Program-made: the position numbers and the translations under genes
The notes under the pieces: generated by a model
What the model was told of the DNA's origin: nothing
Database searches by the model: none
What the model saw: only the letters and a program-made list of their open reading frames with translations
Shown: positions 1-64,000 of the stretch, in pieces
Position numbering within the stretch: position 1 is the stretch's first letter
Layout of the letters: each line of letters begins with the position of its first letter
Assembly (NCBI GenBank): GCA_964408235.1
Contig: CAYOYN010000001.1
Location: 77,450-141,449, forward strand
DNA: 64,000 bases
Direction: 5' to 3'
Source of the DNA: Candidatus Woesearchaeota archaeon
GTDB lineage: Archaea; Nanobdellota; Nanobdellia; Pacearchaeales; GW2011-AR1

Positions 1-2748
1 AATTGTAAGTTCTTTCTGCTCTTCCTTAATTGCAGAATTTTCAATCTGAGGAATTTCAATTTCAAGAGTTTGAGTTTTACCGAATGTACCTAACATAAAT
101 TGAGAGATATAATCTACGATTGATGAAGCTGTTCTTATCTGAGTCCTTGTCTGATCTAGTGTTCCCTGTTCTTCAGCGTTTCGAACAAAACCGCTAGGCT
201 CGAATTTCTGATGTCTAAATTTAGCAAATAAATCATTAACTGAAACTCCATATTGTAGGTTCATAGACATAGATAATGACCATGCGTCTATCAAACCACG
301 AACAGTAGAACCTTGTTTTGCCATTGTTACAAATATTTCTCCTGGCCTACCATCATCATAAAGCCCTACAGTCAAATAACCTTTATGATCTGCAAGTTCA
401 AACTTATGAGTAAGAGATCTTCTAGTCTGAGGCAAAGGTTCTCTTGATTGTTTAACTGTAACGATCTCAGCTTTCTTTGTCATTTCCCCTTCAGTCTTTT
501 TAACATTCAAAGGTTGTGAGCGTTTAGAGTTCTCTCTGTAAATTGCAACCGCTTTTAGTCCGCGCTCCCATGCAAACATGTACGCATCCATTATCTCTTC
601 AACTGTAGCAGATTCTGGCATGTTAATTGTCTTTGAAATTGCTCCAGAGATATAAGGTTGACAAACAGCCATCATTAATACATGTCCTTTGTAGTGGATA
701 GAACGTTTACCTTTAGCTGCTTTAAATGCGCAATCAAACACTGGTAAATGTTCCGTTTTCAAACCAGGAGCACCTTCAATAGTATCGTTTTTATTGATGT
801 AATCTAAAATTTGTTTAGTGTCGTTCTCAGAGTAACCTAATCTACCCAAAGCCAACCCAACAGAACGATTAACTATCTTAAGCATTCCTCCTCCAGAAAG
901 TACCTTATATTTTACCATTGCAATATCTGGTTCAATTCCAGTAGTGTCACAATCCATCATGAATGCAATAGTTCCAGTTGGAGCCAACACTGTAGCTTGT
1001 GAGTTTCTATAACCATATTGTTTACCAAGTTCATAAGCGTCAGACCAAGAATCCCATGCTTCATTAACTAAATAACGTAAATCATAAGGGATTTTATTTA
1101 CATCAATATCTTTTACATGATCTCTGTGCATTTTAATTACTTCAAGCATAGATTCGCGATTCTCATTATAACGAGGGAAAGGCCCTACAACAGATGCAAT
1201 ATTTGCGCTTGCTTTGTAAGCTTGTCCGCACATTAATGCAGTTATAGCAGCACTAACTGCACGACCTTCATCAGAATCATAAGGTAAACCAAAGCTCATC
1301 AAAAGAGCACCTAAGTTAGCATATCCCAATCCAAGAGGTCTAAAGTCATGAGAGTTCTGAGCGATTTTTTCAGTAGGATATGAAGAACCATCTACTAATA
1401 GTTCCATTGACGTGATAAATCTATCAACTACTTTTTTGAAAGATTGAGCATCGAATTTACCATCGTTTCCTAAAAATTTCATTAAATTGATTGATGCTAG
1501 ATTACAAGCAGAATCGTCTAAGAACATATACTCAGAACAAGGGTTAGAAGCATTTATTCTTCCAGAGGCTTTAGAAGTATGATATTTGTTAATTATTGTA
1601 TCAAATTGCATTCCAGGGTCACCACAAATATGTGTTCCTTCAGCTATCTTTCTTAGCATATCTCGAGCCTTGAATGTTTCACAAACTCCTCCAGTCTTAA
1701 CGTACTTAGTTTGCCACTCGCCATCATTCTTTACAGCTTCCATAAATGAATCTGGAGCTCTAACAGACATATTACAATTTTGGAATGCAATAGAAGCATA
1801 AGCTTCTCCATTCATGCCTCCGGAATATCCTTGTTCAATTAAAGCCCAAGCTTTTTTCTCTTCTTTTTGCTTAGATTCAATAAAGTCAATAACATCTGGG
1901 TGATCCACATTAAGTATTTCCATTTTTGCAGCCCTGCGTGTCTTTCCTCCTGACTTAATGGCTCCAGCATAAGCGTCATAACCCCTCATAAAAGACATAG
2001 GTCCACTACTTCTTCCTCCGCCGGTCAATTTCTCTTTACTACTTCTCAAAGTTGAACGATTAGTTCCTGTTCCACTTCCGGCCTTGAATAAATTAGCTTC
2101 TGATACTTGAACTGCCATAATAGAATCCATTGTATCTTCCATGCTTTGAATGAAGCAAGCAGAACATTGAGGTCTATCCATTGTTTTTTGCGAATGAACT
2201 ATTTTATTTGTAGCAGAGTCCCAAACATAAGCTGAAACCCCTCCCGCGTTAGGGTGATATTCCTGAATTCCTACATTAAACCAAACAGGCGAATTAAATA
2301 CAGCCATTTGATTCAAACAAATGGATGCAACCTCATCCCTTAAAGAATCAGCTTGTTCTTGATTAAAATATTTCTGTTTTACTGCTTGTCTTGCTATAAA
2401 ACGAGAAACTCTTCCAATAATCTTTTCAACAGAATCCTCACGTTCATTTTTAGCCTGATCTCCCCAGAAATATTTACTTGCAACAACTTTCAAGGCAAGA
2501 GTGCTCCAGAATTCAGGTTTTTTAACGCCTCTTTGAGTAAATACTACTTTACCCATATCATCTGTAACTGCAACATCTTCACTTACCCAATTAATTTCTG
2601 CACCATACATATTGTATTTGTATGGGTCTCGCCCTAGCTTAGTAAAATACCTTTCAACTAAAGAATTAGGGTTTGCGAAATCGGTTGCCTGCTTTGAAAC
2701 AAAAATAGAAGAGTTTTCGTCTTCAGATCCATTGTTTTCAAAGTTCAT
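1..2748 (-). CDS. nrdJ: Class II (adenosylcobalamin-dependent) ribonucleotide reductase, C-terminus beyond window start
   Basis: Manual minus-strand translation from the ATG at 2748..2746 gives a continuous ORF to the window edge. It was not in the ORF track because it is open-ended. It contains long RNR-like stretches (e.g. ...SACNLASINL..., ...HKGYLTVGLYDDGRPGEIFV...). Large single-chain size is typical of NrdJ. Confidence 0.8.
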   Translation of the reverse strand, partial: MNFENNGSEDENSSIFVSKQATDFANPNSLVERYFTKLGRDPYKYNMYGAEINWVSEDVAVTDDMGKVVFTQRGVKKPEFWSTLALKVVASKYFWGDQAKNEREDSVEKIIGRVSRFIARQAVKQKYFNQEQADSLRDEVASICLNQMAVFNSPVWFNVGIQEYHPNAGGVSAYVWDSATNKIVHSQKTMDRPQCSACFIQSMEDTMDSIMAVQVSEANLFKAGSGTGTNRSTLRSSKEKLTGGGRSSGPMSFMRGYDAYAGAIKSGGKTRRAAKMEILNVDHPDVIDFIESKQKEEKKAWALIEQGYSGGMNGEAYASIAFQNCNMSVRAPDSFMEAVKNDGEWQTKYVKTGGVCETFKARDMLRKIAEGTHICGDPGMQFDTIINKYHTSKASGRINASNPCSEYMFLDDSACNLASINLMKFLGNDGKFDAQSFKKVVDRFITSMELLVDGSSYPTEKIAQNSHDFRPLGLGYANLGALLMSFGLPYDSDEGRAVSAAITALMCGQAYKASANIASVVGPFPRYNENRESMLEVIKMHRDHVKDIDVNKIPYDLRYLVNEAWDSWSDAYELGKQYGYRNSQATVLAPTGTIAFMMDCDTTGIEPDIAMVKYKVLSGGGMLKIVNRSVGLALGRLGYSENDTKQILDYINKNDTIEGAPGLKTEHLPVFDCAFKAAKGKRSIHYKGHVLMMAVCQPYISGAISKTINMPESATVEEIMDAYMFAWERGLKAVAIYRENSKRSQPLNVKKTEGEMTKKAEIVTVKQSREPLPQTRRSLTHKFELADHKGYLTVGLYDDGRPGEIFVTMAKQGSTVRGLIDAWSLSMSMNLQYGVSVNDLFAKFRHQKFEPSGFVRNAEEQGTLDQTRTQIRTASSIVDYISQFMLGTFGKTQTLEIEIPQIENSAIKEEQKELTI

Positions 2749-2977
2749 TATCTTTTTATCCTCTTTTCACCGTCGATAAAAAACATTTTGCGAATATTTT
2801 TTTCAACTTATTTTCCTCAAACAAATTCCATATATAAACTTTTATGTAATTAATTGCTTAATCAATTATTTCTTGATTAATTTTTTAGTAGTAATGTATT
2901 TTTTCATAAAAATATCAATATTTGATCAAATAATAAGAGACAGTAAAGCTTTTAACAGACTAAGTTAAGTAAATATC

Positions 2978-4384
2978 ATGAGATACTCAATTAAACTTTT
3001 ATTATCTTCATTTTTGATCCTAACCTCATTTTTCTTAATTCTTAGTAATTCTTCTGCAGTCGTAAGCACTTTTGATGAAATAAATTATTCTTCAGATTAT
3101 AATCTAATCTTAGTAATGGATGGAGACAGTATTACTGCAGACGTTAACAATCACGGAGTTCAGTTAAGAAGTCTTAGCGGTTATTTTGGAAAGGCAAGAT
3201 TCCACAATATTGCTATTCCATCTTTAACTGCAGATCAAATAAGAAATAAGTATTCAACAGATATCGTAGGGTATAAGCCATCCCAAATAAATGACGAAGG
3301 TTACTACATAGTTTATGCGGGAATAAATGATATCATGTTCTCGCAATCAGCGGATTCAACCTATTTAGAATTGAAAGATATTTGGGCTCAAGCAAGAGCA
3401 GATGGATTTAAAGTAGTGGCATTTACATTAGCCCCTACAATTTTCACTGAAACAATCGGAACAAACTCTCAAGAACTAGTTAAATTAAATAAACTAATAG
3501 TTAGCGATGCTAGTCTGTATGATTATTTAGTTAGGCCAGAATTCTTGATTAATAATTATACAAACACAGTTTATTATCAATCAGATCAAGTTCATTGGAC
3601 GCCTGAAGCCTATAAACAAGTTGCTAGAATGATATACAATCAAATCGAAGCAAGACCATTTCAAACCTCTGCTAGTCCTTCTTCAACATGTTCAGGTCTT
3701 AATTGTCAAGATTTGATACTTAATCCTGCTGGAAAAAAAGTATACATCGGCGCAAGAGGTTCCAATCTTGATTCATCTCTTAATATATACGAAAACTCTC
3801 CAAATACAGACAGCCATTCAGGAATAAGTATTGAACAAGAAGGATTAGGAGATTCAAAAATAGGATTTTTATTAAAAAATATAGCAACTTATAGTATTGG
3901 TTTAGATAATCTAGCACAAGGCTCTAAGTTTAGATTAGTTTCAGGCACAAACTTGAGCAGAAACATTATTTTTGAAGCAGCCTATCCAGGGTTTGCATTA
4001 TTTTCCATCGGCAACAAGCTAAGCCCTTCACAATTCAGAATAACAACTAATGATTCAAACAATTATGGTGATTCAAATATAATCCTTGAGCAATTAGGCT
4101 CTGGAGATCCAAGAATGCAATTTATAGTAAATGGAATATACGGTTTGAAGGTTTGGAATATTGGAGTAGATTATAGTGATGCCGGGAAGTTCAAGATAAG
4201 TCAAGGAGCGAAGGGACGTTTAGAAATTCAAACCGCTCTAGAAATAGACACTTCCGCTAATGTCAGATTACCTACTGGAAAATTAACTATATCTCAATTA
4301 AGTGGGAATTATGTTGCAGGTTCAGCATATGTTTGTGTCAAGAATAATGGAGAACTTTTTGCTAGCGAAACAGCTTGTCCTTAA
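2978..4384 (+). CDS. Secreted SGNH/GDSL-family hydrolase-like protein with beta-rich C-terminal extension
   Basis: N-terminal signal peptide/TM (LLLSSFLILTSFFLIL). A GDS block (LILVMDGDSITAD) near the N-terminus is typical of SGNH hydrolases. The C-terminal half is rich in S/N/G/T. Confidence 0.55.
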   Translation: MRYSIKLLLSSFLILTSFFLILSNSSAVVSTFDEINYSSDYNLILVMDGDSITADVNNHGVQLRSLSGYFGKARFHNIAIPSLTADQIRNKYSTDIVGYKPSQINDEGYYIVYAGINDIMFSQSADSTYLELKDIWAQARADGFKVVAFTLAPTIFTETIGTNSQELVKLNKLIVSDASLYDYLVRPEFLINNYTNTVYYQSDQVHWTPEAYKQVARMIYNQIEARPFQTSASPSSTCSGLNCQDLILNPAGKKVYIGARGSNLDSSLNIYENSPNTDSHSGISIEQEGLGDSKIGFLLKNIATYSIGLDNLAQGSKFRLVSGTNLSRNIIFEAAYPGFALFSIGNKLSPSQFRITTNDSNNYGDSNIILEQLGSGDPRMQFIVNGIYGLKVWNIGVDYSDAGKFKISQGAKGRLEIQTALEIDTSANVRLPTGKLTISQLSGNYVAGSAYVCVKNNGELFASETACP

Positions 4385-4457
4385 TTATTTAGAAGCATCA
4401 GTGAATTGAACGTCAAAAAAATCTTGCAGTTGATTTTTTGGACACTCACAATGCTCT

Positions 4458-5321
4458 TTAAGGTGGCATTGTGATGTCATCTGGTAGAAAAAGAGTAGCT
4501 TTCTTTTGTACTTCTTCAAAATTCTTTATATATTCCTCGTAAGTTGTATTATTATCCTTCTTATAATTGCACCAATCACAGTATCTTCCATTGCAAGAAG
4601 GCCATTCTGTGGTTGTTTCTATTTTCTTTATCAATTCAATTGTGTCTCGTTTTAATTTTTCAAGTTGTTCATCAGTTCTGGATGAAGTCACCTGCCTATT
4701 AAAATTCAAAAAATGCCAAACTAATTTTACTTTTATTTCTTGTCCAAAAGCTTCCTTCAAACCTATATGGTAAAAAGCAAGTTGCCTATCATTATCAAAA
4801 TCCTCTTTCTTCTTCATAGATTGGTTTGTTTTATAATCGTGGACTTCGTAAGTTCCATCCTCAGACATGTCTAATCTATCAATAAATCCTTGGACCTTAT
4901 ATTTCCCATCAGGGTCTAAAGAAAAAAGAACTTTTCTTTCTATTGCAAGCACATTTTGTTTGAATGGCTTGTTTTTAGTATAATAATCTGTTAAAAATCT
5001 AATTCCTTTATTATATGCTTCAATATCATCTCCATTTTCAGCCCTTAAACTTTCATCTTGCAATAAAGACATCCATTTCTCAGTAAAATATTCAGTTAAA
5101 TCATCAATACTTACCTCTCTATGTTTTACTTGATGATAAAGCCATTCAAGGGCTTCGTGAACTGCACTACCTAGAAATAGTGGAATAGTAGTAGGCATAG
5201 GAGGGGCCTTTTTATCGATATACTTTAACTTGTAAAATTCAGGACAAGATTCATACAACCAAAGTTTAGAGTGTGAATAGATTACTTCTCCGTTTCCATT
5301 GCCTGATTTTTTTGCCATCAT
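4458..5321 (-). CDS. PD-(D/E)xK nuclease, Cas4/RecB-like exonuclease with Cys cluster
   Basis: N-terminal Cys (LYESCPEFYKLKY) plus C-terminal CX..CDWC cluster (SCNGRYCDWCNYKK). Central D...D..EVHDYK motif consistent with Cas4-like DUF83 nucleases. Confidence 0.55.
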   Translation of the reverse strand: MMAKKSGNGNGEVIYSHSKLWLYESCPEFYKLKYIDKKAPPMPTTIPLFLGSAVHEALEWLYHQVKHREVSIDDLTEYFTEKWMSLLQDESLRAENGDDIEAYNKGIRFLTDYYTKNKPFKQNVLAIERKVLFSLDPDGKYKVQGFIDRLDMSEDGTYEVHDYKTNQSMKKKEDFDNDRQLAFYHIGLKEAFGQEIKVKLVWHFLNFNRQVTSSRTDEQLEKLKRDTIELIKKIETTTEWPSCNGRYCDWCNYKKDNNTTYEEYIKNFEEVQKKATLFLPDDITMPP

Positions 5322-5599
5322 CCTTTATCCTCTTATGTCAGAGACATAAAAACTCAGCTTATAAAAACATGTCTATAAAAATAGGTAAATTATCTTCCTG
5401 CAACTCTTCTAGATACTTTTCTCTTTAAGATTGCTTTTCTTCTTGATCTTCTTATTGTCTTTCTCATACCAAATAATTGTAAAAATTGTTTATAAACTTT
5501 ACCTTATGGAGTAATGTCACAAAAAAGGGATGTGAAATGCAAGGCCACATTCGGGACTTATTAAAATTAATTTACTAAATTTTCAATAATTGATGATTT

Positions 5600-6703
5600 T
5601 TAAATCAAACCTCTTAAAACTTTCAAGAAATAATCTGCATCACTCTTCTTTACATCATAAGGTAAGGAAATTCTAATAGAGCTTTTCATTTCTTTAGAAG
5701 ATAACCCGATACTTTTCAAAGCATTATCTTCAACATCTTTCCTAGAGTCACAAGCGCTTCCAATTGAAATGTATATTCCTTTGGAAGATAAATCATAAAG
5801 TAATCTTTCGGCATCTATAGACTGAAGGGTAACAAAAATATTATTTACTAATCTATTATCTATTGAACCAATCACTTTACCTCCAATTTTTTCAAGTTCA
5901 AAAATTAAATAATCTCTAATCTTTGAAACATTACTCCAATCTTTTTTTAAAGACATTTCAATAGCTTTAGCAAATCCAATAATTCCTGGAACATTTTCTG
6001 TTCCGCTTCGTAAACCTTTTTCTTGGCCCCCGCCTTGAATTAAAGGAGATATTTTAACTCCGTCTTTGACATATAAAATTCCTATTCCTTTAGGCCCGTT
6101 AATTTTATGTGCAGAAGCAGAAAGTAAATCAATATTCCAATCGTGGACTAGTATCTTTGTCTTTCCAAAAGTTTGTGCAGCATCCGTGTGAAATAAGGTG
6201 CCTTTTTTCTTGCATATGTCTCCTATTTTTTTTAAGTCTTGAATTGTTCCAAAGATATTATTTCCATGCATAACTGAAACAAAAAGAGTTTCTGAATCGA
6301 TATTTTCTTCGATAAAACCTAAATCAACAAACCCTTCATTATTTACTGGAATTTCTACTATTTTATAACCCCAATTCTTGAAAAGATTAGCAGTTTCGCG
6401 AACGGAAGGATGTTCAATAGAGGAAATTAAGATTTTCTTTTTTTGCGTTGTATGAGCAAGTCCTGAAAAGATCCAATTATTTGATTCTGTAGTGCCGGAA
6501 GTAAAATAAATCTCATAAGGTTTCGCACCTATTGCTCTTGCAATTTTGGTTCTTGATTCAAGAACTATTTTAGAAGCCTTGTCTCCTAAAGCATGAGAAG
6601 AGCTAGGATTCCCGTAATTTTTAATCATGCAATCCCTAACTACTTCAACAACTTCTTTATCTACGGCTGTTGTAGAGCTAGCATCAAAATACAATTCTTT
6701 CAT
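5600..6703 (-). CDS. iscS: Cysteine desulfurase (class V aminotransferase, IscS/NifS-like)
   Basis: PLP-lysine motif SASAHKINGPKGIGILY. HALGD, TSGTTESNN and catalytic Cys loop SIGSACDS are typical of NifS/IscS. Confidence 0.8.
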   Translation of the reverse strand: MKELYFDASSTTAVDKEVVEVVRDCMIKNYGNPSSSHALGDKASKIVLESRTKIARAIGAKPYEIYFTSGTTESNNWIFSGLAHTTQKKKILISSIEHPSVRETANLFKNWGYKIVEIPVNNEGFVDLGFIEENIDSETLFVSVMHGNNIFGTIQDLKKIGDICKKKGTLFHTDAAQTFGKTKILVHDWNIDLLSASAHKINGPKGIGILYVKDGVKISPLIQGGGQEKGLRSGTENVPGIIGFAKAIEMSLKKDWSNVSKIRDYLIFELEKIGGKVIGSIDNRLVNNIFVTLQSIDAERLLYDLSSKGIYISIGSACDSRKDVEDNALKSIGLSSKEMKSSIRISLPYDVKKSDADYFLKVLRGLI

Positions 6704-6753
6704 TACTCTCTAAATATAATAATCTTTATAAAACAATCTTCCAAGATAAAACT

Positions 6754-7095
6754 ATGACTTTAGATTTTTCAGGAGTTAGGGGAGGAATAGTTGTAGGTTA
6801 TCAATTTGATATTGTCGAAAAAAGACCTGTTAGAAGAGCAGTAGCATTTGAAGAGGCAGTATTACCCTATGCAGCAGTTAACCCTACAAGATGGGAAGCA
6901 TATGCTAACATGAGAGATCATGTAAAATCTATAGGTGAAAAACAAAGAAATAGAAGCGGTATAGATTTTGAGTTAGATGCCAAAGACGCTTTGAGAAAAG
7001 AAGTTTTAACTAAAACTATGCAATTAATAGCAGATGTTTACTTAAGCAAAGGTTTTATTCATAACGAACCAATTCCAAAGAAAGAAGTAAGATAA
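6754..7095 (+). CDS. Hypothetical protein
   Basis: 113-aa ORF with good coding composition. No recognisable motif. Confidence 0.45.
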   Translation: MTLDFSGVRGGIVVGYQFDIVEKRPVRRAVAFEEAVLPYAAVNPTRWEAYANMRDHVKSIGEKQRNRSGIDFELDAKDALRKEVLTKTMQLIADVYLSKGFIHNEPIPKKEVR

Positions 7096-7121
7096 TTAAA
7101 TAGAATATTATTTGATATTAC

Positions 7122-7877
7122 ATGAAAATAATTTCTTGGAATGTTAATGGGATTCGCGCAGCCATAAAAAAAGGATTTCTTGATTCAATGAAGAAAGAAA
7201 ATGCAGATATTATTTGCCTTCAAGAAATAAAGGCGCATCCAGAACAAGTTGATAAAATTCTTTCAGATTACGAGCATCATGTTTGGAATCCGGCAGAAAA
7301 GAAAGGTTATTCTGGAACTGCGATATTTAGTAAGGTCAAACCAATTTCAATAAAGCTAGGGAAAGAATTATTAGGGGACTCTGAAGGTAGAGTAATAGTT
7401 GCAGAGTTTGAAAGATTTTTTTTAGTAAATGTTTATACTCCGAATTCCCAAAGGGGATTATTAAGATTAAGCCACAGATTGGAGTGGGATAATAAATTCT
7501 TGAAAATGTTAAAATTTTTAGAAAATAAAAAGCCTATAATTTTCTGCGGAGACTTAAATGTTGCTCACAAGGAAATAGATATCGCTAGACCAAAGGATAA
7601 TGTAAAAAATGCAGGTTTTACTCCTGAAGAAAGGAATAGTTTTGAAAATTATATTACTCATGGATTCATAGATTCTTTCAGATATTTTCACCCAGATTTA
7701 AAAGACCAATATAGTTGGTGGAGTCAAATGCATAACGCAAGGGCAAAGAATATAGGGTGGAGAATAGATTATTTTTGTATCTCTGACTCTTTAAAGAATA
7801 ATTTAGTATCAGCAAATATCTTAAAAGATATTAAAGGTAGCGATCATTGCCCTATTTCAATTAATCTAAAATTCTGA
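7122..7877 (+). CDS. xthA: Exodeoxyribonuclease III / AP endonuclease (ExoIII family)
   Basis: MKIISWNVNGIRA N-terminus, QEIK, GDLNVAH and C-terminal SDHCPI are hallmark ExoIII/APE1 motifs. Confidence 0.85.
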   Translation: MKIISWNVNGIRAAIKKGFLDSMKKENADIICLQEIKAHPEQVDKILSDYEHHVWNPAEKKGYSGTAIFSKVKPISIKLGKELLGDSEGRVIVAEFERFFLVNVYTPNSQRGLLRLSHRLEWDNKFLKMLKFLENKKPIIFCGDLNVAHKEIDIARPKDNVKNAGFTPEERNSFENYITHGFIDSFRYFHPDLKDQYSWWSQMHNARAKNIGWRIDYFCISDSLKNNLVSANILKDIKGSDHCPISINLKF

Positions 7878-7878
7878 T

Positions 7879-8112
7879 CTATATTGAGCTCAAATAATCT
7901 TCTAATAATCTCTCTAATCTCTGCCTAACTTTTTTAGGTGCAAGTTCCTTAGAGTCTAGAGCACTCCACGTTCCCCAAGAGCCATAAAATTCCAACGCTT
8001 CGGTTTTTGACCTAAGAGGTAAACCAAAAAATGTAGGAGTATATTCAACAACCATCAAGTAATAATTTGGGTTTTCAACCGAACGCCTTAATTCCAATAA
8101 GCGATAATTCAT
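7879..8112 (-). CDS. Hypothetical small protein
   Basis: 77-aa ORF filling an intergenic gap. No motif. Confidence 0.3.
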   Translation of the reverse strand: MNYRLLELRRSVENPNYYLMVVEYTPTFFGLPLRSKTEALEFYGSWGTWSALDSKELAPKKVRQRLERLLEDYLSSI

Positions 8113-8148
8113 AGAAAAAACATTATGAAAATGCTTTTTTAAATATAA

Positions 8149-8520
8149 TCAATCAATATTGCAACCAGAAATTTGAATTAATTCTTCCAATTGCTTTACT
8201 CCATAAACTATTTGTTTACCTATGTGCCAAGCTGGAACCCCGCCCTCAGGACATTCGTTTACATTGGAACAGATAATTGTGTTAATGGTCTTAGAAGCTT
8301 CAGTTCCAAACAAACCCAGTTGTGTTTCGCAGTCCGGACATGTATTAGATACATAAAGCACAGCGTTTTTACCATTCAAACAAGTAGCAAGTTTCATTTT
8401 TTCATCTTCTCCAAGTACATAACCTGTAGTTTTTGAAAACCAATCGCTAAAATAATAAAGCCCAAACAAGACAAGAATAAGAACTCCAAAGGTAATCATT
8501 GTTTTTCTATACTGTTCCAT
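8149..8520 (-). CDS. Membrane-anchored thioredoxin-fold protein (CxxC)
   Basis: N-terminal TM helix (ITFGVLILVLFGLYYF) followed by a CPDC redox motif (YVSNTCPDCETQ). Glutaredoxin/thioredoxin-like size. Confidence 0.5.
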   Translation of the reverse strand: MEQYRKTMITFGVLILVLFGLYYFSDWFSKTTGYVLGEDEKMKLATCLNGKNAVLYVSNTCPDCETQLGLFGTEASKTINTIICSNVNECPEGGVPAWHIGKQIVYGVKQLEELIQISGCNID

Positions 8521-8580
8521 ATTTACTAAAGTATTAGAACCTATAAAAACATTTATAATAAGCTCAAATCAGTAGATATT

Positions 8581-9132
8581 ATGGTCTGGTTAGGAGTATC
8601 AATCGGAATAGCTATTTTATTAGTTGTAATGTTCATATATTATTATAACAGATTAGTTAGCCTAAGCAATCAAATTGACAATTCTCTTTCACAAATAGAT
8701 GTTCAACTTAAGAAACGTTCAGATTTAGTCCCTAACTTATTAGCTTCAGTTAAAGGTTATATGAAACACGAAAAAGAAGCAATATCTTCAGTTACAGAAG
8801 CAAGAAAAGCAATGTTAGGTGCAAAGTCCTTTGAAGGTAAAGTAAAAGCTGGAGCTAAACTAGAATCTGCTCTAGGTTCAATCTTTGTAATTGCAGAAAA
8901 CTATCCTCAATTGAGGGCTAGTGAAAATTTCACCCAATTACAACAAGAACTTTCATCAATAGAGGAAAAAATAGCATATGCTAGACAATTTTACAATGAT
9001 GGAATTTTGTCATATAACAATGCATGCACAACATTTCCTGGTAAACTTTTTGCATCAATTTACGGTAAGAAAGAAAAGAAATTTTTAGAGATTAAAGCAG
9101 AAGAACGCGCAGTTCCTAAAGTAAGCTTCTAA
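8581..9132 (+). CDS. lemA: LemA family protein
   Basis: N-terminal TM helix then YNRLV...QIDVQLKKRSDLVPNL...AENYPQLRASENF...AYARQFYN, typical LemA. Confidence 0.8.
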   Translation: MVWLGVSIGIAILLVVMFIYYYNRLVSLSNQIDNSLSQIDVQLKKRSDLVPNLLASVKGYMKHEKEAISSVTEARKAMLGAKSFEGKVKAGAKLESALGSIFVIAENYPQLRASENFTQLQQELSSIEEKIAYARQFYNDGILSYNNACTTFPGKLFASIYGKKEKKFLEIKAEERAVPKVSF

Positions 9133-9164
9133 ATATTTATATATTCAGGTTAATTGGTTTCAGA

Positions 9165-9785
9165 ATGATAAAAAGAGCCTATGTTTTCAGCTTGATTTCA
9201 TTAATTTTTCTTTCAACTTTAGTTTTGGGGGCAGGAATTTCTACGGGAGATACAGATGATTCAAATTCAGAAAACGAAAGAAAACCTACAGAGTCGAGAA
9301 TAGTTTGTGAAGAAAAAGAAACTTTAAGAGAAAGAGTTAAGTGCAGGTTAGAAAATAGGGCAGCATTAAAGAATTATGCATATAATGTAGTAGAGGAAGC
9401 TTGTAGAGATGGCAGATTCAAAGAAAGATGTGAAGCATTATATGAAAGGTCCGCCAAATGTTATAATGAAGATAACCCGGTTATCAAAAAAAGATGCTTT
9501 TTATCGGAAGCAGGGATTAATTTCAATTCCCAAGGAACATTTAGAGCAGCTCCAGATGAAGCTAAAAGAAATTATGTAGTTTTGTTATTGTATGAATTAC
9601 AAGAAAGAATAGAAAAAATGCAGGAAGAAGGAAAGATCACTACTGAACAAGCGACAAGCTTAGTTACAAAAATAGTAGAAATAAAAAAGATGATTTTAGC
9701 AGGAGATTCTAGGGAAGATATTGTAGTTAAAATGAAAGAATTTAAAGAAGAATATCGCACAGTGATGGCTGGAGTAGAGAAATGA
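9165..9785 (+). CDS. Secreted cysteine-containing hypothetical protein
   Basis: Signal peptide (LISLIFLSTLVLGAG). Several Cys in the mature part. Confidence 0.5.
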   Translation: MIKRAYVFSLISLIFLSTLVLGAGISTGDTDDSNSENERKPTESRIVCEEKETLRERVKCRLENRAALKNYAYNVVEEACRDGRFKERCEALYERSAKCYNEDNPVIKKRCFLSEAGINFNSQGTFRAAPDEAKRNYVVLLLYELQERIEKMQEEGKITTEQATSLVTKIVEIKKMILAGDSREDIVVKMKEFKEEYRTVMAGVEK

Positions 9786-9982
9786 TTAAAATAATTATGT
9801 GGATTATAGTTGCAATAGTGATTGTTGGAGGTTTAGTTTGGTTTATGTCTCCGGATCAATCCATTGACACAACAAATACAGATTCAGAAACAACAAATAC
9901 GGAAATAACTGAAACTTCAAGCATAACATCTTCAGATGAAGTTTTTACAGAAATAGATAGTGCATTAGAAGGCTTGGAATAG
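9782..9982 (+). CDS. Small membrane protein with acidic T/S-rich tail
   Basis: ATGA start/stop overlap with the upstream gene. One TM helix then DTTNTDSETTNTEITETSS. Confidence 0.4.
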   Translation: MIKIIMWIIVAIVIVGGLVWFMSPDQSIDTTNTDSETTNTEITETSSITSSDEVFTEIDSALEGLE

Positions 9983-10011
9983 TTTATTAATAATCAAATT
10001 TTACTAAAAAT

Positions 10012-10914
10012 ATGGATAGAATATCTTTTCGCGACGAAATTAACCGAAATAAAATAAAATCTTTTGTTTTAATGGGATTCATTGTAGTAATTCTTATTGC
10101 ATTAGGTTATGTGATTTCTATGCTCTTCGATCCATCTTACTTCTTTATTATAATGGTACTTTCAATAACAATTTCCCTATCTTACACTTTAATTAGCTAT
10201 TATAATGCCGACAAGTTAGCTTTAGCATCTGTAAAAGCTATCCCTGCTTCACCTATTAATCATAGGCAACTTCTTTCCTCTGTGGAAAATATGGCTCTTG
10301 CTTCCGGCCTTCCAATGCCTCGAGTTTATGTGATGAGTTCTCCTCAAATAAATGCATTTGCATCTGGAAGAAATCCGAAGAATGCGGTAATTTGTGTAAC
10401 AACAGGGACTTTAGAAAAATTAACAAAGCAAGAATTAGAAGGAGTAATTGCCCATGAAATGTCTCATATTGCAAATTATGATATCAGGTTTATGACATTT
10501 ACTGCAATAGCAATAGGAATGATTTCCATAATTGCGGAAATATTTCTAAGAAGTTTATGGCTTTCAGGAAATAAAGAAAGTAAAGATGGAAGGGCGCAAT
10601 TAATTTTAATTGTTATAGGAATCTTATTATCGATTCTAGCCCCAATCCTTTCAAATTTAGTTTCACTAGCAATATCTAGAAGAAGAGAATATGCTGCTGA
10701 TGCTACGGGCGTAAAACTAACTAGATACCCTCCAGGGTTAGCATCTGCACTAAAGAAAATAAAAAATGATCATGTATATAACGTAGATAAGCACAAATTT
10801 CCAAAAGCAGTAGCTCCTCTATTCATATCAGATCCTTTCAAGAAAAAAATCACCGGATTATTTTCAACACATCCAAATATAGACGATAGAATTTCAAAAC
10901 TAGAAAGAATGTAA
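10012..10914 (+). CDS. htpX: HtpX-like M48 zinc metalloprotease
   Basis: HEMSHI (HExxH) zinc motif, multiple TM helices, C-terminal STHPNIDDRI, typical HtpX. Confidence 0.85.
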   Translation: MDRISFRDEINRNKIKSFVLMGFIVVILIALGYVISMLFDPSYFFIIMVLSITISLSYTLISYYNADKLALASVKAIPASPINHRQLLSSVENMALASGLPMPRVYVMSSPQINAFASGRNPKNAVICVTTGTLEKLTKQELEGVIAHEMSHIANYDIRFMTFTAIAIGMISIIAEIFLRSLWLSGNKESKDGRAQLILIVIGILLSILAPILSNLVSLAISRRREYAADATGVKLTRYPPGLASALKKIKNDHVYNVDKHKFPKAVAPLFISDPFKKKITGLFSTHPNIDDRISKLERM

Positions 10915-11162
10915 AAATCTTGATTTTAATTTTTTATATGCTCAATGTTTTTATCAAATAAAATTCTATATGTAATCTTTAAAGTTCTGTTTAATTTAAG
11001 GTTCAAAAAAATAGAAAAGATTATAAACTAAATAGGTTAAGTAATAACATGAATAGCAATACAAATAGTATATTTGTAAAAATTACTAATTGTAAAGTTA
11101 TTAAGATTAAGGACGAGCTGTTTAATTAGTGTCCTCTAATTCTTTAAAATTCTTATCACAAA

Positions 11163-11498
11163 ATGAGCGACACTATTAACAATCCAAATGAAATTCTATT
11201 AAAGAATAGAGATAGGCAGAGCTGTGTTAGAGTAATCAGAAAATCTAACCTTCCTGTAATCTTAAAAGCTGAAACAGAAAGATTCATAGAGAGAAATACA
11301 TTGGAAGATTGCGGAAGAGTTCCTCCAAATTGTCTAAAAGCTTTTATGATTAGGACTGCTCAAAAAATGGGGTTAGAAAGAATAATCCCTTACGTAAAAA
11401 GTTTATTCAGGTCTGAAGTAGGTTATAATGGATATTATCTAGATGGAGGAAAGCTCTTCAGAGTTGATTTTTCGGATGACTTCAAGAACCTTACTTAA
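11163..11498 (+). CDS. Hypothetical protein
   Basis: 111-aa ORF. 3' end overlaps the convergent HAD gene by ~60 nt. Confidence 0.35.
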   Translation: MSDTINNPNEILLKNRDRQSCVRVIRKSNLPVILKAETERFIERNTLEDCGRVPPNCLKAFMIRTAQKMGLERIIPYVKSLFRSEVGYNGYYLDGGKLFRVDFSDDFKNLT

Positions 11499-12134
11499 AT
11501 CTGTAAGAAGATAGTCTGGCTTCTTTTGAACTATTGCCTTTCTAGGAGACCAAGAACTTTTGTTTGCAATTACCGTGCTATAAACTCCTGCTCCGCGAGC
11601 GACATCAACATCTATGTCTTTATCACCTATATACATTACTTCAGATCTAGAGAGGTTATATTTCTTACGTAGTTTGTTTATAATCCAAACTTTTCCATTC
11701 GGAGAAAATTTATCTGCTCCATAGACTCCATCAAAAAAATTAGCTTTCAAGAAATTTAGTGCTTTCTCAACAAAAAATGTAACGTTATTCGTAACTATCA
11801 CCTTCTTAACATTAAGATTTTTTACATCTGCAAGATTTTTACAAGGCTTTATTTTATGGTATTCTTTAGAAAAGTCATCATGTATTCCGGCGCAAACGCT
11901 TCTAACTAAGTCTGAAGGTAATCCTGCGAGAGTTAAATAATGGTCTAAAGGAGTATTTCCAAAAAATCTAATTAAATCCTTAGTTAAGGATATCTCGAAA
12001 TTAAGAAGGTGTTTTTTGATTATCCTAAGCATTAATTCCCTTGTATCTGCAAGAGTCCCATCAAAATCAAAGATTAGTAATTTTATCCCAGGATTCTCTC
12101 TATCTGAAATAATTCTTCTAAAAAGGTAAGTCAT
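11439..12134 (-). CDS. HAD-superfamily phosphatase (phosphoglycolate phosphatase-like)
   Basis: Motif I LLIFDFDGTLADT. Motif IV YIGDKDIDVDVARGAG. Confidence 0.8.
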   Translation of the reverse strand: MTYLFRRIISDRENPGIKLLIFDFDGTLADTRELMLRIIKKHLLNFEISLTKDLIRFFGNTPLDHYLTLAGLPSDLVRSVCAGIHDDFSKEYHKIKPCKNLADVKNLNVKKVIVTNNVTFFVEKALNFLKANFFDGVYGADKFSPNGKVWIINKLRKKYNLSRSEVMYIGDKDIDVDVARGAGVYSTVIANKSSWSPRKAIVQKKPDYLLTDLSKVLEVIRKINSEELSSI

Positions 12135-12136
12135 TT

Positions 12137-14221
12137 TTACTTATTCCTATCTGAAAATCTCTTAATGAAATCTCTGCTTGGAGAGTAATCTATAACTCTT
12201 GTTACTTCCCAAACTCCTTGGAATGAAGATTTTTCTGCCTTAACAGAGCTTATTAATTTCCTTCTAATTGAATCTGAAATGAATAATTTGGTATTTGATG
12301 CATGAGCTAATCTTTTAGCATAGCTTATCAAGTTTCCAGTACTTGTGAAATGGAATTTATTCCCTTCTATTTCACTTATTATTTCACCATCGCTAACTCC
12401 AATACCAAAATTAGTTACTTCGCTACCAACACTCATATGTTCAAGGAATAAAGCTTGCATACGTCTTGCAACATTCACAGCATTAGCTTCATTATCTTGG
12501 TTTCTAGTCAATCTAGGTGAGAATAAAACTATCTTATAATCTCCATCAATGTAAACCTTAGCACCTGTTTCTTGAGCAATAGATAATGCCCTATTCATGG
12601 TTTCAGCAACTGCAGGAGAATTAGCACTTACATATAATGCAATAGCAGCTGCGCGCTCGCGTATACCTTGGCCTTCTGTACCAAATAAGTTAGCAGGGTT
12701 GACTTTAGGTGCTGAAGAAAATGGAGCGCTTGTAGGTTGTGTAGCCACTTTAGGTTTATTGAACCAAGACATATCAAATTTCTTGTTATCAGTCATATCT
12801 AAACTGCTTCTGGTATTAGGTGTAAATTCAACTTTGCTAGGCTTAAATGTATTTAATGAATTAGTTACAGAGCTTGAAGAGCTAGAAAACTTAGGAGGCA
12901 TCCTTTGCATTCTAATCTTCACTTGAACTAAAACTACAACCAATATCAAAAGTGCAACGCCTAACCACCATATGACTGGGTTAGTAAATGTATATATTAC
13001 ATCTTCTTTAAAATCTGTTACTTTTACTGCATTTCCAGTCAAGAATGCGCTTCCAAGAGTTTTAGACTCTCCAGCCTCATCAGATATAGATATAGAATAA
13101 TCTCCGTCAGGAGCTCTCAATGTAAATTTCTGAGTTTCTCCAGGTCCAAGTTTAATTTGTTTTAATTCAACAAAAGAGCCAATAGTTACTTCCAATGGTC
13201 CAGAATATGGGGCGTTTCCTATATTTGTTACAATCAGAGTATTATTAATTAAACTAGTTTGTAAGGTATTTACTTCTGAAAGATAAAATAACTTTCTACT
13301 TGTAATTCCATCAACATCTGTTTCAATGCTCCAATAGCCAGGAGAATCGCTAAGCAAGAATGTGATTATCTGATCTTCTCCAGATTTAACAACTTTTTTT
13401 ATAAATGGAACTCCTTTCGGTTGATTTATTGTTAAACTAACGTCTCTACTCATAGGATCTCCAGCTTGATCAATAGCCTCAACCCTAAATGAAAATTCAG
13501 ACTCAGGCTGAGCAGTTTCTTGAGATAATTTTATATTTACTTGCTTCAATACTTGTCCAATAGTAAAAGAGGAAGTATCAGAACCAAAGTTTATTTTTTT
13601 AGAGTTATGGTCCGTATTATGGACTTCTATTGTAAAATTATGATTACCTGATTTTACATTATCTGGTAATATCAAAGTGATATTGAAAACTCCATTAACT
13701 ACGATAGCAGACTTGTAAAGGTTCAAAGCTGGAATGAATAATTCAACAAATCCATTAACTGGATTTCCGCTCTTTGTAGAAGCAGTTCCAGAGACTGAAA
13801 AAGTATTTCCAGGATTAAGATTCTCAAATTCCAAATTTGCTTCAACAGCTATATCCCTTGAAAGAGTAAATGTATTGCTCTCAACAAACTCATTATTAAA
13901 ACTAGCTCTCAAAAAGCAAGGAACAGTAACATTTTCAATCATAGGATCCAATAATTCAGTAGCCACAACCACTTTTTTTTCAACACCTGCTTGTGCTTCT
14001 AAAAAGTTGTTGAATATATTATAAGAAACTGAATTTCCACACTTTAAATCAACAATATAATGGGAGCTAATAGTTGTAGTTGAAACCAAAGTAGTTTCGA
14101 CGTTAATTTGATCTCCATAATTATAAACTGGTTTAAGCGGATCAATAAAAATACTAGATGAAGCTAAAGGCATTGCAAGGAAAGCACATGCAACTAAAAT
14201 CATCATCACCTTCATTCTCAT
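12137..14221 (-). CDS. Single-pass surface protein with extracellular Ig-like repeats and cytoplasmic nucleotide-cyclase-homology-like domain
   Basis: Signal peptide. ~400 aa beta-rich ectodomain. TM helix (WWLGVALLILVVVLV). C-terminal ~250 aa with cyclase-like blocks (NFGIGVSDGEIISEIEG...FTSTGNLISYAKRLAHAS...LFISDSI). Confidence 0.5.
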   Translation of the reverse strand: MRMKVMMILVACAFLAMPLASSSIFIDPLKPVYNYGDQINVETTLVSTTTISSHYIVDLKCGNSVSYNIFNNFLEAQAGVEKKVVVATELLDPMIENVTVPCFLRASFNNEFVESNTFTLSRDIAVEANLEFENLNPGNTFSVSGTASTKSGNPVNGFVELFIPALNLYKSAIVVNGVFNITLILPDNVKSGNHNFTIEVHNTDHNSKKINFGSDTSSFTIGQVLKQVNIKLSQETAQPESEFSFRVEAIDQAGDPMSRDVSLTINQPKGVPFIKKVVKSGEDQIITFLLSDSPGYWSIETDVDGITSRKLFYLSEVNTLQTSLINNTLIVTNIGNAPYSGPLEVTIGSFVELKQIKLGPGETQKFTLRAPDGDYSISISDEAGESKTLGSAFLTGNAVKVTDFKEDVIYTFTNPVIWWLGVALLILVVVLVQVKIRMQRMPPKFSSSSSSVTNSLNTFKPSKVEFTPNTRSSLDMTDNKKFDMSWFNKPKVATQPTSAPFSSAPKVNPANLFGTEGQGIRERAAAIALYVSANSPAVAETMNRALSIAQETGAKVYIDGDYKIVLFSPRLTRNQDNEANAVNVARRMQALFLEHMSVGSEVTNFGIGVSDGEIISEIEGNKFHFTSTGNLISYAKRLAHASNTKLFISDSIRRKLISSVKAEKSSFQGVWEVTRVIDYSPSRDFIKRFSDRNK

Positions 14222-14252
14222 GCGAATATAAGTTATGTTTAATATTTAAACG

Positions 14253-14729
14253 TTATCTAAAATGATCTTTAAGATACACTAATTCTCTTGGTTTAAGGGA
14301 ATTGAAAAATCCAGGCATTTTTCCGAGAGCGATTCTAGGCCTAGTCTTTGATTTAAACTTGTCCGCAAGAAATGGTCCTCCGGGAGATTGAGTATCAATC
14401 AATAATCCCATGTGAGTATAATCAACTCCTTCCTTGAGAGCAGCATCTCTATTTTTAGGTGAAGTAAATGCATAATTAAATCCTACAAGCATTCCTGGTA
14501 AGGCGAGTCCTTCCCTAGCCATTTCTTCAAGTTCTTCAGAAGAGCTTATAGGTATAGTTTCAATGCCATCATGAGCTCTTATTTTCCAAGCATTATCTCT
14601 AGGATAATCTAATCCAAACAAATCTTTTGCAGCAAGCCTGACATATCTAGCACAGTAAGATGTAGGAACCTGTCCACTAGAATAGATAGGTCCTCTTATT
14701 ACTTCATTGGGTGGGACTATTAAACTCAT
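14253..14729 (-). CDS. Hypothetical protein (possible papain-like/NlpC-P60-like fold)
   Basis: 158-aa ORF. Conserved-looking Cys (YCARYV) and His (YTHMG). Weak. Confidence 0.4.
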   Translation of the reverse strand: MSLIVPPNEVIRGPIYSSGQVPTSYCARYVRLAAKDLFGLDYPRDNAWKIRAHDGIETIPISSSEELEEMAREGLALPGMLVGFNYAFTSPKNRDAALKEGVDYTHMGLLIDTQSPGGPFLADKFKSKTRPRIALGKMPGFFNSLKPRELVYLKDHFR

Positions 14730-14836
14730 ATATTTCTGATTTTTAATCCCTATTTAAATGTTTGTATAATTGTCATATATCAGTAGTAACATTCCATAAT
14801 GGCATCTTTTAAATAATATCCAATTATAATCAATCT

Positions 14837-16552
14837 ATGAAAATATTAACGCTACATTGCGACTACATAAAGTTCAAGGCTCTAAAAAAAGCAGTAAAAG
14901 ACATAGAAGATACAACAGATAAAGAAGGAGAAGTGAAAGAATGTCTTGTTGTCCTAACTTCAGTAGAACAAGGAGACAATGAACAAACAGTAAAGCAATT
15001 AGTAGAAGCAGTCGAGAAAACAGCTAAAGAGGTTAAAACAGATAAGATTGTTCTTTACCCTTACGCGCATTTATCATCTAATTTAGCAAAGCCCCTAAAT
15101 GCATTAGAAATTCTTCAAGAAGCAGAATCAAAGCTAAAAAAGAATTTCAAAGTAACAAGAGCTCCATTTGGATACTACAAAGAATTCGAATTCAAGTGTA
15201 AAGGACATCCTCTAGCAGAATTAAGTAAAACCTTCTCTTCTTCTGGAGATACAGAAACAAAATCAAAAATAGTTTCAAAAGAAGAACCAATAGACACTTC
15301 AAAATTATTAAATCAAATATCTCGTTCAAAATTAGACACTTCAAAATTAAAAGATAATGACCATAGAATTTTAGGTCAGAAATTAGATTTATTCTCGTTT
15401 AATGAAGCTTCTCCAGGAAATCCATTTTTCCACCCTAATGGACAAATAATTTTCAATGAATTAATTAGATTGTCCAGAGAATTACAATCCGAGTTAGGTT
15501 ACCAAGAAGTAAATACTCCGCAAGTATTTGATACTAAATTGTGGAAGGTTTCAGGCCACTGGGACCATTACAAAGATAATATGTTCTTAACAGAATACGA
15601 AGGCAGATCTTCAGGCCTTAAACCAATGAATTGTCCAGGACATATGTTACTTTACAAGACTAATATGCACTCATATAAAGACCTTCCAATAAGATTTTCA
15701 GAATATGGTGGTTTGCATAGAGTAGAGTTATCTGGAGTTTTGAACGGATTATTCAGAGTAATAAGACTTCATCAAGATGATACTCACATATTTTGTACTT
15801 TAGAGCAATTAGAAGATGAAATTTCATCAATTCTAAGTCTGATAAATAAGATCTACAAAGAAATATTCAAATTTAAGAAAATAGAAGTAAAGTTATCTAC
15901 AAGACCTGAAAGTTTCATGGGTAAAAAAGAAGATTGGGATAAAGCAGAAAATATTCTTGAAAATTTATTAAAAAAATCAAAATTAAAATATGAAATCAAA
16001 AAAGGAGAAGGTGCTTTCTATGGACCAAAGATAGATTTTGATATAGAAGATTCATTAGAAAGAAAATGGCAATGTTCAACAATACAATTAGATATGCAAT
16101 TACCAAAGAGATTTGAGTTAACTTATAATGGGGAAGATAATAAACCTCATACTCCTTTAGTAATACATAGAGCAATATTTGGATCTCTTGAGAGATTTAT
16201 GGGAATCTTATTAGAGCACACAAACGGAGCACTGCCATTATGGTTATCTCCAAGACAAGTAAGAGTTATTTCCTTCACAGATAGAAACAATAAATCTACG
16301 GAAAAATTTGCTCAAGAATTAAAGAAGACAATCCCAAATATTAGAGTGGATACTGACACTAGGTCTGACACAGTTCAGTCTAAGATAAGGGATGCTGAAA
16401 TGTTAAAAATAAATTATATTATTGTAATCGGAGATAAAGAAGAAGAAAATGAAACTATCGCAGTAAGACAAAGAGGAGAAAAACCTCAATTTGGCGTAAA
16501 GAAAGATAATTTCTTTAAACAATTAAAAGAAGAATTAGCGCGTAGAAGTTAA
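14837..16552 (+). CDS. thrS: Threonyl-tRNA synthetase, archaeal type with N-terminal editing domain
   Basis: Class II aaRS motifs (FRVIRLHQDDTHIFC, zinc-binding CPGH). Archaeal-type N-terminal editing domain (MKILTLHCDYIKF). C-terminal anticodon-binding domain. Confidence 0.9.
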   Translation: MKILTLHCDYIKFKALKKAVKDIEDTTDKEGEVKECLVVLTSVEQGDNEQTVKQLVEAVEKTAKEVKTDKIVLYPYAHLSSNLAKPLNALEILQEAESKLKKNFKVTRAPFGYYKEFEFKCKGHPLAELSKTFSSSGDTETKSKIVSKEEPIDTSKLLNQISRSKLDTSKLKDNDHRILGQKLDLFSFNEASPGNPFFHPNGQIIFNELIRLSRELQSELGYQEVNTPQVFDTKLWKVSGHWDHYKDNMFLTEYEGRSSGLKPMNCPGHMLLYKTNMHSYKDLPIRFSEYGGLHRVELSGVLNGLFRVIRLHQDDTHIFCTLEQLEDEISSILSLINKIYKEIFKFKKIEVKLSTRPESFMGKKEDWDKAENILENLLKKSKLKYEIKKGEGAFYGPKIDFDIEDSLERKWQCSTIQLDMQLPKRFELTYNGEDNKPHTPLVIHRAIFGSLERFMGILLEHTNGALPLWLSPRQVRVISFTDRNNKSTEKFAQELKKTIPNIRVDTDTRSDTVQSKIRDAEMLKINYIIVIGDKEEENETIAVRQRGEKPQFGVKKDNFFKQLKEELARRS

Positions 16553-16792
16553 TTATAATACATAAACCCAATATTTATCTCTATTAAGGGCTACTAATCT
16601 TAGTGCCTGATTGCCAGGTAAACGCAGACCATTATCTTCGTAAGCTCTGACATTTACATCCATTCCAAGAATTTTATTAAAAGCTCTTCTTACTTCTTCA
16701 AAACTTCTTTTCTTTGCAGGGAGAATTGGGCATAATTCCCTCCTTATTAGGTATGCTTCTCTGCGAGTAATTATCGGTTCATAATCAACCAT
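16553..16792 (-). CDS. Small conserved hypothetical protein
   Basis: 79-aa basic ORF immediately after thrS stop. Confidence 0.4.
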   Translation of the reverse strand: MVDYEPIITRREAYLIRRELCPILPAKKRSFEEVRRAFNKILGMDVNVRAYEDNGLRLPGNQALRLVALNRDKYWVYVL

Positions 16793-16858
16793 ACATCACT
16801 TTAAATTGCGACATATTTAAATATCAACCATTCAATATTCTAACATTAAGAGGATTAT

Positions 16859-17500
16859 ATGAAAATTCAACCGTATGTTCAAAAACTTCAGGCTTCTGAA
16901 AAGTATAAAAAATTTATTCAAGAATATTCGGAATCATTTATCGTAGCAGGATTCTTTGTATTAGATTATGAAACTGGAATGAATGTTCATCAAATAGATT
17001 ATTATGTTCCTTCAAAAAAACAAGTAGCAGCTTTTAATTTGGATGGAGAAGTAGAAGTCCGCCTTTTGGACATGATGAATAAAGAGAAAAAACCAGAAAA
17101 ACTGGACATAAAAACCAAAGTTGATCTTGATGCCTTGAAGGGAATTTTAGAAGATGAAATGAAAAACAGAAATATTACTGAAACAATAAAGAAATGTGTA
17201 GCAGTTATTCAAATGGTAGATGGTAAAAAATTATGGGTTTTAAACTGCGTACTTTCTGGCATGGAAATATTAAAGGCCCATGTTGATGACGAATCAAGAA
17301 CTGTTCTAAAAATGGAAAAATCCTCAATGTTAGATTATGTAAAAAAGATGCCTCAATTACCTCCTCAACAGGCTCCTAAGGCAGACAAGGAAACATTGCA
17401 AAAGCAAATAGACCAATTAAATAAGCTTAAAGAACAATTAGAAAAAGAAAAATCTCAATTAGATAATAAATCTGCTAATGTTGAAGAAATAGAAGCATAA
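16859..17500 (+). CDS. Hypothetical protein with C-terminal coiled coil
   Basis: 213 aa. C-terminal QKQIDQLNKLKEQLEKEKSQL heptads. Confidence 0.45.
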   Translation: MKIQPYVQKLQASEKYKKFIQEYSESFIVAGFFVLDYETGMNVHQIDYYVPSKKQVAAFNLDGEVEVRLLDMMNKEKKPEKLDIKTKVDLDALKGILEDEMKNRNITETIKKCVAVIQMVDGKKLWVLNCVLSGMEILKAHVDDESRTVLKMEKSSMLDYVKKMPQLPPQQAPKADKETLQKQIDQLNKLKEQLEKEKSQLDNKSANVEEIEA

Positions 17501-18046
17501 TTATTTATTTTTTATATTCCACAATTGCTTAGTATATCCTCTTTCTTCACAATCTTTCTCACTAAACCCTAAAGCTTCTCTAACTTCTGCAACTTTCTTC
17601 CTAGCAAGATTAATATCTTTTTGAGGGCACAAAAACTCTAGTTCTAAAAACCAACCCAATCTTTTAACATAATTCAACTCAATATTCACTCCATTTTTAG
17701 TCTTATAGAGTTCAGTGGTTTTTTCTTTATGCAACCATTTTCTAAAACCAAAATCTTTTATCAAATCGAAAAAACCTTTAACATCAGATATTTGAAATTG
17801 AACTTCTTTTTTTGCATGAATTCCATTAACTAAACTAATTCTTTTTTTGAAGTTCACCTCCCTGACCTTTCCCATGTCTCTTACACGTAAACTCTTTTCA
17901 GGGTATTGAAAATATTCTAAGGTGTAATAATCATCTTTTTTTTCTTGTTTTTTAACAAATTTTGCAATCCTTTTTATTCTAGACCTCACAGAATTCAAAT
18001 CTTTTTGTTTGAAAGGTATCTTAGTCTCAACTTCAATCCAACTCAT
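17501..18046 (-). CDS. CYTH-domain protein (triphosphate tunnel metalloenzyme / CyaB-like)
   Basis: N-terminal ExExK signature (WIEVETKI). ~180 aa size. Basic tunnel residues. Confidence 0.65.
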   Translation of the reverse strand: MSWIEVETKIPFKQKDLNSVRSRIKRIAKFVKKQEKKDDYYTLEYFQYPEKSLRVRDMGKVREVNFKKRISLVNGIHAKKEVQFQISDVKGFFDLIKDFGFRKWLHKEKTTELYKTKNGVNIELNYVKRLGWFLELEFLCPQKDINLARKKVAEVREALGFSEKDCEERGYTKQLWNIKNK

Positions 18047-18086
18047 AAATCATCACATTAGGTAATTGAAATTATTCTTTTTAAAA

Positions 18087-18647
18087 CTAGCTCCCGTAGA
18101 TATAATATGGTTGTCCAGTTCCATATTCAAAACAAGTTACTTGAGGGCTAGTGCTAGGACATATAGTTTCACTTTTACCGACAACAGCACTAACAGTTAC
18201 ATAAGCAGGTATGTAGCTAGTAACATTTCTTATTAATGCATCATCGCTCTCGTATTCCACAAGGTCAGAGTAGTTTGTATCAACATTGAAAATGTCTCCG
18301 ATCTTTAGGTTTACAGGTTCTTCTAGATGGGTTTGTCCATTGGAGTCTAAAACTGAAAATCTTATTCCCTTTACTTCTTTGCCACCAGGCAAGCGTTCAA
18401 CATTTAGAAGGATTGATATTCCAGGCTCTTCGGGAAAAAATGTGTTTACGATATAAAGAGGAAGCACAACACAAGAATTTAATTTCAAATCTATTCCAAG
18501 GCAAGAAGCAGAATCGTTTGAAGTACTCTTATCTATGCTTCTTAAGAAAGCCCCTATTAATATTGAAGCTCCAACAACTGTCAATAAAATTATCAAACTA
18601 TAAGATACAATGGAGCCTATTCCTTTTCTTTTCATCTTAAGATACAT
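18087..18647 (-). CDS. Archaeal type IV pilin-like protein (class III signal peptide)
   Basis: MKRKG|IGSIVSYSLIILLTVVGASIL: basic residues, KG cleavage site, hydrophobic helix. Confidence 0.65.
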   Translation of the reverse strand: MYLKMKRKGIGSIVSYSLIILLTVVGASILIGAFLRSIDKSTSNDSASCLGIDLKLNSCVVLPLYIVNTFFPEEPGISILLNVERLPGGKEVKGIRFSVLDSNGQTHLEEPVNLKIGDIFNVDTNYSDLVEYESDDALIRNVTSYIPAYVTVSAVVGKSETICPSTSPQVTCFEYGTGQPYYIYGS

Positions 18648-19395
18648 ATTCCGGAGCGCCTCCAGTTATAGGATTATACTGACAGCATACAGTTAAGTTT
18701 CCAGGAGGAAGCCCTGTAGGTTGTCCGAGAGCATTAACCAAGTGGCCAAGAGAATCAAATTGATAATTAGGATCTCCACCATTATAACATTGACTTGTGT
18801 TTACTGGGTGTTGACAGCAATTGTCTGCTCTTCTATTATAACTAAAAGTCTCTAAGCCTGGATTAAATGTGGAGTTGGAGACCGCTCCGAAAGGCAATTC
18901 TGTTGAAATTATCGGACATGAAGCAATTTTAGATGTAATCGGACATACATCCATTTTAGGACCTATAAGCGCTGCAACTTTAACAGTTCCAGGATAAACT
19001 GGGATAGGTATGCCTTCAAAAGGTTGTGTAAATCTTATACTTCCTAATTCTTCAAGACCTTGAGAAGAAACAGATCTATCTTCAGTACCGCTAATTCCAT
19101 TAGGATCTTCAAAAATAAATCTTAGAGCGCTAACATTTCCTTTTCCAATATTTCTTTTAAGAAGTAAATCTGCCTCAAAATAATTCCACCCCTTTTCATA
19201 TCCACAAGTATGAACTGCCTGACAACTAATAACCTCTAAGTCTACAGTTAAACAGTCAGGGTCTATGACCTCACTTTTAGCATCATTGACATTTCTAGAT
19301 ACAAATGCCCATAATAATGATGCTCCAACAATTGTCCCTAAAACCAAGAGCGAAACACCAATTACCGAACTAAGCCCCCTCTTATTCATTAACAA
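18637..19395 (-). CDS. Archaeal type IV pilin-like protein (class III signal peptide)
   Basis: MNKRG|LSSVIGVSLLVLGTIVGASLL prepilin-like N-terminus. Overlaps the downstream pilin gene by 11 nt. Confidence 0.65.
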   Translation of the reverse strand: MLMNKRGLSSVIGVSLLVLGTIVGASLLWAFVSRNVNDAKSEVIDPDCLTVDLEVISCQAVHTCGYEKGWNYFEADLLLKRNIGKGNVSALRFIFEDPNGISGTEDRSVSSQGLEELGSIRFTQPFEGIPIPVYPGTVKVAALIGPKMDVCPITSKIASCPIISTELPFGAVSNSTFNPGLETFSYNRRADNCCQHPVNTSQCYNGGDPNYQFDSLGHLVNALGQPTGLPPGNLTVCCQYNPITGGAPEYVS

Positions 19396-19519
19396 AAGAA
19401 TCTTTTCCTGTATATAAATAATGCTAATTACATAGTTATATATACCCTCGGAAATGGGTGACTTAGTTATAAACCATATAAGGCTTTGAAAAATCCTTTT
19501 TTATATATAATCAAAGCCA

Positions 19520-19720
19520 ATGAATAATAGAAGAAATAATTTTTTTAGAAAAATGGACACAACAAGAGAGTGTTCATGTGGTAGAACTCTGAAACAAAAG
19601 AAAAGAGTAAATTATCCATTTGGAAGAAATTCATCCCCTATAACAAAAAAATTCTATAATTGCTCTAGTTGTAATAAAACATTGCAACCTTTAGTAAAAG
19701 AAGCTAGAAAATTAATCTAA
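19520..19720 (+). CDS. Small zinc-ribbon protein
   Basis: CSCG...NCSSC (CxC...CxxC) in a 66-aa basic ORF between pilin genes. Confidence 0.4.
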   Translation: MNNRRNNFFRKMDTTRECSCGRTLKQKKRVNYPFGRNSSPITKKFYNCSSCNKTLQPLVKEARKLI

Positions 19721-19769
19721 CCCCTTTCTTAATAAAAATTTTAAAAAATAAAATAAAAATAAATCTACT

Positions 19770-20204
19770 TTAACAGTTTACAGGTTGTGAAGTAACTTGA
19801 CACAATTGTCCTCCACTTCTCAATACTGTATTTACTGATACTGGTGCAGCCATTGTAGGGTTAACTCCAGTAACTGTTGTAGTACCAAGTTCTGTCAATG
19901 TAGTTATTCCGCTTGTAACAACTTCCGTGTTTCCGCTAGCATCTTCGAACAATAACTCTATGCTCTCAAATGTTCCGGATCCAGGATTCCTCTTAACGAC
20001 TACATTATAGTTTCCACCGCTAGGTGTACAACTAACAGGTTCTACGCTCACTGTAAAACAATCAGCTTGAACGCCGGCAGCTCCTTTATCGATTGTTGGT
20101 TTAACAACAGACCAGATAACAGCAATTCCGACAATTACCAGAAGTACTATGAGGACATTAGCGACTACTTCGCTTACTCCTTTTTTTGAATTAAACATTC
20201 TCAT
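19770..20204 (-). CDS. Archaeal type IV pilin-like protein (class III signal peptide)
   Basis: NSKKG|VSEVVANVLIVLLVIVGIAVIWS prepilin-like N-terminus. T/S/G-rich beta domain. Confidence 0.65.
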   Translation of the reverse strand: MRMFNSKKGVSEVVANVLIVLLVIVGIAVIWSVVKPTIDKGAAGVQADCFTVSVEPVSCTPSGGNYNVVVKRNPGSGTFESIELLFEDASGNTEVVTSGITTLTELGTTTVTGVNPTMAAPVSVNTVLRSGGQLCQVTSQPVNC

Positions 20205-20246
20205 AAACCTCCTTTACCACTATGGAATATCAAAAGACTTTATAAA

Positions 20247-20522
20247 TTATTCGTCTAATGACAAGAAACCTTTGGATACTAACTCTTCAATAGAATATCT
20301 TTTTTTCCCATCACAAAAATTTGCCGAATTTTCAAGCAATAACTTATTTCTTCTGTTCTCGTAAAACTCTGCAAAACCAACGCCTGAACAAATTAAAAAG
20401 TAAGCTGCTCCAATAAGATACGGAATAGACCTTTCATGAATTGAAGAACTCATCATAAAAGGTCCTCCAGCAGTAGATATCCCTACAGTTAAAGCAGCGC
20501 CCAAATATTTCTTATTAACCAT
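20247..20522 (-). CDS. Small membrane protein
   Basis: 91 aa, two hydrophobic segments. Confidence 0.35.
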   Translation of the reverse strand: MVNKKYLGAALTVGISTAGGPFMMSSSIHERSIPYLIGAAYFLICSGVGFAEFYENRRNKLLLENSANFCDGKKRYSIEELVSKGFLSLDE

Positions 20523-20540
20523 TTCAAATAAATCGTTTAA

Positions 20541-22217
20541 TTAAGGATGTGCAAACCAATATTCTGCAATTCCATCTTTAACAGAATCAAATCTTACAAA
20601 GCCAAATCTTTCAAATTGAATAATTGTCCCAGTTTTAACTTTAGCTGCGTTAGGTTCACAAAATCCTTCGATCCATTCTCCTTCAGGCATTAATATTCTA
20701 GTCTTAACCGCTCCAACAGAAACCCAGTTTATTTTAGGGATTTTTTTATTTTCAATAGTTGTTACCTCAGTTTTGTTTCCAACTTTAACATTGAATAAGT
20801 GCAACAACCTAACTTCATTTCCCTTATGTTTCTCAAAATCTTTACCTGAAATAACTATATCATCACTGACTAAAACCTCTCTAGTATCTTCAGGCCTATC
20901 AGGATGATTAGGCACAACTACCTTGCCTATTCCTTTCATATCCTCATTAGAAATATTCAATTTTTTAGGATTTTCAACAAAAGAATAACGCAATGTTTCT
21001 GCATCTATCATTTGTCTATTAATCGCATAAAGTGCTTCAATCGGAACAACAATATCCTGTTTATTCAACCCAATTCTCTTCACAAATTCTCTGATAGATT
21101 CTGGTTTTATTCCTCGGCGAGCTAGAGATTGCACTGACCAAGTTCGGGGGTCATCCCAACCACTAAATTGTCCTGAAGTAACTTCTTTTTGTGCCTTAGA
21201 CTTAGATAATGTCCCTCCAACGCCTTCAAGTCTGACTTTTCCACAATGTATCAAAACTGGATGTTTCCACTTAAATAAATCCCAAATGTATTTTTCCATA
21301 TCTGACTCAATCATCAAATCGTTACCTCTTATGATGTGAGTTATTCCCAAAAGATGGTCATCGATTGCCCAAGTCATTTCTAATGAGGGCCATACGCGAT
21401 ATTTTGTTCCAACTCTAGGATGAGGTCTATCAGCAATTTTAAACAAAACCCTATCTCTAAAAGCAGGATTAGGATGTTGCATATCAGTCTTTAATCTTAA
21501 AGATGCTTCTCCTTCCTTAACTCTAGGCTCAAACATTTCCTTCCATCGAGCTTTCACAATACCAATTGGATATTGTCTGCATGAACATTCACGTGCTTCA
21601 GCCCTATTTTTTCTTAATTCTTCAGTTTTACAATAACAAACATATGCCTTATTCATTTCAATTAACTTTTCAGCATACTCATAATAAATTTCAAGCCTAT
21701 CCGATTTATAGTAAGTTTTTTTAGTTTCAACGCCTAGCCATTTGAATCCTTGTGGAATTAAATCATAGCTATCCTTCATAAGAGCTTTTTCGGCACTTCC
21801 TATGGTATCATCCATTACAAGAAGCAAATCAGCATTATATTTTTCAGCATAAAGAGCATTAAGCAAAAAAGTCTTAGCATTCCCTAAGTGTAATGCACCA
21901 GAAGGAAATGGAGCAAGTCTCAAAACCATTTTCTTTCCAATTTCGCTAGGAGGCAATTCAGGCAATTCGTAATCTTCAGTTTTATCATGCTTTTTCACAA
22001 CATCATCCATTTTAGAAAACAGTTCTTCTCTTTGTTTTTCATTCATAGAGTTAACATCAGAAACAATCTTTGCAATATCCTTTACAATTAATGGAATTTC
22101 CTTTCTGTCAAGCCCATGCTGGAATAATTTAGTAAGCACTCTTCCAGCGTCAGCCTTGCCATGCTCCATAGCATTTTGTAATGCGTATGCAAGTATTTCT
22201 TTAGAAAAGTCTTTCAT
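20541..22217 (-). CDS. gltX: Glutamyl-tRNA synthetase (archaeal/eukaryotic type)
   Basis: HIGH-type motif (PSGALHLGNAKT). KMSKS-type motif (GGTLSKSK). ~560 aa archaeal GluRS architecture. Confidence 0.9.
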   Translation of the reverse strand: MKDFSKEILAYALQNAMEHGKADAGRVLTKLFQHGLDRKEIPLIVKDIAKIVSDVNSMNEKQREELFSKMDDVVKKHDKTEDYELPELPPSEIGKKMVLRLAPFPSGALHLGNAKTFLLNALYAEKYNADLLLVMDDTIGSAEKALMKDSYDLIPQGFKWLGVETKKTYYKSDRLEIYYEYAEKLIEMNKAYVCYCKTEELRKNRAEARECSCRQYPIGIVKARWKEMFEPRVKEGEASLRLKTDMQHPNPAFRDRVLFKIADRPHPRVGTKYRVWPSLEMTWAIDDHLLGITHIIRGNDLMIESDMEKYIWDLFKWKHPVLIHCGKVRLEGVGGTLSKSKAQKEVTSGQFSGWDDPRTWSVQSLARRGIKPESIREFVKRIGLNKQDIVVPIEALYAINRQMIDAETLRYSFVENPKKLNISNEDMKGIGKVVVPNHPDRPEDTREVLVSDDIVISGKDFEKHKGNEVRLLHLFNVKVGNKTEVTTIENKKIPKINWVSVGAVKTRILMPEGEWIEGFCEPNAAKVKTGTIIQFERFGFVRFDSVKDGIAEYWFAHP

Positions 22218-22247
22218 ACAAATTTGACTATTATTAGCTATTTAAAA

Positions 22248-22463
22248 TTACCTTCTGCTTTTATCAGAAATTTTAACCCATGATATTTCTTGATCGGATA
22301 TTCTCTTTTCTAAATTAGGACCATCTTCTCTTGAAATAACTTCCGCGTTATTAAAAAACAAACCATATGTTCCAAGAGCAATAGAAAAAAACACTATGGA
22401 TAAATCAATTGAATAATTATTCCTGCTTTGATAAGGATTATTACCCTTAAGCATAATTAACAA
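22248..22463 (-). CDS. Small membrane protein
   Basis: 71 aa, one TM helix. Confidence 0.3.
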   Translation of the reverse strand: MLIMLKGNNPYQSRNNYSIDLSIVFFSIALGTYGLFFNNAEVISREDGPNLEKRISDQEISWVKISDKSRR

Positions 22464-22483
22464 AATACGAGATTGTATATAAA

Positions 22484-24508
22484 TTATTCTAAAGGAGATC
22501 CAGAGAATGAACTGTTACTCGCTTTTCCAGGAATTTCAGAACCTAGGTACGCAGGTAGCCCTGAAAAACCTCCTCCGTAAATTGAATGGTGTCCTTCAGG
22601 ATTAATCGGGCCTAATCCTCCGAAATATCCTCCATCATTTAAGATAGCGTTATTCCAATAAGCACTTCCATCCATACTAGCACCCATGGAATAAACTGGA
22701 GCAGTCAATCCTGAAAGAGATTCAGTAACAGGGGTCTTACTCATTCCAAGTCCGCCTTGACGAGAAAACCAATCTCCGGTTTCAATCGCTTTCTTTACAT
22801 TCCTAAAATTATGCCCCCAATCTTTATTGTTAAGTATTTCATCAATAGGGACATTACCCATTCCAATAGGCAATTCAGCATCTTCAAAACCAAGGTTATC
22901 TGCAATATGCATGTGTTTTACATATGGAGCAATAGTTCCTGCTTGTCCAATAACATCTTGTTTATTGTATCCCCACTTCTGGATAGAATTAATGTGTCCA
23001 ACATCCCAAGTTGCACCTATTATTTGCTCTGCTTGTTTTTTAGCTTCATTTTGAGACAATCCTAATCCCCCCTTTTCTTTAGGAGCACTAGCCTTATCAA
23101 CAAATTTTCTTCTTGCTTCGATTACTAAATCTTTTAGTTCTTCCGCTCTTGTCAATCCGCTCATCCCAGCAGGAGGGTTTTCAATACTTATTACTCCAGG
23201 AGCACGATTATGAGCCTTAGCGTTTTGCAAAGCATGAATAGCGACATTTGCAAATGTCTCAGAACTTTTATCAATCGCAAATTCTCTAAGGGGTCTATAA
23301 ATATTCGGCCTTACATCTTCTTCTTTCAAAAGCCTGGTGCCTTGAGTAATTTTATTCTGGATCTCCATAAAATTATATTCTTTTTCAAACTTCTTGAAAG
23401 TTTCACTTAGATCTTTGGAATAATTATTTAGTTTTTCCAAAGCTTTCTTTTTTCTTTCAGCTTCCTCTTTTTTATTTTCAGCTTGAGCTTTTTTAAAAGA
23501 TATTTCAGCATCAGTATAAGCTTGATTATATAATTCCTTGAATTGATCATAAGATTCTTTTATGAAAAATTCTGCATTTTGTAAATTAGTAACTCCTGAA
23601 TTTATGGCGCGAGCAAGTTCTGGATTTTGTTTTCTTGCTTCTTCCAAATCTTTTTTATATCTTTCATAATCCGTATTATAAACTTTATATCCTTCAAACA
23701 AACCTCCTACAGATTCTGGAGAAATAGATTTTATTTTAGAGTCTTCTTCTTTAGCTCCAGTAAGCGCGTCAATAACCTCTCTATTTACTCTTGTGCTATT
23801 AACAACAACTGATTCTATCTGACGGTTCCACTTTTCTTTATTAAATTCTTCAAATCGGCTCACTACACTTTCTTCTTTTTTATCAAAATGATTGTATCTC
23901 GCGTTAAATGGTAAAGTCCCTATTTCTCCAGTCCAAGGATTATATACTGACATGCTAACAACTTTTTCTTGAGGACTCCCATCTTTGTTTCTCCCAACAA
24001 CTACTTTCCTTTCAACTTCAGGCAAATCATTGTTGGAGTGAAAAGTCATTACAACTCCTTTTTTATCTTTTTCAGCAGTAGATGAATTCATTTGTTGAGC
24101 GAGTTCAACAGCAGCTTTCATTTGTTTCTCAGCTTCAATTCTTTGATCTTCAGACCAATTCCCTCTAGAAAAACCGGTTGATTCAACTAAGGGTCCATGG
24201 AATGTTAAGTCTACTCCTGTCAACTTCCTTAATCTATCTATTTCTTTCCAATGCTGTTTTGGAATAGAAGCCAAGTGTTTCATTGGTCCACGAGCATTTA
24301 ATCCCAAACCTGAAACTTCAATATTCTGCGCACCAGTATTTATTTTATCAGAAACTTTCTTTAATTGATTTGCAGTTAATGGATCAGTAGGATAAGCTAT
24401 ATCTTTAACAGAAGGATGATAAGCATTATCTCCTGTAAATCCACCATAAGGTTTCTCAAAACTATATTTTGAACCGTTTACAGGATAAAAAGTTTCGTAA
24501 CTAGCCAT
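22484..24508 (-). CDS. Large hypothetical protein with Gly-rich C-terminus (possible xylose-isomerase-like TIM barrel region)
   Basis: 674 aa. WDVGHIN...HMHIADN His/Asp pattern. C-terminal GGYFGGLGP...GGGFSG low complexity. Confidence 0.6.
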   Translation of the reverse strand: MASYETFYPVNGSKYSFEKPYGGFTGDNAYHPSVKDIAYPTDPLTANQLKKVSDKINTGAQNIEVSGLGLNARGPMKHLASIPKQHWKEIDRLRKLTGVDLTFHGPLVESTGFSRGNWSEDQRIEAEKQMKAAVELAQQMNSSTAEKDKKGVVMTFHSNNDLPEVERKVVVGRNKDGSPQEKVVSMSVYNPWTGEIGTLPFNARYNHFDKKEESVVSRFEEFNKEKWNRQIESVVVNSTRVNREVIDALTGAKEEDSKIKSISPESVGGLFEGYKVYNTDYERYKKDLEEARKQNPELARAINSGVTNLQNAEFFIKESYDQFKELYNQAYTDAEISFKKAQAENKKEEAERKKKALEKLNNYSKDLSETFKKFEKEYNFMEIQNKITQGTRLLKEEDVRPNIYRPLREFAIDKSSETFANVAIHALQNAKAHNRAPGVISIENPPAGMSGLTRAEELKDLVIEARRKFVDKASAPKEKGGLGLSQNEAKKQAEQIIGATWDVGHINSIQKWGYNKQDVIGQAGTIAPYVKHMHIADNLGFEDAELPIGMGNVPIDEILNNKDWGHNFRNVKKAIETGDWFSRQGGLGMSKTPVTESLSGLTAPVYSMGASMDGSAYWNNAILNDGGYFGGLGPINPEGHHSIYGGGFSGLPAYLGSEIPGKASNSSFSGSPLE

Positions 24509-24553
24509 TTAACACCTCAAGGATATAATCAATTCAGAATATATAAACCTAAT

Positions 24554-25156
24554 TTATCGTATAATCTGTCTAAACTTCCTAACTATTTTATCAGGGCCTT
24601 CTTTCTCAACAATTTCCCATGATCTTTTATAATCTGAAGATACATTTGAATTCCACATATCTCTCATTAATCTATCTGCTCCGAAAAAATCTAGATAAAG
24701 GGCCATATGCACAGCATTTAAAAAAATATGATCTTTAGTAGTTTTAGTTTCACGAGGATATTCATCATCGAGATATTTTTGCCACTTTTCCCATTTTTTA
24801 TCATTTACATTAGCTTGCAATGTATGAATCAATTCGTGTGTCAAAATATCTATTGCATGAGTGATATCATTACATATTTTAATTGTTAAAGGATCTGACA
24901 TTGGCCTACAAGCTCCTACAATATAACAAGAGATTTCATGATTTTTCCATTTCAAACCTGAAATACTACTTATTTCTTCTAAGATTTTATTTCCCTCTCT
25001 TTTCCAAACAACTTCAAGATCATTCATGAAATTTATTATCTCCATAGGATTGGGATATTTTTTACCTATTTTTTTTAATAGTTTTTTAAGTTCGTGAGAG
25101 TTCCTAAACAAATCATCATAAATGTAAGAATACTTGAATTCAATTTTTGGGATCAT
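24554..25156 (-). CDS. Putative zincin-like metallopeptidase (HExxH)
   Basis: THELIHTLQ HExxH motif in a 200-aa protein. Confidence 0.4.
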   Translation of the reverse strand: MIPKIEFKYSYIYDDLFRNSHELKKLLKKIGKKYPNPMEIINFMNDLEVVWKREGNKILEEISSISGLKWKNHEISCYIVGACRPMSDPLTIKICNDITHAIDILTHELIHTLQANVNDKKWEKWQKYLDDEYPRETKTTKDHIFLNAVHMALYLDFFGADRLMRDMWNSNVSSDYKRSWEIVEKEGPDKIVRKFRQIIR

Positions 25157-25199
25157 CTAAATTAAAAATCAATTCATCTATAAAAACCTTACATAAATT

Positions 25200-25658
25200 T
25201 TACATTAAGTTTCTTTTTCTATCTTTACTTTGTCCTTGTTCCCCAGCATAATTTCTTTCTTGGTTTTCGCGACTTTCCATCCTATTATCTTGCAAATTCC
25301 TATCTTGCCCTAAATTTCTCTCGCCTAAATCTCTAGCCTGGCTCGAAGATTCAGATGATCCAACCGGAGTATAAGAATTTCCTTTGTAAGAGTTACCTCC
25401 TCCAATATATGATGGCCTAAAATTTATTTCTTCCCTGTCTTCCCTAGAAATTCTAGTCTGCCTTTCTTCAAAAGTTTCCTGTCTAGATTCGGTTGCCTCT
25501 AAAGTGGAAGTCCTGTTATGCCTTACCCGAGAAAAAGAAAGATTATCTAATTCCCCATAATCTTCCTCATCTTCAAATTCATCATCAATAGATTCTATTT
25601 CCTTAGGAACCTCCTTAATATTAGATTCAATTTTCTTTATTTCTTTTATTTTAGACAT
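25200..25658 (-). CDS. Low-complexity charged (likely disordered) protein
   Basis: 152 aa rich in E/R/S/N/Q. No hydrophobic core. Confidence 0.4.
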   Translation of the reverse strand: MSKIKEIKKIESNIKEVPKEIESIDDEFEDEEDYGELDNLSFSRVRHNRTSTLEATESRQETFEERQTRISREDREEINFRPSYIGGGNSYKGNSYTPVGSSESSSQARDLGERNLGQDRNLQDNRMESRENQERNYAGEQGQSKDRKRNLM

Positions 25659-25691
25659 AATCTTAGGCAGAAAGCAAACTTAAATATTTTC

Positions 25692-27332
25692 CTATCCATC
25701 AAATGGACTTGCATGCGAGGGCATTCCGTGTGCTTTCTTATATGTGTCAAATATTGTAAAGCACATAGATCTAGAATCGATAGCACATTGAGATCTAACT
25801 ACTTTTTCATATTCGTTGTCAGGTGCAGGATTTACAGTTTTTTTCTCATCAAATTTTTCTTTTTCTTTTTTCTTAATTTTAAATGCAGAAAATAAAGCCT
25901 TCAGCCCAAAATCATCTCCCTTCGCTTTTTCTTCTTTCTTTCTAATAGCATCTTCCTTCTTTTGCTTATCTTCCTTATCTATTTCTTCATCTTCTTTGCC
26001 TTCAGTTAAAGCTCTAATGTCTTTATCAATTTGGTCAAGACTTTCTTTAGTAGCTCCTTCTACAAGACCCAATACACTTTTAAGATCATCTTTATTGAGC
26101 TCATTATTCAAAACTTTAAGTTCTTGTTCATTCAAAGCATAACTTGTAAATTTAATATCTACTTTGCCCCCGAAAGACCAATCTCCTCTTTGAGAAACTC
26201 TTTGAGGTATACCTCTAAAATCTAATTCAAGAACTAAAACTTTATGATATTCTCTCCCCTTATAATTATTAAACAAATCCGGTAATAATCCTGCAGCAAC
26301 ATCGTCTTTTATATCATAAGGTGAAGTCGCAATTAATTTTAATTCAAGGATCATAGTGTTAAATGCTGTAACTAAGGCTGCATTTTTGCTCTCATAATTT
26401 TGTTGAAGTTTCTGTGCTGCGACAAGGTATGGCTTAACCCATTTGGCATATAATTTAAGCATATTAACTTGAGATTTCAAATAATTTCTTTCAATTTCAT
26501 ACCTTTGTTTAAGAGAAGAATAAGACTCTTTTATCCATAAGAAGAATTCTTCAGCTCTCTGTATCAATATTTTCTTTACTCTTTCATTTAAATCAAGTCC
26601 GCCTTTGTTTTCTGGTAAAGATGCTTGTTCAACAGACCTTATTGACATAAAAGCGTCTCTCAAAGTAACAAAATCAAGTTCTCCGGAAGACAAAGCGTTA
26701 ATACTTCCCCTTCCTTTTCTTATATCTACATTATCTAGCCAAATTTGTTTCAAAGATAATAGGGCCTTATACTTTTCTTCTTGATTAGACTTTTCGTCCG
26801 TAAAAGTTTTGTAAGGTTTTAATCTAATCCTAAATTCCTTCAGATCATAAACTAAATTCAAAACAGACTTTAAAACAGTGTTTACATTTCCCATAGTTCT
26901 TGAGGCTTCCTGCTGCATTTGAGTAGCTTTTCCTTGCATTTCAGAAAAGTGTCCAGATCCAGGAGAAGCTACAAAATTATCAGTTATCTTTTCAACACTT
27001 CTATAAGGGCCATTAAGAAAATCAAGCAACCAAAAATAAACTGGTTCTATTCCTTCTAGAGGAGAATCATAAGTTAATTTATGTTGTTCTATTGGAGACT
27101 TTAAACCCCATAAATTAAGAGCATCTGCTTTAGCTGCATCATAATTATAAAAAGGTAAATCTTTCCAGTTTAATGGCGTAGCTAATTTCAAAACATCATC
27201 TGTCAAACCATCAATTTTAGCTAGAAATTTTATTTTTTTAGGCAGATTAACTTCTTCGCCTTCAATTTCTTTAGTCTTTTGACAATAAACATCTGGACTA
27301 ATAGCAGCAATTAATTTATGAATATCAGCCAT
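25692..27332 (-). CDS. Large hypothetical protein with Lys/Glu-rich coiled segment
   Basis: 546-aa ORF. KEDEEIDKEDKQKKEDAIRKKEEKAK stretch. Confidence 0.6.
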   Translation of the reverse strand: MADIHKLIAAISPDVYCQKTKEIEGEEVNLPKKIKFLAKIDGLTDDVLKLATPLNWKDLPFYNYDAAKADALNLWGLKSPIEQHKLTYDSPLEGIEPVYFWLLDFLNGPYRSVEKITDNFVASPGSGHFSEMQGKATQMQQEASRTMGNVNTVLKSVLNLVYDLKEFRIRLKPYKTFTDEKSNQEEKYKALLSLKQIWLDNVDIRKGRGSINALSSGELDFVTLRDAFMSIRSVEQASLPENKGGLDLNERVKKILIQRAEEFFLWIKESYSSLKQRYEIERNYLKSQVNMLKLYAKWVKPYLVAAQKLQQNYESKNAALVTAFNTMILELKLIATSPYDIKDDVAAGLLPDLFNNYKGREYHKVLVLELDFRGIPQRVSQRGDWSFGGKVDIKFTSYALNEQELKVLNNELNKDDLKSVLGLVEGATKESLDQIDKDIRALTEGKEDEEIDKEDKQKKEDAIRKKEEKAKGDDFGLKALFSAFKIKKKEKEKFDEKKTVNPAPDNEYEKVVRSQCAIDSRSMCFTIFDTYKKAHGMPSHASPFDG

Positions 27333-27418
27333 CTTCTTTTAATTACAAACATAATCTATTTATTTAAAGGTATTCCACCCCCAGATAAGATTATATAGAA
27401 TAATTCATTCAATAAAAC

Positions 27419-27796
27419 ATGTTCAAAAAGAGAGAGGGTATAGACATTTTAGACTTGCCAGAACTACACAGAAAGAAGTTAATTCAACTACCTGAAACTA
27501 AGAAAAATGAAGAAACAAAAATAACAAGCGACGGTTATTTTGTTTTATCCGAAGAAAATCAAAAACAAGAAACAATTCAAACTACTCAAATAGAATCTCC
27601 TAAAGTAGACATGGTTACTCCTCAAGTAAGTAATTTTTTATCTGATTTTGCCTCGATAGGCTCAAGTATCCCTCAAATAACTCCAGAAGCTAAAATTGAA
27701 GATAAAGAAGAGATAAAGGACTTAAAATGGAGACTTGAAAACTTAGAATTCAAGCTAGAACAACTAATTGAAAGAATAGATTCTATAAACAGATAA
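27419..27796 (+). CDS. Hypothetical coiled-coil protein
   Basis: 125 aa. C-terminal LKWRLENLEFKLEQLIERI heptads. Confidence 0.45.
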   Translation: MFKKREGIDILDLPELHRKKLIQLPETKKNEETKITSDGYFVLSEENQKQETIQTTQIESPKVDMVTPQVSNFLSDFASIGSSIPQITPEAKIEDKEEIKDLKWRLENLEFKLEQLIERIDSINR

Positions 27797-27859
27797 ACCA
27801 ATATATACTTTCGAGAGCAATGTTTAAATAATACTCTGCAGTTTAACTGTCGAATAGAG

Positions 27860-28723
27860 ATGGTGAAAAAAGAAAAAAATAGTTCTGCAAAGAAGACTCA
27901 AGAAGTAAAAACTAAAAATTATTCTAAATTCAGAACAGAAAAAGAAATTGCAATGGACTTTGCAACAAAAGTTCAAAGAAAATTTGACCACCTTGTAAAA
28001 GCCACAGTTTTATTCGGTTCTCAAACTTCAGGGGAAGTAAAACCTGGTTCAGATATAGATATTGTAATAATATTAGACGACGCAGCCATAAGTTGGGATA
28101 TGGAATTAACTGCTTGGTATAGAGAAGAGCTAGGCAGATTAATTGCAGAGCAAAATTACTCAAGAGATCTTCACATAAATACAATTAGATTAACAACTTG
28201 GTGGCGTGACTTAATGCATGGAGACCCAGTAATACTTAACATAATAAGGCAAGGACAAGTATTAATCGATATTGGGGGATTTTTCAACCCAATAAAATCT
28301 TTAATGGTTCAAGGGTATATTCATTCAACTCCAGAAGCAGTATATGCCTCACTTCAAAGATCTCCTTATCACTTAACTAGAAGTAAAATGTCTATGTTAA
28401 ATGCAGTAGAAGGAGTTTATTGGTGCATGGTAGAAGCAGCTCAAGCAGCCTTAATCACTTTAGGAAAATTACCTCCTTCCCCAGAACACATAACAAAAAT
28501 GTTGCATGAAAATTTTGTAGAAACAGGAGTGCTAAAGTCAGATTATGTTAAATGGTACCATAACGTATTCATGCTTCACAAACAAATAGCTCATGGAGAC
28601 GTAAAAGTAGTAAGGGCCACAGAAATAGAAATGTGGCAAGGAAAAGCCGAAGAATTTATGAAAAAAATGGTAGAATTAATAGACAAATTAATAGAAGCTC
28701 GTAAAAATCAAGATAAAAAATAA
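27860..28723 (+). CDS. Minimal nucleotidyltransferase (Pol-beta superfamily) domain protein
   Basis: LFGSQTSGEVKPGSDIDIVIILDD = GS...DxD NTase signature. Confidence 0.65.
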   Translation: MVKKEKNSSAKKTQEVKTKNYSKFRTEKEIAMDFATKVQRKFDHLVKATVLFGSQTSGEVKPGSDIDIVIILDDAAISWDMELTAWYREELGRLIAEQNYSRDLHINTIRLTTWWRDLMHGDPVILNIIRQGQVLIDIGGFFNPIKSLMVQGYIHSTPEAVYASLQRSPYHLTRSKMSMLNAVEGVYWCMVEAAQAALITLGKLPPSPEHITKMLHENFVETGVLKSDYVKWYHNVFMLHKQIAHGDVKVVRATEIEMWQGKAEEFMKKMVELIDKLIEARKNQDKK

Positions 28724-28724
28724 A

Positions 28725-29432
28725 TTATTGACTATCTGCTAAAGCCTTAGCAATTTCATAAGCTTCAGGTTTCTTAGCCTTATCATCCAAAGATTGGTAT
28801 CTTCCAACTGCATAGCTAGTTAACTTTTGAGCTTCAACGCCCTCGAATTTCTTTATTTTTTCAGAAGCGTCTTTTTGAACAGCTCCAACTGAAATATCAG
28901 GATTATTATTCAAAACCCAAGCAATTGCGCCCTTCAAAGAGTTTTTCTTTGTAGCTCCAATAACTTTTTCTTGATATGATTTAACAGCTTTACCTAATTC
29001 TTTTTCATCACTTAATAATTTTCTAGCCTTAACTGCTCCTTCATAAGCTCCAAAAACTTCTTGATCTGCACCCTTATAATTTACAGGCTTTTTATTTAAT
29101 AAATAATTTCTCAAAACTTCAGGCTTTGTTCCTTCAATAGCCTCTCTGGCCTTAGGTAGGGTTATTCCAATAACTTCTTCAATAACCTCTCCAACATAAG
29201 CTTCAAGTGTTTCTCTTTGTCTAGCAGGAGTCATATCAGCAGCATGAGCCCTAAGAGCGGCATATCCAGCAGGATTAGATTTATCCATACCCTCTATTTT
29301 AGCAAGATCTAAAGCAGCAATAAAACTACCTCCGCTTTCATCGAATTTAATTCTATAGGCTTCTACCTTTTTTGCCTTACTTCCTGCTCCGATTACATCG
29401 TCTAATGCCATATAAATCCTAGAAGTTCGCAC
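28725..29432 (-). CDS. Hypothetical alpha-helical protein
   Basis: 235 aa, Ala/Lys/Glu-rich. Confidence 0.5.
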   Translation of the reverse strand: MRTSRIYMALDDVIGAGSKAKKVEAYRIKFDESGGSFIAALDLAKIEGMDKSNPAGYAALRAHAADMTPARQRETLEAYVGEVIEEVIGITLPKAREAIEGTKPEVLRNYLLNKKPVNYKGADQEVFGAYEGAVKARKLLSDEKELGKAVKSYQEKVIGATKKNSLKGAIAWVLNNNPDISVGAVQKDASEKIKKFEGVEAQKLTSYAVGRYQSLDDKAKKPEAYEIAKALADSQ

Positions 29433-29473
29433 TATTTAAACCTTTCGATTATGTATCTACGTTATAGTAACAA

Positions 29474-32209
29474 CTATTCAACACTCATTTCCTGTTGGCC
29501 GTGTTGGTCAAGCATCTTTTTAACAGCAGGATTACTATCCACTTCAGAGAAAACTAGTGCATTAAACAAAACATCTTGTTGGATTTCAAAAGGTATTTCC
29601 GAAACTTCCATATTTTCTGACAAATCTATCATATTCTCTTCAACACTCTTAGGTACAAAGTCTTCACTAGAGACAGAAATTGCATCATTTAAAGCAGGAA
29701 TATCATGCTTATGTCCTTTAGTTCCAGGATTATATTCATCATTTCCCCATGTATCTATTTGCTTCATAACTTCATTATGGGATATAGTAGGAGGAAGTTT
29801 TTCAGAAGCTTGTAGCATAGGCCTTATTGTTTGTAATCCAAGCCCAATATTAACATGAGGCTCTGTACCAATTCTCTTTATCTTAATCGTTCTTTCTTCT
29901 CTAAATGGAATTTCTTCCTTAGGTTTTTGAACTTTATTTTCAATTTCATTTATTAATAATGAAACTGCATGGGCAGCATCTGCATTAACGGAAATTGAAT
30001 CTATTCCTTCTGAAAGCAAAAATTTAACCATGTCTGGCTTACTTCCAGCCTGTCCACAAATAGATGTCTCCACTCCATACTTCCTACATCTTCTTATAAC
30101 ATAAGATATTGAATTCAAAACTGCAGGATTTAATTCATTGTACAAATTCTGAACGTCTTCATTATTCCTATCAAGGGCAAGTGTATACTGGGTTAAATCA
30201 TTTGTTCCGAAACTAACAAAATCAATTCCTTCTTCACATAAATCATTTATTATCTGAACAGCAGCAGGAGTCTCAACCATTATACCAAATTTAACGTTAC
30301 TTGGAAATTTTACCTTTGAAGCTATTTTCTTAGCAGATCTGACTTCCTGAACAGAAATAATCTGAGGATACATTACCCCAAATATCTTTTTAGGATATTC
30401 GTCCGCAATTTCCTTTATTGCCATAAACTCAGCTTCAAGTAAATCTTCATTCTTCAAACTAAATCTTATACCATGATCTCCAAGCATAGGGTTCATTTCA
30501 ATAGTTTCAGGTGCACCTTCCAAATTCCTATATTCATCACTTCTAACGTCGCTAGTTCTAACCCACATTTCGTCAAAATACTTAGCTATTTTCTTGAGCC
30601 CTCCATTAATAACTGAAACATATTCATTCAGTTTATTTTTTTTAACAAACCATACAGGGTGTTTTCCACTCATAGCAATTAAAGTTTCAAGCCTTATTAG
30701 CCCAACACCTTTAACTCCGGATAAAGCTGCGCGTTCAGCATAATCTGGTAAATCAACAATAGTTTTAATCTTAGTATGTTTAGTAGGGACAATAGGTTTT
30801 ATTTCAACTTTCTTCTCGACAGTTTTCCCATCAAATATTCTTCCAGTGAATCCGTCTACAGTAACTAATTGCCCATCCTTAAGTCTTTCAGTAGAATTTC
30901 TAGTTCCTACGACTGCAGGTATACCCATTTCACGAGAAACTATTGCTGCATGGGAAGTTGCGCCGCCTTCATCAGTTACAATTGCAGAAGCTTTTGCCAT
31001 AGCTACAACCATATCAGGATTAGTCATTTTTGTTACAAGAATGCTTCCCTTAGTAACCTTGGAAAGTTCATCAAGTGAATGAATGATCTTAACAACTCCA
31101 GAAGCAACTCCAGGAGAAGCAGCCAAACCAGATAACAAAACATTTCCTTCTATCTCTTGAGTATTTTCTCTAACTACAGTTGTAATGGGTCTAGATTGGA
31201 CTATAAACACCCCATCTCTATCTATTGCAAATTCTATATCTTGGGGTTTTCCATAATGTTCTTCAAGTTTAAGACCGTATTGCCCTAATATCTTCAATTC
31301 ATGCCCGTTCAAAACCTCTCTCTGACTTATTTCAGGACTTAACTTAACTTCTTCAGTCTTACCGCTAGAACTTCTAGTAAGTGCAATTTTTTTATCTGAT
31401 ACTTTTTGTTCTATCAATTCTAATTTTGTATTCAAAACATAATGGTCTGGAGAGATCATCCCAGAAACTATCCCCTCTCCAAGTCCGAAAACCGCTTCAA
31501 TTACTATATTCCCATCATTCTTTAAAGGATTTTTAGAAAACATAACTCCAGATTTTTGAGAGTCAATCATTCTCTGAACGACGACTGCTAAATACCCTTT
31601 TTCTGTAGCAAAACCCTTTTTCTTCCTATAATAAATAGCTCTTGCTGTAAATAAAGAAGCAAAACATTTCTTGACAGACTCAACCAAACTATCAACACCC
31701 TTAACATTCAAGAAAGTTTCCTGCTGTCCTGCAAAAGAAGCATCTGCCAAGTCTTCCATAGTAGCGCTACTTCTAACAGCAACAAATGGAGGTTCATGAG
31801 AATTTCTTAGTATTGCAAGAGCGCTCTCTGTAACTCCTCTCTGCTTTATTTTATCCCTTTCAACATCTAATACCTCATAAGCTTCTGCAATATCATTTCT
31901 CATTTCAGAAGGAACTGAAGCGTCCACTATTATTTCTCTAATTTTCCTAGCTGTAGATTCTAACTGCTTAGTATCATCCACATCTATAGAATTAACAAGA
32001 TTGATTATCTGGTTTCGTAAGCCCGACTTCTCTATAAAATAATCGTAAGCCTGAGCGGTCACAATAAAACCAGGAGGTACTGGAAACTTATTGTTATACA
32101 TTTCAGCCAAGGAAGCTCCTTTTCCACCAGCAATTGAAATATCTTTATTACTTAGCTCTGAAAACCACTTTACAAACGCTCTACCATCACCCATAAAGAA
32201 AACACACAC
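29474..32209 (-). CDS. ppsA: Phosphoenolpyruvate synthase (pyruvate, water dikinase) with ~120-aa C-terminal extension
   Basis: N-terminal ATP-grasp block (IAGGKGASLAEM). Phosphohistidine swivel domain (GGATSHAAIVSREMGIPAVVG). C-terminal PEP-utilising TIM barrel. True start probably the internal M at residue 6. Confidence 0.85.
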   Translation of the reverse strand: MCVFFMGDGRAFVKWFSELSNKDISIAGGKGASLAEMYNNKFPVPPGFIVTAQAYDYFIEKSGLRNQIINLVNSIDVDDTKQLESTARKIREIIVDASVPSEMRNDIAEAYEVLDVERDKIKQRGVTESALAILRNSHEPPFVAVRSSATMEDLADASFAGQQETFLNVKGVDSLVESVKKCFASLFTARAIYYRKKKGFATEKGYLAVVVQRMIDSQKSGVMFSKNPLKNDGNIVIEAVFGLGEGIVSGMISPDHYVLNTKLELIEQKVSDKKIALTRSSSGKTEEVKLSPEISQREVLNGHELKILGQYGLKLEEHYGKPQDIEFAIDRDGVFIVQSRPITTVVRENTQEIEGNVLLSGLAASPGVASGVVKIIHSLDELSKVTKGSILVTKMTNPDMVVAMAKASAIVTDEGGATSHAAIVSREMGIPAVVGTRNSTERLKDGQLVTVDGFTGRIFDGKTVEKKVEIKPIVPTKHTKIKTIVDLPDYAERAALSGVKGVGLIRLETLIAMSGKHPVWFVKKNKLNEYVSVINGGLKKIAKYFDEMWVRTSDVRSDEYRNLEGAPETIEMNPMLGDHGIRFSLKNEDLLEAEFMAIKEIADEYPKKIFGVMYPQIISVQEVRSAKKIASKVKFPSNVKFGIMVETPAAVQIINDLCEEGIDFVSFGTNDLTQYTLALDRNNEDVQNLYNELNPAVLNSISYVIRRCRKYGVETSICGQAGSKPDMVKFLLSEGIDSISVNADAAHAVSLLINEIENKVQKPKEEIPFREERTIKIKRIGTEPHVNIGLGLQTIRPMLQASEKLPPTISHNEVMKQIDTWGNDEYNPGTKGHKHDIPALNDAISVSSEDFVPKSVEENMIDLSENMEVSEIPFEIQQDVLFNALVFSEVDSNPAVKKMLDQHGQQEMSVE

Positions 32210-32237
32210 ATTCTATTAATAAACATTATGCAAGAAA

Positions 32238-33311
32238 TCACTTATTCAGCTTATTCTTAACAAATTCAATAATATTTTGCTTAAAAGCCTCTAAATCCTT
32301 CTTCAAAAATGACCCTCCGGATGCATTAGCATGACCGCCACCAAGGGCGCTACTAAAATCCTTAATTGCATATCTTAGCATTTCATTCATAGGATAAATA
32401 AGATTTTCTGCATTGTTTCTTGTAGAAACTTTCAAAAGATCTGTCCCTTCTATTTCAGAAAATATTATTATTGTAGAACCTTTATTCCTTACAGAAATAG
32501 TAGTCCCGATGGCAGACCCTATAGAAAATTTAGACTTGAAAAAGTAAAATATCAATTGCCCATTAAAGTGTCTTTCAGCATTTTTCTCAAAATCTAATAT
32601 GCATTTGTCAAATTCTTCACTAACCTCTTTATGTATCTGATCTATCTTTTTTTCATTTCTTTCAAGAATTAATTCATAAGCTTTGAAAGAGTCTTTTGAA
32701 TAATAAGTTACTATTGAGTTAAGTCTTAGCGTTTTTTTGAATATTTCTGAATTTTGGTAATCTTTAGGATTAAATTCGTAATTTTTCTGAATAAACTTCA
32801 AATTGTCATCGTTCTTGTAAGAAAATTCTGAAACTGCAGCGACGCAAGCAAGTTCGGTCCATCTACTATCTTTTAATAAATCATTCCCAAGATGGTAAAG
32901 AACAAGGGAAGTACAATCATCTGAAATAGTCTTAATTATATTATCATTTAGTTTCAATTCCTTATTAAGGGGGTGGTGATCTATAAACATAACTTCAAAT
33001 TTATCAAAAAATCTTTCTGTTTCTTCGAATTGATTCATATCTATATTAGCATCTAAAATAAATATTTTTTTTATTCCCTCCCTATTGAATATTCCAGTAT
33101 ATTCATCAAGAACACCTATTTTGTAAGGGATAAAACCAACATGGGGCTTGACCATTTTAGGAAATTTTTTCTTTAATATTTCCATTAAAAAGACTGTTGA
33201 AATCATTCCATCGGGACAATTAGCATGTGCAAGTATACCAATCTTTTCATTCTCATTAATTTTGTCTAAAAAAGCATCAAAATTCTTTTTATGTTTTTCA
33301 AAATCTTGCAT
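32238..33311 (-). CDS. DHH/DHHA1 phosphoesterase (NrnA/RecJ-like)
   Basis: DHH motif region (ILAHANCPDGMIS). DHHA1 GGGH motif (ALGGGHANASGG). Confidence 0.7.
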   Translation of the reverse strand: MQDFEKHKKNFDAFLDKINENEKIGILAHANCPDGMISTVFLMEILKKKFPKMVKPHVGFIPYKIGVLDEYTGIFNREGIKKIFILDANIDMNQFEETERFFDKFEVMFIDHHPLNKELKLNDNIIKTISDDCTSLVLYHLGNDLLKDSRWTELACVAAVSEFSYKNDDNLKFIQKNYEFNPKDYQNSEIFKKTLRLNSIVTYYSKDSFKAYELILERNEKKIDQIHKEVSEEFDKCILDFEKNAERHFNGQLIFYFFKSKFSIGSAIGTTISVRNKGSTIIIFSEIEGTDLLKVSTRNNAENLIYPMNEMLRYAIKDFSSALGGGHANASGGSFLKKDLEAFKQNIIEFVKNKLNK

Positions 33312-33345
33312 ATAAAGTTCAAAAAATCAGCGTATAAAATACTTT

Positions 33346-34458
33346 CTAAAATGGTACTCCAGCCAGCCTATTTTCATTTTCAGCATTTGCAATTCTTACC
33401 CTATCAAAATACTCATCTTCAGTTTCCCATCTACATAATCTCTCTAAAAGGTCCAATTTTTCCTGATCAACACCATGTCTTTCACCATAAAAATGAATCA
33501 ATTGTCTTCTCCTTGTTTCATCAACTCCTCCATTGTAGAAATGATCAAAGCCTCTTACTCCTAATCTTACTTCGCCTCTTTCAATCCATTCTTTTACTTC
33601 GTCCCTTTCTTTTTTTATTTTGTCGAGTCTAGGCCTCACCCTCTTAACAGTACCCTTCAATTCATCAACTATTTTTTGATCTCTTTGACTATGCAAAATA
33701 AACAATTTTGAACCACCTACTCCCTCCAAACATGTTCTGGCATAATCATCATAATCTGTATATTCTCTCGCAGCTCTAAAAAATCTAGCCAATGTTTCTT
33801 TTTGGTCTTCATTTTTAACTCCATTAAATTCACCTTCAAATATTGCTCTTGAAGAAGAAAAAGGTAACGAAACCCAAGCATCATTATCTCTCTCATCATA
33901 TAATGATGAACCTGATCTAACTGACCTTTTAACAAAATTTTTTAATTTTCTGGAAGTATCTCTCATCTTTTCACCATTCTTCCTAGATAAGACTGCAGCA
34001 TAATAATGGAATATTAGTTCAGAGGGCAATAAATGTAAATCTCCCCATTGAACTCTAACCATTGCATAATCTCCTACTAACTCATCGCAAGAAAGACCAT
34101 CAACTCTTTGAGCCAGACCATAAAAAACTCTCTCCCCTTCATCAACAAAAAGTCTAGTGGTTCCATTTTTAGCAAAGGGATTTCTTTTATTTTTTCCAAA
34201 AAATTCTCTCCAATCTCCCATATTATTAATTCCGTAAACTAGTTGAGATCTAAGTAATATTCCTCTTTTTCCACCCTTAAGCTCGACAGAAAATTGCTGA
34301 TTATAATCATGCAAATTTGGATCCACAATAAGGTCAGGCCTAATATTCCCATTAGGGTTTATACCCATTTGAAAAAGTTTAGAGGCATAATACTCAGAAG
34401 CATCTCCAAACGCGGTAGTTTTATGATGGTTACCTATTTTTGCCATAAAGAAAGACAA
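33346..34458 (-). CDS. Hypothetical protein (possible PD-(D/E)xK fold)
   Basis: 370 aa. PDLIVDPN...FSVELKGG pattern. Weak. Confidence 0.5.
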   Translation of the reverse strand: MSFFMAKIGNHHKTTAFGDASEYYASKLFQMGINPNGNIRPDLIVDPNLHDYNQQFSVELKGGKRGILLRSQLVYGINNMGDWREFFGKNKRNPFAKNGTTRLFVDEGERVFYGLAQRVDGLSCDELVGDYAMVRVQWGDLHLLPSELIFHYYAAVLSRKNGEKMRDTSRKLKNFVKRSVRSGSSLYDERDNDAWVSLPFSSSRAIFEGEFNGVKNEDQKETLARFFRAAREYTDYDDYARTCLEGVGGSKLFILHSQRDQKIVDELKGTVKRVRPRLDKIKKERDEVKEWIERGEVRLGVRGFDHFYNGGVDETRRRQLIHFYGERHGVDQEKLDLLERLCRWETEDEYFDRVRIANAENENRLAGVPF

Positions 34459-34485
34459 AAATTAGCCTATATAATAATTTAGAAA

Positions 34486-35055
34486 CTAATTAACTACAGG
34501 ACTAGGAGAATGTTTAACATCTTCTATTTTATCGAACAAAACGCGTGTCTTACAAGGCAATTTTGCTTTAGCCATAGAGATTATTTCACGAGCAACTTTA
34601 ACTGTAGACTCAGAATCACAAGCAACCATAAACATTTCTTGTCCTCCAAGCACTCTAGCAGCGCGTCCTTCAATAATTCCAAATGATTGCTTCATACCAG
34701 TACTAAGACGGTCAGCTCCAGCTCCAGCAGCTGCTTTGTTGTTTCTCAATATGTGATGAGGATGTATTTTTACCCAAAGATAAAACTTACCTGCAAGTTT
34801 TGTTTCAAGATTCTTTGTTAAAATCATTCTTGCAGCTTCAATAGCCAAGTCTTTGATCACTATTTGTTCATCAGAAATTAAACTCAAAACAAAAGGCAAT
34901 TTACCATCAACATAAGCTCTTTGATTTCCAATATTATATTTTACTACTTTGTTTGGGGGTACGACCTTAATGTAAGACTTTGATTTAGCTTTAGAAACAC
35001 GTGTATATGGTCTACTGTGTTTCTTAGAATAGGATAATGATTTTCTTACTGCCAT
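34486..35055 (-). CDS. rpl10e: 50S ribosomal protein L10e (uL16)
   Basis: MAVRKSLSYSKKHSRPYTRVSK... N-terminus and ~185-aa size typical of archaeal L10e. Confidence 0.8.
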   Translation of the reverse strand: MAVRKSLSYSKKHSRPYTRVSKAKSKSYIKVVPPNKVVKYNIGNQRAYVDGKLPFVLSLISDEQIVIKDLAIEAARMILTKNLETKLAGKFYLWVKIHPHHILRNNKAAAGAGADRLSTGMKQSFGIIEGRAARVLGGQEMFMVACDSESTVKVAREIISMAKAKLPCKTRVLFDKIEDVKHSPSPVVN

Positions 35056-35056
35056 A

Positions 35057-35311
35057 TTACTTAACCTCTACGTCTGTAGTTACAGCTTGTCCAGGTAAAC
35101 CTGTCTCAAAAATAGCACGAACTAAACCCTTATTTCCATGAGCATCGCTTATTTTACCATGAATTGCTTTTCCAGCTGTACTTTTCCAAGTAACTTCCTT
35201 ACCAACTAGTTTTTTGGCATCATCACGGCTAGCACAACCTAAGTCTAACAAGTAATGCCTTTCATGAATTCTATGCCTGCTTCTTCTAAATTGTACAATG
35301 ATACCTTTCAT
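35057..35311 (-). CDS. rpl35ae: 50S ribosomal protein L35Ae (eL33)
   Basis: 84 aa. GKISDAHGNKGLVRAIFETGLPGQA resembles the L35Ae core. Adjacent to L10e. Confidence 0.7.
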   Translation of the reverse strand: MKGIIVQFRRSRHRIHERHYLLDLGCASRDDAKKLVGKEVTWKSTAGKAIHGKISDAHGNKGLVRAIFETGLPGQAVTTDVEVK

Positions 35312-35377
35312 GTTTTGAGAGTAGAAAATACGCTTTTTAAAGACTTCTATTGATCTAAATAATTGAAAACAATTGAA

Positions 35378-35680
35378 TTAAGCCTCTTCATCTCTTAGCC
35401 CCAATAAACCTTCTCCATAAAGTCTACCAGCCTGGTAAAATGTAAAAGGTAAAATGCCGCCGTTATCTTTAGAAAATGAATAAATAGCTCCAATAGTGAC
35501 ACCTGCCCCCAATAAAGTAGAAAATGGTTCTGTCAAAAACCTAGGATTAGATTGTAATAAGCTAAGGGGCAAATAAGAAATTGATTTTCCAGCAAAAAAT
35601 GGAACGGCTATTGAAGCGCTAGCTGCAATAGTTCCTAAAACTTTACAAAGCCCCTTGCCAACTAAATCTGTAGCTCTCAT
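35378..35680 (-). CDS. Small membrane protein
   Basis: 100 aa, 3 hydrophobic segments. Confidence 0.4.
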   Translation of the reverse strand: MRATDLVGKGLCKVLGTIAASASIAVPFFAGKSISYLPLSLLQSNPRFLTEPFSTLLGAGVTIGAIYSFSKDNGGILPFTFYQAGRLYGEGLLGLRDEEA

Positions 35681-35722
35681 TAAAAATAATAAAAATAAAG
35701 ATGTTTTAAACTTATGTTAAGA

Positions 35723-37543
35723 TTACAGCAAAATCTCAAAATCTCCAAGTTCTTTCTGTAAAGCCCCAAGTACAGAGGAAGGAATCTTAACCTCTGTATT
35801 CTTTTTATGACTAGAAAGAGCTTTTTCAAGAGCAATGCTATCGCTTAACTTAAAACTATTTCCAACTATTAACATAACTCTTCCAGATTCGATAAAGAAG
35901 TTAGAAGAATCTGTCAAAACAAGCTCTCCTTTTTTATCTCCGAATTTTACATCTATAACTTCCTTCTCTTCTAATAACAAATCTGCCCTTTGAGTATAAT
36001 CAAGTAATTCTTTAATCAACTCAGTAGCATCCCTGCGCAATGCACTCATTTCAAGAGGGGTTACCTTTCCAGATTTAACTTTATTTTTCATTACCAAAAT
36101 TTCTTTCAAAGATTTAGAAAATCTAGGCTGTAATTTTCCTTTAGAAATCAATTCACTATTAACATCTTTTACTAAAGATTCAATACTTTTATCCCCGAAT
36201 ATTTTTCTAAGTAAAGAAAAAACTTCTTCATAAGATCTATCCGCATCACGAACAATTAACTTAGCTTCAAGCTTCTTCCTTATCTCCTGTAATTTTTTAT
36301 CATAATTTTTGGATTCAACAAGTAACTCATCAACAGTTTTTCCAGGAATAGTTTTCAAAGTCCCATGTTCATAATCTTTGTAATATTTGATAACTTTCTC
36401 TAAAAACTTTAATTCTGGGGCAGACATTACCTTCTCTGTATCGACTAAAACTTTTTTTACATCAGCAACCATATGTTTAGGTGCAGGTGGCGCATGCCCT
36501 GCAAGCATAACCAAAGCTTGAGTTGGAGTAACAACCCCCCAATAAATATCAACCATAGCATCAATCAGTCTTCTTGAAACAAGAGATTCATTTTGTTCCC
36601 CATATTTCATGAATTTATCAACTGCTTCAGGAGATGGTTTAACTTTGCCCATTTGTAAAAGCAATTTCCAAGGTAAGAAAGTTCCACGGTCGTACATTGG
36701 AACTCCATCTCTAATAAATGTAAATATCACAGGATTAGCATCCTTAACATTGTCCCAGAAATCAGTCATTAAGTAAACTTGGACATTCAAAACATTCTTA
36801 GTTCCAGATAAGGCTGTAGCCTCACGAATATAATCATGAATCATCCCACGCAATTTTTCTAATAATTGCAACCTAGGCATTCTCTTTACATCAGTATCAT
36901 CAATAATTACGAAAGTATCTACATCTGAATCTTTTCCTGCAGTTCCCCTAACTAAACTTCCTCCAACAACATATGATGCAACATATTTCTCAAACTTGCG
37001 TAAAACTAATGTCTTATGGATATTAGCAAGCCTCATTGAACCAAGCAACCCCTTATCATGAAGAGGGAAAGAAGAAGAAATTGCATCTATAAAATCAAAC
37101 TTGGAATCTAAACCATAGTTCCACAAGTCCACTTCAGTCTTAATATGGACCCACAGTTCTTGCTTACTTTCCTTAATCAATTTCAAAACTTCCGGCTTAA
37201 TTTTCTTAGGAATTTCCTTAAACTGATCCTCTGGAATTAACATAAACAAATGCAATGGTTTCTTAGCAATTTCTTCTGGTAAGAGACCCTCATCTTCCTC
37301 AAAAATTTTGAATGCTTGCGTAGGTAAAACGCTCAAAAAAGTAGTAAATGGAAATTTTTTGACTAATTTTTTCTTAAAATCTTCTAATTGCTCTTTGAGT
37401 TTATCATTTTTCTTTTCATCTTCAGCAGAAATTTGAGGCATAGCACCAGGAATTTTACTTGGAGGAACATAACTCCTAGAAGAAGACATAGCATCATTTA
37501 AGCCATGAGTTTTCTTTTCCTGCATATTACTAAAATGAAGCAA
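35723..37543 (-). CDS. Large nucleotidyltransferase-domain protein
   Basis: VVGGSLVRGTAGKDSDVDTFVIIDD = GS...DxD Pol-beta-type NTase signature inside a 606-aa protein. Confidence 0.6.
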   Translation of the reverse strand: MLHFSNMQEKKTHGLNDAMSSSRSYVPPSKIPGAMPQISAEDEKKNDKLKEQLEDFKKKLVKKFPFTTFLSVLPTQAFKIFEEDEGLLPEEIAKKPLHLFMLIPEDQFKEIPKKIKPEVLKLIKESKQELWVHIKTEVDLWNYGLDSKFDFIDAISSSFPLHDKGLLGSMRLANIHKTLVLRKFEKYVASYVVGGSLVRGTAGKDSDVDTFVIIDDTDVKRMPRLQLLEKLRGMIHDYIREATALSGTKNVLNVQVYLMTDFWDNVKDANPVIFTFIRDGVPMYDRGTFLPWKLLLQMGKVKPSPEAVDKFMKYGEQNESLVSRRLIDAMVDIYWGVVTPTQALVMLAGHAPPAPKHMVADVKKVLVDTEKVMSAPELKFLEKVIKYYKDYEHGTLKTIPGKTVDELLVESKNYDKKLQEIRKKLEAKLIVRDADRSYEEVFSLLRKIFGDKSIESLVKDVNSELISKGKLQPRFSKSLKEILVMKNKVKSGKVTPLEMSALRRDATELIKELLDYTQRADLLLEEKEVIDVKFGDKKGELVLTDSSNFFIESGRVMLIVGNSFKLSDSIALEKALSSHKKNTEVKIPSSVLGALQKELGDFEILL

Positions 37544-37621
37544 TGCTATTTAAGGCTTACCAAAAGAAACAACTTAAGAGTTATAAAGTCAGATAACAAT
37601 TAATTATATCAAAGAGGAAAT

Positions 37622-38164
37622 ATGCCACAAGCAGTAACCCACGTTTTAGTCCCGATAATTCTACTTTCCATATTTAGACATCTTTATCAAAAGAAAACCG
37701 GCAAAAAATTCCACCTTCAATATGTTTTAATTGGTGGTCTTGCGGGAATCATCCCAGATTTAGATATTCCTCTATTTTGGGTGATGCATTATTTTGGATA
37801 TGCCCTAGATGAAATTCACAGAACATTCACCCACACAATATTTGTCCCTCTAATCTTTCTCTTCCTTGCATTTATCTCTAAATTAACAATAAAGAAAAAA
37901 ATAGGGCGAAACAAACTATCCGTTGCAATAATATTACTTCTTCTTTCGTTCGGAAGTTTAATACATTTAATCTTAGATGCGACTCTTGCAGGATACATAA
38001 TGCCGCTCTACCCTCTATCCATGATAAAGGTAGGGACCGGTTTCCCATTCACAGTATTTCCAGACCACATAGCCATGCTTTTTTTAGCAACACTTGATGG
38101 AGTACTCTTTATTCTTTGGATATTATACTTAGAATTAAAACACAAAATATCAGATTTTATATAA
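37622..38164 (+). CDS. Membrane-bound metal-dependent hydrolase (YdjM/DUF457-like)
   Basis: Polytopic membrane protein. HRTFTHTIF histidine cluster typical of COG1988 proteins. Confidence 0.55.
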   Translation: MPQAVTHVLVPIILLSIFRHLYQKKTGKKFHLQYVLIGGLAGIIPDLDIPLFWVMHYFGYALDEIHRTFTHTIFVPLIFLFLAFISKLTIKKKIGRNKLSVAIILLLLSFGSLIHLILDATLAGYIMPLYPLSMIKVGTGFPFTVFPDHIAMLFLATLDGVLFILWILYLELKHKISDFI

Positions 38165-38165
38165 A

Positions 38166-38297
38166 ATGCAAATTCAAGAAAATGAAATAGATCCAAATTA
38201 TGTCTGCGAAGCTTGTGGTAAAACCCTAGAAGAACTAAAGTGTAAATTAATATGTAAAAGGTGCGGTTACTTTAGATCTTGCTCAGACTTATTCTAA
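38166..38297 (+). CDS. Unlisted 43-aa zinc-ribbon mini-protein
   Basis: Manual translation: MQIQENEIDPNYVCEACGKTLEELKCKLICKRCGYFRSCSDLF, CxxC...CxxC. Starts 2 nt after the upstream gene stop. Below the ORF-track length cutoff. Confidence 0.35.
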   Translation: MQIQENEIDPNYVCEACGKTLEELKCKLICKRCGYFRSCSDLF

Positions 38298-38534
38298 TTA
38301 TTTGCCCCAAGCCCAACGAGGCTTTTCGCCTTTTTTATAACAAATATACATTAATAAAGCAATAGATATCCCAAGCAAAACAAAATATTCAACAAACCTT
38401 CCAACTACTAAAAATTCTGTAGCAATATAAACAAGGAATAAAATAAACATCAAAGTAATAATCCATCCCTGCCACGTACATGGAGTCCATCCCCAACCGT
38501 AAAGCTTTCTCTTAAACCAAATCTCTTTTTTCAT
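38298..38534 (-). CDS. Small 2-TM membrane protein
   Basis: 78 aa with two Trp-rich TM helices. Confidence 0.4.
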   Translation of the reverse strand: MKKEIWFKRKLYGWGWTPCTWQGWIITLMFILFLVYIATEFLVVGRFVEYFVLLGISIALLMYICYKKGEKPRWAWGK

Positions 38535-38584
38535 TAAAATATAATATAGAGTAAATTTAAATAAGCTCTTATGTTCAAAATAAA

Positions 38585-39046
38585 ATGAGATGGTTGGTGT
38601 TTAGCATACTATTTATCGGCTTATTTTCTTTATCTGTAAGTGCTGAGGAAACTTGCATTACTTTTAATTCAACAAACACATTAGAACTTATATCAGATAT
38701 TCCTTCTATTAGTTCCGAACTTTCAAGTTGTAATATTGCTCTACCTGAACAAATTAGTTCCTTACTGAATAACAAAAATGTTTTAATTAGCATAAATATG
38801 AATTCGGGATCTGTTGAAAAATTCTATTTATCTATGGTTGACGGATACATTTCATCATTAAATCCTGGACAACCAGAAACTTACTCTTACAACATCATAT
38901 TGAGTGAAACAACATTGGATAATATATTATCTTCTGAAAATATGGTCGATTCATTAATCTTAGCTTATAACAATGATCAAATAGTTGTAGACCCTTCTGG
39001 TGTTTGGAACAATATGGTATGGTTTTTTGCTAGTTGGTTTATTTAG
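38585..39046 (+). CDS. Secreted hypothetical protein
   Basis: Signal peptide (LVFSILFIGLFSLSVSA). S/N-rich mature part. Confidence 0.5.
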   Translation: MRWLVFSILFIGLFSLSVSAEETCITFNSTNTLELISDIPSISSELSSCNIALPEQISSLLNNKNVLISINMNSGSVEKFYLSMVDGYISSLNPGQPETYSYNIILSETTLDNILSSENMVDSLILAYNNDQIVVDPSGVWNNMVWFFASWFI

Positions 39047-39081
39047 AATTAGTTTTTATAGTTCTTTTTCTTTAGTAATTC

Positions 39082-39438
39082 ATGAAAAATAATCTTAAGT
39101 GGTTGCCAAGAGTTTTAGCAATTGCATATATACTATTTATTAGCATATTTGCCTTTGATGTATTTTCCCCAGAATATAGTATTTTTGATATGATTATTGG
39201 TTTTTTGATTCACCTTATTCCTAGTTTCATATTAATAATTGTAACAATAATTGCATGGAAAAAAGAGTTTTTAGGAGGAATTCTGTTTATTTTGTTAAGT
39301 ATTTTGTTTACAATATTTTTCAACACCTACAAAGAAATAATCAGTTTTACCCTTATTTCATTGATCTTGTTTGTTATCGGCCTATTGTTTATTTTGTCTA
39401 GTAGGATTAGATTAAATCTCAAGAAGACTAAAAAATAA
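39082..39438 (+). CDS. Small polytopic membrane protein
   Basis: 118 aa, 3-4 TM helices. Confidence 0.5.
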   Translation: MKNNLKWLPRVLAIAYILFISIFAFDVFSPEYSIFDMIIGFLIHLIPSFILIIVTIIAWKKEFLGGILFILLSILFTIFFNTYKEIISFTLISLILFVIGLLFILSSRIRLNLKKTKK

Positions 39439-39439
39439 A

Positions 39440-39511
39440 TGGCCCCACGCAGACTCGAACTGCGAATTACTCGGTGTAAACGAGTCGTTTGAACCCTTAG
39501 ACTATGGGGCC
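39440..39511 (-). tRNA. tRNA-Val (anticodon UAC)
   Basis: Reverse complement folds as a cloverleaf. Acceptor GGCCCCA/TGGGGCC. Anticodon arm ACTCG-TTTACAC-CGAGT (U33, anticodon TAC, A37). T-arm CGCAG-TTCGAGT-CTGCG. Discriminator A. No CCA encoded. D-stem has one mismatch. Confidence 0.65.
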
Positions 39512-39540
39512 TTTCGATCCAATAAAAGATTAAAATAAAC

Positions 39541-39552
39541 CTTTATAAAACC
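39541..39552 (+). promoter_or_regulatory. Palindromic TATA box (TTTATAAA) between divergent tRNA genes, ~26 nt upstream of tRNA-Gly
   Basis: cctttataaaacc centred ~26 nt before position 39573. A second A/T box (gattaaaataaac, 39527-39539) lies ~22 nt from the tRNA-Val 5' end on the other strand. Confidence 0.4.
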
Positions 39553-39572
39553 TTTCTGTCCAGTACATTAAA

Positions 39573-39644
39573 GCGCGGGTAGTATAGTGGTTAGTATACG
39601 ACGTTGCCAACGTTGTGGCCCGGGTTCAATTCCCGGCCCGCGCA
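39573..39644 (+). tRNA. tRNA-Gly (anticodon GCC)
   Basis: Acceptor GCGCGGG/CCCGCGC. D-arm GTAT-loop-(G)TAT. Anticodon arm CGACG-TTGCCAA-CGTTG (U33, GCC, A37). T-arm CCGGG-TTCAATT-CCCGG. Discriminator A. 72 nt, no CCA. Confidence 0.8.
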
Positions 39645-39645
39645 T
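39632..39645 (+). repeat. attL core (cccggcccgcgcat) at the tRNA-Gly 3' end
   Basis: Exact 14-mer reoccurs at 61992-62005. A 14-mer offset by 2 nt reoccurs at 63255-63268. GC-rich in an AT-rich genome. Confidence 0.7.
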
Positions 39646-39784
39646 CATACCTTTCGCGCATCTTCATGCGAACTATTTGATTGTCGCGAACTTTTCTAGA
39701 GGAATTGCATATCATCGATAGCTTCCAATGTATCCGTTCACTCTCGACAATGCTTAAAAGTAAACGAGATCAGACATTAAGTCG

Positions 39785-41002
39785 ATGGCTGACAAGATCG
39801 ACCCACATAAAACTAAAGAAAGATACATGAAGTGGAAGAGTAATGTTTTAACAAATGGAATTCAAGGCTTGAATGAGGATAATTCTAAGATAATTTTGAA
39901 ATACATACAAGACATGGAGCAGGGGATTAACGTTGCTTCCACTAATAAAAGAGGGGCAAGAAGTAGTGCTAGACTAAACAGTGTAAGTACAAGACTCGTT
40001 ACAGTGGCTAAAGGATTATGGGAAAGAAGTAAGATCAATCTTTTAGAAGCAGAAGAATCTCATTTATTTGCATTTTTTGCTGATATGAGAAATGGAACTA
40101 TAAGAAAAAATAATGGTTCTTTATACAAATCTATCGCAGATTATGTAAAAGATGTAAAAGCTTTTTGGCACTGGCACATGAAAGTTAATCGTAAAAATGG
40201 AATAGAAATTAAAGATATAACTTTAGATCTCGATACTAGCAAAGAGAAGCCTGACTGGGTATACTTAACTGAAGATCAAATAAAACAACTTTGTTCTCAT
40301 GCAGACTATAAGTATGAGGTTTTAATTTGGTTTTTGTTTGATACTGGAATACGCTCACCAACAGAATTAGTAAATGTAAAAATATCTGATTTCTTTAATG
40401 ATTTTAAGGAGCTTAATATTAGGGAAGAGATTAGCAAAACCTTTGGGAGAAGAATAAAGCTTATGCTTTGTTCTAACTTAATTAAAGATTACATAAAACA
40501 ACTTAATCTAAAAACCGAAGATTACCTATTTTCTTTAGAACAAAGTGTTGCTAATAGGTATCTGAAGAATTTAGCTAAAAGAGTACTAGGTGAAGGAATT
40601 AGTCCAGCAGGTCAGAAATACTCAGAACTTACAATGTATGATTTTAGACATAACTCTTGCTGTTATTGGCTTCCTAGATATAAGTCTGAATCTGCTCTAA
40701 AATATAGATTTGGCTGGAAGAAGTCAGAGAAGATTCATTATTACTCTGAGCTCTTAGGTATGAGAGACACTATAACTCAAGATGATATGTTAGTAGATGT
40801 AACTAAGACTGAAATTGAGCAGAGATTAACCAAATCTGAAAGAGAAAAGATGTTAATGAAAGATGAAATGGTTGATATGAGAAATCAAATATTAACTATG
40901 GGTAATTTGACAAAACAAATATATTTGGTTCTTTCAGAAGAGCAGAAGGCTAAGTTAGCAATGCAGATAAAGATTAAAAAAAGTTATTTTGAAGATGGAT
41001 GA
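39785..41002 (+). CDS. int: Tyrosine recombinase / integrase
   Basis: C-terminal catalytic domain pattern: R (DTGIRSPTEL), H-x-x-R (YDFRHNSCCYW), terminal Tyr region (EKIHYYSELLG). Position next to a tRNA gene. Confidence 0.8.
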   Translation: MADKIDPHKTKERYMKWKSNVLTNGIQGLNEDNSKIILKYIQDMEQGINVASTNKRGARSSARLNSVSTRLVTVAKGLWERSKINLLEAEESHLFAFFADMRNGTIRKNNGSLYKSIADYVKDVKAFWHWHMKVNRKNGIEIKDITLDLDTSKEKPDWVYLTEDQIKQLCSHADYKYEVLIWFLFDTGIRSPTELVNVKISDFFNDFKELNIREEISKTFGRRIKLMLCSNLIKDYIKQLNLKTEDYLFSLEQSVANRYLKNLAKRVLGEGISPAGQKYSELTMYDFRHNSCCYWLPRYKSESALKYRFGWKKSEKIHYYSELLGMRDTITQDDMLVDVTKTEIEQRLTKSEREKMLMKDEMVDMRNQILTMGNLTKQIYLVLSEEQKAKLAMQIKIKKSYFEDG

Positions 41003-41031
41003 TTCAGAAGATTTGATTAATTTGACTTACT

Positions 41032-41754
41032 TCAACTTTTATCCTCCATTCCTTTTTGCAAAATCATTATCTGATCTTCTAAATGAATAAGCTCGTTTAT
41101 CTCTCTTGCATAAAGACGTTTTATTAACTCGTAAAAGCATGTATAAAATGATTTAACCCATTTATGATAAATTTCTACCACTTCTTTTAGATCAATATTT
41201 TCTTTTTTATTTTCAAGATAAGATCGTGATTCGCGACTCCATCCTTTCCAATCTAAAAGGTTGGTCTTATCAAGAAGAATATCTTGTTTATAGATTCCCT
41301 TGCCAGTCTGATTTAGTCCGGTAACAAGCATTCTTGCTGATATAAATGGTAACTTATAATGCTGAACAAAGTTTCTAAGTTCTTGAATAAAGAGAGATTT
41401 TTCATCTATTTTTAATTCTTTTACTAGTAATTTATGACCTTCAGAGAGTTTTTCATTGTTTAAGTCTCTTAAAAAATTGCGGGTGTGTTCTATTAAAGAA
41501 AATATGCTGAGAGAATAATTATGTAAAAGTCTCAACATTTCTTTTTGTAAAGAATCAAGCTTATCTCTATATTCTATAGACCAGAGATTTAAATCTTTTT
41601 CATAATCTTCAATAAGGTTCAATAAATCTTCATAATTTTTATCTAATATATACTGTGAATTTTGCAAGTTCATTACTTTATAAGTTATTTTCGTTCCTTC
41701 AAGCTGATCTCTCTTCTTAATTAATTCAATCCATAATTTAGCCCGCTCGCTCAT
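41032..41754 (-). CDS. Hypothetical protein co-transcribed with hsdM
   Basis: 240-aa ORF. 4-nt overlap with the hsdM start. Confidence 0.5.
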   Translation of the reverse strand: MSERAKLWIELIKKRDQLEGTKITYKVMNLQNSQYILDKNYEDLLNLIEDYEKDLNLWSIEYRDKLDSLQKEMLRLLHNYSLSIFSLIEHTRNFLRDLNNEKLSEGHKLLVKELKIDEKSLFIQELRNFVQHYKLPFISARMLVTGLNQTGKGIYKQDILLDKTNLLDWKGWSRESRSYLENKKENIDLKEVVEIYHKWVKSFYTCFYELIKRLYAREINELIHLEDQIMILQKGMEDKS

Positions 41755-43226
41755 ATATCTAACCCATTTAGATCTTTTATTATCTCCTCTTCTAACTCCA
41801 AGATTTTCTTCTTCAAAACTTCAGGTTTCTCATACTTTTGCTCTTCGTATTCATCTTCCTTATATTTTGAGATGGTTAAGTCAAACTCATTATCTTCAAT
41901 TTCCTTAGTCGAAACAAAGAAGTGTTTCTTTTTTCTATTAGTATTATCTTCTTCATATCTATTAGAGAATCTTTCAATTATATCAGGAATGTCATTCTTA
42001 TCAGGTTGAGGAGTTCTTTTGTCATCAAAACTATAACCGTCAGCTTGCATTTTATAAAACCAAACTTTCTGCGTAGGTTCTCCTTTTTGGAATATTAAGA
42101 TAGCAGTTTGTACTCCTGCATACGGCTTGAAAACTCCGGAAGGCATAGAAATGACTGCATCTAACCTACAGTCTTTGATAAGCAACTTTCTAATGTCTTT
42201 ATGAGATTTAGAATTACCAAATAAAACTCCTTCTGGAACAATGACTGCGCATCTTCCCGTAGGCGCTAATACTTGACGGATTAGTTCTAAAAATAATAGT
42301 TCTGTCTTCTTTGTCTTAATTTTAGACAGCCTATCACTTATTTCAGCCTCATTTATACTTCCCTTGAAAGGAGGATTCGCAAGGACTACATCAAACATGT
42401 TTACCGCTAATTTATCCTCTCCAATTTTTGATAATGTGTTAAGCCTATCTATCTTAGGCTTTTGTAAGCCGTGCATTATAAGATTCATTAAAGCTATTCT
42501 AGTCATAGTCTCATCAATATCATATCCCCAAATTGAATCGTTATCTAAGATTTCTTTCTGTTTTTGAGTTAAAGTACTAACGCCGTCTTTCTTATTGTTC
42601 TCGAGAATATATTCATAAGAGTTAACCAAAAATCCTCCAGTTCCACAAGCAGGATCTAAAATAGTCTCACCATATTTTGGTTTAACAAGATCAATCATCA
42701 TCTTGATTATGTGCCTAGGAGTTCTGAATTGTCCATTCTTACCTGAACTTTGTAACTCGCTTAGAAGATACTCATAAATGTCTCCTTGTGTATCTCGATT
42801 CTGTTCTTTAATATGCATATCGTTGATGATATTGACTGCTTCTATCAAGAGTGAAGCGGTAGGGATACCAAAATTGGCATTTTTCATATATTGAGCGTAA
42901 AGAGAATTTTCTCCGCCTAAATTTCTCATAAATGGAAATACCTTATCTCTAACGTGATCTAATATTTCCTGAGCAGGAAGGCCAGTCCATTCGTTCCATT
43001 TACAATTCTCGTGTCCTTCAAAAATAGATTTATGTTTCTTTCCCATAAAAGAAGCTTCTTGTACTTTTTTATTATCTTCGTCTTCCAATTTCTTCATAAA
43101 TATGAGATAAGACATCTGCATGATTGCTTCTATCGGGTTAGTCAATCCTCCAGACCAGAATCTATCCCATAGCTTTCTTATTTGTGATTTGAGTGTTGCG
43201 TCTAACATGTTAATAATGCCCTCCAC
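41751..43226 (-). CDS. hsdM: Type I restriction-modification system, DNA methyltransferase subunit M
   Basis: N6-adenine MTase motifs: motif I (LDPACGTGGFLV), motif IV (NPPF in VLANPPFKGS). HsdM N-terminal domain. Confidence 0.9.
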   Translation of the reverse strand: MEGIINMLDATLKSQIRKLWDRFWSGGLTNPIEAIMQMSYLIFMKKLEDEDNKKVQEASFMGKKHKSIFEGHENCKWNEWTGLPAQEILDHVRDKVFPFMRNLGGENSLYAQYMKNANFGIPTASLLIEAVNIINDMHIKEQNRDTQGDIYEYLLSELQSSGKNGQFRTPRHIIKMMIDLVKPKYGETILDPACGTGGFLVNSYEYILENNKKDGVSTLTQKQKEILDNDSIWGYDIDETMTRIALMNLIMHGLQKPKIDRLNTLSKIGEDKLAVNMFDVVLANPPFKGSINEAEISDRLSKIKTKKTELLFLELIRQVLAPTGRCAVIVPEGVLFGNSKSHKDIRKLLIKDCRLDAVISMPSGVFKPYAGVQTAILIFQKGEPTQKVWFYKMQADGYSFDDKRTPQPDKNDIPDIIERFSNRYEEDNTNRKKKHFFVSTKEIEDNEFDLTISKYKEDEYEEQKYEKPEVLKKKILELEEEIIKDLNGLDI

Positions 43227-43623
43227 TATTTCGAGTTGAAAAGTAAATTATTATAAAAATAACAACCAGTGCTGCTGAGCCTATTAAGAATATTCCTGGG
43301 AAAGTTTCATTCCAAAATCTATCAGAGGCAGCTATTTCTGCTAACTGGGCTTGCAATTTCCTATCTTGAATTTGTTGATTTAACCTTTCAACTATCGAGG
43401 TGTCTTTCGTTCTAAAACATAATCTATTTCCTTCGGTTTGAGTATAACTTACTTGAACTCCCTGTGCAGCTACCGAGATATCCGACCGACTTATATCTTC
43501 AAAACAATATTCTGGACCATTCAAGACTGTTTGAAACCATCCATCAAAACCCTGGTAGATACTGCTTCCAAAGAAGAATAAAGCAATTAATCCGCCAGCG
43601 ATTAACAACATCTTTAGATTCAT
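43210..43623 (-). CDS. Small membrane protein inserted between hsdM and hsdS
   Basis: 137 aa. N- and C-terminal TM helices. Overlaps both neighbours. Confidence 0.5.
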   Translation of the reverse strand: MNLKMLLIAGGLIALFFFGSSIYQGFDGWFQTVLNGPEYCFEDISRSDISVAAQGVQVSYTQTEGNRLCFRTKDTSIVERLNQQIQDRKLQAQLAEIAASDRFWNETFPGIFLIGSAALVVIFIIIYFSTRNSGGHY

Positions 43624-44753
43624 GATACTAGTCCTCCATTAAACGCTTTTTGCATTAATGAATTGAACATTTCCCCAATATAATCTTTGTTCTTTAGTTG
43701 TTTTTCTTTCATTTTTTCAACATGTTCAATAATTGCAGCAAATTTATTTTGAAGTTCTATTGGAGGAAGAGGTATTTTTAGAGCCTTTATCTGTTTCAAA
43801 TAAAGACCTCTAACTGTTGCAGTATTGGTTCCTCCAATCATATAAGAAGTCATATTTGGTAAAGAAAGCATAGACTCGACAAATCTAGGGTTTACCTTTG
43901 TTTTATTTAATTTGAGTAAAGCCACACTTCTAGCAAATACAAATTTATCTTTTACATCAATTCTTTTTACTCTTCCAATTGTTCCAACACAAGTAATCAA
44001 TATATCATTAAATTCTGGTAGACATCTACGTGTTATTGAACTATAAGTTTCCTCAGTAACGAATGAGTTAACCTCGAGATTTATTGAATTATTAATGTCT
44101 TTAGCAGAAATGTAGGGGATGCCTTCATCAACTAGATTCGGAGTTGAATGTTCACCATCAGTTACCTTATTACAAATTTCTTCTACTGTACTGACTCTCC
44201 ATTTTTTTTTATTGTGTAATGGATCTCCAAACATCTCATAAAACATACTCTTCTGATATTCATGTGTAAATTTATCTGCCATTTCTCTTTTTTGTTTTAA
44301 GGCTTCAGCTTTTTCGAGAATTGCGACTATTTTATTTTGGGTTTCGATAGGGGGAAGTAAAATACTAAGGTCCTTTAGAAATTTGTAATGCCTACTATAT
44401 CCGGCCGAAGGTATGTCTGCCTTTCTCAGAGCATAGTAAAAATACTTACAATGAATATTATCCTTAGGAACTAATATTTTAACTCCATCCGCTCCAATTG
44501 CAAATGGAAAATCAACAAATTTTAGAATTCTAGTGTGATCTCCAAATACTACGACTGGAAGTTTGCCTGAGTAGACTTTAGAATTATCATTGGTGTATCC
44601 GGCAATAAAATTTTCTCCTTGATCAATGATAGGATATTCACCATTATCTAGAAATTCACTTTGCGGAATTTTTAATTTATTTTCAGACGCTTCTCCTTCT
44701 AAACAATCTAAAAAATCTTCTTTCTTCCAGCTAAGTTCTTTTTCAGTTTTCAT
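43620..44753 (-). CDS. hsdS: Type I restriction-modification system, specificity subunit S
   Basis: Two target-recognition halves, each followed by conserved helical repeats (QNKIVAILEKAEALKQKR / QNKFAAIIEHVEKMKEKQ). Confidence 0.85.
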   Translation of the reverse strand: MKTEKELSWKKEDFLDCLEGEASENKLKIPQSEFLDNGEYPIIDQGENFIAGYTNDNSKVYSGKLPVVVFGDHTRILKFVDFPFAIGADGVKILVPKDNIHCKYFYYALRKADIPSAGYSRHYKFLKDLSILLPPIETQNKIVAILEKAEALKQKREMADKFTHEYQKSMFYEMFGDPLHNKKKWRVSTVEEICNKVTDGEHSTPNLVDEGIPYISAKDINNSINLEVNSFVTEETYSSITRRCLPEFNDILITCVGTIGRVKRIDVKDKFVFARSVALLKLNKTKVNPRFVESMLSLPNMTSYMIGGTNTATVRGLYLKQIKALKIPLPPIELQNKFAAIIEHVEKMKEKQLKNKDYIGEMFNSLMQKAFNGGLVS

Positions 44754-45570
44754 TTGCCTTCACCATAAATAGTTGTTTGAACATCTCGAATATTTTATTA
44801 TTAAGACCTTCAGATAAATTCAGTTTTTGATCATTAACGAGTTCTTCTTCAGCGAATCTTATTAGACTAAGGCCACTGATAGAAATTAATGCAAAACATC
44901 TGAACAAATGAGATTTTTCAGCAAATTCTTTTTCTAAATTATTCAATGCGATACTAGGGTGATGATAAAGGGACATATCTCTAAAGAATCCATCCAGCTG
45001 AGATTTCTTAATGGAATTTCCTTTAAAGGTTAAAAAATATTTCTCGATAAATTCTGGCAGATTATTTTCGTTTATATTGGGAAATAATTCGTGCCAAATT
45101 TTATGGATCTTTTCATGAGGATAGTTATCCTCTTTTAACTTAGAAAAATTATTTTTTCCACTGCTTTCATCCATAATGTCCAAGAATTTTTGATAATCTA
45201 AATTCCCCATCTTCCCACCAACGAAACCTATAGAACATAAGAAATATTTTATAGCGAGATCTTTTTTTTCATTTTCTCTCAGATGATTGTAATATACTAT
45301 ATCGGCTGATTGCTCAATAGTTACCCTTACCCATGGTTGCACCAATGGATTTTCAATATTCTCACTTAATGTTTTAAATAATTTCCAGAAGCCTTCAAAG
45401 AGATAGTAAAAAAATAAATCTGGCTCTGTTAAGATCTGTTCAACAGGCCTATTTGAAAATTTATTGTTTCTCTCCTTTAAAATATTAGTAATCTTTTGGC
45501 CAGCCCTATAAATCTCGTTTAAGACTTCTTGTGATTTTTCAATTCTATCTCCCATCATTTCATCCTCCAT
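44743..45570 (-). CDS. Hypothetical protein embedded in type I RM locus
   Basis: 275-aa soluble ORF. Overlapping starts/stops with neighbours. Confidence 0.5.
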   Translation of the reverse strand: MEDEMMGDRIEKSQEVLNEIYRAGQKITNILKERNNKFSNRPVEQILTEPDLFFYYLFEGFWKLFKTLSENIENPLVQPWVRVTIEQSADIVYYNHLRENEKKDLAIKYFLCSIGFVGGKMGNLDYQKFLDIMDESSGKNNFSKLKEDNYPHEKIHKIWHELFPNINENNLPEFIEKYFLTFKGNSIKKSQLDGFFRDMSLYHHPSIALNNLEKEFAEKSHLFRCFALISISGLSLIRFAEEELVNDQKLNLSEGLNNKIFEMFKQLFMVKANEN

Positions 45571-45941
45571 TTTGTGTATCCATCTATGGGATAAGTTGCT
45601 AGTTTTTTATTTGCTATCTTGAATCTTTCTAGATTTGATGAAGTGTTGCCTTTATTTCTAAAGTCTTGCTCTAAGTTTTTGAAATCTGCCGCCAGTTCAC
45701 GGTAGCCGTGTAGCTTCTCTATTTTCTCTTTAAAAACTAAAGGGAGGATAGTACAAATAAGAGCAAATGATCCCATAATGAATATTATCAAAGCGTTATT
45801 TATCCAATTCCCAAGAAGAATAATGCTTATAATTATTGATGCAAGAATCCATAAAGTATAAAGTAGCGAATATCTATTAGCAATCATCTCCAAGGATTCC
45901 GATATATGCAGACACTTATTGCAATTTGTATTTTTACTCAT
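45555..45941 (-). CDS. Membrane protein embedded in type I RM locus
   Basis: 128 aa, 2 TM then soluble tail. Confidence 0.45.
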   Translation of the reverse strand: MSKNTNCNKCLHISESLEMIANRYSLLYTLWILASIIISIILLGNWINNALIIFIMGSFALICTILPLVFKEKIEKLHGYRELAADFKNLEQDFRNKGNTSSNLERFKIANKKLATYPIDGYTKWRMK

Positions 45942-46153
45942 CTTTTGTTAATTGCCTCCCAAACTGAGACAATGATCATAAGAATGAATAACAATGCAAG
46001 AACTCCTCCAAGAGCACCAAATACACTAAATGCTTCAAAAAAATTAGAAATGATCCCTGAGGAAAATATTAGCCCTATAAATATGAAAAATATTATAATT
46101 CCACCTATAGCTTGCACAACATTTTCAACATCACTTCTTCCTTTCTTGTTCAT
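45938..46153 (-). CDS. Small membrane protein
   Basis: 71 aa, 2 TM. 4-nt overlaps with both neighbours on the same strand. Confidence 0.4.
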   Translation of the reverse strand: MNKKGRSDVENVVQAIGGIIIFFIFIGLIFSSGIISNFFEAFSVFGALGGVLALLFILMIIVSVWEAINKR

Positions 46154-46338
46154 CTTCGACCTCCAAGACCAAGCAAAGTAGCAATTATTGCAATTACTAT
46201 TAGAATTCCAATTATTATACCATAAAAGCCCATTGCTGAGCCGAAACCACTAATTATTTCTCCAAATGCTCCAGTTGATGCTATGAGCAGAACTACAACA
46301 ATGCCAAAAGCTAATGCGATTATTGCTTTGAGTTTCAT
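46150..46338 (-). CDS. Small membrane protein
   Basis: 62 aa, 2 TM, G/A/I-rich. Confidence 0.4.
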   Translation of the reverse strand: MKLKAIIALAFGIVVVLLIASTGAFGEIISGFGSAMGFYGIIIGILIVIAIIATLLGLGGRR

Positions 46339-46703
46339 TCTACAAAGTCCCGAGGAACAGCCACGCTATCTCCCTTATGTTTGTGTATGAGTTGCTCGCG
46401 TTCTTTGAGCTTTAATTGGATCTCTTTCTGAAGTTGCTCTAGAAACTCAGAGTTTATATCTTCTGAAACAACTGCTTCCTTACCCATATCTGTTTTGACT
46501 TTCCAGGTGAATTTGTCCAGATCAGGAATATATTCAATGAGATTTCTACCAGCTACCTGAGATACATTGCCAGTCTCAAGCATCCCTTTAACAGAGTCCC
46601 TTACAAATGTAGATACATTGTCGTATCCAATATGGTTTGCGAATTTTTTAATCGCTTCAAAGTCACCCGAGTCCCATCGAACAGCCACTACTTTATTAGT
46701 CAT
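46335..46703 (-). CDS. Hypothetical protein immediately downstream of hsdR
   Basis: 122 aa. 4-nt overlap with the next gene. Confidence 0.45.
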   Translation of the reverse strand: MTNKVVAVRWDSGDFEAIKKFANHIGYDNVSTFVRDSVKGMLETGNVSQVAGRNLIEYIPDLDKFTWKVKTDMGKEAVVSEDINSEFLEQLQKEIQLKLKEREQLIHKHKGDSVAVPRDFVE

Positions 46704-46761
46704 GCCAACTGGAGAAAATCGGACTTTATAAGCTTTATTGTAATACGGCGTATTACAACTT

Positions 46762-49497
46762 TTATTGGATCCTTATACGTTCTACCTGCTTGATAATAGT
46801 ATCAAGCTGTTCAGGAGTGAATTTCTCAAGAGGTCTTTCATCAGCTAAAGGATAGGAAACAAGGTCCTTCTTATCAAGGTGTTTGTTTATAGCAAAGAAA
46901 GAAGCTAGAATTCTTAAAAACTGAATTTGGTCAGCATTGTACTCTTTATTCTTCACAATAATAAGCCCATCAAATTGTCTTCTGATTTCCTCTTCTGGGT
47001 TAGGCAAGTCATGGAGTTCTAAAATATTTCTTAGGAACATAACAAAGTCTTGATTTTTTTGAATGTTTTCCAGAGACCATTGAGAGTTAAGTTTAGAAAG
47101 ATCTTGCGATATTTGTAAGAGTTCTTTCCAGGTAACTCCTTCTTTTGCCATCTTAGAAACAAGAGGATTCTGCTTAAACTTTTCAAAGGCAGGATTTTCT
47201 TTGATCTCCATTTTTGACCGCTCAATATTTAATATAAAGTCTGGAGCATCTACCTTGAGAATACGATTTCTCTCTTTTTCATAGAAGATCATTAATGGGG
47301 CTATCTCACGTATCAAGAAATCAATATCTTCAAAACTTATTTCTTCCCAGAAACTATCTTGCAAGACTTTTATGATCTGTTCTGATTTTCTCTTTACAGT
47401 TTCTAAGTTTGTTGCCCAGACACTTTCAACTCTTTTTTTAACAAAATCTTTTTCTTTATCTATGGCTTCAAGGTTACTTTCTTTAACGTATTTGAAGAGC
47501 TCTGTACAATGTAAAATAAACGTCTGAACTCTGCCATCTCCAAACTCAGAAAACTTTAACAGAGGAGCAACTTCATTCTTTAGTTCTTGTATATGTTCTT
47601 CTAAGTTATATTTCTTAGAAACTACTTTCTTAATCATCTCAGCTTTCGGTTTAACAATAAAAGACTTCTGGTCTATCTTTGATAATTCTCCGACTATTCG
47701 AGTTTCAATAATTTTTTTTTCTTCAGGACTTAATTTTTTCTTAAGAAGCTCCAACTCTTTTTCAAATATTTTTATCCTAACATCTTCTGTTAATTTCTTG
47801 TTATCGGAAGTTTCTAGTTTATGTTCTTTAACATTAGAATAATCTCCGAACTTAAAATCGAATATTCTGAAGTCTTTCTTATCATGAACATCATCGAAAA
47901 CAGGTAACCATTTAATTCCTTGAGGATTACTTATCGCAGATTGGTTTCTTGTTCCTCTACCAACCATTTGCCAAAATCTGATGTAAGAAAAAACAGGTGT
48001 AACAAATACAAGATTGCAAACTTCGGGAATATCAACACCAGTATCAAGAACTCCAACCGAAAGAGCTATTCTGGGGCTGGATTCTTTTTGGAATCTTTCA
48101 ACAGCATCCATATATCGATCATAACGAGAAACTATTACTTCTACGTCTTTTGCCTCAACATTGGGATATAATCGTTTGAAAGTGCCTCTTAAAGCTTCAG
48201 CATGCTTCACATTAATGCAGAAGAAAATAGTTTTACACGGCTTACCATCATCAGACTTATAACATCGATTCATAAACTCAGTGACAATTAAAGAGTTAGT
48301 TTTCTCATCAGTAAAATGCTTAACGAATTTTGTTCCAGGAATCTCAAAGTGTTCTGGATCTTCATCTTGCTTAATCAAATTTGTCTTAAGTTCTTTATCT
48401 AAGTCCATTCCTCTAATTCCTAATCCAAGAACTTTTGTTTCGATAACCTGGGCATCATAAGGGACAAGAACAGCATCTTTAACTGCTTCGTCATAACTAT
48501 ATTCAACAGTAGGTTTTCCTCTTTCACATTCAAATAAATCATAAGTGTTTTTTGCTTCGCTCTTTGAAGGTGTTGCAGTTAGTCCTATATTAAGAGAATC
48601 GAAATATTTCATCACTAGATTTTGCCTATCATAATAAGATCTATGTGCTTCATCAAATACTATTAAATCAAAAAATCCTGGTCCAAATTTTTGAAAATAA
48701 AATCCTCCTTCAGGACTTTTAGCCATTAGAGTTTGAACTGTTGAAACATATATTCTTTTATCTTTAGAAAACTCTTGTTCATTTAACAAACAAGCAGGCT
48801 CACTATGAAGAAATTTCTGGAATCCCTTATAGAAAGCATTTCTACCTAAAGAGATTCTATCCACAACAAACAATACATTTTGAACACGTTTAGCTCTAAT
48901 AAGAGATTCGATAATCGCAACAGCAACTCTTGTTTTTCCAGTTCCGGTTGCCATATTAATTAGAGCTTTTCTGTGCCCTAAACTGAAGTGTTCTAAAGTT
49001 CTTCTAGTAACTTCTATTCCTTTAGATCTATCAACAATGTTAGTATTAACTTCTAGTTTCAAGAGATCTTTTTTATTTTTGTATAAATCATACTTTCTCT
49101 TGAGATCTTTTTGGGAAAATGGTCCGGCAACTTCTCTTAATCCATAATCCTTTTCTTTAATATACCATTTCTTACCATTAGTAAGAAATATTGGAATCGG
49201 ATAACCTGTTTGGGCTTCCACGTCTTTTTGATAAGTTGTTGCTTGAATAACTCCCTTCTCTGCGTCTAACGAAAATCTTTTAGCTTCTATAACTGCTAAA
49301 GGAGTGTTATCTTCCCAAACAAGTAAGTAGTCCATGAACCTTCCTGAAGCATCTTTAAAATAATATTCGAATTTTCCAACTTTGAACTTAGAAGAAACAG
49401 AATTAACTTCTTTCTTAACATATTTATCAAGCCATCCTTCTTCTTTTAGGAGTGGATCAATGTGCCTTTCTCGCGTTTCTTTCTCGGATAGGTCCAT
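46762..49497 (-). CDS. hsdR: Type I restriction enzyme, R subunit (helicase-nuclease)
   Basis: N-terminal PD-(D/E)xK (LLVWED...VIEAKRF). Walker A (ATGTGKTRVAVA). DEAH-box (VFDEAHRS). SF2 helicase motifs (TATP, QMVGRGTR). Confidence 0.9.
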   Translation of the reverse strand: MDLSEKETRERHIDPLLKEEGWLDKYVKKEVNSVSSKFKVGKFEYYFKDASGRFMDYLLVWEDNTPLAVIEAKRFSLDAEKGVIQATTYQKDVEAQTGYPIPIFLTNGKKWYIKEKDYGLREVAGPFSQKDLKRKYDLYKNKKDLLKLEVNTNIVDRSKGIEVTRRTLEHFSLGHRKALINMATGTGKTRVAVAIIESLIRAKRVQNVLFVVDRISLGRNAFYKGFQKFLHSEPACLLNEQEFSKDKRIYVSTVQTLMAKSPEGGFYFQKFGPGFFDLIVFDEAHRSYYDRQNLVMKYFDSLNIGLTATPSKSEAKNTYDLFECERGKPTVEYSYDEAVKDAVLVPYDAQVIETKVLGLGIRGMDLDKELKTNLIKQDEDPEHFEIPGTKFVKHFTDEKTNSLIVTEFMNRCYKSDDGKPCKTIFFCINVKHAEALRGTFKRLYPNVEAKDVEVIVSRYDRYMDAVERFQKESSPRIALSVGVLDTGVDIPEVCNLVFVTPVFSYIRFWQMVGRGTRNQSAISNPQGIKWLPVFDDVHDKKDFRIFDFKFGDYSNVKEHKLETSDNKKLTEDVRIKIFEKELELLKKKLSPEEKKIIETRIVGELSKIDQKSFIVKPKAEMIKKVVSKKYNLEEHIQELKNEVAPLLKFSEFGDGRVQTFILHCTELFKYVKESNLEAIDKEKDFVKKRVESVWATNLETVKRKSEQIIKVLQDSFWEEISFEDIDFLIREIAPLMIFYEKERNRILKVDAPDFILNIERSKMEIKENPAFEKFKQNPLVSKMAKEGVTWKELLQISQDLSKLNSQWSLENIQKNQDFVMFLRNILELHDLPNPEEEIRRQFDGLIIVKNKEYNADQIQFLRILASFFAINKHLDKKDLVSYPLADERPLEKFTPEQLDTIIKQVERIRIQ

Positions 49498-49543
49498 TTT
49501 ATAATGACTATTTTGTTCTATAAAAAACTATCCCACCTAGATA

Positions 49544-49861
49544 TTATTGGCTTTCTTTTACCTTACCCAATAGTAGAAAGATAGGAACAACCCCATTTTT
49601 TTCTAACTCATCAATTATCTTTCTCGATTCCTTAAATGAACGATTATAGAACATAGTATAACCAAAATTGCTCCTTTTTTCTCTAAGTTGAGGAAATAAA
49701 TCAATAATCTCTTTTTGTAATTGAATTACATTCCAAGAACCCAAGCTTTCCTTATAAGAAAGTCTTCCATTAATTTGGATAGTTTCCTTTGGTTCGAGAT
49801 ATGAGAGCATCTCGGATAAAAGCTCTTCTTTACTTTTCTCTTTTTGTAGTGTGTTCCTCAT
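49544..49861 (-). CDS. Hypothetical small protein, last gene of radical-SAM operon
   Basis: 105-aa ORF, 23 nt after the phosphatase gene on the same strand. Confidence 0.45.
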   Translation of the reverse strand: MRNTLQKEKSKEELLSEMLSYLEPKETIQINGRLSYKESLGSWNVIQLQKEIIDLFPQLREKRSNFGYTMFYNRSFKESRKIIDELEKNGVVPIFLLLGKVKESQ

Positions 49862-49884
49862 TAATTAATCCAATCACTACACCT

Positions 49885-50457
49885 CTAATTTTTTCTATTT
49901 TGAATAAGTGGAATCTGTTTTGATTCTAGATTCTTTAAATCCAACTTGATAATTTGACAATTTTTTATGCTTACTTTATCATCTGCTTCATAAGCATTCA
50001 TATTCATTGTTGCACCTATAATCATTTTACTTAGGCAACCATGAGTGATTAATAGTATTCTACCTTTTTCTTGAATTAATTTGTTAAGAATAACTTTAGC
50101 TCTTTGCATTAATTGATCTAAATCTTCTCCGTGTTTAGGTCTTTTATTCTGTGCTATAAGCTTCTTGACTTCTATTTTTTTCATACCTATCCAATCTCCA
50201 CTATTTACTTCACGAAGCATGGAATCATAATTGATATTTATCTCAGATTCATTAGAAAATGTTTCAGCAAGTTCTTTACATCGTGCAGAATCGCTAGAGT
50301 AGACCTTAGAAATTTCTAAAGATAATAAATTTTTAACTGCCTCAGGTATCTGAGACTTACCATATTCAGATAAATCTCCACCCATTGGATCTTCAATAAT
50401 CTTTTCTTTATTATTGATTGTTTCTGGATGCCTTATGATAAATATCTCTGGCAACAT
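49885..50457 (-). CDS. Histidine phosphatase (phosphoglycerate-mutase/CobC-like) family protein
   Basis: N-terminal RH motif (IFIIRHPET). Second His in LLITHGCLS. ~190 aa. Confidence 0.6.
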   Translation of the reverse strand: MLPEIFIIRHPETINNKEKIIEDPMGGDLSEYGKSQIPEAVKNLLSLEISKVYSSDSARCKELAETFSNESEININYDSMLREVNSGDWIGMKKIEVKKLIAQNKRPKHGEDLDQLMQRAKVILNKLIQEKGRILLITHGCLSKMIIGATMNMNAYEADDKVSIKNCQIIKLDLKNLESKQIPLIQNRKN

Positions 50458-50969
50458 TATTTGTTAGCCTCATCTAATTTTTTGAAATGATCTTTACCAA
50501 TAGGCTCTAGAATTCCTTTAAACAAACTAGTAACTTTTTCAACCTCTTCTTTAGTTTTACCTTCAATCTCTACAAAATCAACTTCTGCAGGCTCCAATAT
50601 CTTCATTATTCCTAATTCTGAACCTTGCACATTCCAATATTCTCTAATTGTTCTGTTTTTTAGAATTCTTTTAAATCCAAGGCTTTTTAGGACAAGTTCC
50701 ATCTTTTCAGAATCTCCAATTGGAACATTAATTTCAACCCTTTCCCAAACATTGCTATCTGTTTCTCTCTTTCCCTTGAATGTCAGTTCTGAAACTCCTT
50801 TTTTTGTTCTTATCCTTAATAGATTTTCAGCAGTTTTCATATTTTCTCCATCTTTTCCATAATAACAATCAATAATTTCATAGGTTTCTGTGTGTTTTCC
50901 AACATTCTTTATCTTTTTTCTTAGCGCATTTTCATCGCCGTACTTTAGTTTAATCTCTATTTCTTTCAT
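50457..50969 (-). CDS. CYTH-domain triphosphate tunnel metalloenzyme (CyaB-like)
   Basis: N-terminal ExExK (MKEIEIKLKY). 170 aa. Stop overlaps the next gene start. Confidence 0.65.
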   Translation of the reverse strand: MKEIEIKLKYGDENALRKKIKNVGKHTETYEIIDCYYGKDGENMKTAENLLRIRTKKGVSELTFKGKRETDSNVWERVEINVPIGDSEKMELVLKSLGFKRILKNRTIREYWNVQGSELGIMKILEPAEVDFVEIEGKTKEEVEKVTSLFKGILEPIGKDHFKKLDEANK

Positions 50970-51595
50970 GGTTGTGTTAGATCTCCACCATTTTTAACTT
51001 TTTTCGATGATATTTCCCTTAAGGCTGATTGAAGGGTATCTTCTGCACTTCCGCCAGTATAAACGCTTACAATGCCTTTTTTTGCCCTTTGTAAAGCAGA
51101 ATACTGATCAAATAACCTACCTAATTCAGCAGTATTATCTCTTGTGTTAAGCCCAACGCACATATGAGAATAGTCTAGGCCTTCGTCTCTTTGAGAACCA
51201 ATTCTAGCTAGAGAAGTTACTGGATCTACAAGAAAGATTAAAGGAAGATCGATTTTTGGTTCTAAACTAAGCAATCTTTGGGTTGCATCTCTATAAACTT
51301 GATCCCCTATTTTCCCGTCTCGATGATCTGCTTCTAGCATAACTTGTCTATCATAAGGTCCTCTGTCCATCAATAAGTAATGGGGATTTCTTCCTTGAGC
51401 TTCTGGAATTTTTTGTTCTAGATATAATAGCATTTTTTGATGAAAGTCTTCAAGATCTCTACAACCTTTGAAATCTATTGGAGCTCTTCCAATTACTTCA
51501 CATCTTTCCCCATTGGCTTCGAAATGTGAAGCAAGGCTTCTCAAAGTAGAAGTTTTACCTGTTCTTGAAATACCAAATAATTCAATTGTAAGCAT
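50966..51595 (-). CDS. P-loop nucleoside/nucleotide kinase-like protein
   Basis: Walker A (FGISRTGKTSTL). DR motif (LLMDRGPYDR) as in dNMP/thymidylate kinases. Low-Lys, Arg/Gly-rich composition unlike neighbours. Confidence 0.55.
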   Translation of the reverse strand: MLTIELFGISRTGKTSTLRSLASHFEANGERCEVIGRAPIDFKGCRDLEDFHQKMLLYLEQKIPEAQGRNPHYLLMDRGPYDRQVMLEADHRDGKIGDQVYRDATQRLLSLEPKIDLPLIFLVDPVTSLARIGSQRDEGLDYSHMCVGLNTRDNTAELGRLFDQYSALQRAKKGIVSVYTGGSAEDTLQSALREISSKKVKNGGDLTQP

Positions 51596-52271
51596 AATTA
51601 ATCTTAACCTCTTTGTAGAAATTATTGGTAAGAAACTCGTACAGTAATGGAGACCTTTTCTCTATGTCTTCTTTAAATAAATTTAAGTCTTCCAATTTAT
51701 TGAGATCACCTTTTAATTTTAACAGATAACTTTTGCTTTTACTATTCTTCACTAAATCTTTAAGAGAATTTTCAGTACTCCATCTAATCCTATCAAAAAT
51801 ATTGTCTGGATTCTTATTCATTCCGATAAGATATACTCCGCCATTGTATTCTGGACCAAAAACATAGTTATTATTTTCCAAAATATTAAATGCATTAATT
51901 AGGCTAGATTCGGCGATTGATGGAACATCACTTGGAATTAAAATCACTTTTTCATAGCTTTTCTTAAAATGAGAGAAGAGAAATGAAAATCTTTGACTCT
52001 GGTCGCTTTGTAATAAAGATTCATTTAAAACATAAACATTAAGGCCAAGTTTCTCTCTAAAAAATTGAGACTCTGCCTCGCTATTAACTACGGCAATAAA
52101 ATCATAACTTTTTGAATTGCTTACTTTGTTAATAGTATCTTTAAGTGTGCAAAGACTTACAATATACGCAAATAATTCTGTGCTTTCTTTTGCTATTCTT
52201 GTTTTTGATTTTCCGATTTCAGGGAACTTTGTATATAAAATTACTAAGTTTTTATTCATCTTTGCTCCCAA
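51582..52271 (-). CDS. MobA/CofC-like (DUF2064-type) nucleotidyltransferase
   Basis: N-terminal LVILYTKFPEIGKSKTRIA resembles the K-x-P-x-x-G-x-x-K-T-R-L signature of the CofC/DUF2064 GT-A-fold NTases. Confidence 0.5.
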   Translation of the reverse strand: MGAKMNKNLVILYTKFPEIGKSKTRIAKESTELFAYIVSLCTLKDTINKVSNSKSYDFIAVVNSEAESQFFREKLGLNVYVLNESLLQSDQSQRFSFLFSHFKKSYEKVILIPSDVPSIAESSLINAFNILENNNYVFGPEYNGGVYLIGMNKNPDNIFDRIRWSTENSLKDLVKNSKSKSYLLKLKGDLNKLEDLNLFKEDIEKRSPLLYEFLTNNFYKEVKINYAYN

Positions 52272-53239
52272 TAGGTTTTACCTAATCCGGGTTGTGTGCG
52301 TAAGAATGCTCTTGATTCCATTATTGAACCGACAAGTGCTCCTTCATCTCTACTATCAATTGCTTCTTTAAGAGAAATTTCATGACTGCTCATTTTGCAG
52401 GGTTTTATGCTAAGTTTAGGAGTTACATAGATTTCGTTAGAATCATGACAACTTCTACATACTTCAGGTCTTCCGCAACCAACATCAATAACAACTCCTT
52501 TGGTTCCTTTGTAACCAAACCATTGAATTGGTAAGTAAGAATCCTGCCCTCTGAAAACTCCTCCTTGTTCAGGAAGATGAACTGCTCCTAAATCTCTGAC
52601 TCTTTGTCTAATAACTTCCGCATCCTGCACTAGACCGACCTGTCCAGCATGTATTGCTTCAAAATTTAGAAATTTAAATTTGAAACCATATTGAGCGCAT
52701 AAATCTAGAGTACCTCTCAAAGATTCAGAGTCATCATTCATACCTTTTACTGTAACATGCTTTACCTCTACTTTTTGTCCCAATCCTTTTTCCCCTAGAG
52801 ATTTTAATCCAGCCATTACTTTATCATAATGTGCAGGTCTACCCCTAGTTATTTGGCTGTATCTAGCAGAATCAGTTGTATGTAGTGAAACTCCAATTTT
52901 AGTAAATCTTTCAAGAGCATCTGCTAATCCATCTCTTCCAAGAAGTATCCCATTGGTATGATAGAATCTTTGAGGAATTCCTGATTCATTAGCAATTTCA
53001 ACCATTTCTCGCGCAGCAGGATGAGCAGTTGGATCTCCGCCCGAAAGAGAAATATGATTTAATCCGTGATTTCTTAAAGTAGTTGCTAAATATCTAAAAT
53101 CTTCTGGTTGCATTGAAACTTGGTTACGTTCTGCTCCTAAACCTTCATTTGAACAGAAAACACAAGACAAATTACAATTATCTGTAATAGAAACGCGTAA
53201 AGGGAATCTTCCCAATACATTCTCTATTGTTTGAGTCAT
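52256..53239 (-). CDS. Radical SAM enzyme, MoaA-like (GTP 3',8-cyclase family) with C-terminal auxiliary Cys cluster
   Basis: CX3CX2C (DNCNLSCVFC) at residues 22-29. GG(D/E)P motif (SLSGGDPTA). C-terminal CX5CX2CX16C (CGRPEVCRSCHDS...KPC). 327 aa like MoaA. Confidence 0.7.
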   Translation of the reverse strand: MTQTIENVLGRFPLRVSITDNCNLSCVFCSNEGLGAERNQVSMQPEDFRYLATTLRNHGLNHISLSGGDPTAHPAAREMVEIANESGIPQRFYHTNGILLGRDGLADALERFTKIGVSLHTTDSARYSQITRGRPAHYDKVMAGLKSLGEKGLGQKVEVKHVTVKGMNDDSESLRGTLDLCAQYGFKFKFLNFEAIHAGQVGLVQDAEVIRQRVRDLGAVHLPEQGGVFRGQDSYLPIQWFGYKGTKGVVIDVGCGRPEVCRSCHDSNEIYVTPKLSIKPCKMSSHEISLKEAIDSRDEGALVGSIMESRAFLRTQPGLGKTYWEQR

Positions 53240-53270
53240 AACTCATATATCTGAGGTTTTATTATATACT

Positions 53271-53310
53271 TATTGTGTGTATAAACACACATTGTATAAA
53301 TATGTGTACA
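53271..53310. promoter_or_regulatory. Overlapping dyad symmetries around a TATA box in the divergent promoter region
   Basis: TGTGTGT-ataa-ACACACA (53274-53291). ACACAT-tgtataaat-ATGTGT (53287-53307) spanning TATAAAT ~50 nt upstream of the regulator start. Confidence 0.45.
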
Positions 53311-53350
53311 TAACCATAAATTTAAATAAAGAACTTATATTTCTCGAACT

Positions 53351-54280
53351 ATGAAGAGAAAAGTTGTAAAGCACGGAGAAGGTACTCTTACTGTCTCGCT
53401 TCCATCTAACTGGGTAAAAAATAATAATCTCAAACAAGGACAATTAGTTAATGTAGAACCTTCACGTGGAAAGCTTGTTATATCAATACAAGACAAATCT
53501 TTTGAGCCAGTAACAATTCCTTTAGAAAACGGAGGTGAATGGTATATTGGAAGAATTATTCGCCATCTATACACTTCTGGATTTGATGAAATCAATATAA
53601 AATATACTTCACCTAAACAATTACCCCAAATTAGAGAAGATCTTAGATTATTAACTGGCCTTGAATTAGTAAAGAGCGATAATAATATATGTAGGCTTAA
53701 GTGTATGGTACATACAGATGATTCAGAATATGACCAAATTGTAAGAAAGATAATGTGGATTTTACTTTCAAAGTTAGATTATTTGTTAGAAGAAGGTGAA
53801 AAAGGCAATTTTGAGATGAGTTATGAGATAAAAGAACTTCACACTACTCTATGCAGATTATGCAATTTATCAAAGCGTTTAATAAATAAAAGAGAAATAT
53901 TCGACTCTGTAAACTCAAAATATGCTTATGACTTTTTTAACGCGATTATTGAGATTTCTCTTCTTATCAACTATTCCTATGATCATCTTAATACTCAAAA
54001 GAAACCAAAATTAAGCGAATTCGAATTAAGACTCCTTAAAGAAGTAAGAGACCATTATCAAGAACTTTACAACGCGGTAGTTAATGATAAAAAAGACAAT
54101 GTACAGAAGTTCTTTGAATCAAGAAAAGGAAACTTTGAGAGTAATCTTGAACTTATTAAAAAAGAAGATCCGATAATAATCCATTATTTCCTTATGATGC
54201 TTAGGACATTAACTCCAATAGGCAACCATATAGCTATGTTAAACGTAGAAAAAGAAAGAAGGCTAGAGGCAGATAAATGA
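53351..54280 (+). CDS. SpoVT/AbrB-domain plus PhoU-like helical domain transcription regulator
   Basis: N-terminal swapped-hairpin pattern (KHGEGTLTVSLPSNW...GQLVNVEP). Long helical C-terminal region resembling archaeal AbrB-PhoU (COG0704) proteins. Confidence 0.5.
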   Translation: MKRKVVKHGEGTLTVSLPSNWVKNNNLKQGQLVNVEPSRGKLVISIQDKSFEPVTIPLENGGEWYIGRIIRHLYTSGFDEINIKYTSPKQLPQIREDLRLLTGLELVKSDNNICRLKCMVHTDDSEYDQIVRKIMWILLSKLDYLLEEGEKGNFEMSYEIKELHTTLCRLCNLSKRLINKREIFDSVNSKYAYDFFNAIIEISLLINYSYDHLNTQKKPKLSEFELRLLKEVRDHYQELYNAVVNDKKDNVQKFFESRKGNFESNLELIKKEDPIIIHYFLMMLRTLTPIGNHIAMLNVEKERRLEADK

Positions 54281-54807
54281 AACTCCTTAAAGAGTTTAAA
54301 GATCCTGATTTTAAAGAAAATTCTAATATTAAGCTTCGTGAGGCTTCAAGAGCTGTTCTTTTTGATGAAAATAATTTAGTTCCAATATTGTTTGTTGCAA
54401 GCGGGAATTTTCATAAGCTTCCAGGCGGAGGCATAGATAAAGGGGAAACTAAAGAAGATGCTTTACTAAGAGAAGCTCTTGAGGAAGTTGGAGCTAAAAT
54501 AGAAATAAAATCCGAAGTTGGTAAAATTGTAGAATATCGTTCTGATAAAAATTTCAACTGGGGATCTGATATGAAACAGATATCTTATTGCTATCTTGGA
54601 AAGATTTTGTCTAAAGGAAAGCCTCAATTTACCGAGAAAGAAATGATTGAAGAGTTTGAGTTAGTTTGGATGACTTTGGATAAATCTATTGAAACTTTTG
54701 AAAATGATAAACCCCTTAATGTTGAAGGTAAATTTATTAGAGATAGGGATTTGACTTTCTTGAAAGAAGCTAAGAAGATTTTAGATGCTCGCTTGCCCTT
54801 TCAATAA
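54277..54807 (+). CDS. Nudix hydrolase
   Basis: Nudix box GGGIDKGETKEDALLREALEEVGA (Gx5Ex7REUxEExGU). 4-nt overlap with the regulator gene. Confidence 0.8.
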   Translation: MKLLKEFKDPDFKENSNIKLREASRAVLFDENNLVPILFVASGNFHKLPGGGIDKGETKEDALLREALEEVGAKIEIKSEVGKIVEYRSDKNFNWGSDMKQISYCYLGKILSKGKPQFTEKEMIEEFELVWMTLDKSIETFENDKPLNVEGKFIRDRDLTFLKEAKKILDARLPFQ

Positions 54808-54988
54808 TTTCTCCAAGTTTTATTACTCCATCAGCAATAAAATCTCTTCCTTCAGGAGTGGACATTTTTTCTAGCATGTTCTTTCTGAATTCTTCTTTTT
54901 GTCTTTGATCCATATACTAAATAGAAAGATATCAATAGAACTAAATTTATGTGGTAGGATGTATATTTTTACCAATATGACTGAGGGC

Positions 54989-55030
54989 CAAAGAGAAAGA
55001 AGAGAAAGAGAGAGTGAGAGAAGAGAGAAT
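54989..55030. repeat. ~42-nt polypurine (GA-rich) tract
   Basis: aagagaaagaagagaaagagagagtgagagaagagagaa in the convergent intergenic region. Confidence 0.6.
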
Positions 55031-55130
55031 TCCTTAAGTGACAATTAGCAGTTATTTTATTTTTAATAGACGATATAATTGCATTTTATAGCTAAAAACG
55101 AGATTTTTTCAGTGCCAGCCTGTTGACACT

Positions 55131-57434
55131 TCAATTTTTGGTGACAATCCTACTAATTATGCTTGCTAAATGTCTTTTGTCATGACATTTGCCTAATTTT
55201 GAATAACTTGTTCTTAAGTTTCTATTAGTTACAACAAAAAACCACCTATCAGGATAATTTTTATTCAAATTCTCAATTTTATTTAACAAATCTTTTTGAT
55301 TATGTTTAAGCAATTTTCCTGTTTCAACTTCAATAGCATATTCTTTCCCATCAACTTTGAAAACAATATCTGGCTTAACTGTCTCAAACATCTGTACTTT
55401 ATTTGTAAACTTCTTTATGTAGTTAAAAATATCATGGGTCATGAATATATGTTGAGGACTTTCATTATCTCTTTTTTCTATAAGATATCTTTCCTTTCTT
55501 TTTGATAAGATTCCTTGAAATGAATATGGCTTGTACCCTAAGTTTTTGAGGTAGTCTATATCTTCATCAGAGAGATCCTTTAATTTAACACAACCAATAT
55601 CCTCATCAACATTTATCTGAGTCTTTTGTCTTTTTTTCTTTTCTTTAGTTTGTCGATCCATATGCTTCTGTACTTCATCTAAACGTTCTTCCTCAGTTTG
55701 AATATGTGAATTAGCAAGCAATTCATCAGGTTTCGTGGTTATAATATTATGTTCTTCTGGAGATGAAACTATCTTTATTTCTGAATGTTCGTCATCCATA
55801 ATCAAGATTCCTTCCCCGATTCCTGCAGTAAGTAAGGAATTAACTTCTGACTCGCTTAAAAAGAAGGTCTTTTGTATATTCCTTATTACTGCTGGTTTTT
55901 GTCTCATAAGCAATGTGTAAGAGCTGTTAGCCAATACAGATTTCCCAGCTTCAGATTCAAGCATGCCTTCAACTTCTTGATTAATAAGAAATAATGCAAG
56001 GTTAAACTTTCTGCAGGTTTTTACTATCTCAAAAATGTAAGATGCATCGCTAGATTGTCTCAAAAGCGACCAAGCCTCATCAATAACAAGTAACTTTCTG
56101 TTAAGATCTCTTTTCATTTTCATATAAATATAATCAAGCACCAAAAACATCATTAAAGGTTTGATTTGTTTTGGTAGATTAGCTATATTAAAACAAACAA
56201 ATTGATTATCGAAGTTAATCTTAGTTTTTTGATTAAGGAATGAAAATACTCCGTTTACATACCAATCTAAACGGCTGGTTAAACTTCTCAAAGTTTGTTT
56301 TTCAGACATGATTGTCTTCTTTTCCATATCTTTAAGGACTTTAAGCAAATCCTCTAATAATGGAGGTTTTCTACTCCAACTCTTTACTTTATTGGCATAA
56401 ATTTTCTTTTTCTGGTAAGTTTTTGTTAGGGCTCTCTCCATAATTGCTTTTTGAGGTTCTGAAAGATCTCCAAGCATGATTGGTAAAATATCCCACAATG
56501 CGAGTCTTTTTTCAGGATAATCATGTCCCATTAAATCTAATGGATTAATTATAGTTTCAGAAATTGTGCTTAAATCGATTAATTGCCCATTAAAACGCTC
56601 AACAAGGGCTTTGTATTCTCCTTGGGGATCAATAACCATTACTTTAGTGCCATTTAGTAAATACCTTGAAATTAATAGCTTTGCCATATAACTCTTACCT
56701 GAACCAGAACTAGCCAAACATAATCCATTTGGATTACTTAGATTAAAAATATCTTTTATTATGGGAATATTATTCTTATTTTGGCCAAACCAGATCCCTG
56801 TTTTATCTGCTTGAAGGAAAGAAGAAGTAAATGGGAAGAAAGCAGATAATGCTTCTGTAGGCACACTTCTAACTTGATTTAACTTGTTAATCGCTAAAGG
56901 CGAACAAGACTGAAAACCTTGAGCCATCCTAAATGTAGGTTGCCTTGGAATAATTAGAAGAGAGTTAAGTTCTGCCTGTATCCTTCTTGTCAATAAGTCT
57001 AATTCTTCCCTATTTTTAGCCCTACAGTTAAAGTATAAACTTACATTAAACAACTTATCCTTACCCTTCTGCAAGTTTGATAAAACTGCTTTAGTGTCTT
57101 TGTATTTTATTTGCAAGCTTGGGTTAAGAATATTCTTGCTTTTAGCAGAGAATAAATCTCCTCTTTGTTTTTGGAGTTCTCTATTAAGAAAAACCATCAT
57201 AGTTTCAATGTCATATGGCTCTATGTGCATTGAAAGATCAAAATTACCTGTTGTGCTAATAATCTTATCAAGAAAGCCTGTTTCTACACTTCTTGGATAG
57301 CCATGAGCGTAAATAGTCCTATTGAGAATATTAGTATGTTCATTAGAAATACTTAGATAATTAGAAGAGTTTTCTATTTTAATTGGAAAAAAGTCTAAAT
57401 TCTCATTCTTACTTTCCTTTTTCTTCCAAAACAT
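55131..57434 (-). CDS. VirB4/TrbE/CedB-like conjugation ATPase with C-terminal PD-(D/E)xK-like domain
   Basis: Walker A (LASSGSGKSYMA). VirB4-type Walker B DEAW (LLVIDEAWSLL). C-terminal ~120 aa with D-x-n-E-x-K pattern (DIVFKVDGKEYAIEVETGK). Confidence 0.75.
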   Translation of the reverse strand: MFWKKKESKNENLDFFPIKIENSSNYLSISNEHTNILNRTIYAHGYPRSVETGFLDKIISTTGNFDLSMHIEPYDIETMMVFLNRELQKQRGDLFSAKSKNILNPSLQIKYKDTKAVLSNLQKGKDKLFNVSLYFNCRAKNREELDLLTRRIQAELNSLLIIPRQPTFRMAQGFQSCSPLAINKLNQVRSVPTEALSAFFPFTSSFLQADKTGIWFGQNKNNIPIIKDIFNLSNPNGLCLASSGSGKSYMAKLLISRYLLNGTKVMVIDPQGEYKALVERFNGQLIDLSTISETIINPLDLMGHDYPEKRLALWDILPIMLGDLSEPQKAIMERALTKTYQKKKIYANKVKSWSRKPPLLEDLLKVLKDMEKKTIMSEKQTLRSLTSRLDWYVNGVFSFLNQKTKINFDNQFVCFNIANLPKQIKPLMMFLVLDYIYMKMKRDLNRKLLVIDEAWSLLRQSSDASYIFEIVKTCRKFNLALFLINQEVEGMLESEAGKSVLANSSYTLLMRQKPAVIRNIQKTFFLSESEVNSLLTAGIGEGILIMDDEHSEIKIVSSPEEHNIITTKPDELLANSHIQTEEERLDEVQKHMDRQTKEKKKRQKTQINVDEDIGCVKLKDLSDEDIDYLKNLGYKPYSFQGILSKRKERYLIEKRDNESPQHIFMTHDIFNYIKKFTNKVQMFETVKPDIVFKVDGKEYAIEVETGKLLKHNQKDLLNKIENLNKNYPDRWFFVVTNRNLRTSYSKLGKCHDKRHLASIISRIVTKN

Positions 57435-58194
57435 TCGTCACCTCCATTTTATCTCTAGAAATAAAGAATTTTCTTACCAAAGAGTCTAATTCCAAGTCAT
57501 TTAATCTAAAACTCTTTAGTCCAATATTTGCAAGTTTGCTTTGACAAATTTGTAGTTGAATATTTATATCAGATTTTTCTAAGATTACTAGATAAAATAC
57601 TCTATTCATTACATCATTCTCTTTAGCAAGAGATTCTAATTGTCTTTTATATCCCTCAAAAAGTTCTTTGAATTTTTTAGAATCGATTAACCTTTTCTTA
57701 AATTCTTCAAAATATTCAGTAAGATTAAGCTGTTCAGTACTCATTATTATCTGGACCTTGAAGTCAAGGCTATTAAGAAATTTCTGAAATGCTATAGCAA
57801 TTGCTTGTTTAGATTCTTCTGGCTTAATTGAGAAATTAATAGGGCTTATCTTTAGAATTGCTAATTTCTTGTTGTCTTTTGTAAATATTAGACTTTCTTT
57901 TATTTCCTTAATTGGGATAAATTTGCCTAACTTATTTGGTAATTGAATTAACTTCGATTTATACCAATAATACCAGTTTCTTACATGCTTATCTAATTCT
58001 AGAAAAATAAATCCTATTCCTAGGCCACTCAACATAGAAATAATTGGTATCTTTATAGCAAGATGTAGATCTGTCTTAAAAAATATAGTAAGAATAATTG
58101 GAGCAAACACAAAAAGATAAGCTAGTTGCTTAAAGTTTAGACCAAACATTATTTTTTCTTTGTATTCTAAAGATTGAGGTATCTCATAGCCCAT
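57409..58194 (-). CDS. VirB3-like membrane protein with cytoplasmic extension
   Basis: Two N-terminal TM helices. Gene immediately precedes and overlaps the VirB4-like gene by 26 nt, the canonical VirB3 position. Confidence 0.45.
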   Translation of the reverse strand: MGYEIPQSLEYKEKIMFGLNFKQLAYLFVFAPIILTIFFKTDLHLAIKIPIISMLSGLGIGFIFLELDKHVRNWYYWYKSKLIQLPNKLGKFIPIKEIKESLIFTKDNKKLAILKISPINFSIKPEESKQAIAIAFQKFLNSLDFKVQIIMSTEQLNLTEYFEEFKKRLIDSKKFKELFEGYKRQLESLAKENDVMNRVFYLVILEKSDINIQLQICQSKLANIGLKSFRLNDLELDSLVRKFFISRDKMEVTNVLEEKGK

Positions 58195-59003
58195 TATTTA
58201 TTCCACCTTCCTACTTTATTGTAAATGCTAAATGCAGCCCTTGTAATAGCAAAAAATAACAGAACAACCATTAATATATCGATGAGGAGGAATGCTGAGA
58301 TTAAGATAATAATCTGTAAATTACTGAAAACTCCGACATTCATTAATGCTGAAAATCCAATTAATAATATTGCATCAAAGAACGTTATAAAAATCGAAAT
58401 TCCTAATATATTTAGTATCAAAGAACCAAAACCCCTTAGTTTAGGTAAAAAGTAAAAGAAAATGCCTATGGGCAAAAGAACTATGCCTATTGCAACTATC
58501 GCATACCTTAAAGTTAATACAAGAGCAGTTAAAATTAATACTGCAACGTAAACTATTCCTAAACTTAATGCTAAACCAAGCCCTATTGTGCTACTTACTT
58601 GTATGCTAAAGAAATTTTCATCAACAATATTCAATGTTGCAGAAGTCATAGAAGATGCCAGATCTAAAACTAATTGGTAGAGAAAGAATGAAGATTGAAC
58701 TAAAACAATCATTATTATGATATTTCTTATCCATTCCTTTGCTGATTCTCTTTTTTCAGAATCATAACCTGAAATAAGAAAGCTTATTCCGACTCCAACT
58801 AAAAGCAACGCATAGAACATAGAAAGCATGTAGACAATAATTACCCATAAACTCAAGAAAATCTGAGTATGAACATCTGCAGATAATAAATTAAGAACTA
58901 TTTGCAAAAATGGCTGAATTGGAGCATTAACTACGTTAAATAGAAAATTAAAGAACATCTCTGGAAGACAAGCTCCAAGATTAACTAATCCACAATTAGG
59001 CAT
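58194..59003 (-). CDS. Polytopic membrane protein (VirB6/TrbL-like candidate) containing a pilin-like motif
   Basis: 6-7 TM helices. Internal DSEKRESAKEW segment paralogous to the pilin-like gene motif SDPGKRESSKN. Confidence 0.5.
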   Translation of the reverse strand: MPNCGLVNLGACLPEMFFNFLFNVVNAPIQPFLQIVLNLLSADVHTQIFLSLWVIIVYMLSMFYALLLVGVGISFLISGYDSEKRESAKEWIRNIIIMIVLVQSSFFLYQLVLDLASSMTSATLNIVDENFFSIQVSSTIGLGLALSLGIVYVAVLILTALVLTLRYAIVAIGIVLLPIGIFFYFLPKLRGFGSLILNILGISIFITFFDAILLIGFSALMNVGVFSNLQIIILISAFLLIDILMVVLLFFAITRAAFSIYNKVGRWNK

Positions 59004-59391
59004 ATTTTCTAAAAAATGAAGTCTTAGTTAGAAATGAGAATATAATATAATTAAACAAAAGAAGGATAACTATTTTAAAAAATAAAATGAATCTACTTGT
59101 TTCTATTTCATTAAGAGAAAAAGTAAAGTTTGCTTGTGCTTGAGGATAATTTGGACCTTGAGATCCTTGGAATCCGTATTCTTGATCCCATAGAATGCAA
59201 ACCGCCTCTCTTCTTTCTTGTCCAGATGTTTGGCCCCAAATATAATTGCAATCAGCCCTCTTATCCATATTAGTAAAATTAGAGCATTTCAAGTTTGAGG
59301 GACAAGCAGTAACTACTTGCAAAGGCAATAATAAAATCAAAATTCCTATTGCAAGTAAATATACTGCTTCTCTGGTTAATGGTTTATTCAT
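58996..59391 (-). CDS. Secreted Cys-rich protein with C-terminal TM anchor
   Basis: Signal peptide. 4 Cys in the mature domain. C-terminal hydrophobic helix. Confidence 0.45.
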   Translation of the reverse strand: MNKPLTREAVYLLAIGILILLLPLQVVTACPSNLKCSNFTNMDKRADCNYIWGQTSGQERREAVCILWDQEYGFQGSQGPNYPQAQANFTFSLNEIETSRFILFFKIVILLLFNYIIFSFLTKTSFFRKYA

Positions 59392-59392
59392 G

Positions 59393-59719
59393 CTAAATCA
59401 TAAACTGCACAAACCAAGGTGCTGCCCAAATTATTGCAAGTCCAATAAACACATACATAATAGTGTTCTTTGAACTTTCGCGCTTTCCAGGGTCAGAACC
59501 ACTAGTAATGTAACTAACTCCTGCAATTACAAGCATTATAACTGCAATAAAAGTCGCAGCATACTTGATTAGATTATAGATACGTATAATTGGCTCAAGT
59601 ATTGTATTGAATGTCTGTTGCTCTTCTTGGGAGATAGTTCCATTAAACTGAGCACTGACAATCTGTAAAGCAAAGATATATGCAATAATCAAAAGGCTGG
59701 CAAGTTTTTGTACTTTCAT
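59393..59719 (-). CDS. VirB2/TrbC-like conjugative pilin candidate
   Basis: Signal peptide (ASLLIIAYIFALQIVSA). Two hydrophobic helices separated by a short polar loop. ~108 aa. Heads the transfer operon. Confidence 0.5.
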   Translation of the reverse strand: MKVQKLASLLIIAYIFALQIVSAQFNGTISQEEQQTFNTILEPIIRIYNLIKYAATFIAVIMLVIAGVSYITSGSDPGKRESSKNTIMYVFIGLAIIWAAPWFVQFMI

Positions 59720-59931
59720 TCTTCCACCTCCTTTTCAGTTGATTGTTCACGCCATTCGTCCAAGTAAGCTTTAACTTTACGAAATCTCTCTAGCTGTTCC
59801 TCGAAATCGTTTTCGTACTTCCATTTTATGAAAGTTAAACAGTTTTCGCAGAACTCTCTTTCTTTAGTTTCAGCTTCGCAGATAATGCAAATTTTCATGT
59901 CTGTGCTGTGATCTAAAATGTTTATAGGCAA
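59716..59931 (-). CDS. Small zinc-finger protein
   Basis: CIICEAETKEREFCENC (CxxC...CxxC) in 71 aa. 4-nt overlap with the pilin-like gene. Confidence 0.4.
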   Translation of the reverse strand: MPINILDHSTDMKICIICEAETKEREFCENCLTFIKWKYENDFEEQLERFRKVKAYLDEWREQSTEKEVEE

Positions 59932-60682
59932 TCGGAGACCATTTAGTCAACTAACTGGACGTCTAAGTAGTCGACTAGATAGACGCCCAGTTAGTCCCCG
60001 ATTTTTTATAACTCTCAAAAAGAGAAATCCAGTTATGGAAATGAATAAGTTAATTTTAGGCGAATGCCTGGAAGTAATGAAAAATATGCCCAATCAATCT
60101 GTTGACTTAATTATTACAGATCCACCTTACGGAGATAATATTGCTTATTATGGGAATAAAACCATAGAAAATAATGAAAATCCCTTACTAAACTGTAGGG
60201 CTTTGGTTGAAGCTTACAGAATACTAAAGAAAAATAAAACAGTTTACAACTTTACTAATTGGAAACACTTGCCTTTTCTTACAGAATTTGTTACTAAATA
60301 TACCAAATTTAAGATAAGACATGTAATTGTATGGAAAAAGCCAAACTTTGGGATGGGTTATGCTTTTAGACATCAATTTGAGCTTATTCTAGTATTGGAA
60401 AAGGGAAATCCTAAATATAACCTAACAAACTTCTCAAATGTGCAGGAATCTAAGTTTATTTCAGGTAAGTCTATCCATCCTCACCAGAAACCTTTAGATC
60501 TATTGACTAAAATGGTTAAACATAGTTCAAAAGAAGGAGATTTAGTATTTGATCCATTTTGCGGAAGTGGATCTACTTGCATTTCTGCTAAAATGAATGG
60601 TAGAAACTGGCTCGGAATAGAACTAGATCAAAAATACTTACAAATTGCTAAGGAAAGGTTAGAAGAGGATCAAAATGGATAA
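59918..60682 (+). CDS. DNA methyltransferase (beta-class N4-C/N6-A, DPPY motif); real start probably at 60035
   Basis: Motif IV DPPY (LIITDPPYGD) precedes motif I (VFDPFCGSGSTCI). Listed ORF starts at 59918, but the first 39 residues are Arg/Pro-rich and run through the dyad. MEMNKLILGECLE at 60035 is the likely start. Confidence 0.75.
   Translation: MFIGNRRPFSQLTGRLSSRLDRRPVSPRFFITLKKRNPVMEMNKLILGECLEVMKNMPNQSVDLIITDPPYGDNIAYYGNKTIENNENPLLNCRALVEAYRILKKNKTVYNFTNWKHLPFLTEFVTKYTKFKIRHVIVWKKPNFGMGYAFRHQFELILVLEKGNPKYNLTNFSNVQESKFISGKSIHPHQKPLDLLTKMVKHSSKEGDLVFDPFCGSGSTCISAKMNGRNWLGIELDQKYLQIAKERLEEDQNG
59950..59995. promoter_or_regulatory. 46-bp perfectly centred dyad: 12-bp inverted arms flanking a 10-bp palindrome
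   Basis: ACTAACTGGACG (59950-59961) and CGCCCAGTTAGT (59984-59995; 11/12 complementary) flank TAGTCGACTA (59968-59977). All share a centre at 59972.5. Lies between the divergent transfer operon and the MTase gene. Confidence 0.5.
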
Positions 60683-60810
60683 TCTCCGATTAGATGAAAC
60701 TGATTCCGAGTATATTATTTGGATGCTTAAGGAGATACTTAGATACTTGAAGGAAAAACAGGTAAATCTACAATAAGGAAGATTATTAAGTCTTAATTCT
60801 ATCTTAAATA

Positions 60811-61230
60811 ATGCTTGATGGTGTATGGCTTGCAATTTTAGCAATAATTGTTTTTTTATTAATGTTTTATTTTATGTTTAATAAAAATAAGATTAATAGA
60901 CCAATTATTAAAATTGGAACTGTCTGGAAATGGGTAATAGGTTTCGGAATTTATGCATTAATTTCCTTTTTATTTGGTCTTATGGTTTATGACGGCTCTT
61001 CTGGAGAAGGTGGACCACTATATGTATTATGGTTGCCTCCTTTTTGGCCATTAATACCATTTACTATTTTTTCTTCAATGATAGTCGCTTCACTAAATTT
61101 ACACTCGTATTTACCACCAGATGCTTCTGATCTTATAGCTCTTTTTCTTAATATAATTTGGTCTGCGTTAATAGGATTTTTAATTGGTAAATTAATAGTT
61201 AAAGTAAGGAGAAAAAATAATGAAAAATAA
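60811..61230 (+). CDS. Small polytopic membrane protein, paralogue 1 of 3
   Basis: 4 TM. Shares a DGSSGEGGP loop motif and basic C-terminus with the next two genes. Confidence 0.5.
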   Translation: MLDGVWLAILAIIVFLLMFYFMFNKNKINRPIIKIGTVWKWVIGFGIYALISFLFGLMVYDGSSGEGGPLYVLWLPPFWPLIPFTIFSSMIVASLNLHSYLPPDASDLIALFLNIIWSALIGFLIGKLIVKVRRKNNEK

Positions 61231-61639
61231 CCTAATTTGGATTTTACTTGGATCAGTGATTTTTGGTTTAGCTGGTTTCTTAGTTTCAAGTAACCCTCTT
61301 GTTTACTTCTTAACTTTTCTTCCGGGAGCTCTTCTAGCATCTTCATTTTATGGTGGAGAAATTCCATTTATTACTTATGGAGCATTAATTAGCGGTTTAA
61401 TCTTTTGGGCAATTATCTCTTGGATAATATACTTTTCATTAAATAAATTTAGATCTAATTTAGATTACGCAATGCTTTCCTTAATTTTTGTAATATTTTG
61501 GCCAATTGGAGTTGCTATGGGAATTAATTTCTCGCAGTTTGCTTATTGGACAGATAATATTTCATATGTGCTTATGGGAATACCTCTAATTTCAGCAGTT
61601 GCTATTTTATTAGGTTTATGGAGAAAATTTAGAAAATGA
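61220..61639 (+). CDS. Small polytopic membrane protein, paralogue 2 of 3
   Basis: MKNNLIWILLGS start. 4 TM. Overlaps both neighbours. Confidence 0.5.
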   Translation: MKNNLIWILLGSVIFGLAGFLVSSNPLVYFLTFLPGALLASSFYGGEIPFITYGALISGLIFWAIISWIIYFSLNKFRSNLDYAMLSLIFVIFWPIGVAMGINFSQFAYWTDNISYVLMGIPLISAVAILLGLWRKFRK

Positions 61640-61956
61640 AAAATAAAATAACTTGGATATTTGGCTCTATTTTTGGACTTTATGCTTTATCTTATGTTTT
61701 GGCAGGCTATTATGGAGTAATCCATTACGGAAATTACTATGAACTATTAAATAAACCAATTTTCTTTCTGGTTAGTATTTCTTTTTATGTTATAGCTGTT
61801 CCTTTTTATTTTTCAGGTTTAATTCCTGGAGATGGTTCTGGACCTATAGATCGTTTTTGGATTGAAGGGGTTATTCTTCCAATTCTTATTATAACAATAT
61901 GGACTTTGTTCGGAATGGTCATCGGCTGGTTAATTCAAAAGAGACAAGAGAAATAG
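61636..61956 (+). CDS. Small polytopic membrane protein, paralogue 3 of 3
   Basis: MKNKITWIFGS start. GDGSGPID loop motif. Basic C-terminus (QKRQEK). Confidence 0.5.
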   Translation: MKNKITWIFGSIFGLYALSYVLAGYYGVIHYGNYYELLNKPIFFLVSISFYVIAVPFYFSGLIPGDGSGPIDRFWIEGVILPILIITIWTLFGMVIGWLIQKRQEK

Positions 61957-61991
61957 AATAGTTCCCATCAGGATGCGCGGAATGTATTGAA

Positions 61992-62005
61992 CCCGGCCCG
62001 CGCAT
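61992..62005 (+). repeat. attR-like direct repeat of tRNA-Gly 3' end (cccggcccgcgcat) inside an 8-bp-stem hairpin
   Basis: Exact 14-nt match to 39632-39645. Embedded in atgcgcgg...ccgcgcat inverted repeat (61981-62005). Confidence 0.65.
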
Positions 62006-62076
62006 ATGGAACTTTTGTCTAATTTCGTGAGCATTTAAGATTTGAGCCGGATCATATAAATGTTTAAATATCATGT

Positions 62077-62565
62077 TTGCAGTTTTTTATAATGGTCAAA
62101 AAAGTTAATGTTTTACCAAATTCTACTGATTCTACTCTTGAAACTCTTGCCGAGTTAAGTGTTTTAATGCTTGGAAATGTAAGTCTTGATAACCCCCGTA
62201 GTAGAGGGTTTAAGGTTTTAGTTGTCGATTCAACAGCTAAAGGTTCTGTAATGGGTGGTTGTTATGCAGGTCACGATGGGCGCGCTTATGTAAGTAGGAA
62301 AAACATATTTGTTCCTTCACACCAAGTTGACGACCCATTACTAATATTTTATACAGGATTTGTTAATTCCCTTACTTGGAGAAAAGATAAGGTTGTTGTC
62401 CCTGTAAGAGAAGAGGCTTATGACTTAATTAGAGATTTAAGTGAAAGAAAAGGTTATGAACTTAGAGAACTCCGTAGTTTAGATGAGCTATCAGGGTTTA
62501 GGTCCTCTGACGGCCGTACAATGATGCATAATTATAAGAACCCTATGGAGCTTTTAGGATTATAG
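62077..62565 (+). CDS. Hypothetical protein
   Basis: 162-aa ORF, Arg/Gly-rich. Confidence 0.45.
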   Translation: MQFFIMVKKVNVLPNSTDSTLETLAELSVLMLGNVSLDNPRSRGFKVLVVDSTAKGSVMGGCYAGHDGRAYVSRKNIFVPSHQVDDPLLIFYTGFVNSLTWRKDKVVVPVREEAYDLIRDLSERKGYELRELRSLDELSGFRSSDGRTMMHNYKNPMELLGL

Positions 62566-62729
62566 CTCTAAATTATTAATTTATCTTATCTCGACAATGC
62601 TTATAAATCCCAAGCATTTTTGTTGTTTGTTAAATTAGTGAACACAAATGCTCATCAGATTAGACAAAACTTGCTAGTGCACGGCCCACAATCCCAATAT
62701 TTATATACTAACTATAGTGCCTATATAAC

Positions 62730-62966
62730 ATGGAAAAGACAACTATCCAAATAAGCAACAGAACTCTTGAAAGATTGAAAATGCTAAAAGTTGTTGAGAA
62801 ACAATCTTATGATGATATACTGAATAGTTTAATTGATAATCAAGATGAATATTCTCTTAGCGCTGATGAAATAGATGAAATTAAAATTGGATTAGATGAT
62901 ATTAAAGCAGGAAGAGTAAAATCTATTGAACAAGTTGCTAGAGAGCTGGGAATAGCATTAAAGTAA
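62730..62966 (+). CDS. Type II antitoxin (RHH/Phd-like)
   Basis: 78-aa acidic protein directly upstream of the RelE/ParE-like gene with 1-nt spacing. N-terminal TTIQISNRTLERLK typical of RHH antitoxins. Confidence 0.55.
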   Translation: MEKTTIQISNRTLERLKMLKVVEKQSYDDILNSLIDNQDEYSLSADEIDEIKIGLDDIKAGRVKSIEQVARELGIALK

Positions 62967-62967
62967 A

Positions 62968-63216
62968 ATGTATTCTATTGAGATTACTGCAAATGCTGAA
63001 AAATTCTTAAAGAAACTTGAGAATAAAGATGCTGAACTGATTTTAAGAAAGATCTATGAATTACGCGAAAATCCTTTTAGATTTCTAAAGAGGTTACAAG
63101 GAGAGAAACTTTGGAGACTAAGAATTGCCGATTTTAGAGCTATACTTGATGTAGTAGTTTCTGGAAATAAAATAGTTGTAGTAAGAATTGGACGTAGAAA
63201 GAACGTTTATGATTAA
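62968..63216 (+). CDS. RelE/ParE-family toxin
   Basis: 82 aa. FLKKL...DAELI..K..EL.ENP....K.L.GE.LWRLRIADFRAI pattern characteristic of RelE/ParE. Confidence 0.65.
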   Translation: MYSIEITANAEKFLKKLENKDAELILRKIYELRENPFRFLKRLQGEKLWRLRIADFRAILDVVVSGNKIVVVRIGRRKNVYD

Positions 63217-63254
63217 TCCCGTATCAATCTAAAATGGCTGAAGAACCATGAGTG

Positions 63255-63268
63255 CGGCCCGCGCATAT
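63255..63268 (+). repeat. Second att-like repeat copy (cggcccgcgcatat)
   Basis: Exact 14-nt match to 61994-62007. 11-nt core ggcccgcgcat shared with the tRNA-Gly 3' end. Confidence 0.55.
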
Positions 63269-63297
63269 TTATATAAAATCTCAACATATCTAAATTT

Positions 63298-63603
63298 ATG
63301 AAAAATATATCTTCGGGCACAATCCATAAAATGCCTTCAGATCTAAAGAAAGTTCTTTTAGAACATCAAGAAGCTTTAGATCAATGGGAAAGTCTTACGC
63401 CTCTTGCTAGAAATGAATTTATCTGCTGGATAGAAGATGCTAAGAAAAATGAGACTAGGATAGAAAGGATTGGTAGGACACTTAATGACTTGATTAATGG
63501 CAAACGCAGACCTTGCTGTTGGATTGGATGTATTCATAGAACTGACAAAGCAATAAGCCCTTCAATTAAAGGTATACTTGCTAGAAGAACCAAGAAAAAA
63601 TAA
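63298..63603 (+). CDS. YdeI/OmpD-associated (DUF1801/DUF1905-like) family protein
   Basis: LARNEFICWIEDAKKNETRIERI resembles the conserved core of YdeI-family proteins. Confidence 0.5.
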   Translation: MKNISSGTIHKMPSDLKKVLLEHQEALDQWESLTPLARNEFICWIEDAKKNETRIERIGRTLNDLINGKRRPCCWIGCIHRTDKAISPSIKGILARRTKKK

Positions 63604-63635
63604 GCTTAACTTAGAAAAATCTAAAACCAAATTAT

Positions 63636-63860
63636 TCAAGCAGATTTTCTATCTTTAGAATAATTGAAATAAGTTTGAACCCTGTCATAATCTGCAAGTT
63701 GATGGTCCACTAATCTTGGTTGATAAGATGGGCTAGAGTAAGGGTTTAACCCCATAGTCATATCCTTATCTGCAACTTTTTCAAGAGCAAGTTTATCCCT
63801 TTTTGCAGCTTCAAATTCCAAAGTCCTTTCAAGAAGAACTCTTATTAAATCTACATTCAT
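63636..63860 (-). CDS. Hypothetical small protein
   Basis: 74-aa ORF, no motif. Confidence 0.3.
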   Translation of the reverse strand: MNVDLIRVLLERTLEFEAAKRDKLALEKVADKDMTMGLNPYSSPSYQPRLVDHQLADYDRVQTYFNYSKDRKSA

Positions 63861-64000
63861 AACTTTAACTCTAAAGTAACAGTATTTAAGGCTTTTGAAA
63901 AAAACTAAATAAGATTATGTAGTTACTATATAATAATTACAATAAGTAAGATTTAAATACCTATATGAAACTACTTATAAGTGAACAAAATGGCAAACAA

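What the first reader, a model, noticed from the sequence alone, without database searches (positions are those of the whole stretch)
57409..59931. Minimal T4SS/Ced-like transfer module with duplicated pilin-like KRES motif
The gene order is Zn-finger, then VirB2-like pilin (signal peptide plus two helices), then Cys-rich secreted protein, then 7-TM protein, then VirB3-like 2-TM protein, then VirB4. This mirrors bacterial virB2-virB3-virB4 / trbC-trbD-trbE synteny in compact form. The pilin-like protein and the polytopic protein share the motif [SD]-x-x-KRES-[AS]-K directly before a hydrophobic helix (SDPGKRESSKN... vs DSEKRESAKEW...). This suggests the large membrane protein arose by fusion with, or duplication of, a pilin module. 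Such a module in an AT-rich (possibly DPANN or other small-genome) archaeon would be a largely unexplored DNA-transfer apparatus.
Basis: partly seen in the sequence, partly recalled or inferred. Interest (0 to 1): 0.6.

Follow-up and report, generated by a model that had tools for sequence, protein, structure and literature searches.

The report
Minimal conjugation-type secretion module, DPANN archaeal island
A tiny symbiotic-type (DPANN) archaeon carries, on a 22-kb island inserted in a tRNA gene, a stripped-down version of the bacterial conjugation machine.

Summary
Six tightly packed minus-strand genes (59931 to 55131) encode:
- a Zn-ribbon protein;
- a VirB2/TrbC-type pilin (Pfam T4SS_pilin 54 bits, TrbC 34 bits, both above threshold);
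- a Cys-motif surface-anchored protein;
- a 6-7-helix VirB6-like protein;
- a VirB3(PrgI)+VirB4 N-domain protein;
- a VirB4 ATPase.

The shared KRES motif is not chance. It is the centre of a 53-residue hairpin homologous between pilin and VirB6-like families (hhalign 96% probability, E 1.5e-9; score 62.9 against 20.3 at most in controls). Two independent pilin models hit 20 and 26 of 59 VirB6-like homologues. This VirB2/VirB6 relationship was already published for CedA1/CedA and Agrobacterium (Beltran 2023).

Corrections and additions:
- The "VirB3-like" gene also holds the VirB4 N-domain. VirB4 is an inherited, functional gene fission; most relatives have one ~980-aa protein.
- VirB4 ends in a conserved PD-(D/E)xK nuclease-like domain.
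- The module lies in a 22.4-kb island bounded by tRNA-Gly att repeats, with an integrase.
- Relatives are Pacearchaeota/Woesearchaeota/Nanoarchaeota MAGs, often with the same integrase next to tRNA-Asp.
- No relaxase or coupling protein was found.

By sequence the module is closest to monoderm (MPF-FATA, Mycoplasma ICE, Patescibacteria-type) T4SS, not Ced. It is a new variant of a known kind.

The parts
59716..59931 (-). Zn-ribbon protein (71 aa from a TTG start; gene callers use a 60-aa form starting at 59898). First gene of the operon, possibly a regulator.
   Evidence: CxxC-x9-CxxC seen in the sequence. Only sub-threshold Pfam double-zinc-ribbon hits. Orthologues occupy the same position in 6 related loci. 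dN/dS about 0.1.
59393..59719 (-). VirB2/TrbC-type T4SS pilin (108 aa): signal peptide, two TM helices, and the loop SGSDPGKRESSKN.
   Evidence: Pfam T4SS_pilin PF18895 at 54.4 bits (GA 26.6) and TrbC PF04956 at 34 bits (GA 27.9). NCBIfam Mbov_0395 pilin-like model at E 4e-6. Hydrophobic segments at 3-27, 47-76 and 86-108. Found in 15 related loci.
58996..59391 (-). Cys-motif surface protein (131 aa): signal peptide, C-x11-C-x-Y motif, variable ectodomain and C-terminal TM anchor. Candidate adhesin or pilus-associated specificity factor.
   Evidence: No family hit in Pfam, NCBIfam or PHROGs. In related loci the same slot holds 123-142-aa or 437-466-aa proteins sharing the N-terminal Cys motif and the C-terminal anchor. 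In L028 it is fused to the VirB6-like protein.
58194..59003 (-). VirB6/TrbL-like polytopic membrane protein (269 aa, 6-7 helices).
   Evidence: AF2 model with pLDDT 83.6 and seven long helices. Foldseek top 4 of the PDB are TrwI/VirB6 (E 0.03-0.06, probability 0.87-0.99, TM 0.27-0.40). Pfam TrbL_3 hits in about a fifth of the listed homologues, marked weak for the one checked. Lies between the pilin and VirB3/4 genes in all loci. 126 homologues found.
58689..58847 (-). Pilin-like hairpin inside the VirB6-like protein (aa 53-105; TM, loop ISGYDSEKRESAKEW, TM).
   Evidence: hhalign probability 96.3%, E 1.5e-9; controls score 20.3 at most against 62.9. 20 of 59 homologues hit Pfam T4SS_pilin and 26 of 59 hit the NCBIfam pilin-like model.
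57409..58194 (-). VirB3 (PrgI-like, 2 TM) fused to the VirB4 N-terminal (TrsD/TraC-like) domain (261 aa). First half of a split VirB3-VirB4.
   Evidence: Pfam PrgI at 27.9 bits (GA 27) over aa 5-78. NCBIfam VirB4_plasma model positions 3-285 at E 2.9e-15 and TrsD at E 1.4e-4. Precomputed PF26593 TraC-like hit. Fused to the ATPase in most relatives.
55131..57434 (-). VirB4 ATPase, second half (767 aa), with its own Shine-Dalgarno GGAGGTGA and ATG. Overlaps the upstream gene by 26 nt in the +1 frame.
   Evidence: Pfam P-loop_TraG 87 bits, DUF87 and AAA_10. NCBIfam CD1110 family 292 bits and Mbov_0397 253 bits. Walker A SGSGKS and Walker B LLVIDEAW visible in the sequence. The split is conserved in L004, L005 and L030, each with its own ribosome-binding site. 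dN/dS about 0.05-0.06.
55134..55622 (-). C-terminal domain of VirB4 (aa 605-767): small N-terminal alpha/beta module plus a PD-(D/E)xK nuclease-like core (E658, S659, H662, P688-D689, E702-V-E704, K719 in full-length numbering).
   Evidence: These residues are invariant in 14 sequences and the domain is conserved in all 25 relatives. AF2 pLDDT 88. Foldseek hits are Cdn1, NucS/EndoMS, R.BspD6I small subunit, Can2, Hjc, RecU, McrC and TnsA (E from 2e-3 upward, probability up to 0.98). Pfam AHJR-like at E 1.4e-4 in 2 of 14 sequences and Hjc in 1. 669 clusters in the representative library, always C-terminal.
59918..60682 (+). N6/N4 DNA methyltransferase, divergent from the operon. A conserved neighbour of the module.
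   Evidence: Pfam N6_N4_Mtase at E 3e-36. Homologues lie next to the module in 9 related loci (cluster C3; 7 hits).
39573..39645 (+). tRNA-Gly(GCC) with the attL core CCCGGCCCGCGCAT at its 3' end (39632-39645).
   Evidence: ARAGORN and Rfam; repeat analysis.
39785..41002 (+). Tyrosine integrase of the island (405 aa).
   Evidence: PHROG 1 integrase at E 2.6e-14. 58% identical to the integrase next to tRNA-Asp and the T4SS module in L005. Six homologues in relatives hit Pfam Phage_integrase.
41751..49497 (-). Type I restriction-modification cargo of the island (hsdM 41751-43226, hsdS 43620-44753, hsdR 46762-49497).
   Evidence: Pfam N6_Mtase, HsdM_N, Methylase_S, ResIII and EcoEI_R_C.
61992..62005 (+). 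attR core: direct repeat of the tRNA-Gly 3' end. Right boundary of the 22.4-kb island.
   Evidence: 14 of 14 identical, GC-rich in a 32% GC sequence. The 12-mer CGGCCCGCGCAT occurs three times on the same strand against 0.00 expected in 100 shuffles.
63255..63268 (+). Third att-core copy. With 61992-62005 it brackets a 1.26-kb remnant holding a 162-aa ORF and an RHH/ParE toxin-antitoxin pair.
   Evidence: Pfam DUF7557 and ParE_toxin.

Best explanation
The operon encodes a minimal, monoderm-type type IV secretion (conjugation-type) apparatus of a DPANN archaeon. It is carried on a 22.4-kb island integrated into tRNA-Gly.

Shown by homology:
- a VirB2-type pilin;
- a VirB6-like platform or channel whose N-terminal part is itself a pilin-like hairpin (the source of the duplicated KRES motif);
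- a membrane-anchored VirB3-VirB4 ATPase, here split into two translationally coupled genes.

Inferred mechanism:
- VirB4 hexamers docked on VirB3 and VirB6 extract pilin from the membrane and polymerise it on the homologous hairpin of VirB6, forming a short pilus or tube through the S-layer.
- The Cys-motif type-I membrane protein with a variable ectodomain provides partner recognition.
- The PD-(D/E)xK nuclease-like domain fused to the cytoplasmic end of VirB4 processes the DNA substrate at the channel entrance. It would substitute for the relaxase and coupling protein that are missing.

Most likely purpose, at roughly 50%: horizontal transfer of the island itself, as an ICE-like element. 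The integrase would excise it and the neighbouring methylase would protect it.

Confidence in the identity of the machine is about 0.9. Confidence in the export/ICE function is about 0.5.
For: Identity of the parts: pilin, PrgI, VirB4 models; VirB6 fold and TrbL_3; pilin hairpin in the VirB6-like protein.

All six genes are under purifying selection, with dN/dS 0.05-0.2 against L004 and L005. The split VirB4 keeps its own SD+ATG in four genomes.

Island context:
- tRNA-Gly, integrase and three same-strand att cores.
- Housekeeping genes flank both sides.
- In relatives the same integrase family lies 1-4 kb upstream of the module. In L005, L012, L015 and L016 it sits next to tRNA-Asp, so the module is found at different tRNA loci with different cargo.
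- Two copies occur in one contig (L013 and L014).
- Neighbourhoods are dominated by R-M systems, methylases, Fic and integrases.

Nuclease-like domain: invariant E...PD...ExE residues, a confident model whose fold hits are almost all PD-(D/E)xK nucleases, and AHJR-like/Hjc sequence hits.

Precedents: archaeal conjugative plasmids also lack a recognisable relaxase (review PMC12857230). From established knowledge, MOB-C relaxases are PD-(D/E)xK enzymes.
Against: - No relaxase, oriT or VirD4/FtsK-type coupling protein was found in the island or among the 25 most frequent families next to related modules. Self-transfer is therefore unproven.
- No excised circle or empty site was found, and no attR was found within the fetched flanks of relatives.
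- VirB6 membership rests on weak scores: Foldseek E 0.03-0.06 with TM 0.27-0.40, and weak TrbL_3 hits.
- The nuclease motif has E where the canonical lysine sits, and the fold E-values are modest (2e-3 and above), so catalytic activity is not established.
- In the analogous Patescibacteria systems the T4SS appears to serve the epibiotic lifestyle rather than element transfer (PMC12102498).
Confidence: 0.55

Rival explanations
1. The apparatus is an uptake or feeding device, like Ced/Ted DNA importers or the Patescibacteria T4SS. The DPANN cell would use the pilus and channel to pull DNA or other macromolecules from a host or neighbour. The VirB4-fused nuclease would cut or degrade incoming DNA for recombination or nucleotide salvage. 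The location on an island would then be incidental.
For: - The parts list is the same as Ced/Ted (VirB2, VirB6, VirB4; PMC9905601) and as Patescibacteria systems (VirB2 PF18895, VirB6, PrgI, TrsD, VirB4, usually no relaxase).
- No relaxase or coupling protein is present.
- The module is widespread in reduced-genome DPANN lineages, with 50-82% VirB4 identity across 29 loci.
- A nuclease at the cytoplasmic end fits processing of imported DNA.
- T4SS pili have been proposed as conduits for host macromolecules in Minisyncoccota (bioRxiv 10.64898/2026.06.21.733656).
Against: - The module is repeatedly linked to integrases at tRNA genes and to R-M and methylase cargo. It sits at different tRNA loci in different genomes and is duplicated in one genome.
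- It shows no sequence affinity to Ced proteins: CedD scores 48 bits against a cut-off of 600, and neither the pilin nor the VirB6-like protein hits a Ced model.
Confidence: 0.3
2. The system translocates protein effectors or toxins into host or competitor cells rather than DNA.
For: The minimal module lacks DNA-processing proteins of known types. Fic-domain proteins recur near related modules. The variable surface protein suggests target recognition.
Against: A conserved nuclease-like domain with a small putative DNA-binding module fused to VirB4, and a conserved DNA methylase next to the operon, point to DNA as the substrate. No candidate effector gene is conserved beside the module.
Confidence: 0.1
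3. The module is a decaying remnant. The break in VirB4 would be a frameshift pseudogene or an assembly error, and the motif similarity a by-product of hydrophobic composition.
For: VirB4 is one ORF in most relatives but two overlapping ORFs here. Both proteins are TM-rich, which can inflate similarity scores.
Against: - The same +1 split, each with its own GGAGG ribosome-binding site and ATG, is present in four independently assembled genomes that are 72-82% identical.
- Both halves have dN/dS of 0.05-0.1.
- Identical sequence is found on four contigs (three places shown) from separate samples.
- Composition-preserving controls score 20.3 at most against 62.9.
- Curated pilin models hit a third to nearly half of the VirB6-like family.
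Confidence: 0.03

Closest known systems
Patescibacteria (CPR) type IV secretion system (Quinonero-Coronel et al. 2025, PMC12102498; Wang et al. 2023)
   Same: The component set is the same: VirB2-like pilin of Pfam PF18895, VirB6-like protein, PrgI/VirB3, a TrsD-like VirB4 N-domain protein and an MPF-FATA-type VirB4. A relaxase is usually absent. The host is an ultrasmall, reduced-genome episymbiont.
   Different: The host here is an archaeon. VirB3 is fused to the VirB4 N-domain, or to the whole of VirB4 in most relatives; the CPR survey found no VirB3-VirB4 fusions. VirB4 carries a C-terminal nuclease-like domain. The module lies on integrase/tRNA-bounded islands rather than near oriC. There is a single pilin gene rather than an array.
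Mycoplasma ICE conjugation genes (NCBIfam Mbov_0395 pilin-like protein and Mbov_0397 VirB4) and Firmicutes MPF-FATA systems (CD1110-family VirB4; pGO1 TrsC/TrsD/TrsE; pCF10 PrgI)
   Same: These give the best sequence-model matches for the pilin (Mbov_0395) and for VirB4 (CD1110 292 bits; Mbov_0397 253 bits, with a further 55 bits from the N-terminal gene). The VirB4 model includes the N-terminal membrane anchor. The envelope is monoderm and the genes are carried by an integrative element.
   Different: Scores lie below the equivalog cut-offs (325 and 590). No relaxase, coupling protein, VirB8-like protein or cell-wall hydrolase was found. The host is archaeal and VirB4 has the extra nuclease-like domain.
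Ced (Sulfolobales) and Ted (Thermoproteales) archaeal DNA-import systems (van Wolferen 2016; Beltran 2023, PMC9905601)
   Same: These are archaeal minimal sets of VirB2-like pilin, VirB6-like channel and VirB4-like ATPase. The N-terminal region of the VirB6-like protein is homologous to the pilin, which is exactly the relationship seen here.
   Different: No detectable sequence similarity to Ced proteins in NCBIfam (only CedD, at 48 bits against a cut-off of 600). Ced and Ted are chromosomal and domesticated, whereas this module sits on an integrated island. The pilin here has a cleavable signal peptide, as in Ted and bacterial pilins. VirB3 is present.
R388 TrwI / Agrobacterium VirB6 with VirB2 (bacterial diderm T4SS stalk)
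   Same: TrwI chains are the top structural matches of the polytopic protein. VirB2/VirB6 N-terminal homology has also been reported for Agrobacterium.
   Different: The structural scores are weak (E 0.03-0.06, TM 0.27-0.40). No VirB5 or VirB7-11 homologues were seen, although this was not searched for specifically, and the envelope has no outer membrane.
PD-(D/E)xK nucleases: archaeal Holliday-junction-resolvase-like (AHJR/Hjc), NucS/EndoMS, the Can2/Cdn1 nuclease domains, and MOB-C type relaxases
   Same: The predicted fold and the E...PD...ExE motif of the VirB4 C-terminal domain match this superfamily.
   Different: The domain is fused to a VirB4 ATPase. The third motif position is E rather than K. 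No family-level sequence membership was found and no activity is known.

Membership tests
VirB2/TrbC-type T4SS pilin (Pfam PF18895, PF04956) | Profile match above the curated threshold | tested here: met
   T4SS_pilin 54.4 bits (GA 26.6); TrbC 34.0 bits (GA 27.9).
VirB2/TrbC-type T4SS pilin (Pfam PF18895, PF04956) | Small protein with a signal peptide and two TM helices joined by a short charged loop | tested here: met
   Hydropathy segments at 3-27, 47-76 and 86-108; loop SGSDPGKRESSKN.
VirB2/TrbC-type T4SS pilin (Pfam PF18895, PF04956) | Polymerises into an extracellular pilus | not testable with these tools
   Needs microscopy or structural work on cells.
VirB6/TrbL | Polytopic inner-membrane protein (5 or more TM) encoded beside VirB2/3/4 | tested here: met
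   6-7 helices. Sits between the pilin and VirB3/4 genes in every locus.
VirB6/TrbL | Sequence-profile match to VirB6/TrbL models | tested here: inconclusive
   The window protein has no Pfam or NCBIfam hit. About a fifth of the listed homologues have a precomputed TrbL_3 PF19590 hit, marked weak for the one whose mark was shown. The profile finds nothing in PDB sequences.
VirB6/TrbL | Fold similarity to solved VirB6 (TrwI) | tested here: inconclusive
   The top 4 of 350,542 PDB chains are TrwI chains, but with E 0.03-0.06 and TM 0.27-0.40.
VirB6/TrbL | N-terminal region homologous to the cognate pilin (reported for CedA and Agrobacterium VirB6) | tested here: met
   hhalign 96.3%, E 1.5e-9, with controls; pilin models hit 20 and 26 of 59 homologues.
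VirB4 ATPase (MPF-FATA type) | P-loop TraG/AAA_10 ATPase domain with Walker A and B | tested here: met
   P-loop_TraG 87 bits, AAA_10 46 bits, DUF87 57 bits. GSGKS and VIDEAW visible in the sequence.
VirB4 ATPase (MPF-FATA type) | VirB4 N-terminal domain | tested here: met
   Encoded by the upstream 261-aa gene (NF045975 positions 3-285; TrsD; TraC-like). Contiguous with the ATPase in most relatives.
VirB4 ATPase (MPF-FATA type) | Equivalog-level membership of a named subfamily (CD1110 or Mbov_0397) | tested here: not met
   292 bits against a cut-off of 325; 253 bits against a cut-off of 590. It belongs to the superfamily but not to a named subfamily.
VirB3/PrgI | Two-TM small domain with a profile match | tested here: met
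   PrgI 27.9 bits (GA 27), aa 5-78; two hydrophobic segments at 21-67. The score is borderline.
Ced/Ted DNA-import system | Sequence homology to CedA, CedA1, CedB or Ted proteins | tested here: not met
   NCBIfam gives only a CedD ATPase match of 48 bits against a cut-off of 600, and nothing for the pilin or VirB6-like protein. No direct profile comparison with CedA or TedA was possible.
Ced/Ted DNA-import system | Chromosomal, domesticated, not on a mobile element | tested here: not met
   The module lies inside an island bounded by an integrase and att repeats.
Ced/Ted DNA-import system | Imports DNA | not testable with these tools
   Needs genetics or a transfer assay.
Integrative and conjugative element (ICE) | Site-specific integrase and flanking att repeats at the insertion site | tested here: met
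   The integrase (PHROG 1, E 2.6e-14) abuts tRNA-Gly. The 14-nt att core is repeated at 61992, and a 12-nt core occurs three times against 0 expected.
Integrative and conjugative element (ICE) | Mating-pair-formation T4SS | tested here: met
   See the VirB2, VirB3, VirB4 and VirB6 rows.
Integrative and conjugative element (ICE) | Relaxase/oriT and a coupling protein (T4CP) | tested here: not met
   No such Pfam family in the island ORFs scanned, nor among the 25 most frequent families in 102 neighbours of related modules. The VirB4-fused nuclease is only a hypothetical substitute.
Integrative and conjugative element (ICE) | Observed excision or transfer | tested here: inconclusive
   The empty-site pattern search returned only unrelated tRNA-Gly genes.
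PD-(D/E)xK nuclease superfamily (VirB4 C-terminal domain) | Restriction-endonuclease-like fold | tested here: met
   Model pLDDT 88. Fold hits are nearly all PD-(D/E)xK nucleases, with probability up to 0.98 and E 2e-3 and above. AHJR-like and Hjc Pfam hits occur in some members.
PD-(D/E)xK nuclease superfamily (VirB4 C-terminal domain) | Catalytic E...(P)D...(D/E)xK residues | tested here: inconclusive
   Invariant E, PD and E-V-E, with E in place of K, plus an invariant downstream K. Activity is untested.

The most novel reading that the evidence does not exclude
These islands may be the first family of self-transmissible (ICE-like) elements of DPANN archaea, and may run on a radically reduced conjugation machine. 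On this reading a single VirB3-VirB4 polypeptide with a C-terminal PD-(D/E)xK nuclease combines the roles of motor, coupling protein and relaxase. The VirB6 platform is a pilin that has grown extra helices. The same machine could move DNA between DPANN cells and their hosts, including across domains, given near-identical genes in bins labelled as CPR bacteria.
Probability: 0.25. Interest if true: 0.8.

Novelty: new variant of a known kind. Interest (0 to 1): 0.55.

Why it matters
DPANN archaea are uncultured or barely cultured episymbionts, and how they exchange DNA or material with hosts is an open question. The literature I could search does not describe a T4SS in these lineages. That includes a December 2025 T4SS review and the 2025 Patescibacteria T4SS survey. 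Known archaeal systems are limited to Sulfolobus and Thermococcus plasmids and Ced/Ted.

This locus gives a concrete, widespread and compact candidate: five or six genes, 126 VirB6-like homologues, and 669 clusters of the VirB4 tail domain.

It also gives an unusually clear sequence-level example of VirB6 arising from, or giving rise to, the pilin. That bears on how pilus assembly is templated. Finally, it offers a testable idea for relaxase-less archaeal conjugation: a nuclease fused to VirB4.

Tried and rejected
- Sequence-profile searches of the VirB6-like family and of the VirB4 tail against PDB sequences found nothing significant.
- Pfam, NCBIfam and PHROGs gave no family for the Cys-motif protein or the Zn-ribbon.
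- A search of JGI metagenome contigs for an empty attB site (the tRNA-Gly 3' end followed by 'AT') returned nine unrelated DPANN tRNA-Gly genes whose flanks do not match. It gives no evidence for or against excision.
- No attR repeats were found within the 18-kb fetched loci that have tRNA-Asp next to the integrase. Those elements may be longer than the flanks.
- The pseudogene or assembly-error reading of the split VirB4 was considered and rejected.
- The compositional-artefact reading of the KRES similarity was considered and rejected.
- My first clustering lumped the pilin, VirB6-like and middle proteins into one cluster. For the middle proteins I set this link aside, because some of my ORF calls overlapped the pilin gene in another frame. 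I did not check which BLAST pairs produced it.
- The island's GC content does not differ from the flanks (0.321 against 0.331), so composition gives no evidence on how recently it was acquired.

Full report
**1. What is in the sequence**

Between 59931 and 55131 on the minus strand lie six ORFs that abut or overlap by 1-26 nt:
- a 71-aa CxxC...CxxC Zn-ribbon protein (59716-59931);
- a 108-aa protein with a signal peptide and two hydrophobic helices (59393-59719);
- a 131-aa Cys-containing protein with an N-terminal signal-like segment and a C-terminal TM segment (58996-59391);
- a 269-aa polytopic protein (58194-59003);
- a 261-aa protein with two N-terminal TM segments (57409-58194);
- a 767-aa P-loop ATPase (55131-57434).

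Each precedes a hydrophobic helix. The only caveat is that the VirB4 gene it mentions lies outside the stated coordinates.

**2. Identity of the parts**

- **Pilin.** It passes the curated thresholds of two pilin families: T4SS_pilin at 54.4 bits against 26.6, and TrbC/VirB2 at 34.0 against 27.9. It also matches the NCBIfam Mycoplasma-ICE pilin-like model.
- **VirB4.** The 767-aa protein matches P-loop_TraG, DUF87 and AAA_10 and NCBIfam VirB4 models. The CD1110 family gives 292 bits and Mbov_0397 gives 253 bits, covering model positions 294-893.
- **VirB3 plus VirB4 N-domain.** The 261-aa protein matches positions 3-285 of the same Mbov_0397 VirB4 model, as well as TrsD and PrgI. The '2-TM VirB3-like' gene is thus VirB3 plus the VirB4 N-terminal domain, and VirB4 is split in two.
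- **The split.** In 20 related loci the whole protein is one ORF of 976-1025 aa. Only the window and its closest relatives (L004, L005, L030; 72-82% identical) have the split, always into the +1 frame. In each of them the second ORF has its own GGAGG ribosome-binding site and ATG. Both halves have dN/dS of about 0.05-0.1. Identical sequence was assembled in several samples. This is an inherited, functional gene fission and not an error or a pseudogene. Separate TrsD-like and VirB4 proteins are also the rule in pGO1-type and Patescibacteria systems.
- **VirB6-like protein.** The polytopic protein has no direct family hit. Its family was sampled as 126 homologues, 59 of them aligned as A2. The AF2 model is confident (pLDDT 83.6) and shows seven long helices. 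Its four best Foldseek matches in the whole PDB are TrwI/VirB6 chains of the R388 T4SS, with probability 0.87-0.99 but E 0.03-0.06 and TM 0.27-0.40. About a fifth of the listed homologues carry a Pfam TrbL_3 hit, marked weak for the one whose mark was shown. With its invariant position between the pilin and VirB3/4 genes, VirB6-like is the best assignment, but on weak scores.

**3. The KRES motif**

K-R-E-x-[AS]-K is invariant or nearly so in both families, in a longer shared consensus. The pilin reads TSGSDPGKRExAKNM and the VirB6-like protein reads ISGYDxxKRExAKxW.

Profile-profile alignment of the pilin family (A3) with the VirB6-like family (A2) gives 96.3% probability, E 1.5e-9 and score 62.9. 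It aligns pilin 48-100 with VirB6-like 53-105, which is TM helix, loop, TM helix. The reversed pilin profile scores 14.2 and 30 column-shuffled profiles score 9.7-20.3, so hydrophobic composition does not explain the match.

Two curated pilin models give independent support. Pfam T4SS_pilin hits 20 of 59 VirB6-like homologues, two of them above the gathering score. NCBIfam Mbov_0395 hits 26 of 59.

It is not new as a concept. Beltran et al. [quoted passage not shown] They report the same result, with lower significance, for Agrobacterium VirB2 and VirB6 (PMC9905601). The present family is a particularly clear case of that relationship.

**4.

*(a) A nuclease-like tail on VirB4.* The last ~165 residues of VirB4 form a domain conserved in all 25 relatives. 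It has invariant residues E-S-x-x-H, P-D, E-V-E-T-G, K and W.
- The AF2 model (pLDDT 88) retrieves almost only PD-(D/E)xK nucleases: Cdn1, NucS/EndoMS, the R.BspD6I small subunit, Can2, Hjc, RecU, McrC and TnsA. The best E is 2e-3 and probabilities reach 0.98.
- Two family members hit Pfam AHJR-like (E 1.4e-4) and one hits Hjc.
- A profile search of 1.84 billion representatives finds 669 clusters, with the domain always at the C-terminus. The sampled ~340-aa hits are VirB4 C-terminal fragments.
- Stand-alone or split-off copies also exist (the 139-aa gene after VirB4 in L033).

*(b) A variable 'middle' gene.* The Cys-rich protein belongs to a variable slot. All versions share a signal peptide, a C-x11-C-x-Y motif and a C-terminal TM anchor. 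The ectodomain is either ~80 aa or ~400 aa, and in L028 the protein is fused to the VirB6-like protein. A plausible reading, though only an inference, is a partner-specific adhesin or pilus-associated factor.

*(c) An integrated island.* The module sits on a mobile island.
- tRNA-Gly(GCC) at 39573-39644 is followed by a tyrosine integrase at 39785-41002 (PHROG 1, E 2.6e-14).
- The GC-rich 3' end of the tRNA (CCCGGCCCGCGCAT) recurs at 61992-62005. A 12-nt core recurs again at 63255. All three copies are on the same strand, with 0.00 expected in shuffles.
- This defines a 22.4-kb island holding the integrase, a type I R-M system, a small cluster of enzyme genes, the T4SS operon, a DNA methylase and three small membrane proteins. 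A 1.26-kb remnant with an RHH/ParE pair follows it.
- Housekeeping genes flank both sides: ThrRS with the archaeal editing domain, GluRS and PPDK on the left, and a thermosome on the right.
- In relatives the same integrase family lies 1-4 kb upstream of the module, next to tRNA-Asp in four loci. It is followed by the same methylase and a small conserved protein that looks like a ribbon-helix-helix fold by eye (not tested against any family library). One contig carries two copies (L013 and L014).
- Neighbourhoods are rich in R-M systems, methylases, Fic and DUF2779. No relaxase or VirD4/FtsK-type coupling protein appears in the island or among the 25 commonest neighbour families.

**5. Host**

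All 29 related loci come from MAGs labelled Nanoarchaeota, Pacearchaeota, Woesearchaeota or 'archaeon'. A few are labelled Bdellovibrionales, Babeliales, Methanosarcinales or, for one protein, Staskawiczbacteria; these are probably mis-binned. The DPANN guess is supported.

**6. How it most likely works**

Homology shows a VirB2 pilin, a VirB6-like platform with a pilin-like hairpin, and a membrane-anchored VirB3-VirB4 ATPase.

By analogy with solved T4SSs, I infer that VirB4 extracts pilins from the membrane and stacks them on the VirB6 hairpin to build a pilus or conduit through the archaeal envelope. The variable Cys-motif protein would mediate contact. The nuclease-like tail of VirB4 would act on DNA at the cytoplasmic mouth of the channel.

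Because the module is a core part of tRNA-integrating islands found at different sites with different cargo, I favour ICE-like self-transfer (about 0.5). In that model the VirB4-fused nuclease stands in for the missing relaxase and coupling protein.

The main rival (about 0.3) is a Ced/Patescibacteria-like uptake device that feeds the reduced-genome cell with host DNA or other macromolecules. Effector delivery (about 0.1) and decay (about 0.03) are less likely.

**7. Comparison with known systems and novelty**

By sequence the module is closest to monoderm MPF-FATA systems: CD1110-type VirB4, the Mycoplasma ICE pilin-like protein and VirB4, and PrgI and TrsD. In composition it is closest to the Patescibacteria T4SS. 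It resembles Ced/Ted in being an archaeal VirB2/VirB6/VirB4 minimal set with pilin/VirB6 homology. It fails Ced membership on both sequence and genomic context.

I found no description of a T4SS in these DPANN lineages in the searchable literature. The 2025 T4SS review covers only Sulfolobus and Thermococcus plasmids for archaea. The literature search is limited to open-access text.

I rate the finding as a new variant of a known kind. It is a solid, interesting annotation-level discovery with a testable mechanistic twist, the VirB4-nuclease fusion on an archaeal ICE-like island. It is not a categorically new system.

Noticed in passing
window 61992-63268: There are three same-strand copies of the tRNA-Gly att core (39634, 61994, 63255). 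The last two bracket a 1.26-kb segment holding a 162-aa orphan ORF and an RHH(DUF7557)/ParE toxin-antitoxin pair. It looks like the remnant of a second element inserted in tandem. A further 17/18-nt repeat (39742-39759 and 62589-62606) lies just inside each unit.
   Followed up: partly
window 57409-57434, and L004, L005, L030: VirB3-VirB4 is split into two genes overlapping in the +1 frame, and the second has its own GGAGG ribosome-binding site. The split is confined to the window's closest relatives; elsewhere the protein is one ORF of ~980 aa. In L033 it is split into three genes (430, 545 and 139 aa), with the nuclease-like domain as the separate last gene.
   Followed up: yes
L013 and L014 (both on contig JAIORZ010000011.1, about 42 kb apart): One archaeal MAG contig carries two complete copies of the module.
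   Followed up: no
L028:4241-6274: The variable surface protein (long form) and the VirB6-like protein are fused into one 677-aa ORF. This suggests the two physically interact.
   Followed up: no
window 60811-61956: Three consecutive small multi-TM proteins (139, 139 and 106 aa) lie between the methylase and attR. They have no family hits and are only marginally similar to each other. One has a homologue in L005. They could be entry-exclusion or immunity factors.
   Followed up: partly
window 49885-54807: The island also carries a cluster of enzyme-like genes: histidine phosphatase, CYTH, an AAA_28-like protein, DUF2064, radical SAM, a 309-aa protein with an AbrB/MazE-like N-terminus, and NUDIX. 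Their function is unknown. This is unusual cargo that may bear on nucleotide or cofactor metabolism.
   Followed up: no
window 58968-59003 (VirB6-like aa 1-12): Two cysteines (C4 and C12, in CGLxNLGxCLP) at the extreme N-terminus of the VirB6-like protein are invariant in 59 homologues. They may form a disulphide or a metal site.
   Followed up: no
P0004; L008, L019, L022: Near-identical or clearly orthologous genes sit in bins labelled as CPR (Staskawiczbacteria), Bdellovibrionales, Methanosarcinales and Babeliales. Mis-binning is most likely, but transfer of the island between organisms is not excluded.
   Followed up: no
L034, L035, L038: tRNA-Gly genes of related metagenomic contigs carry an insertion after the anticodon loop, presumably an archaeal tRNA intron. 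The window's copy has none.
   Followed up: no
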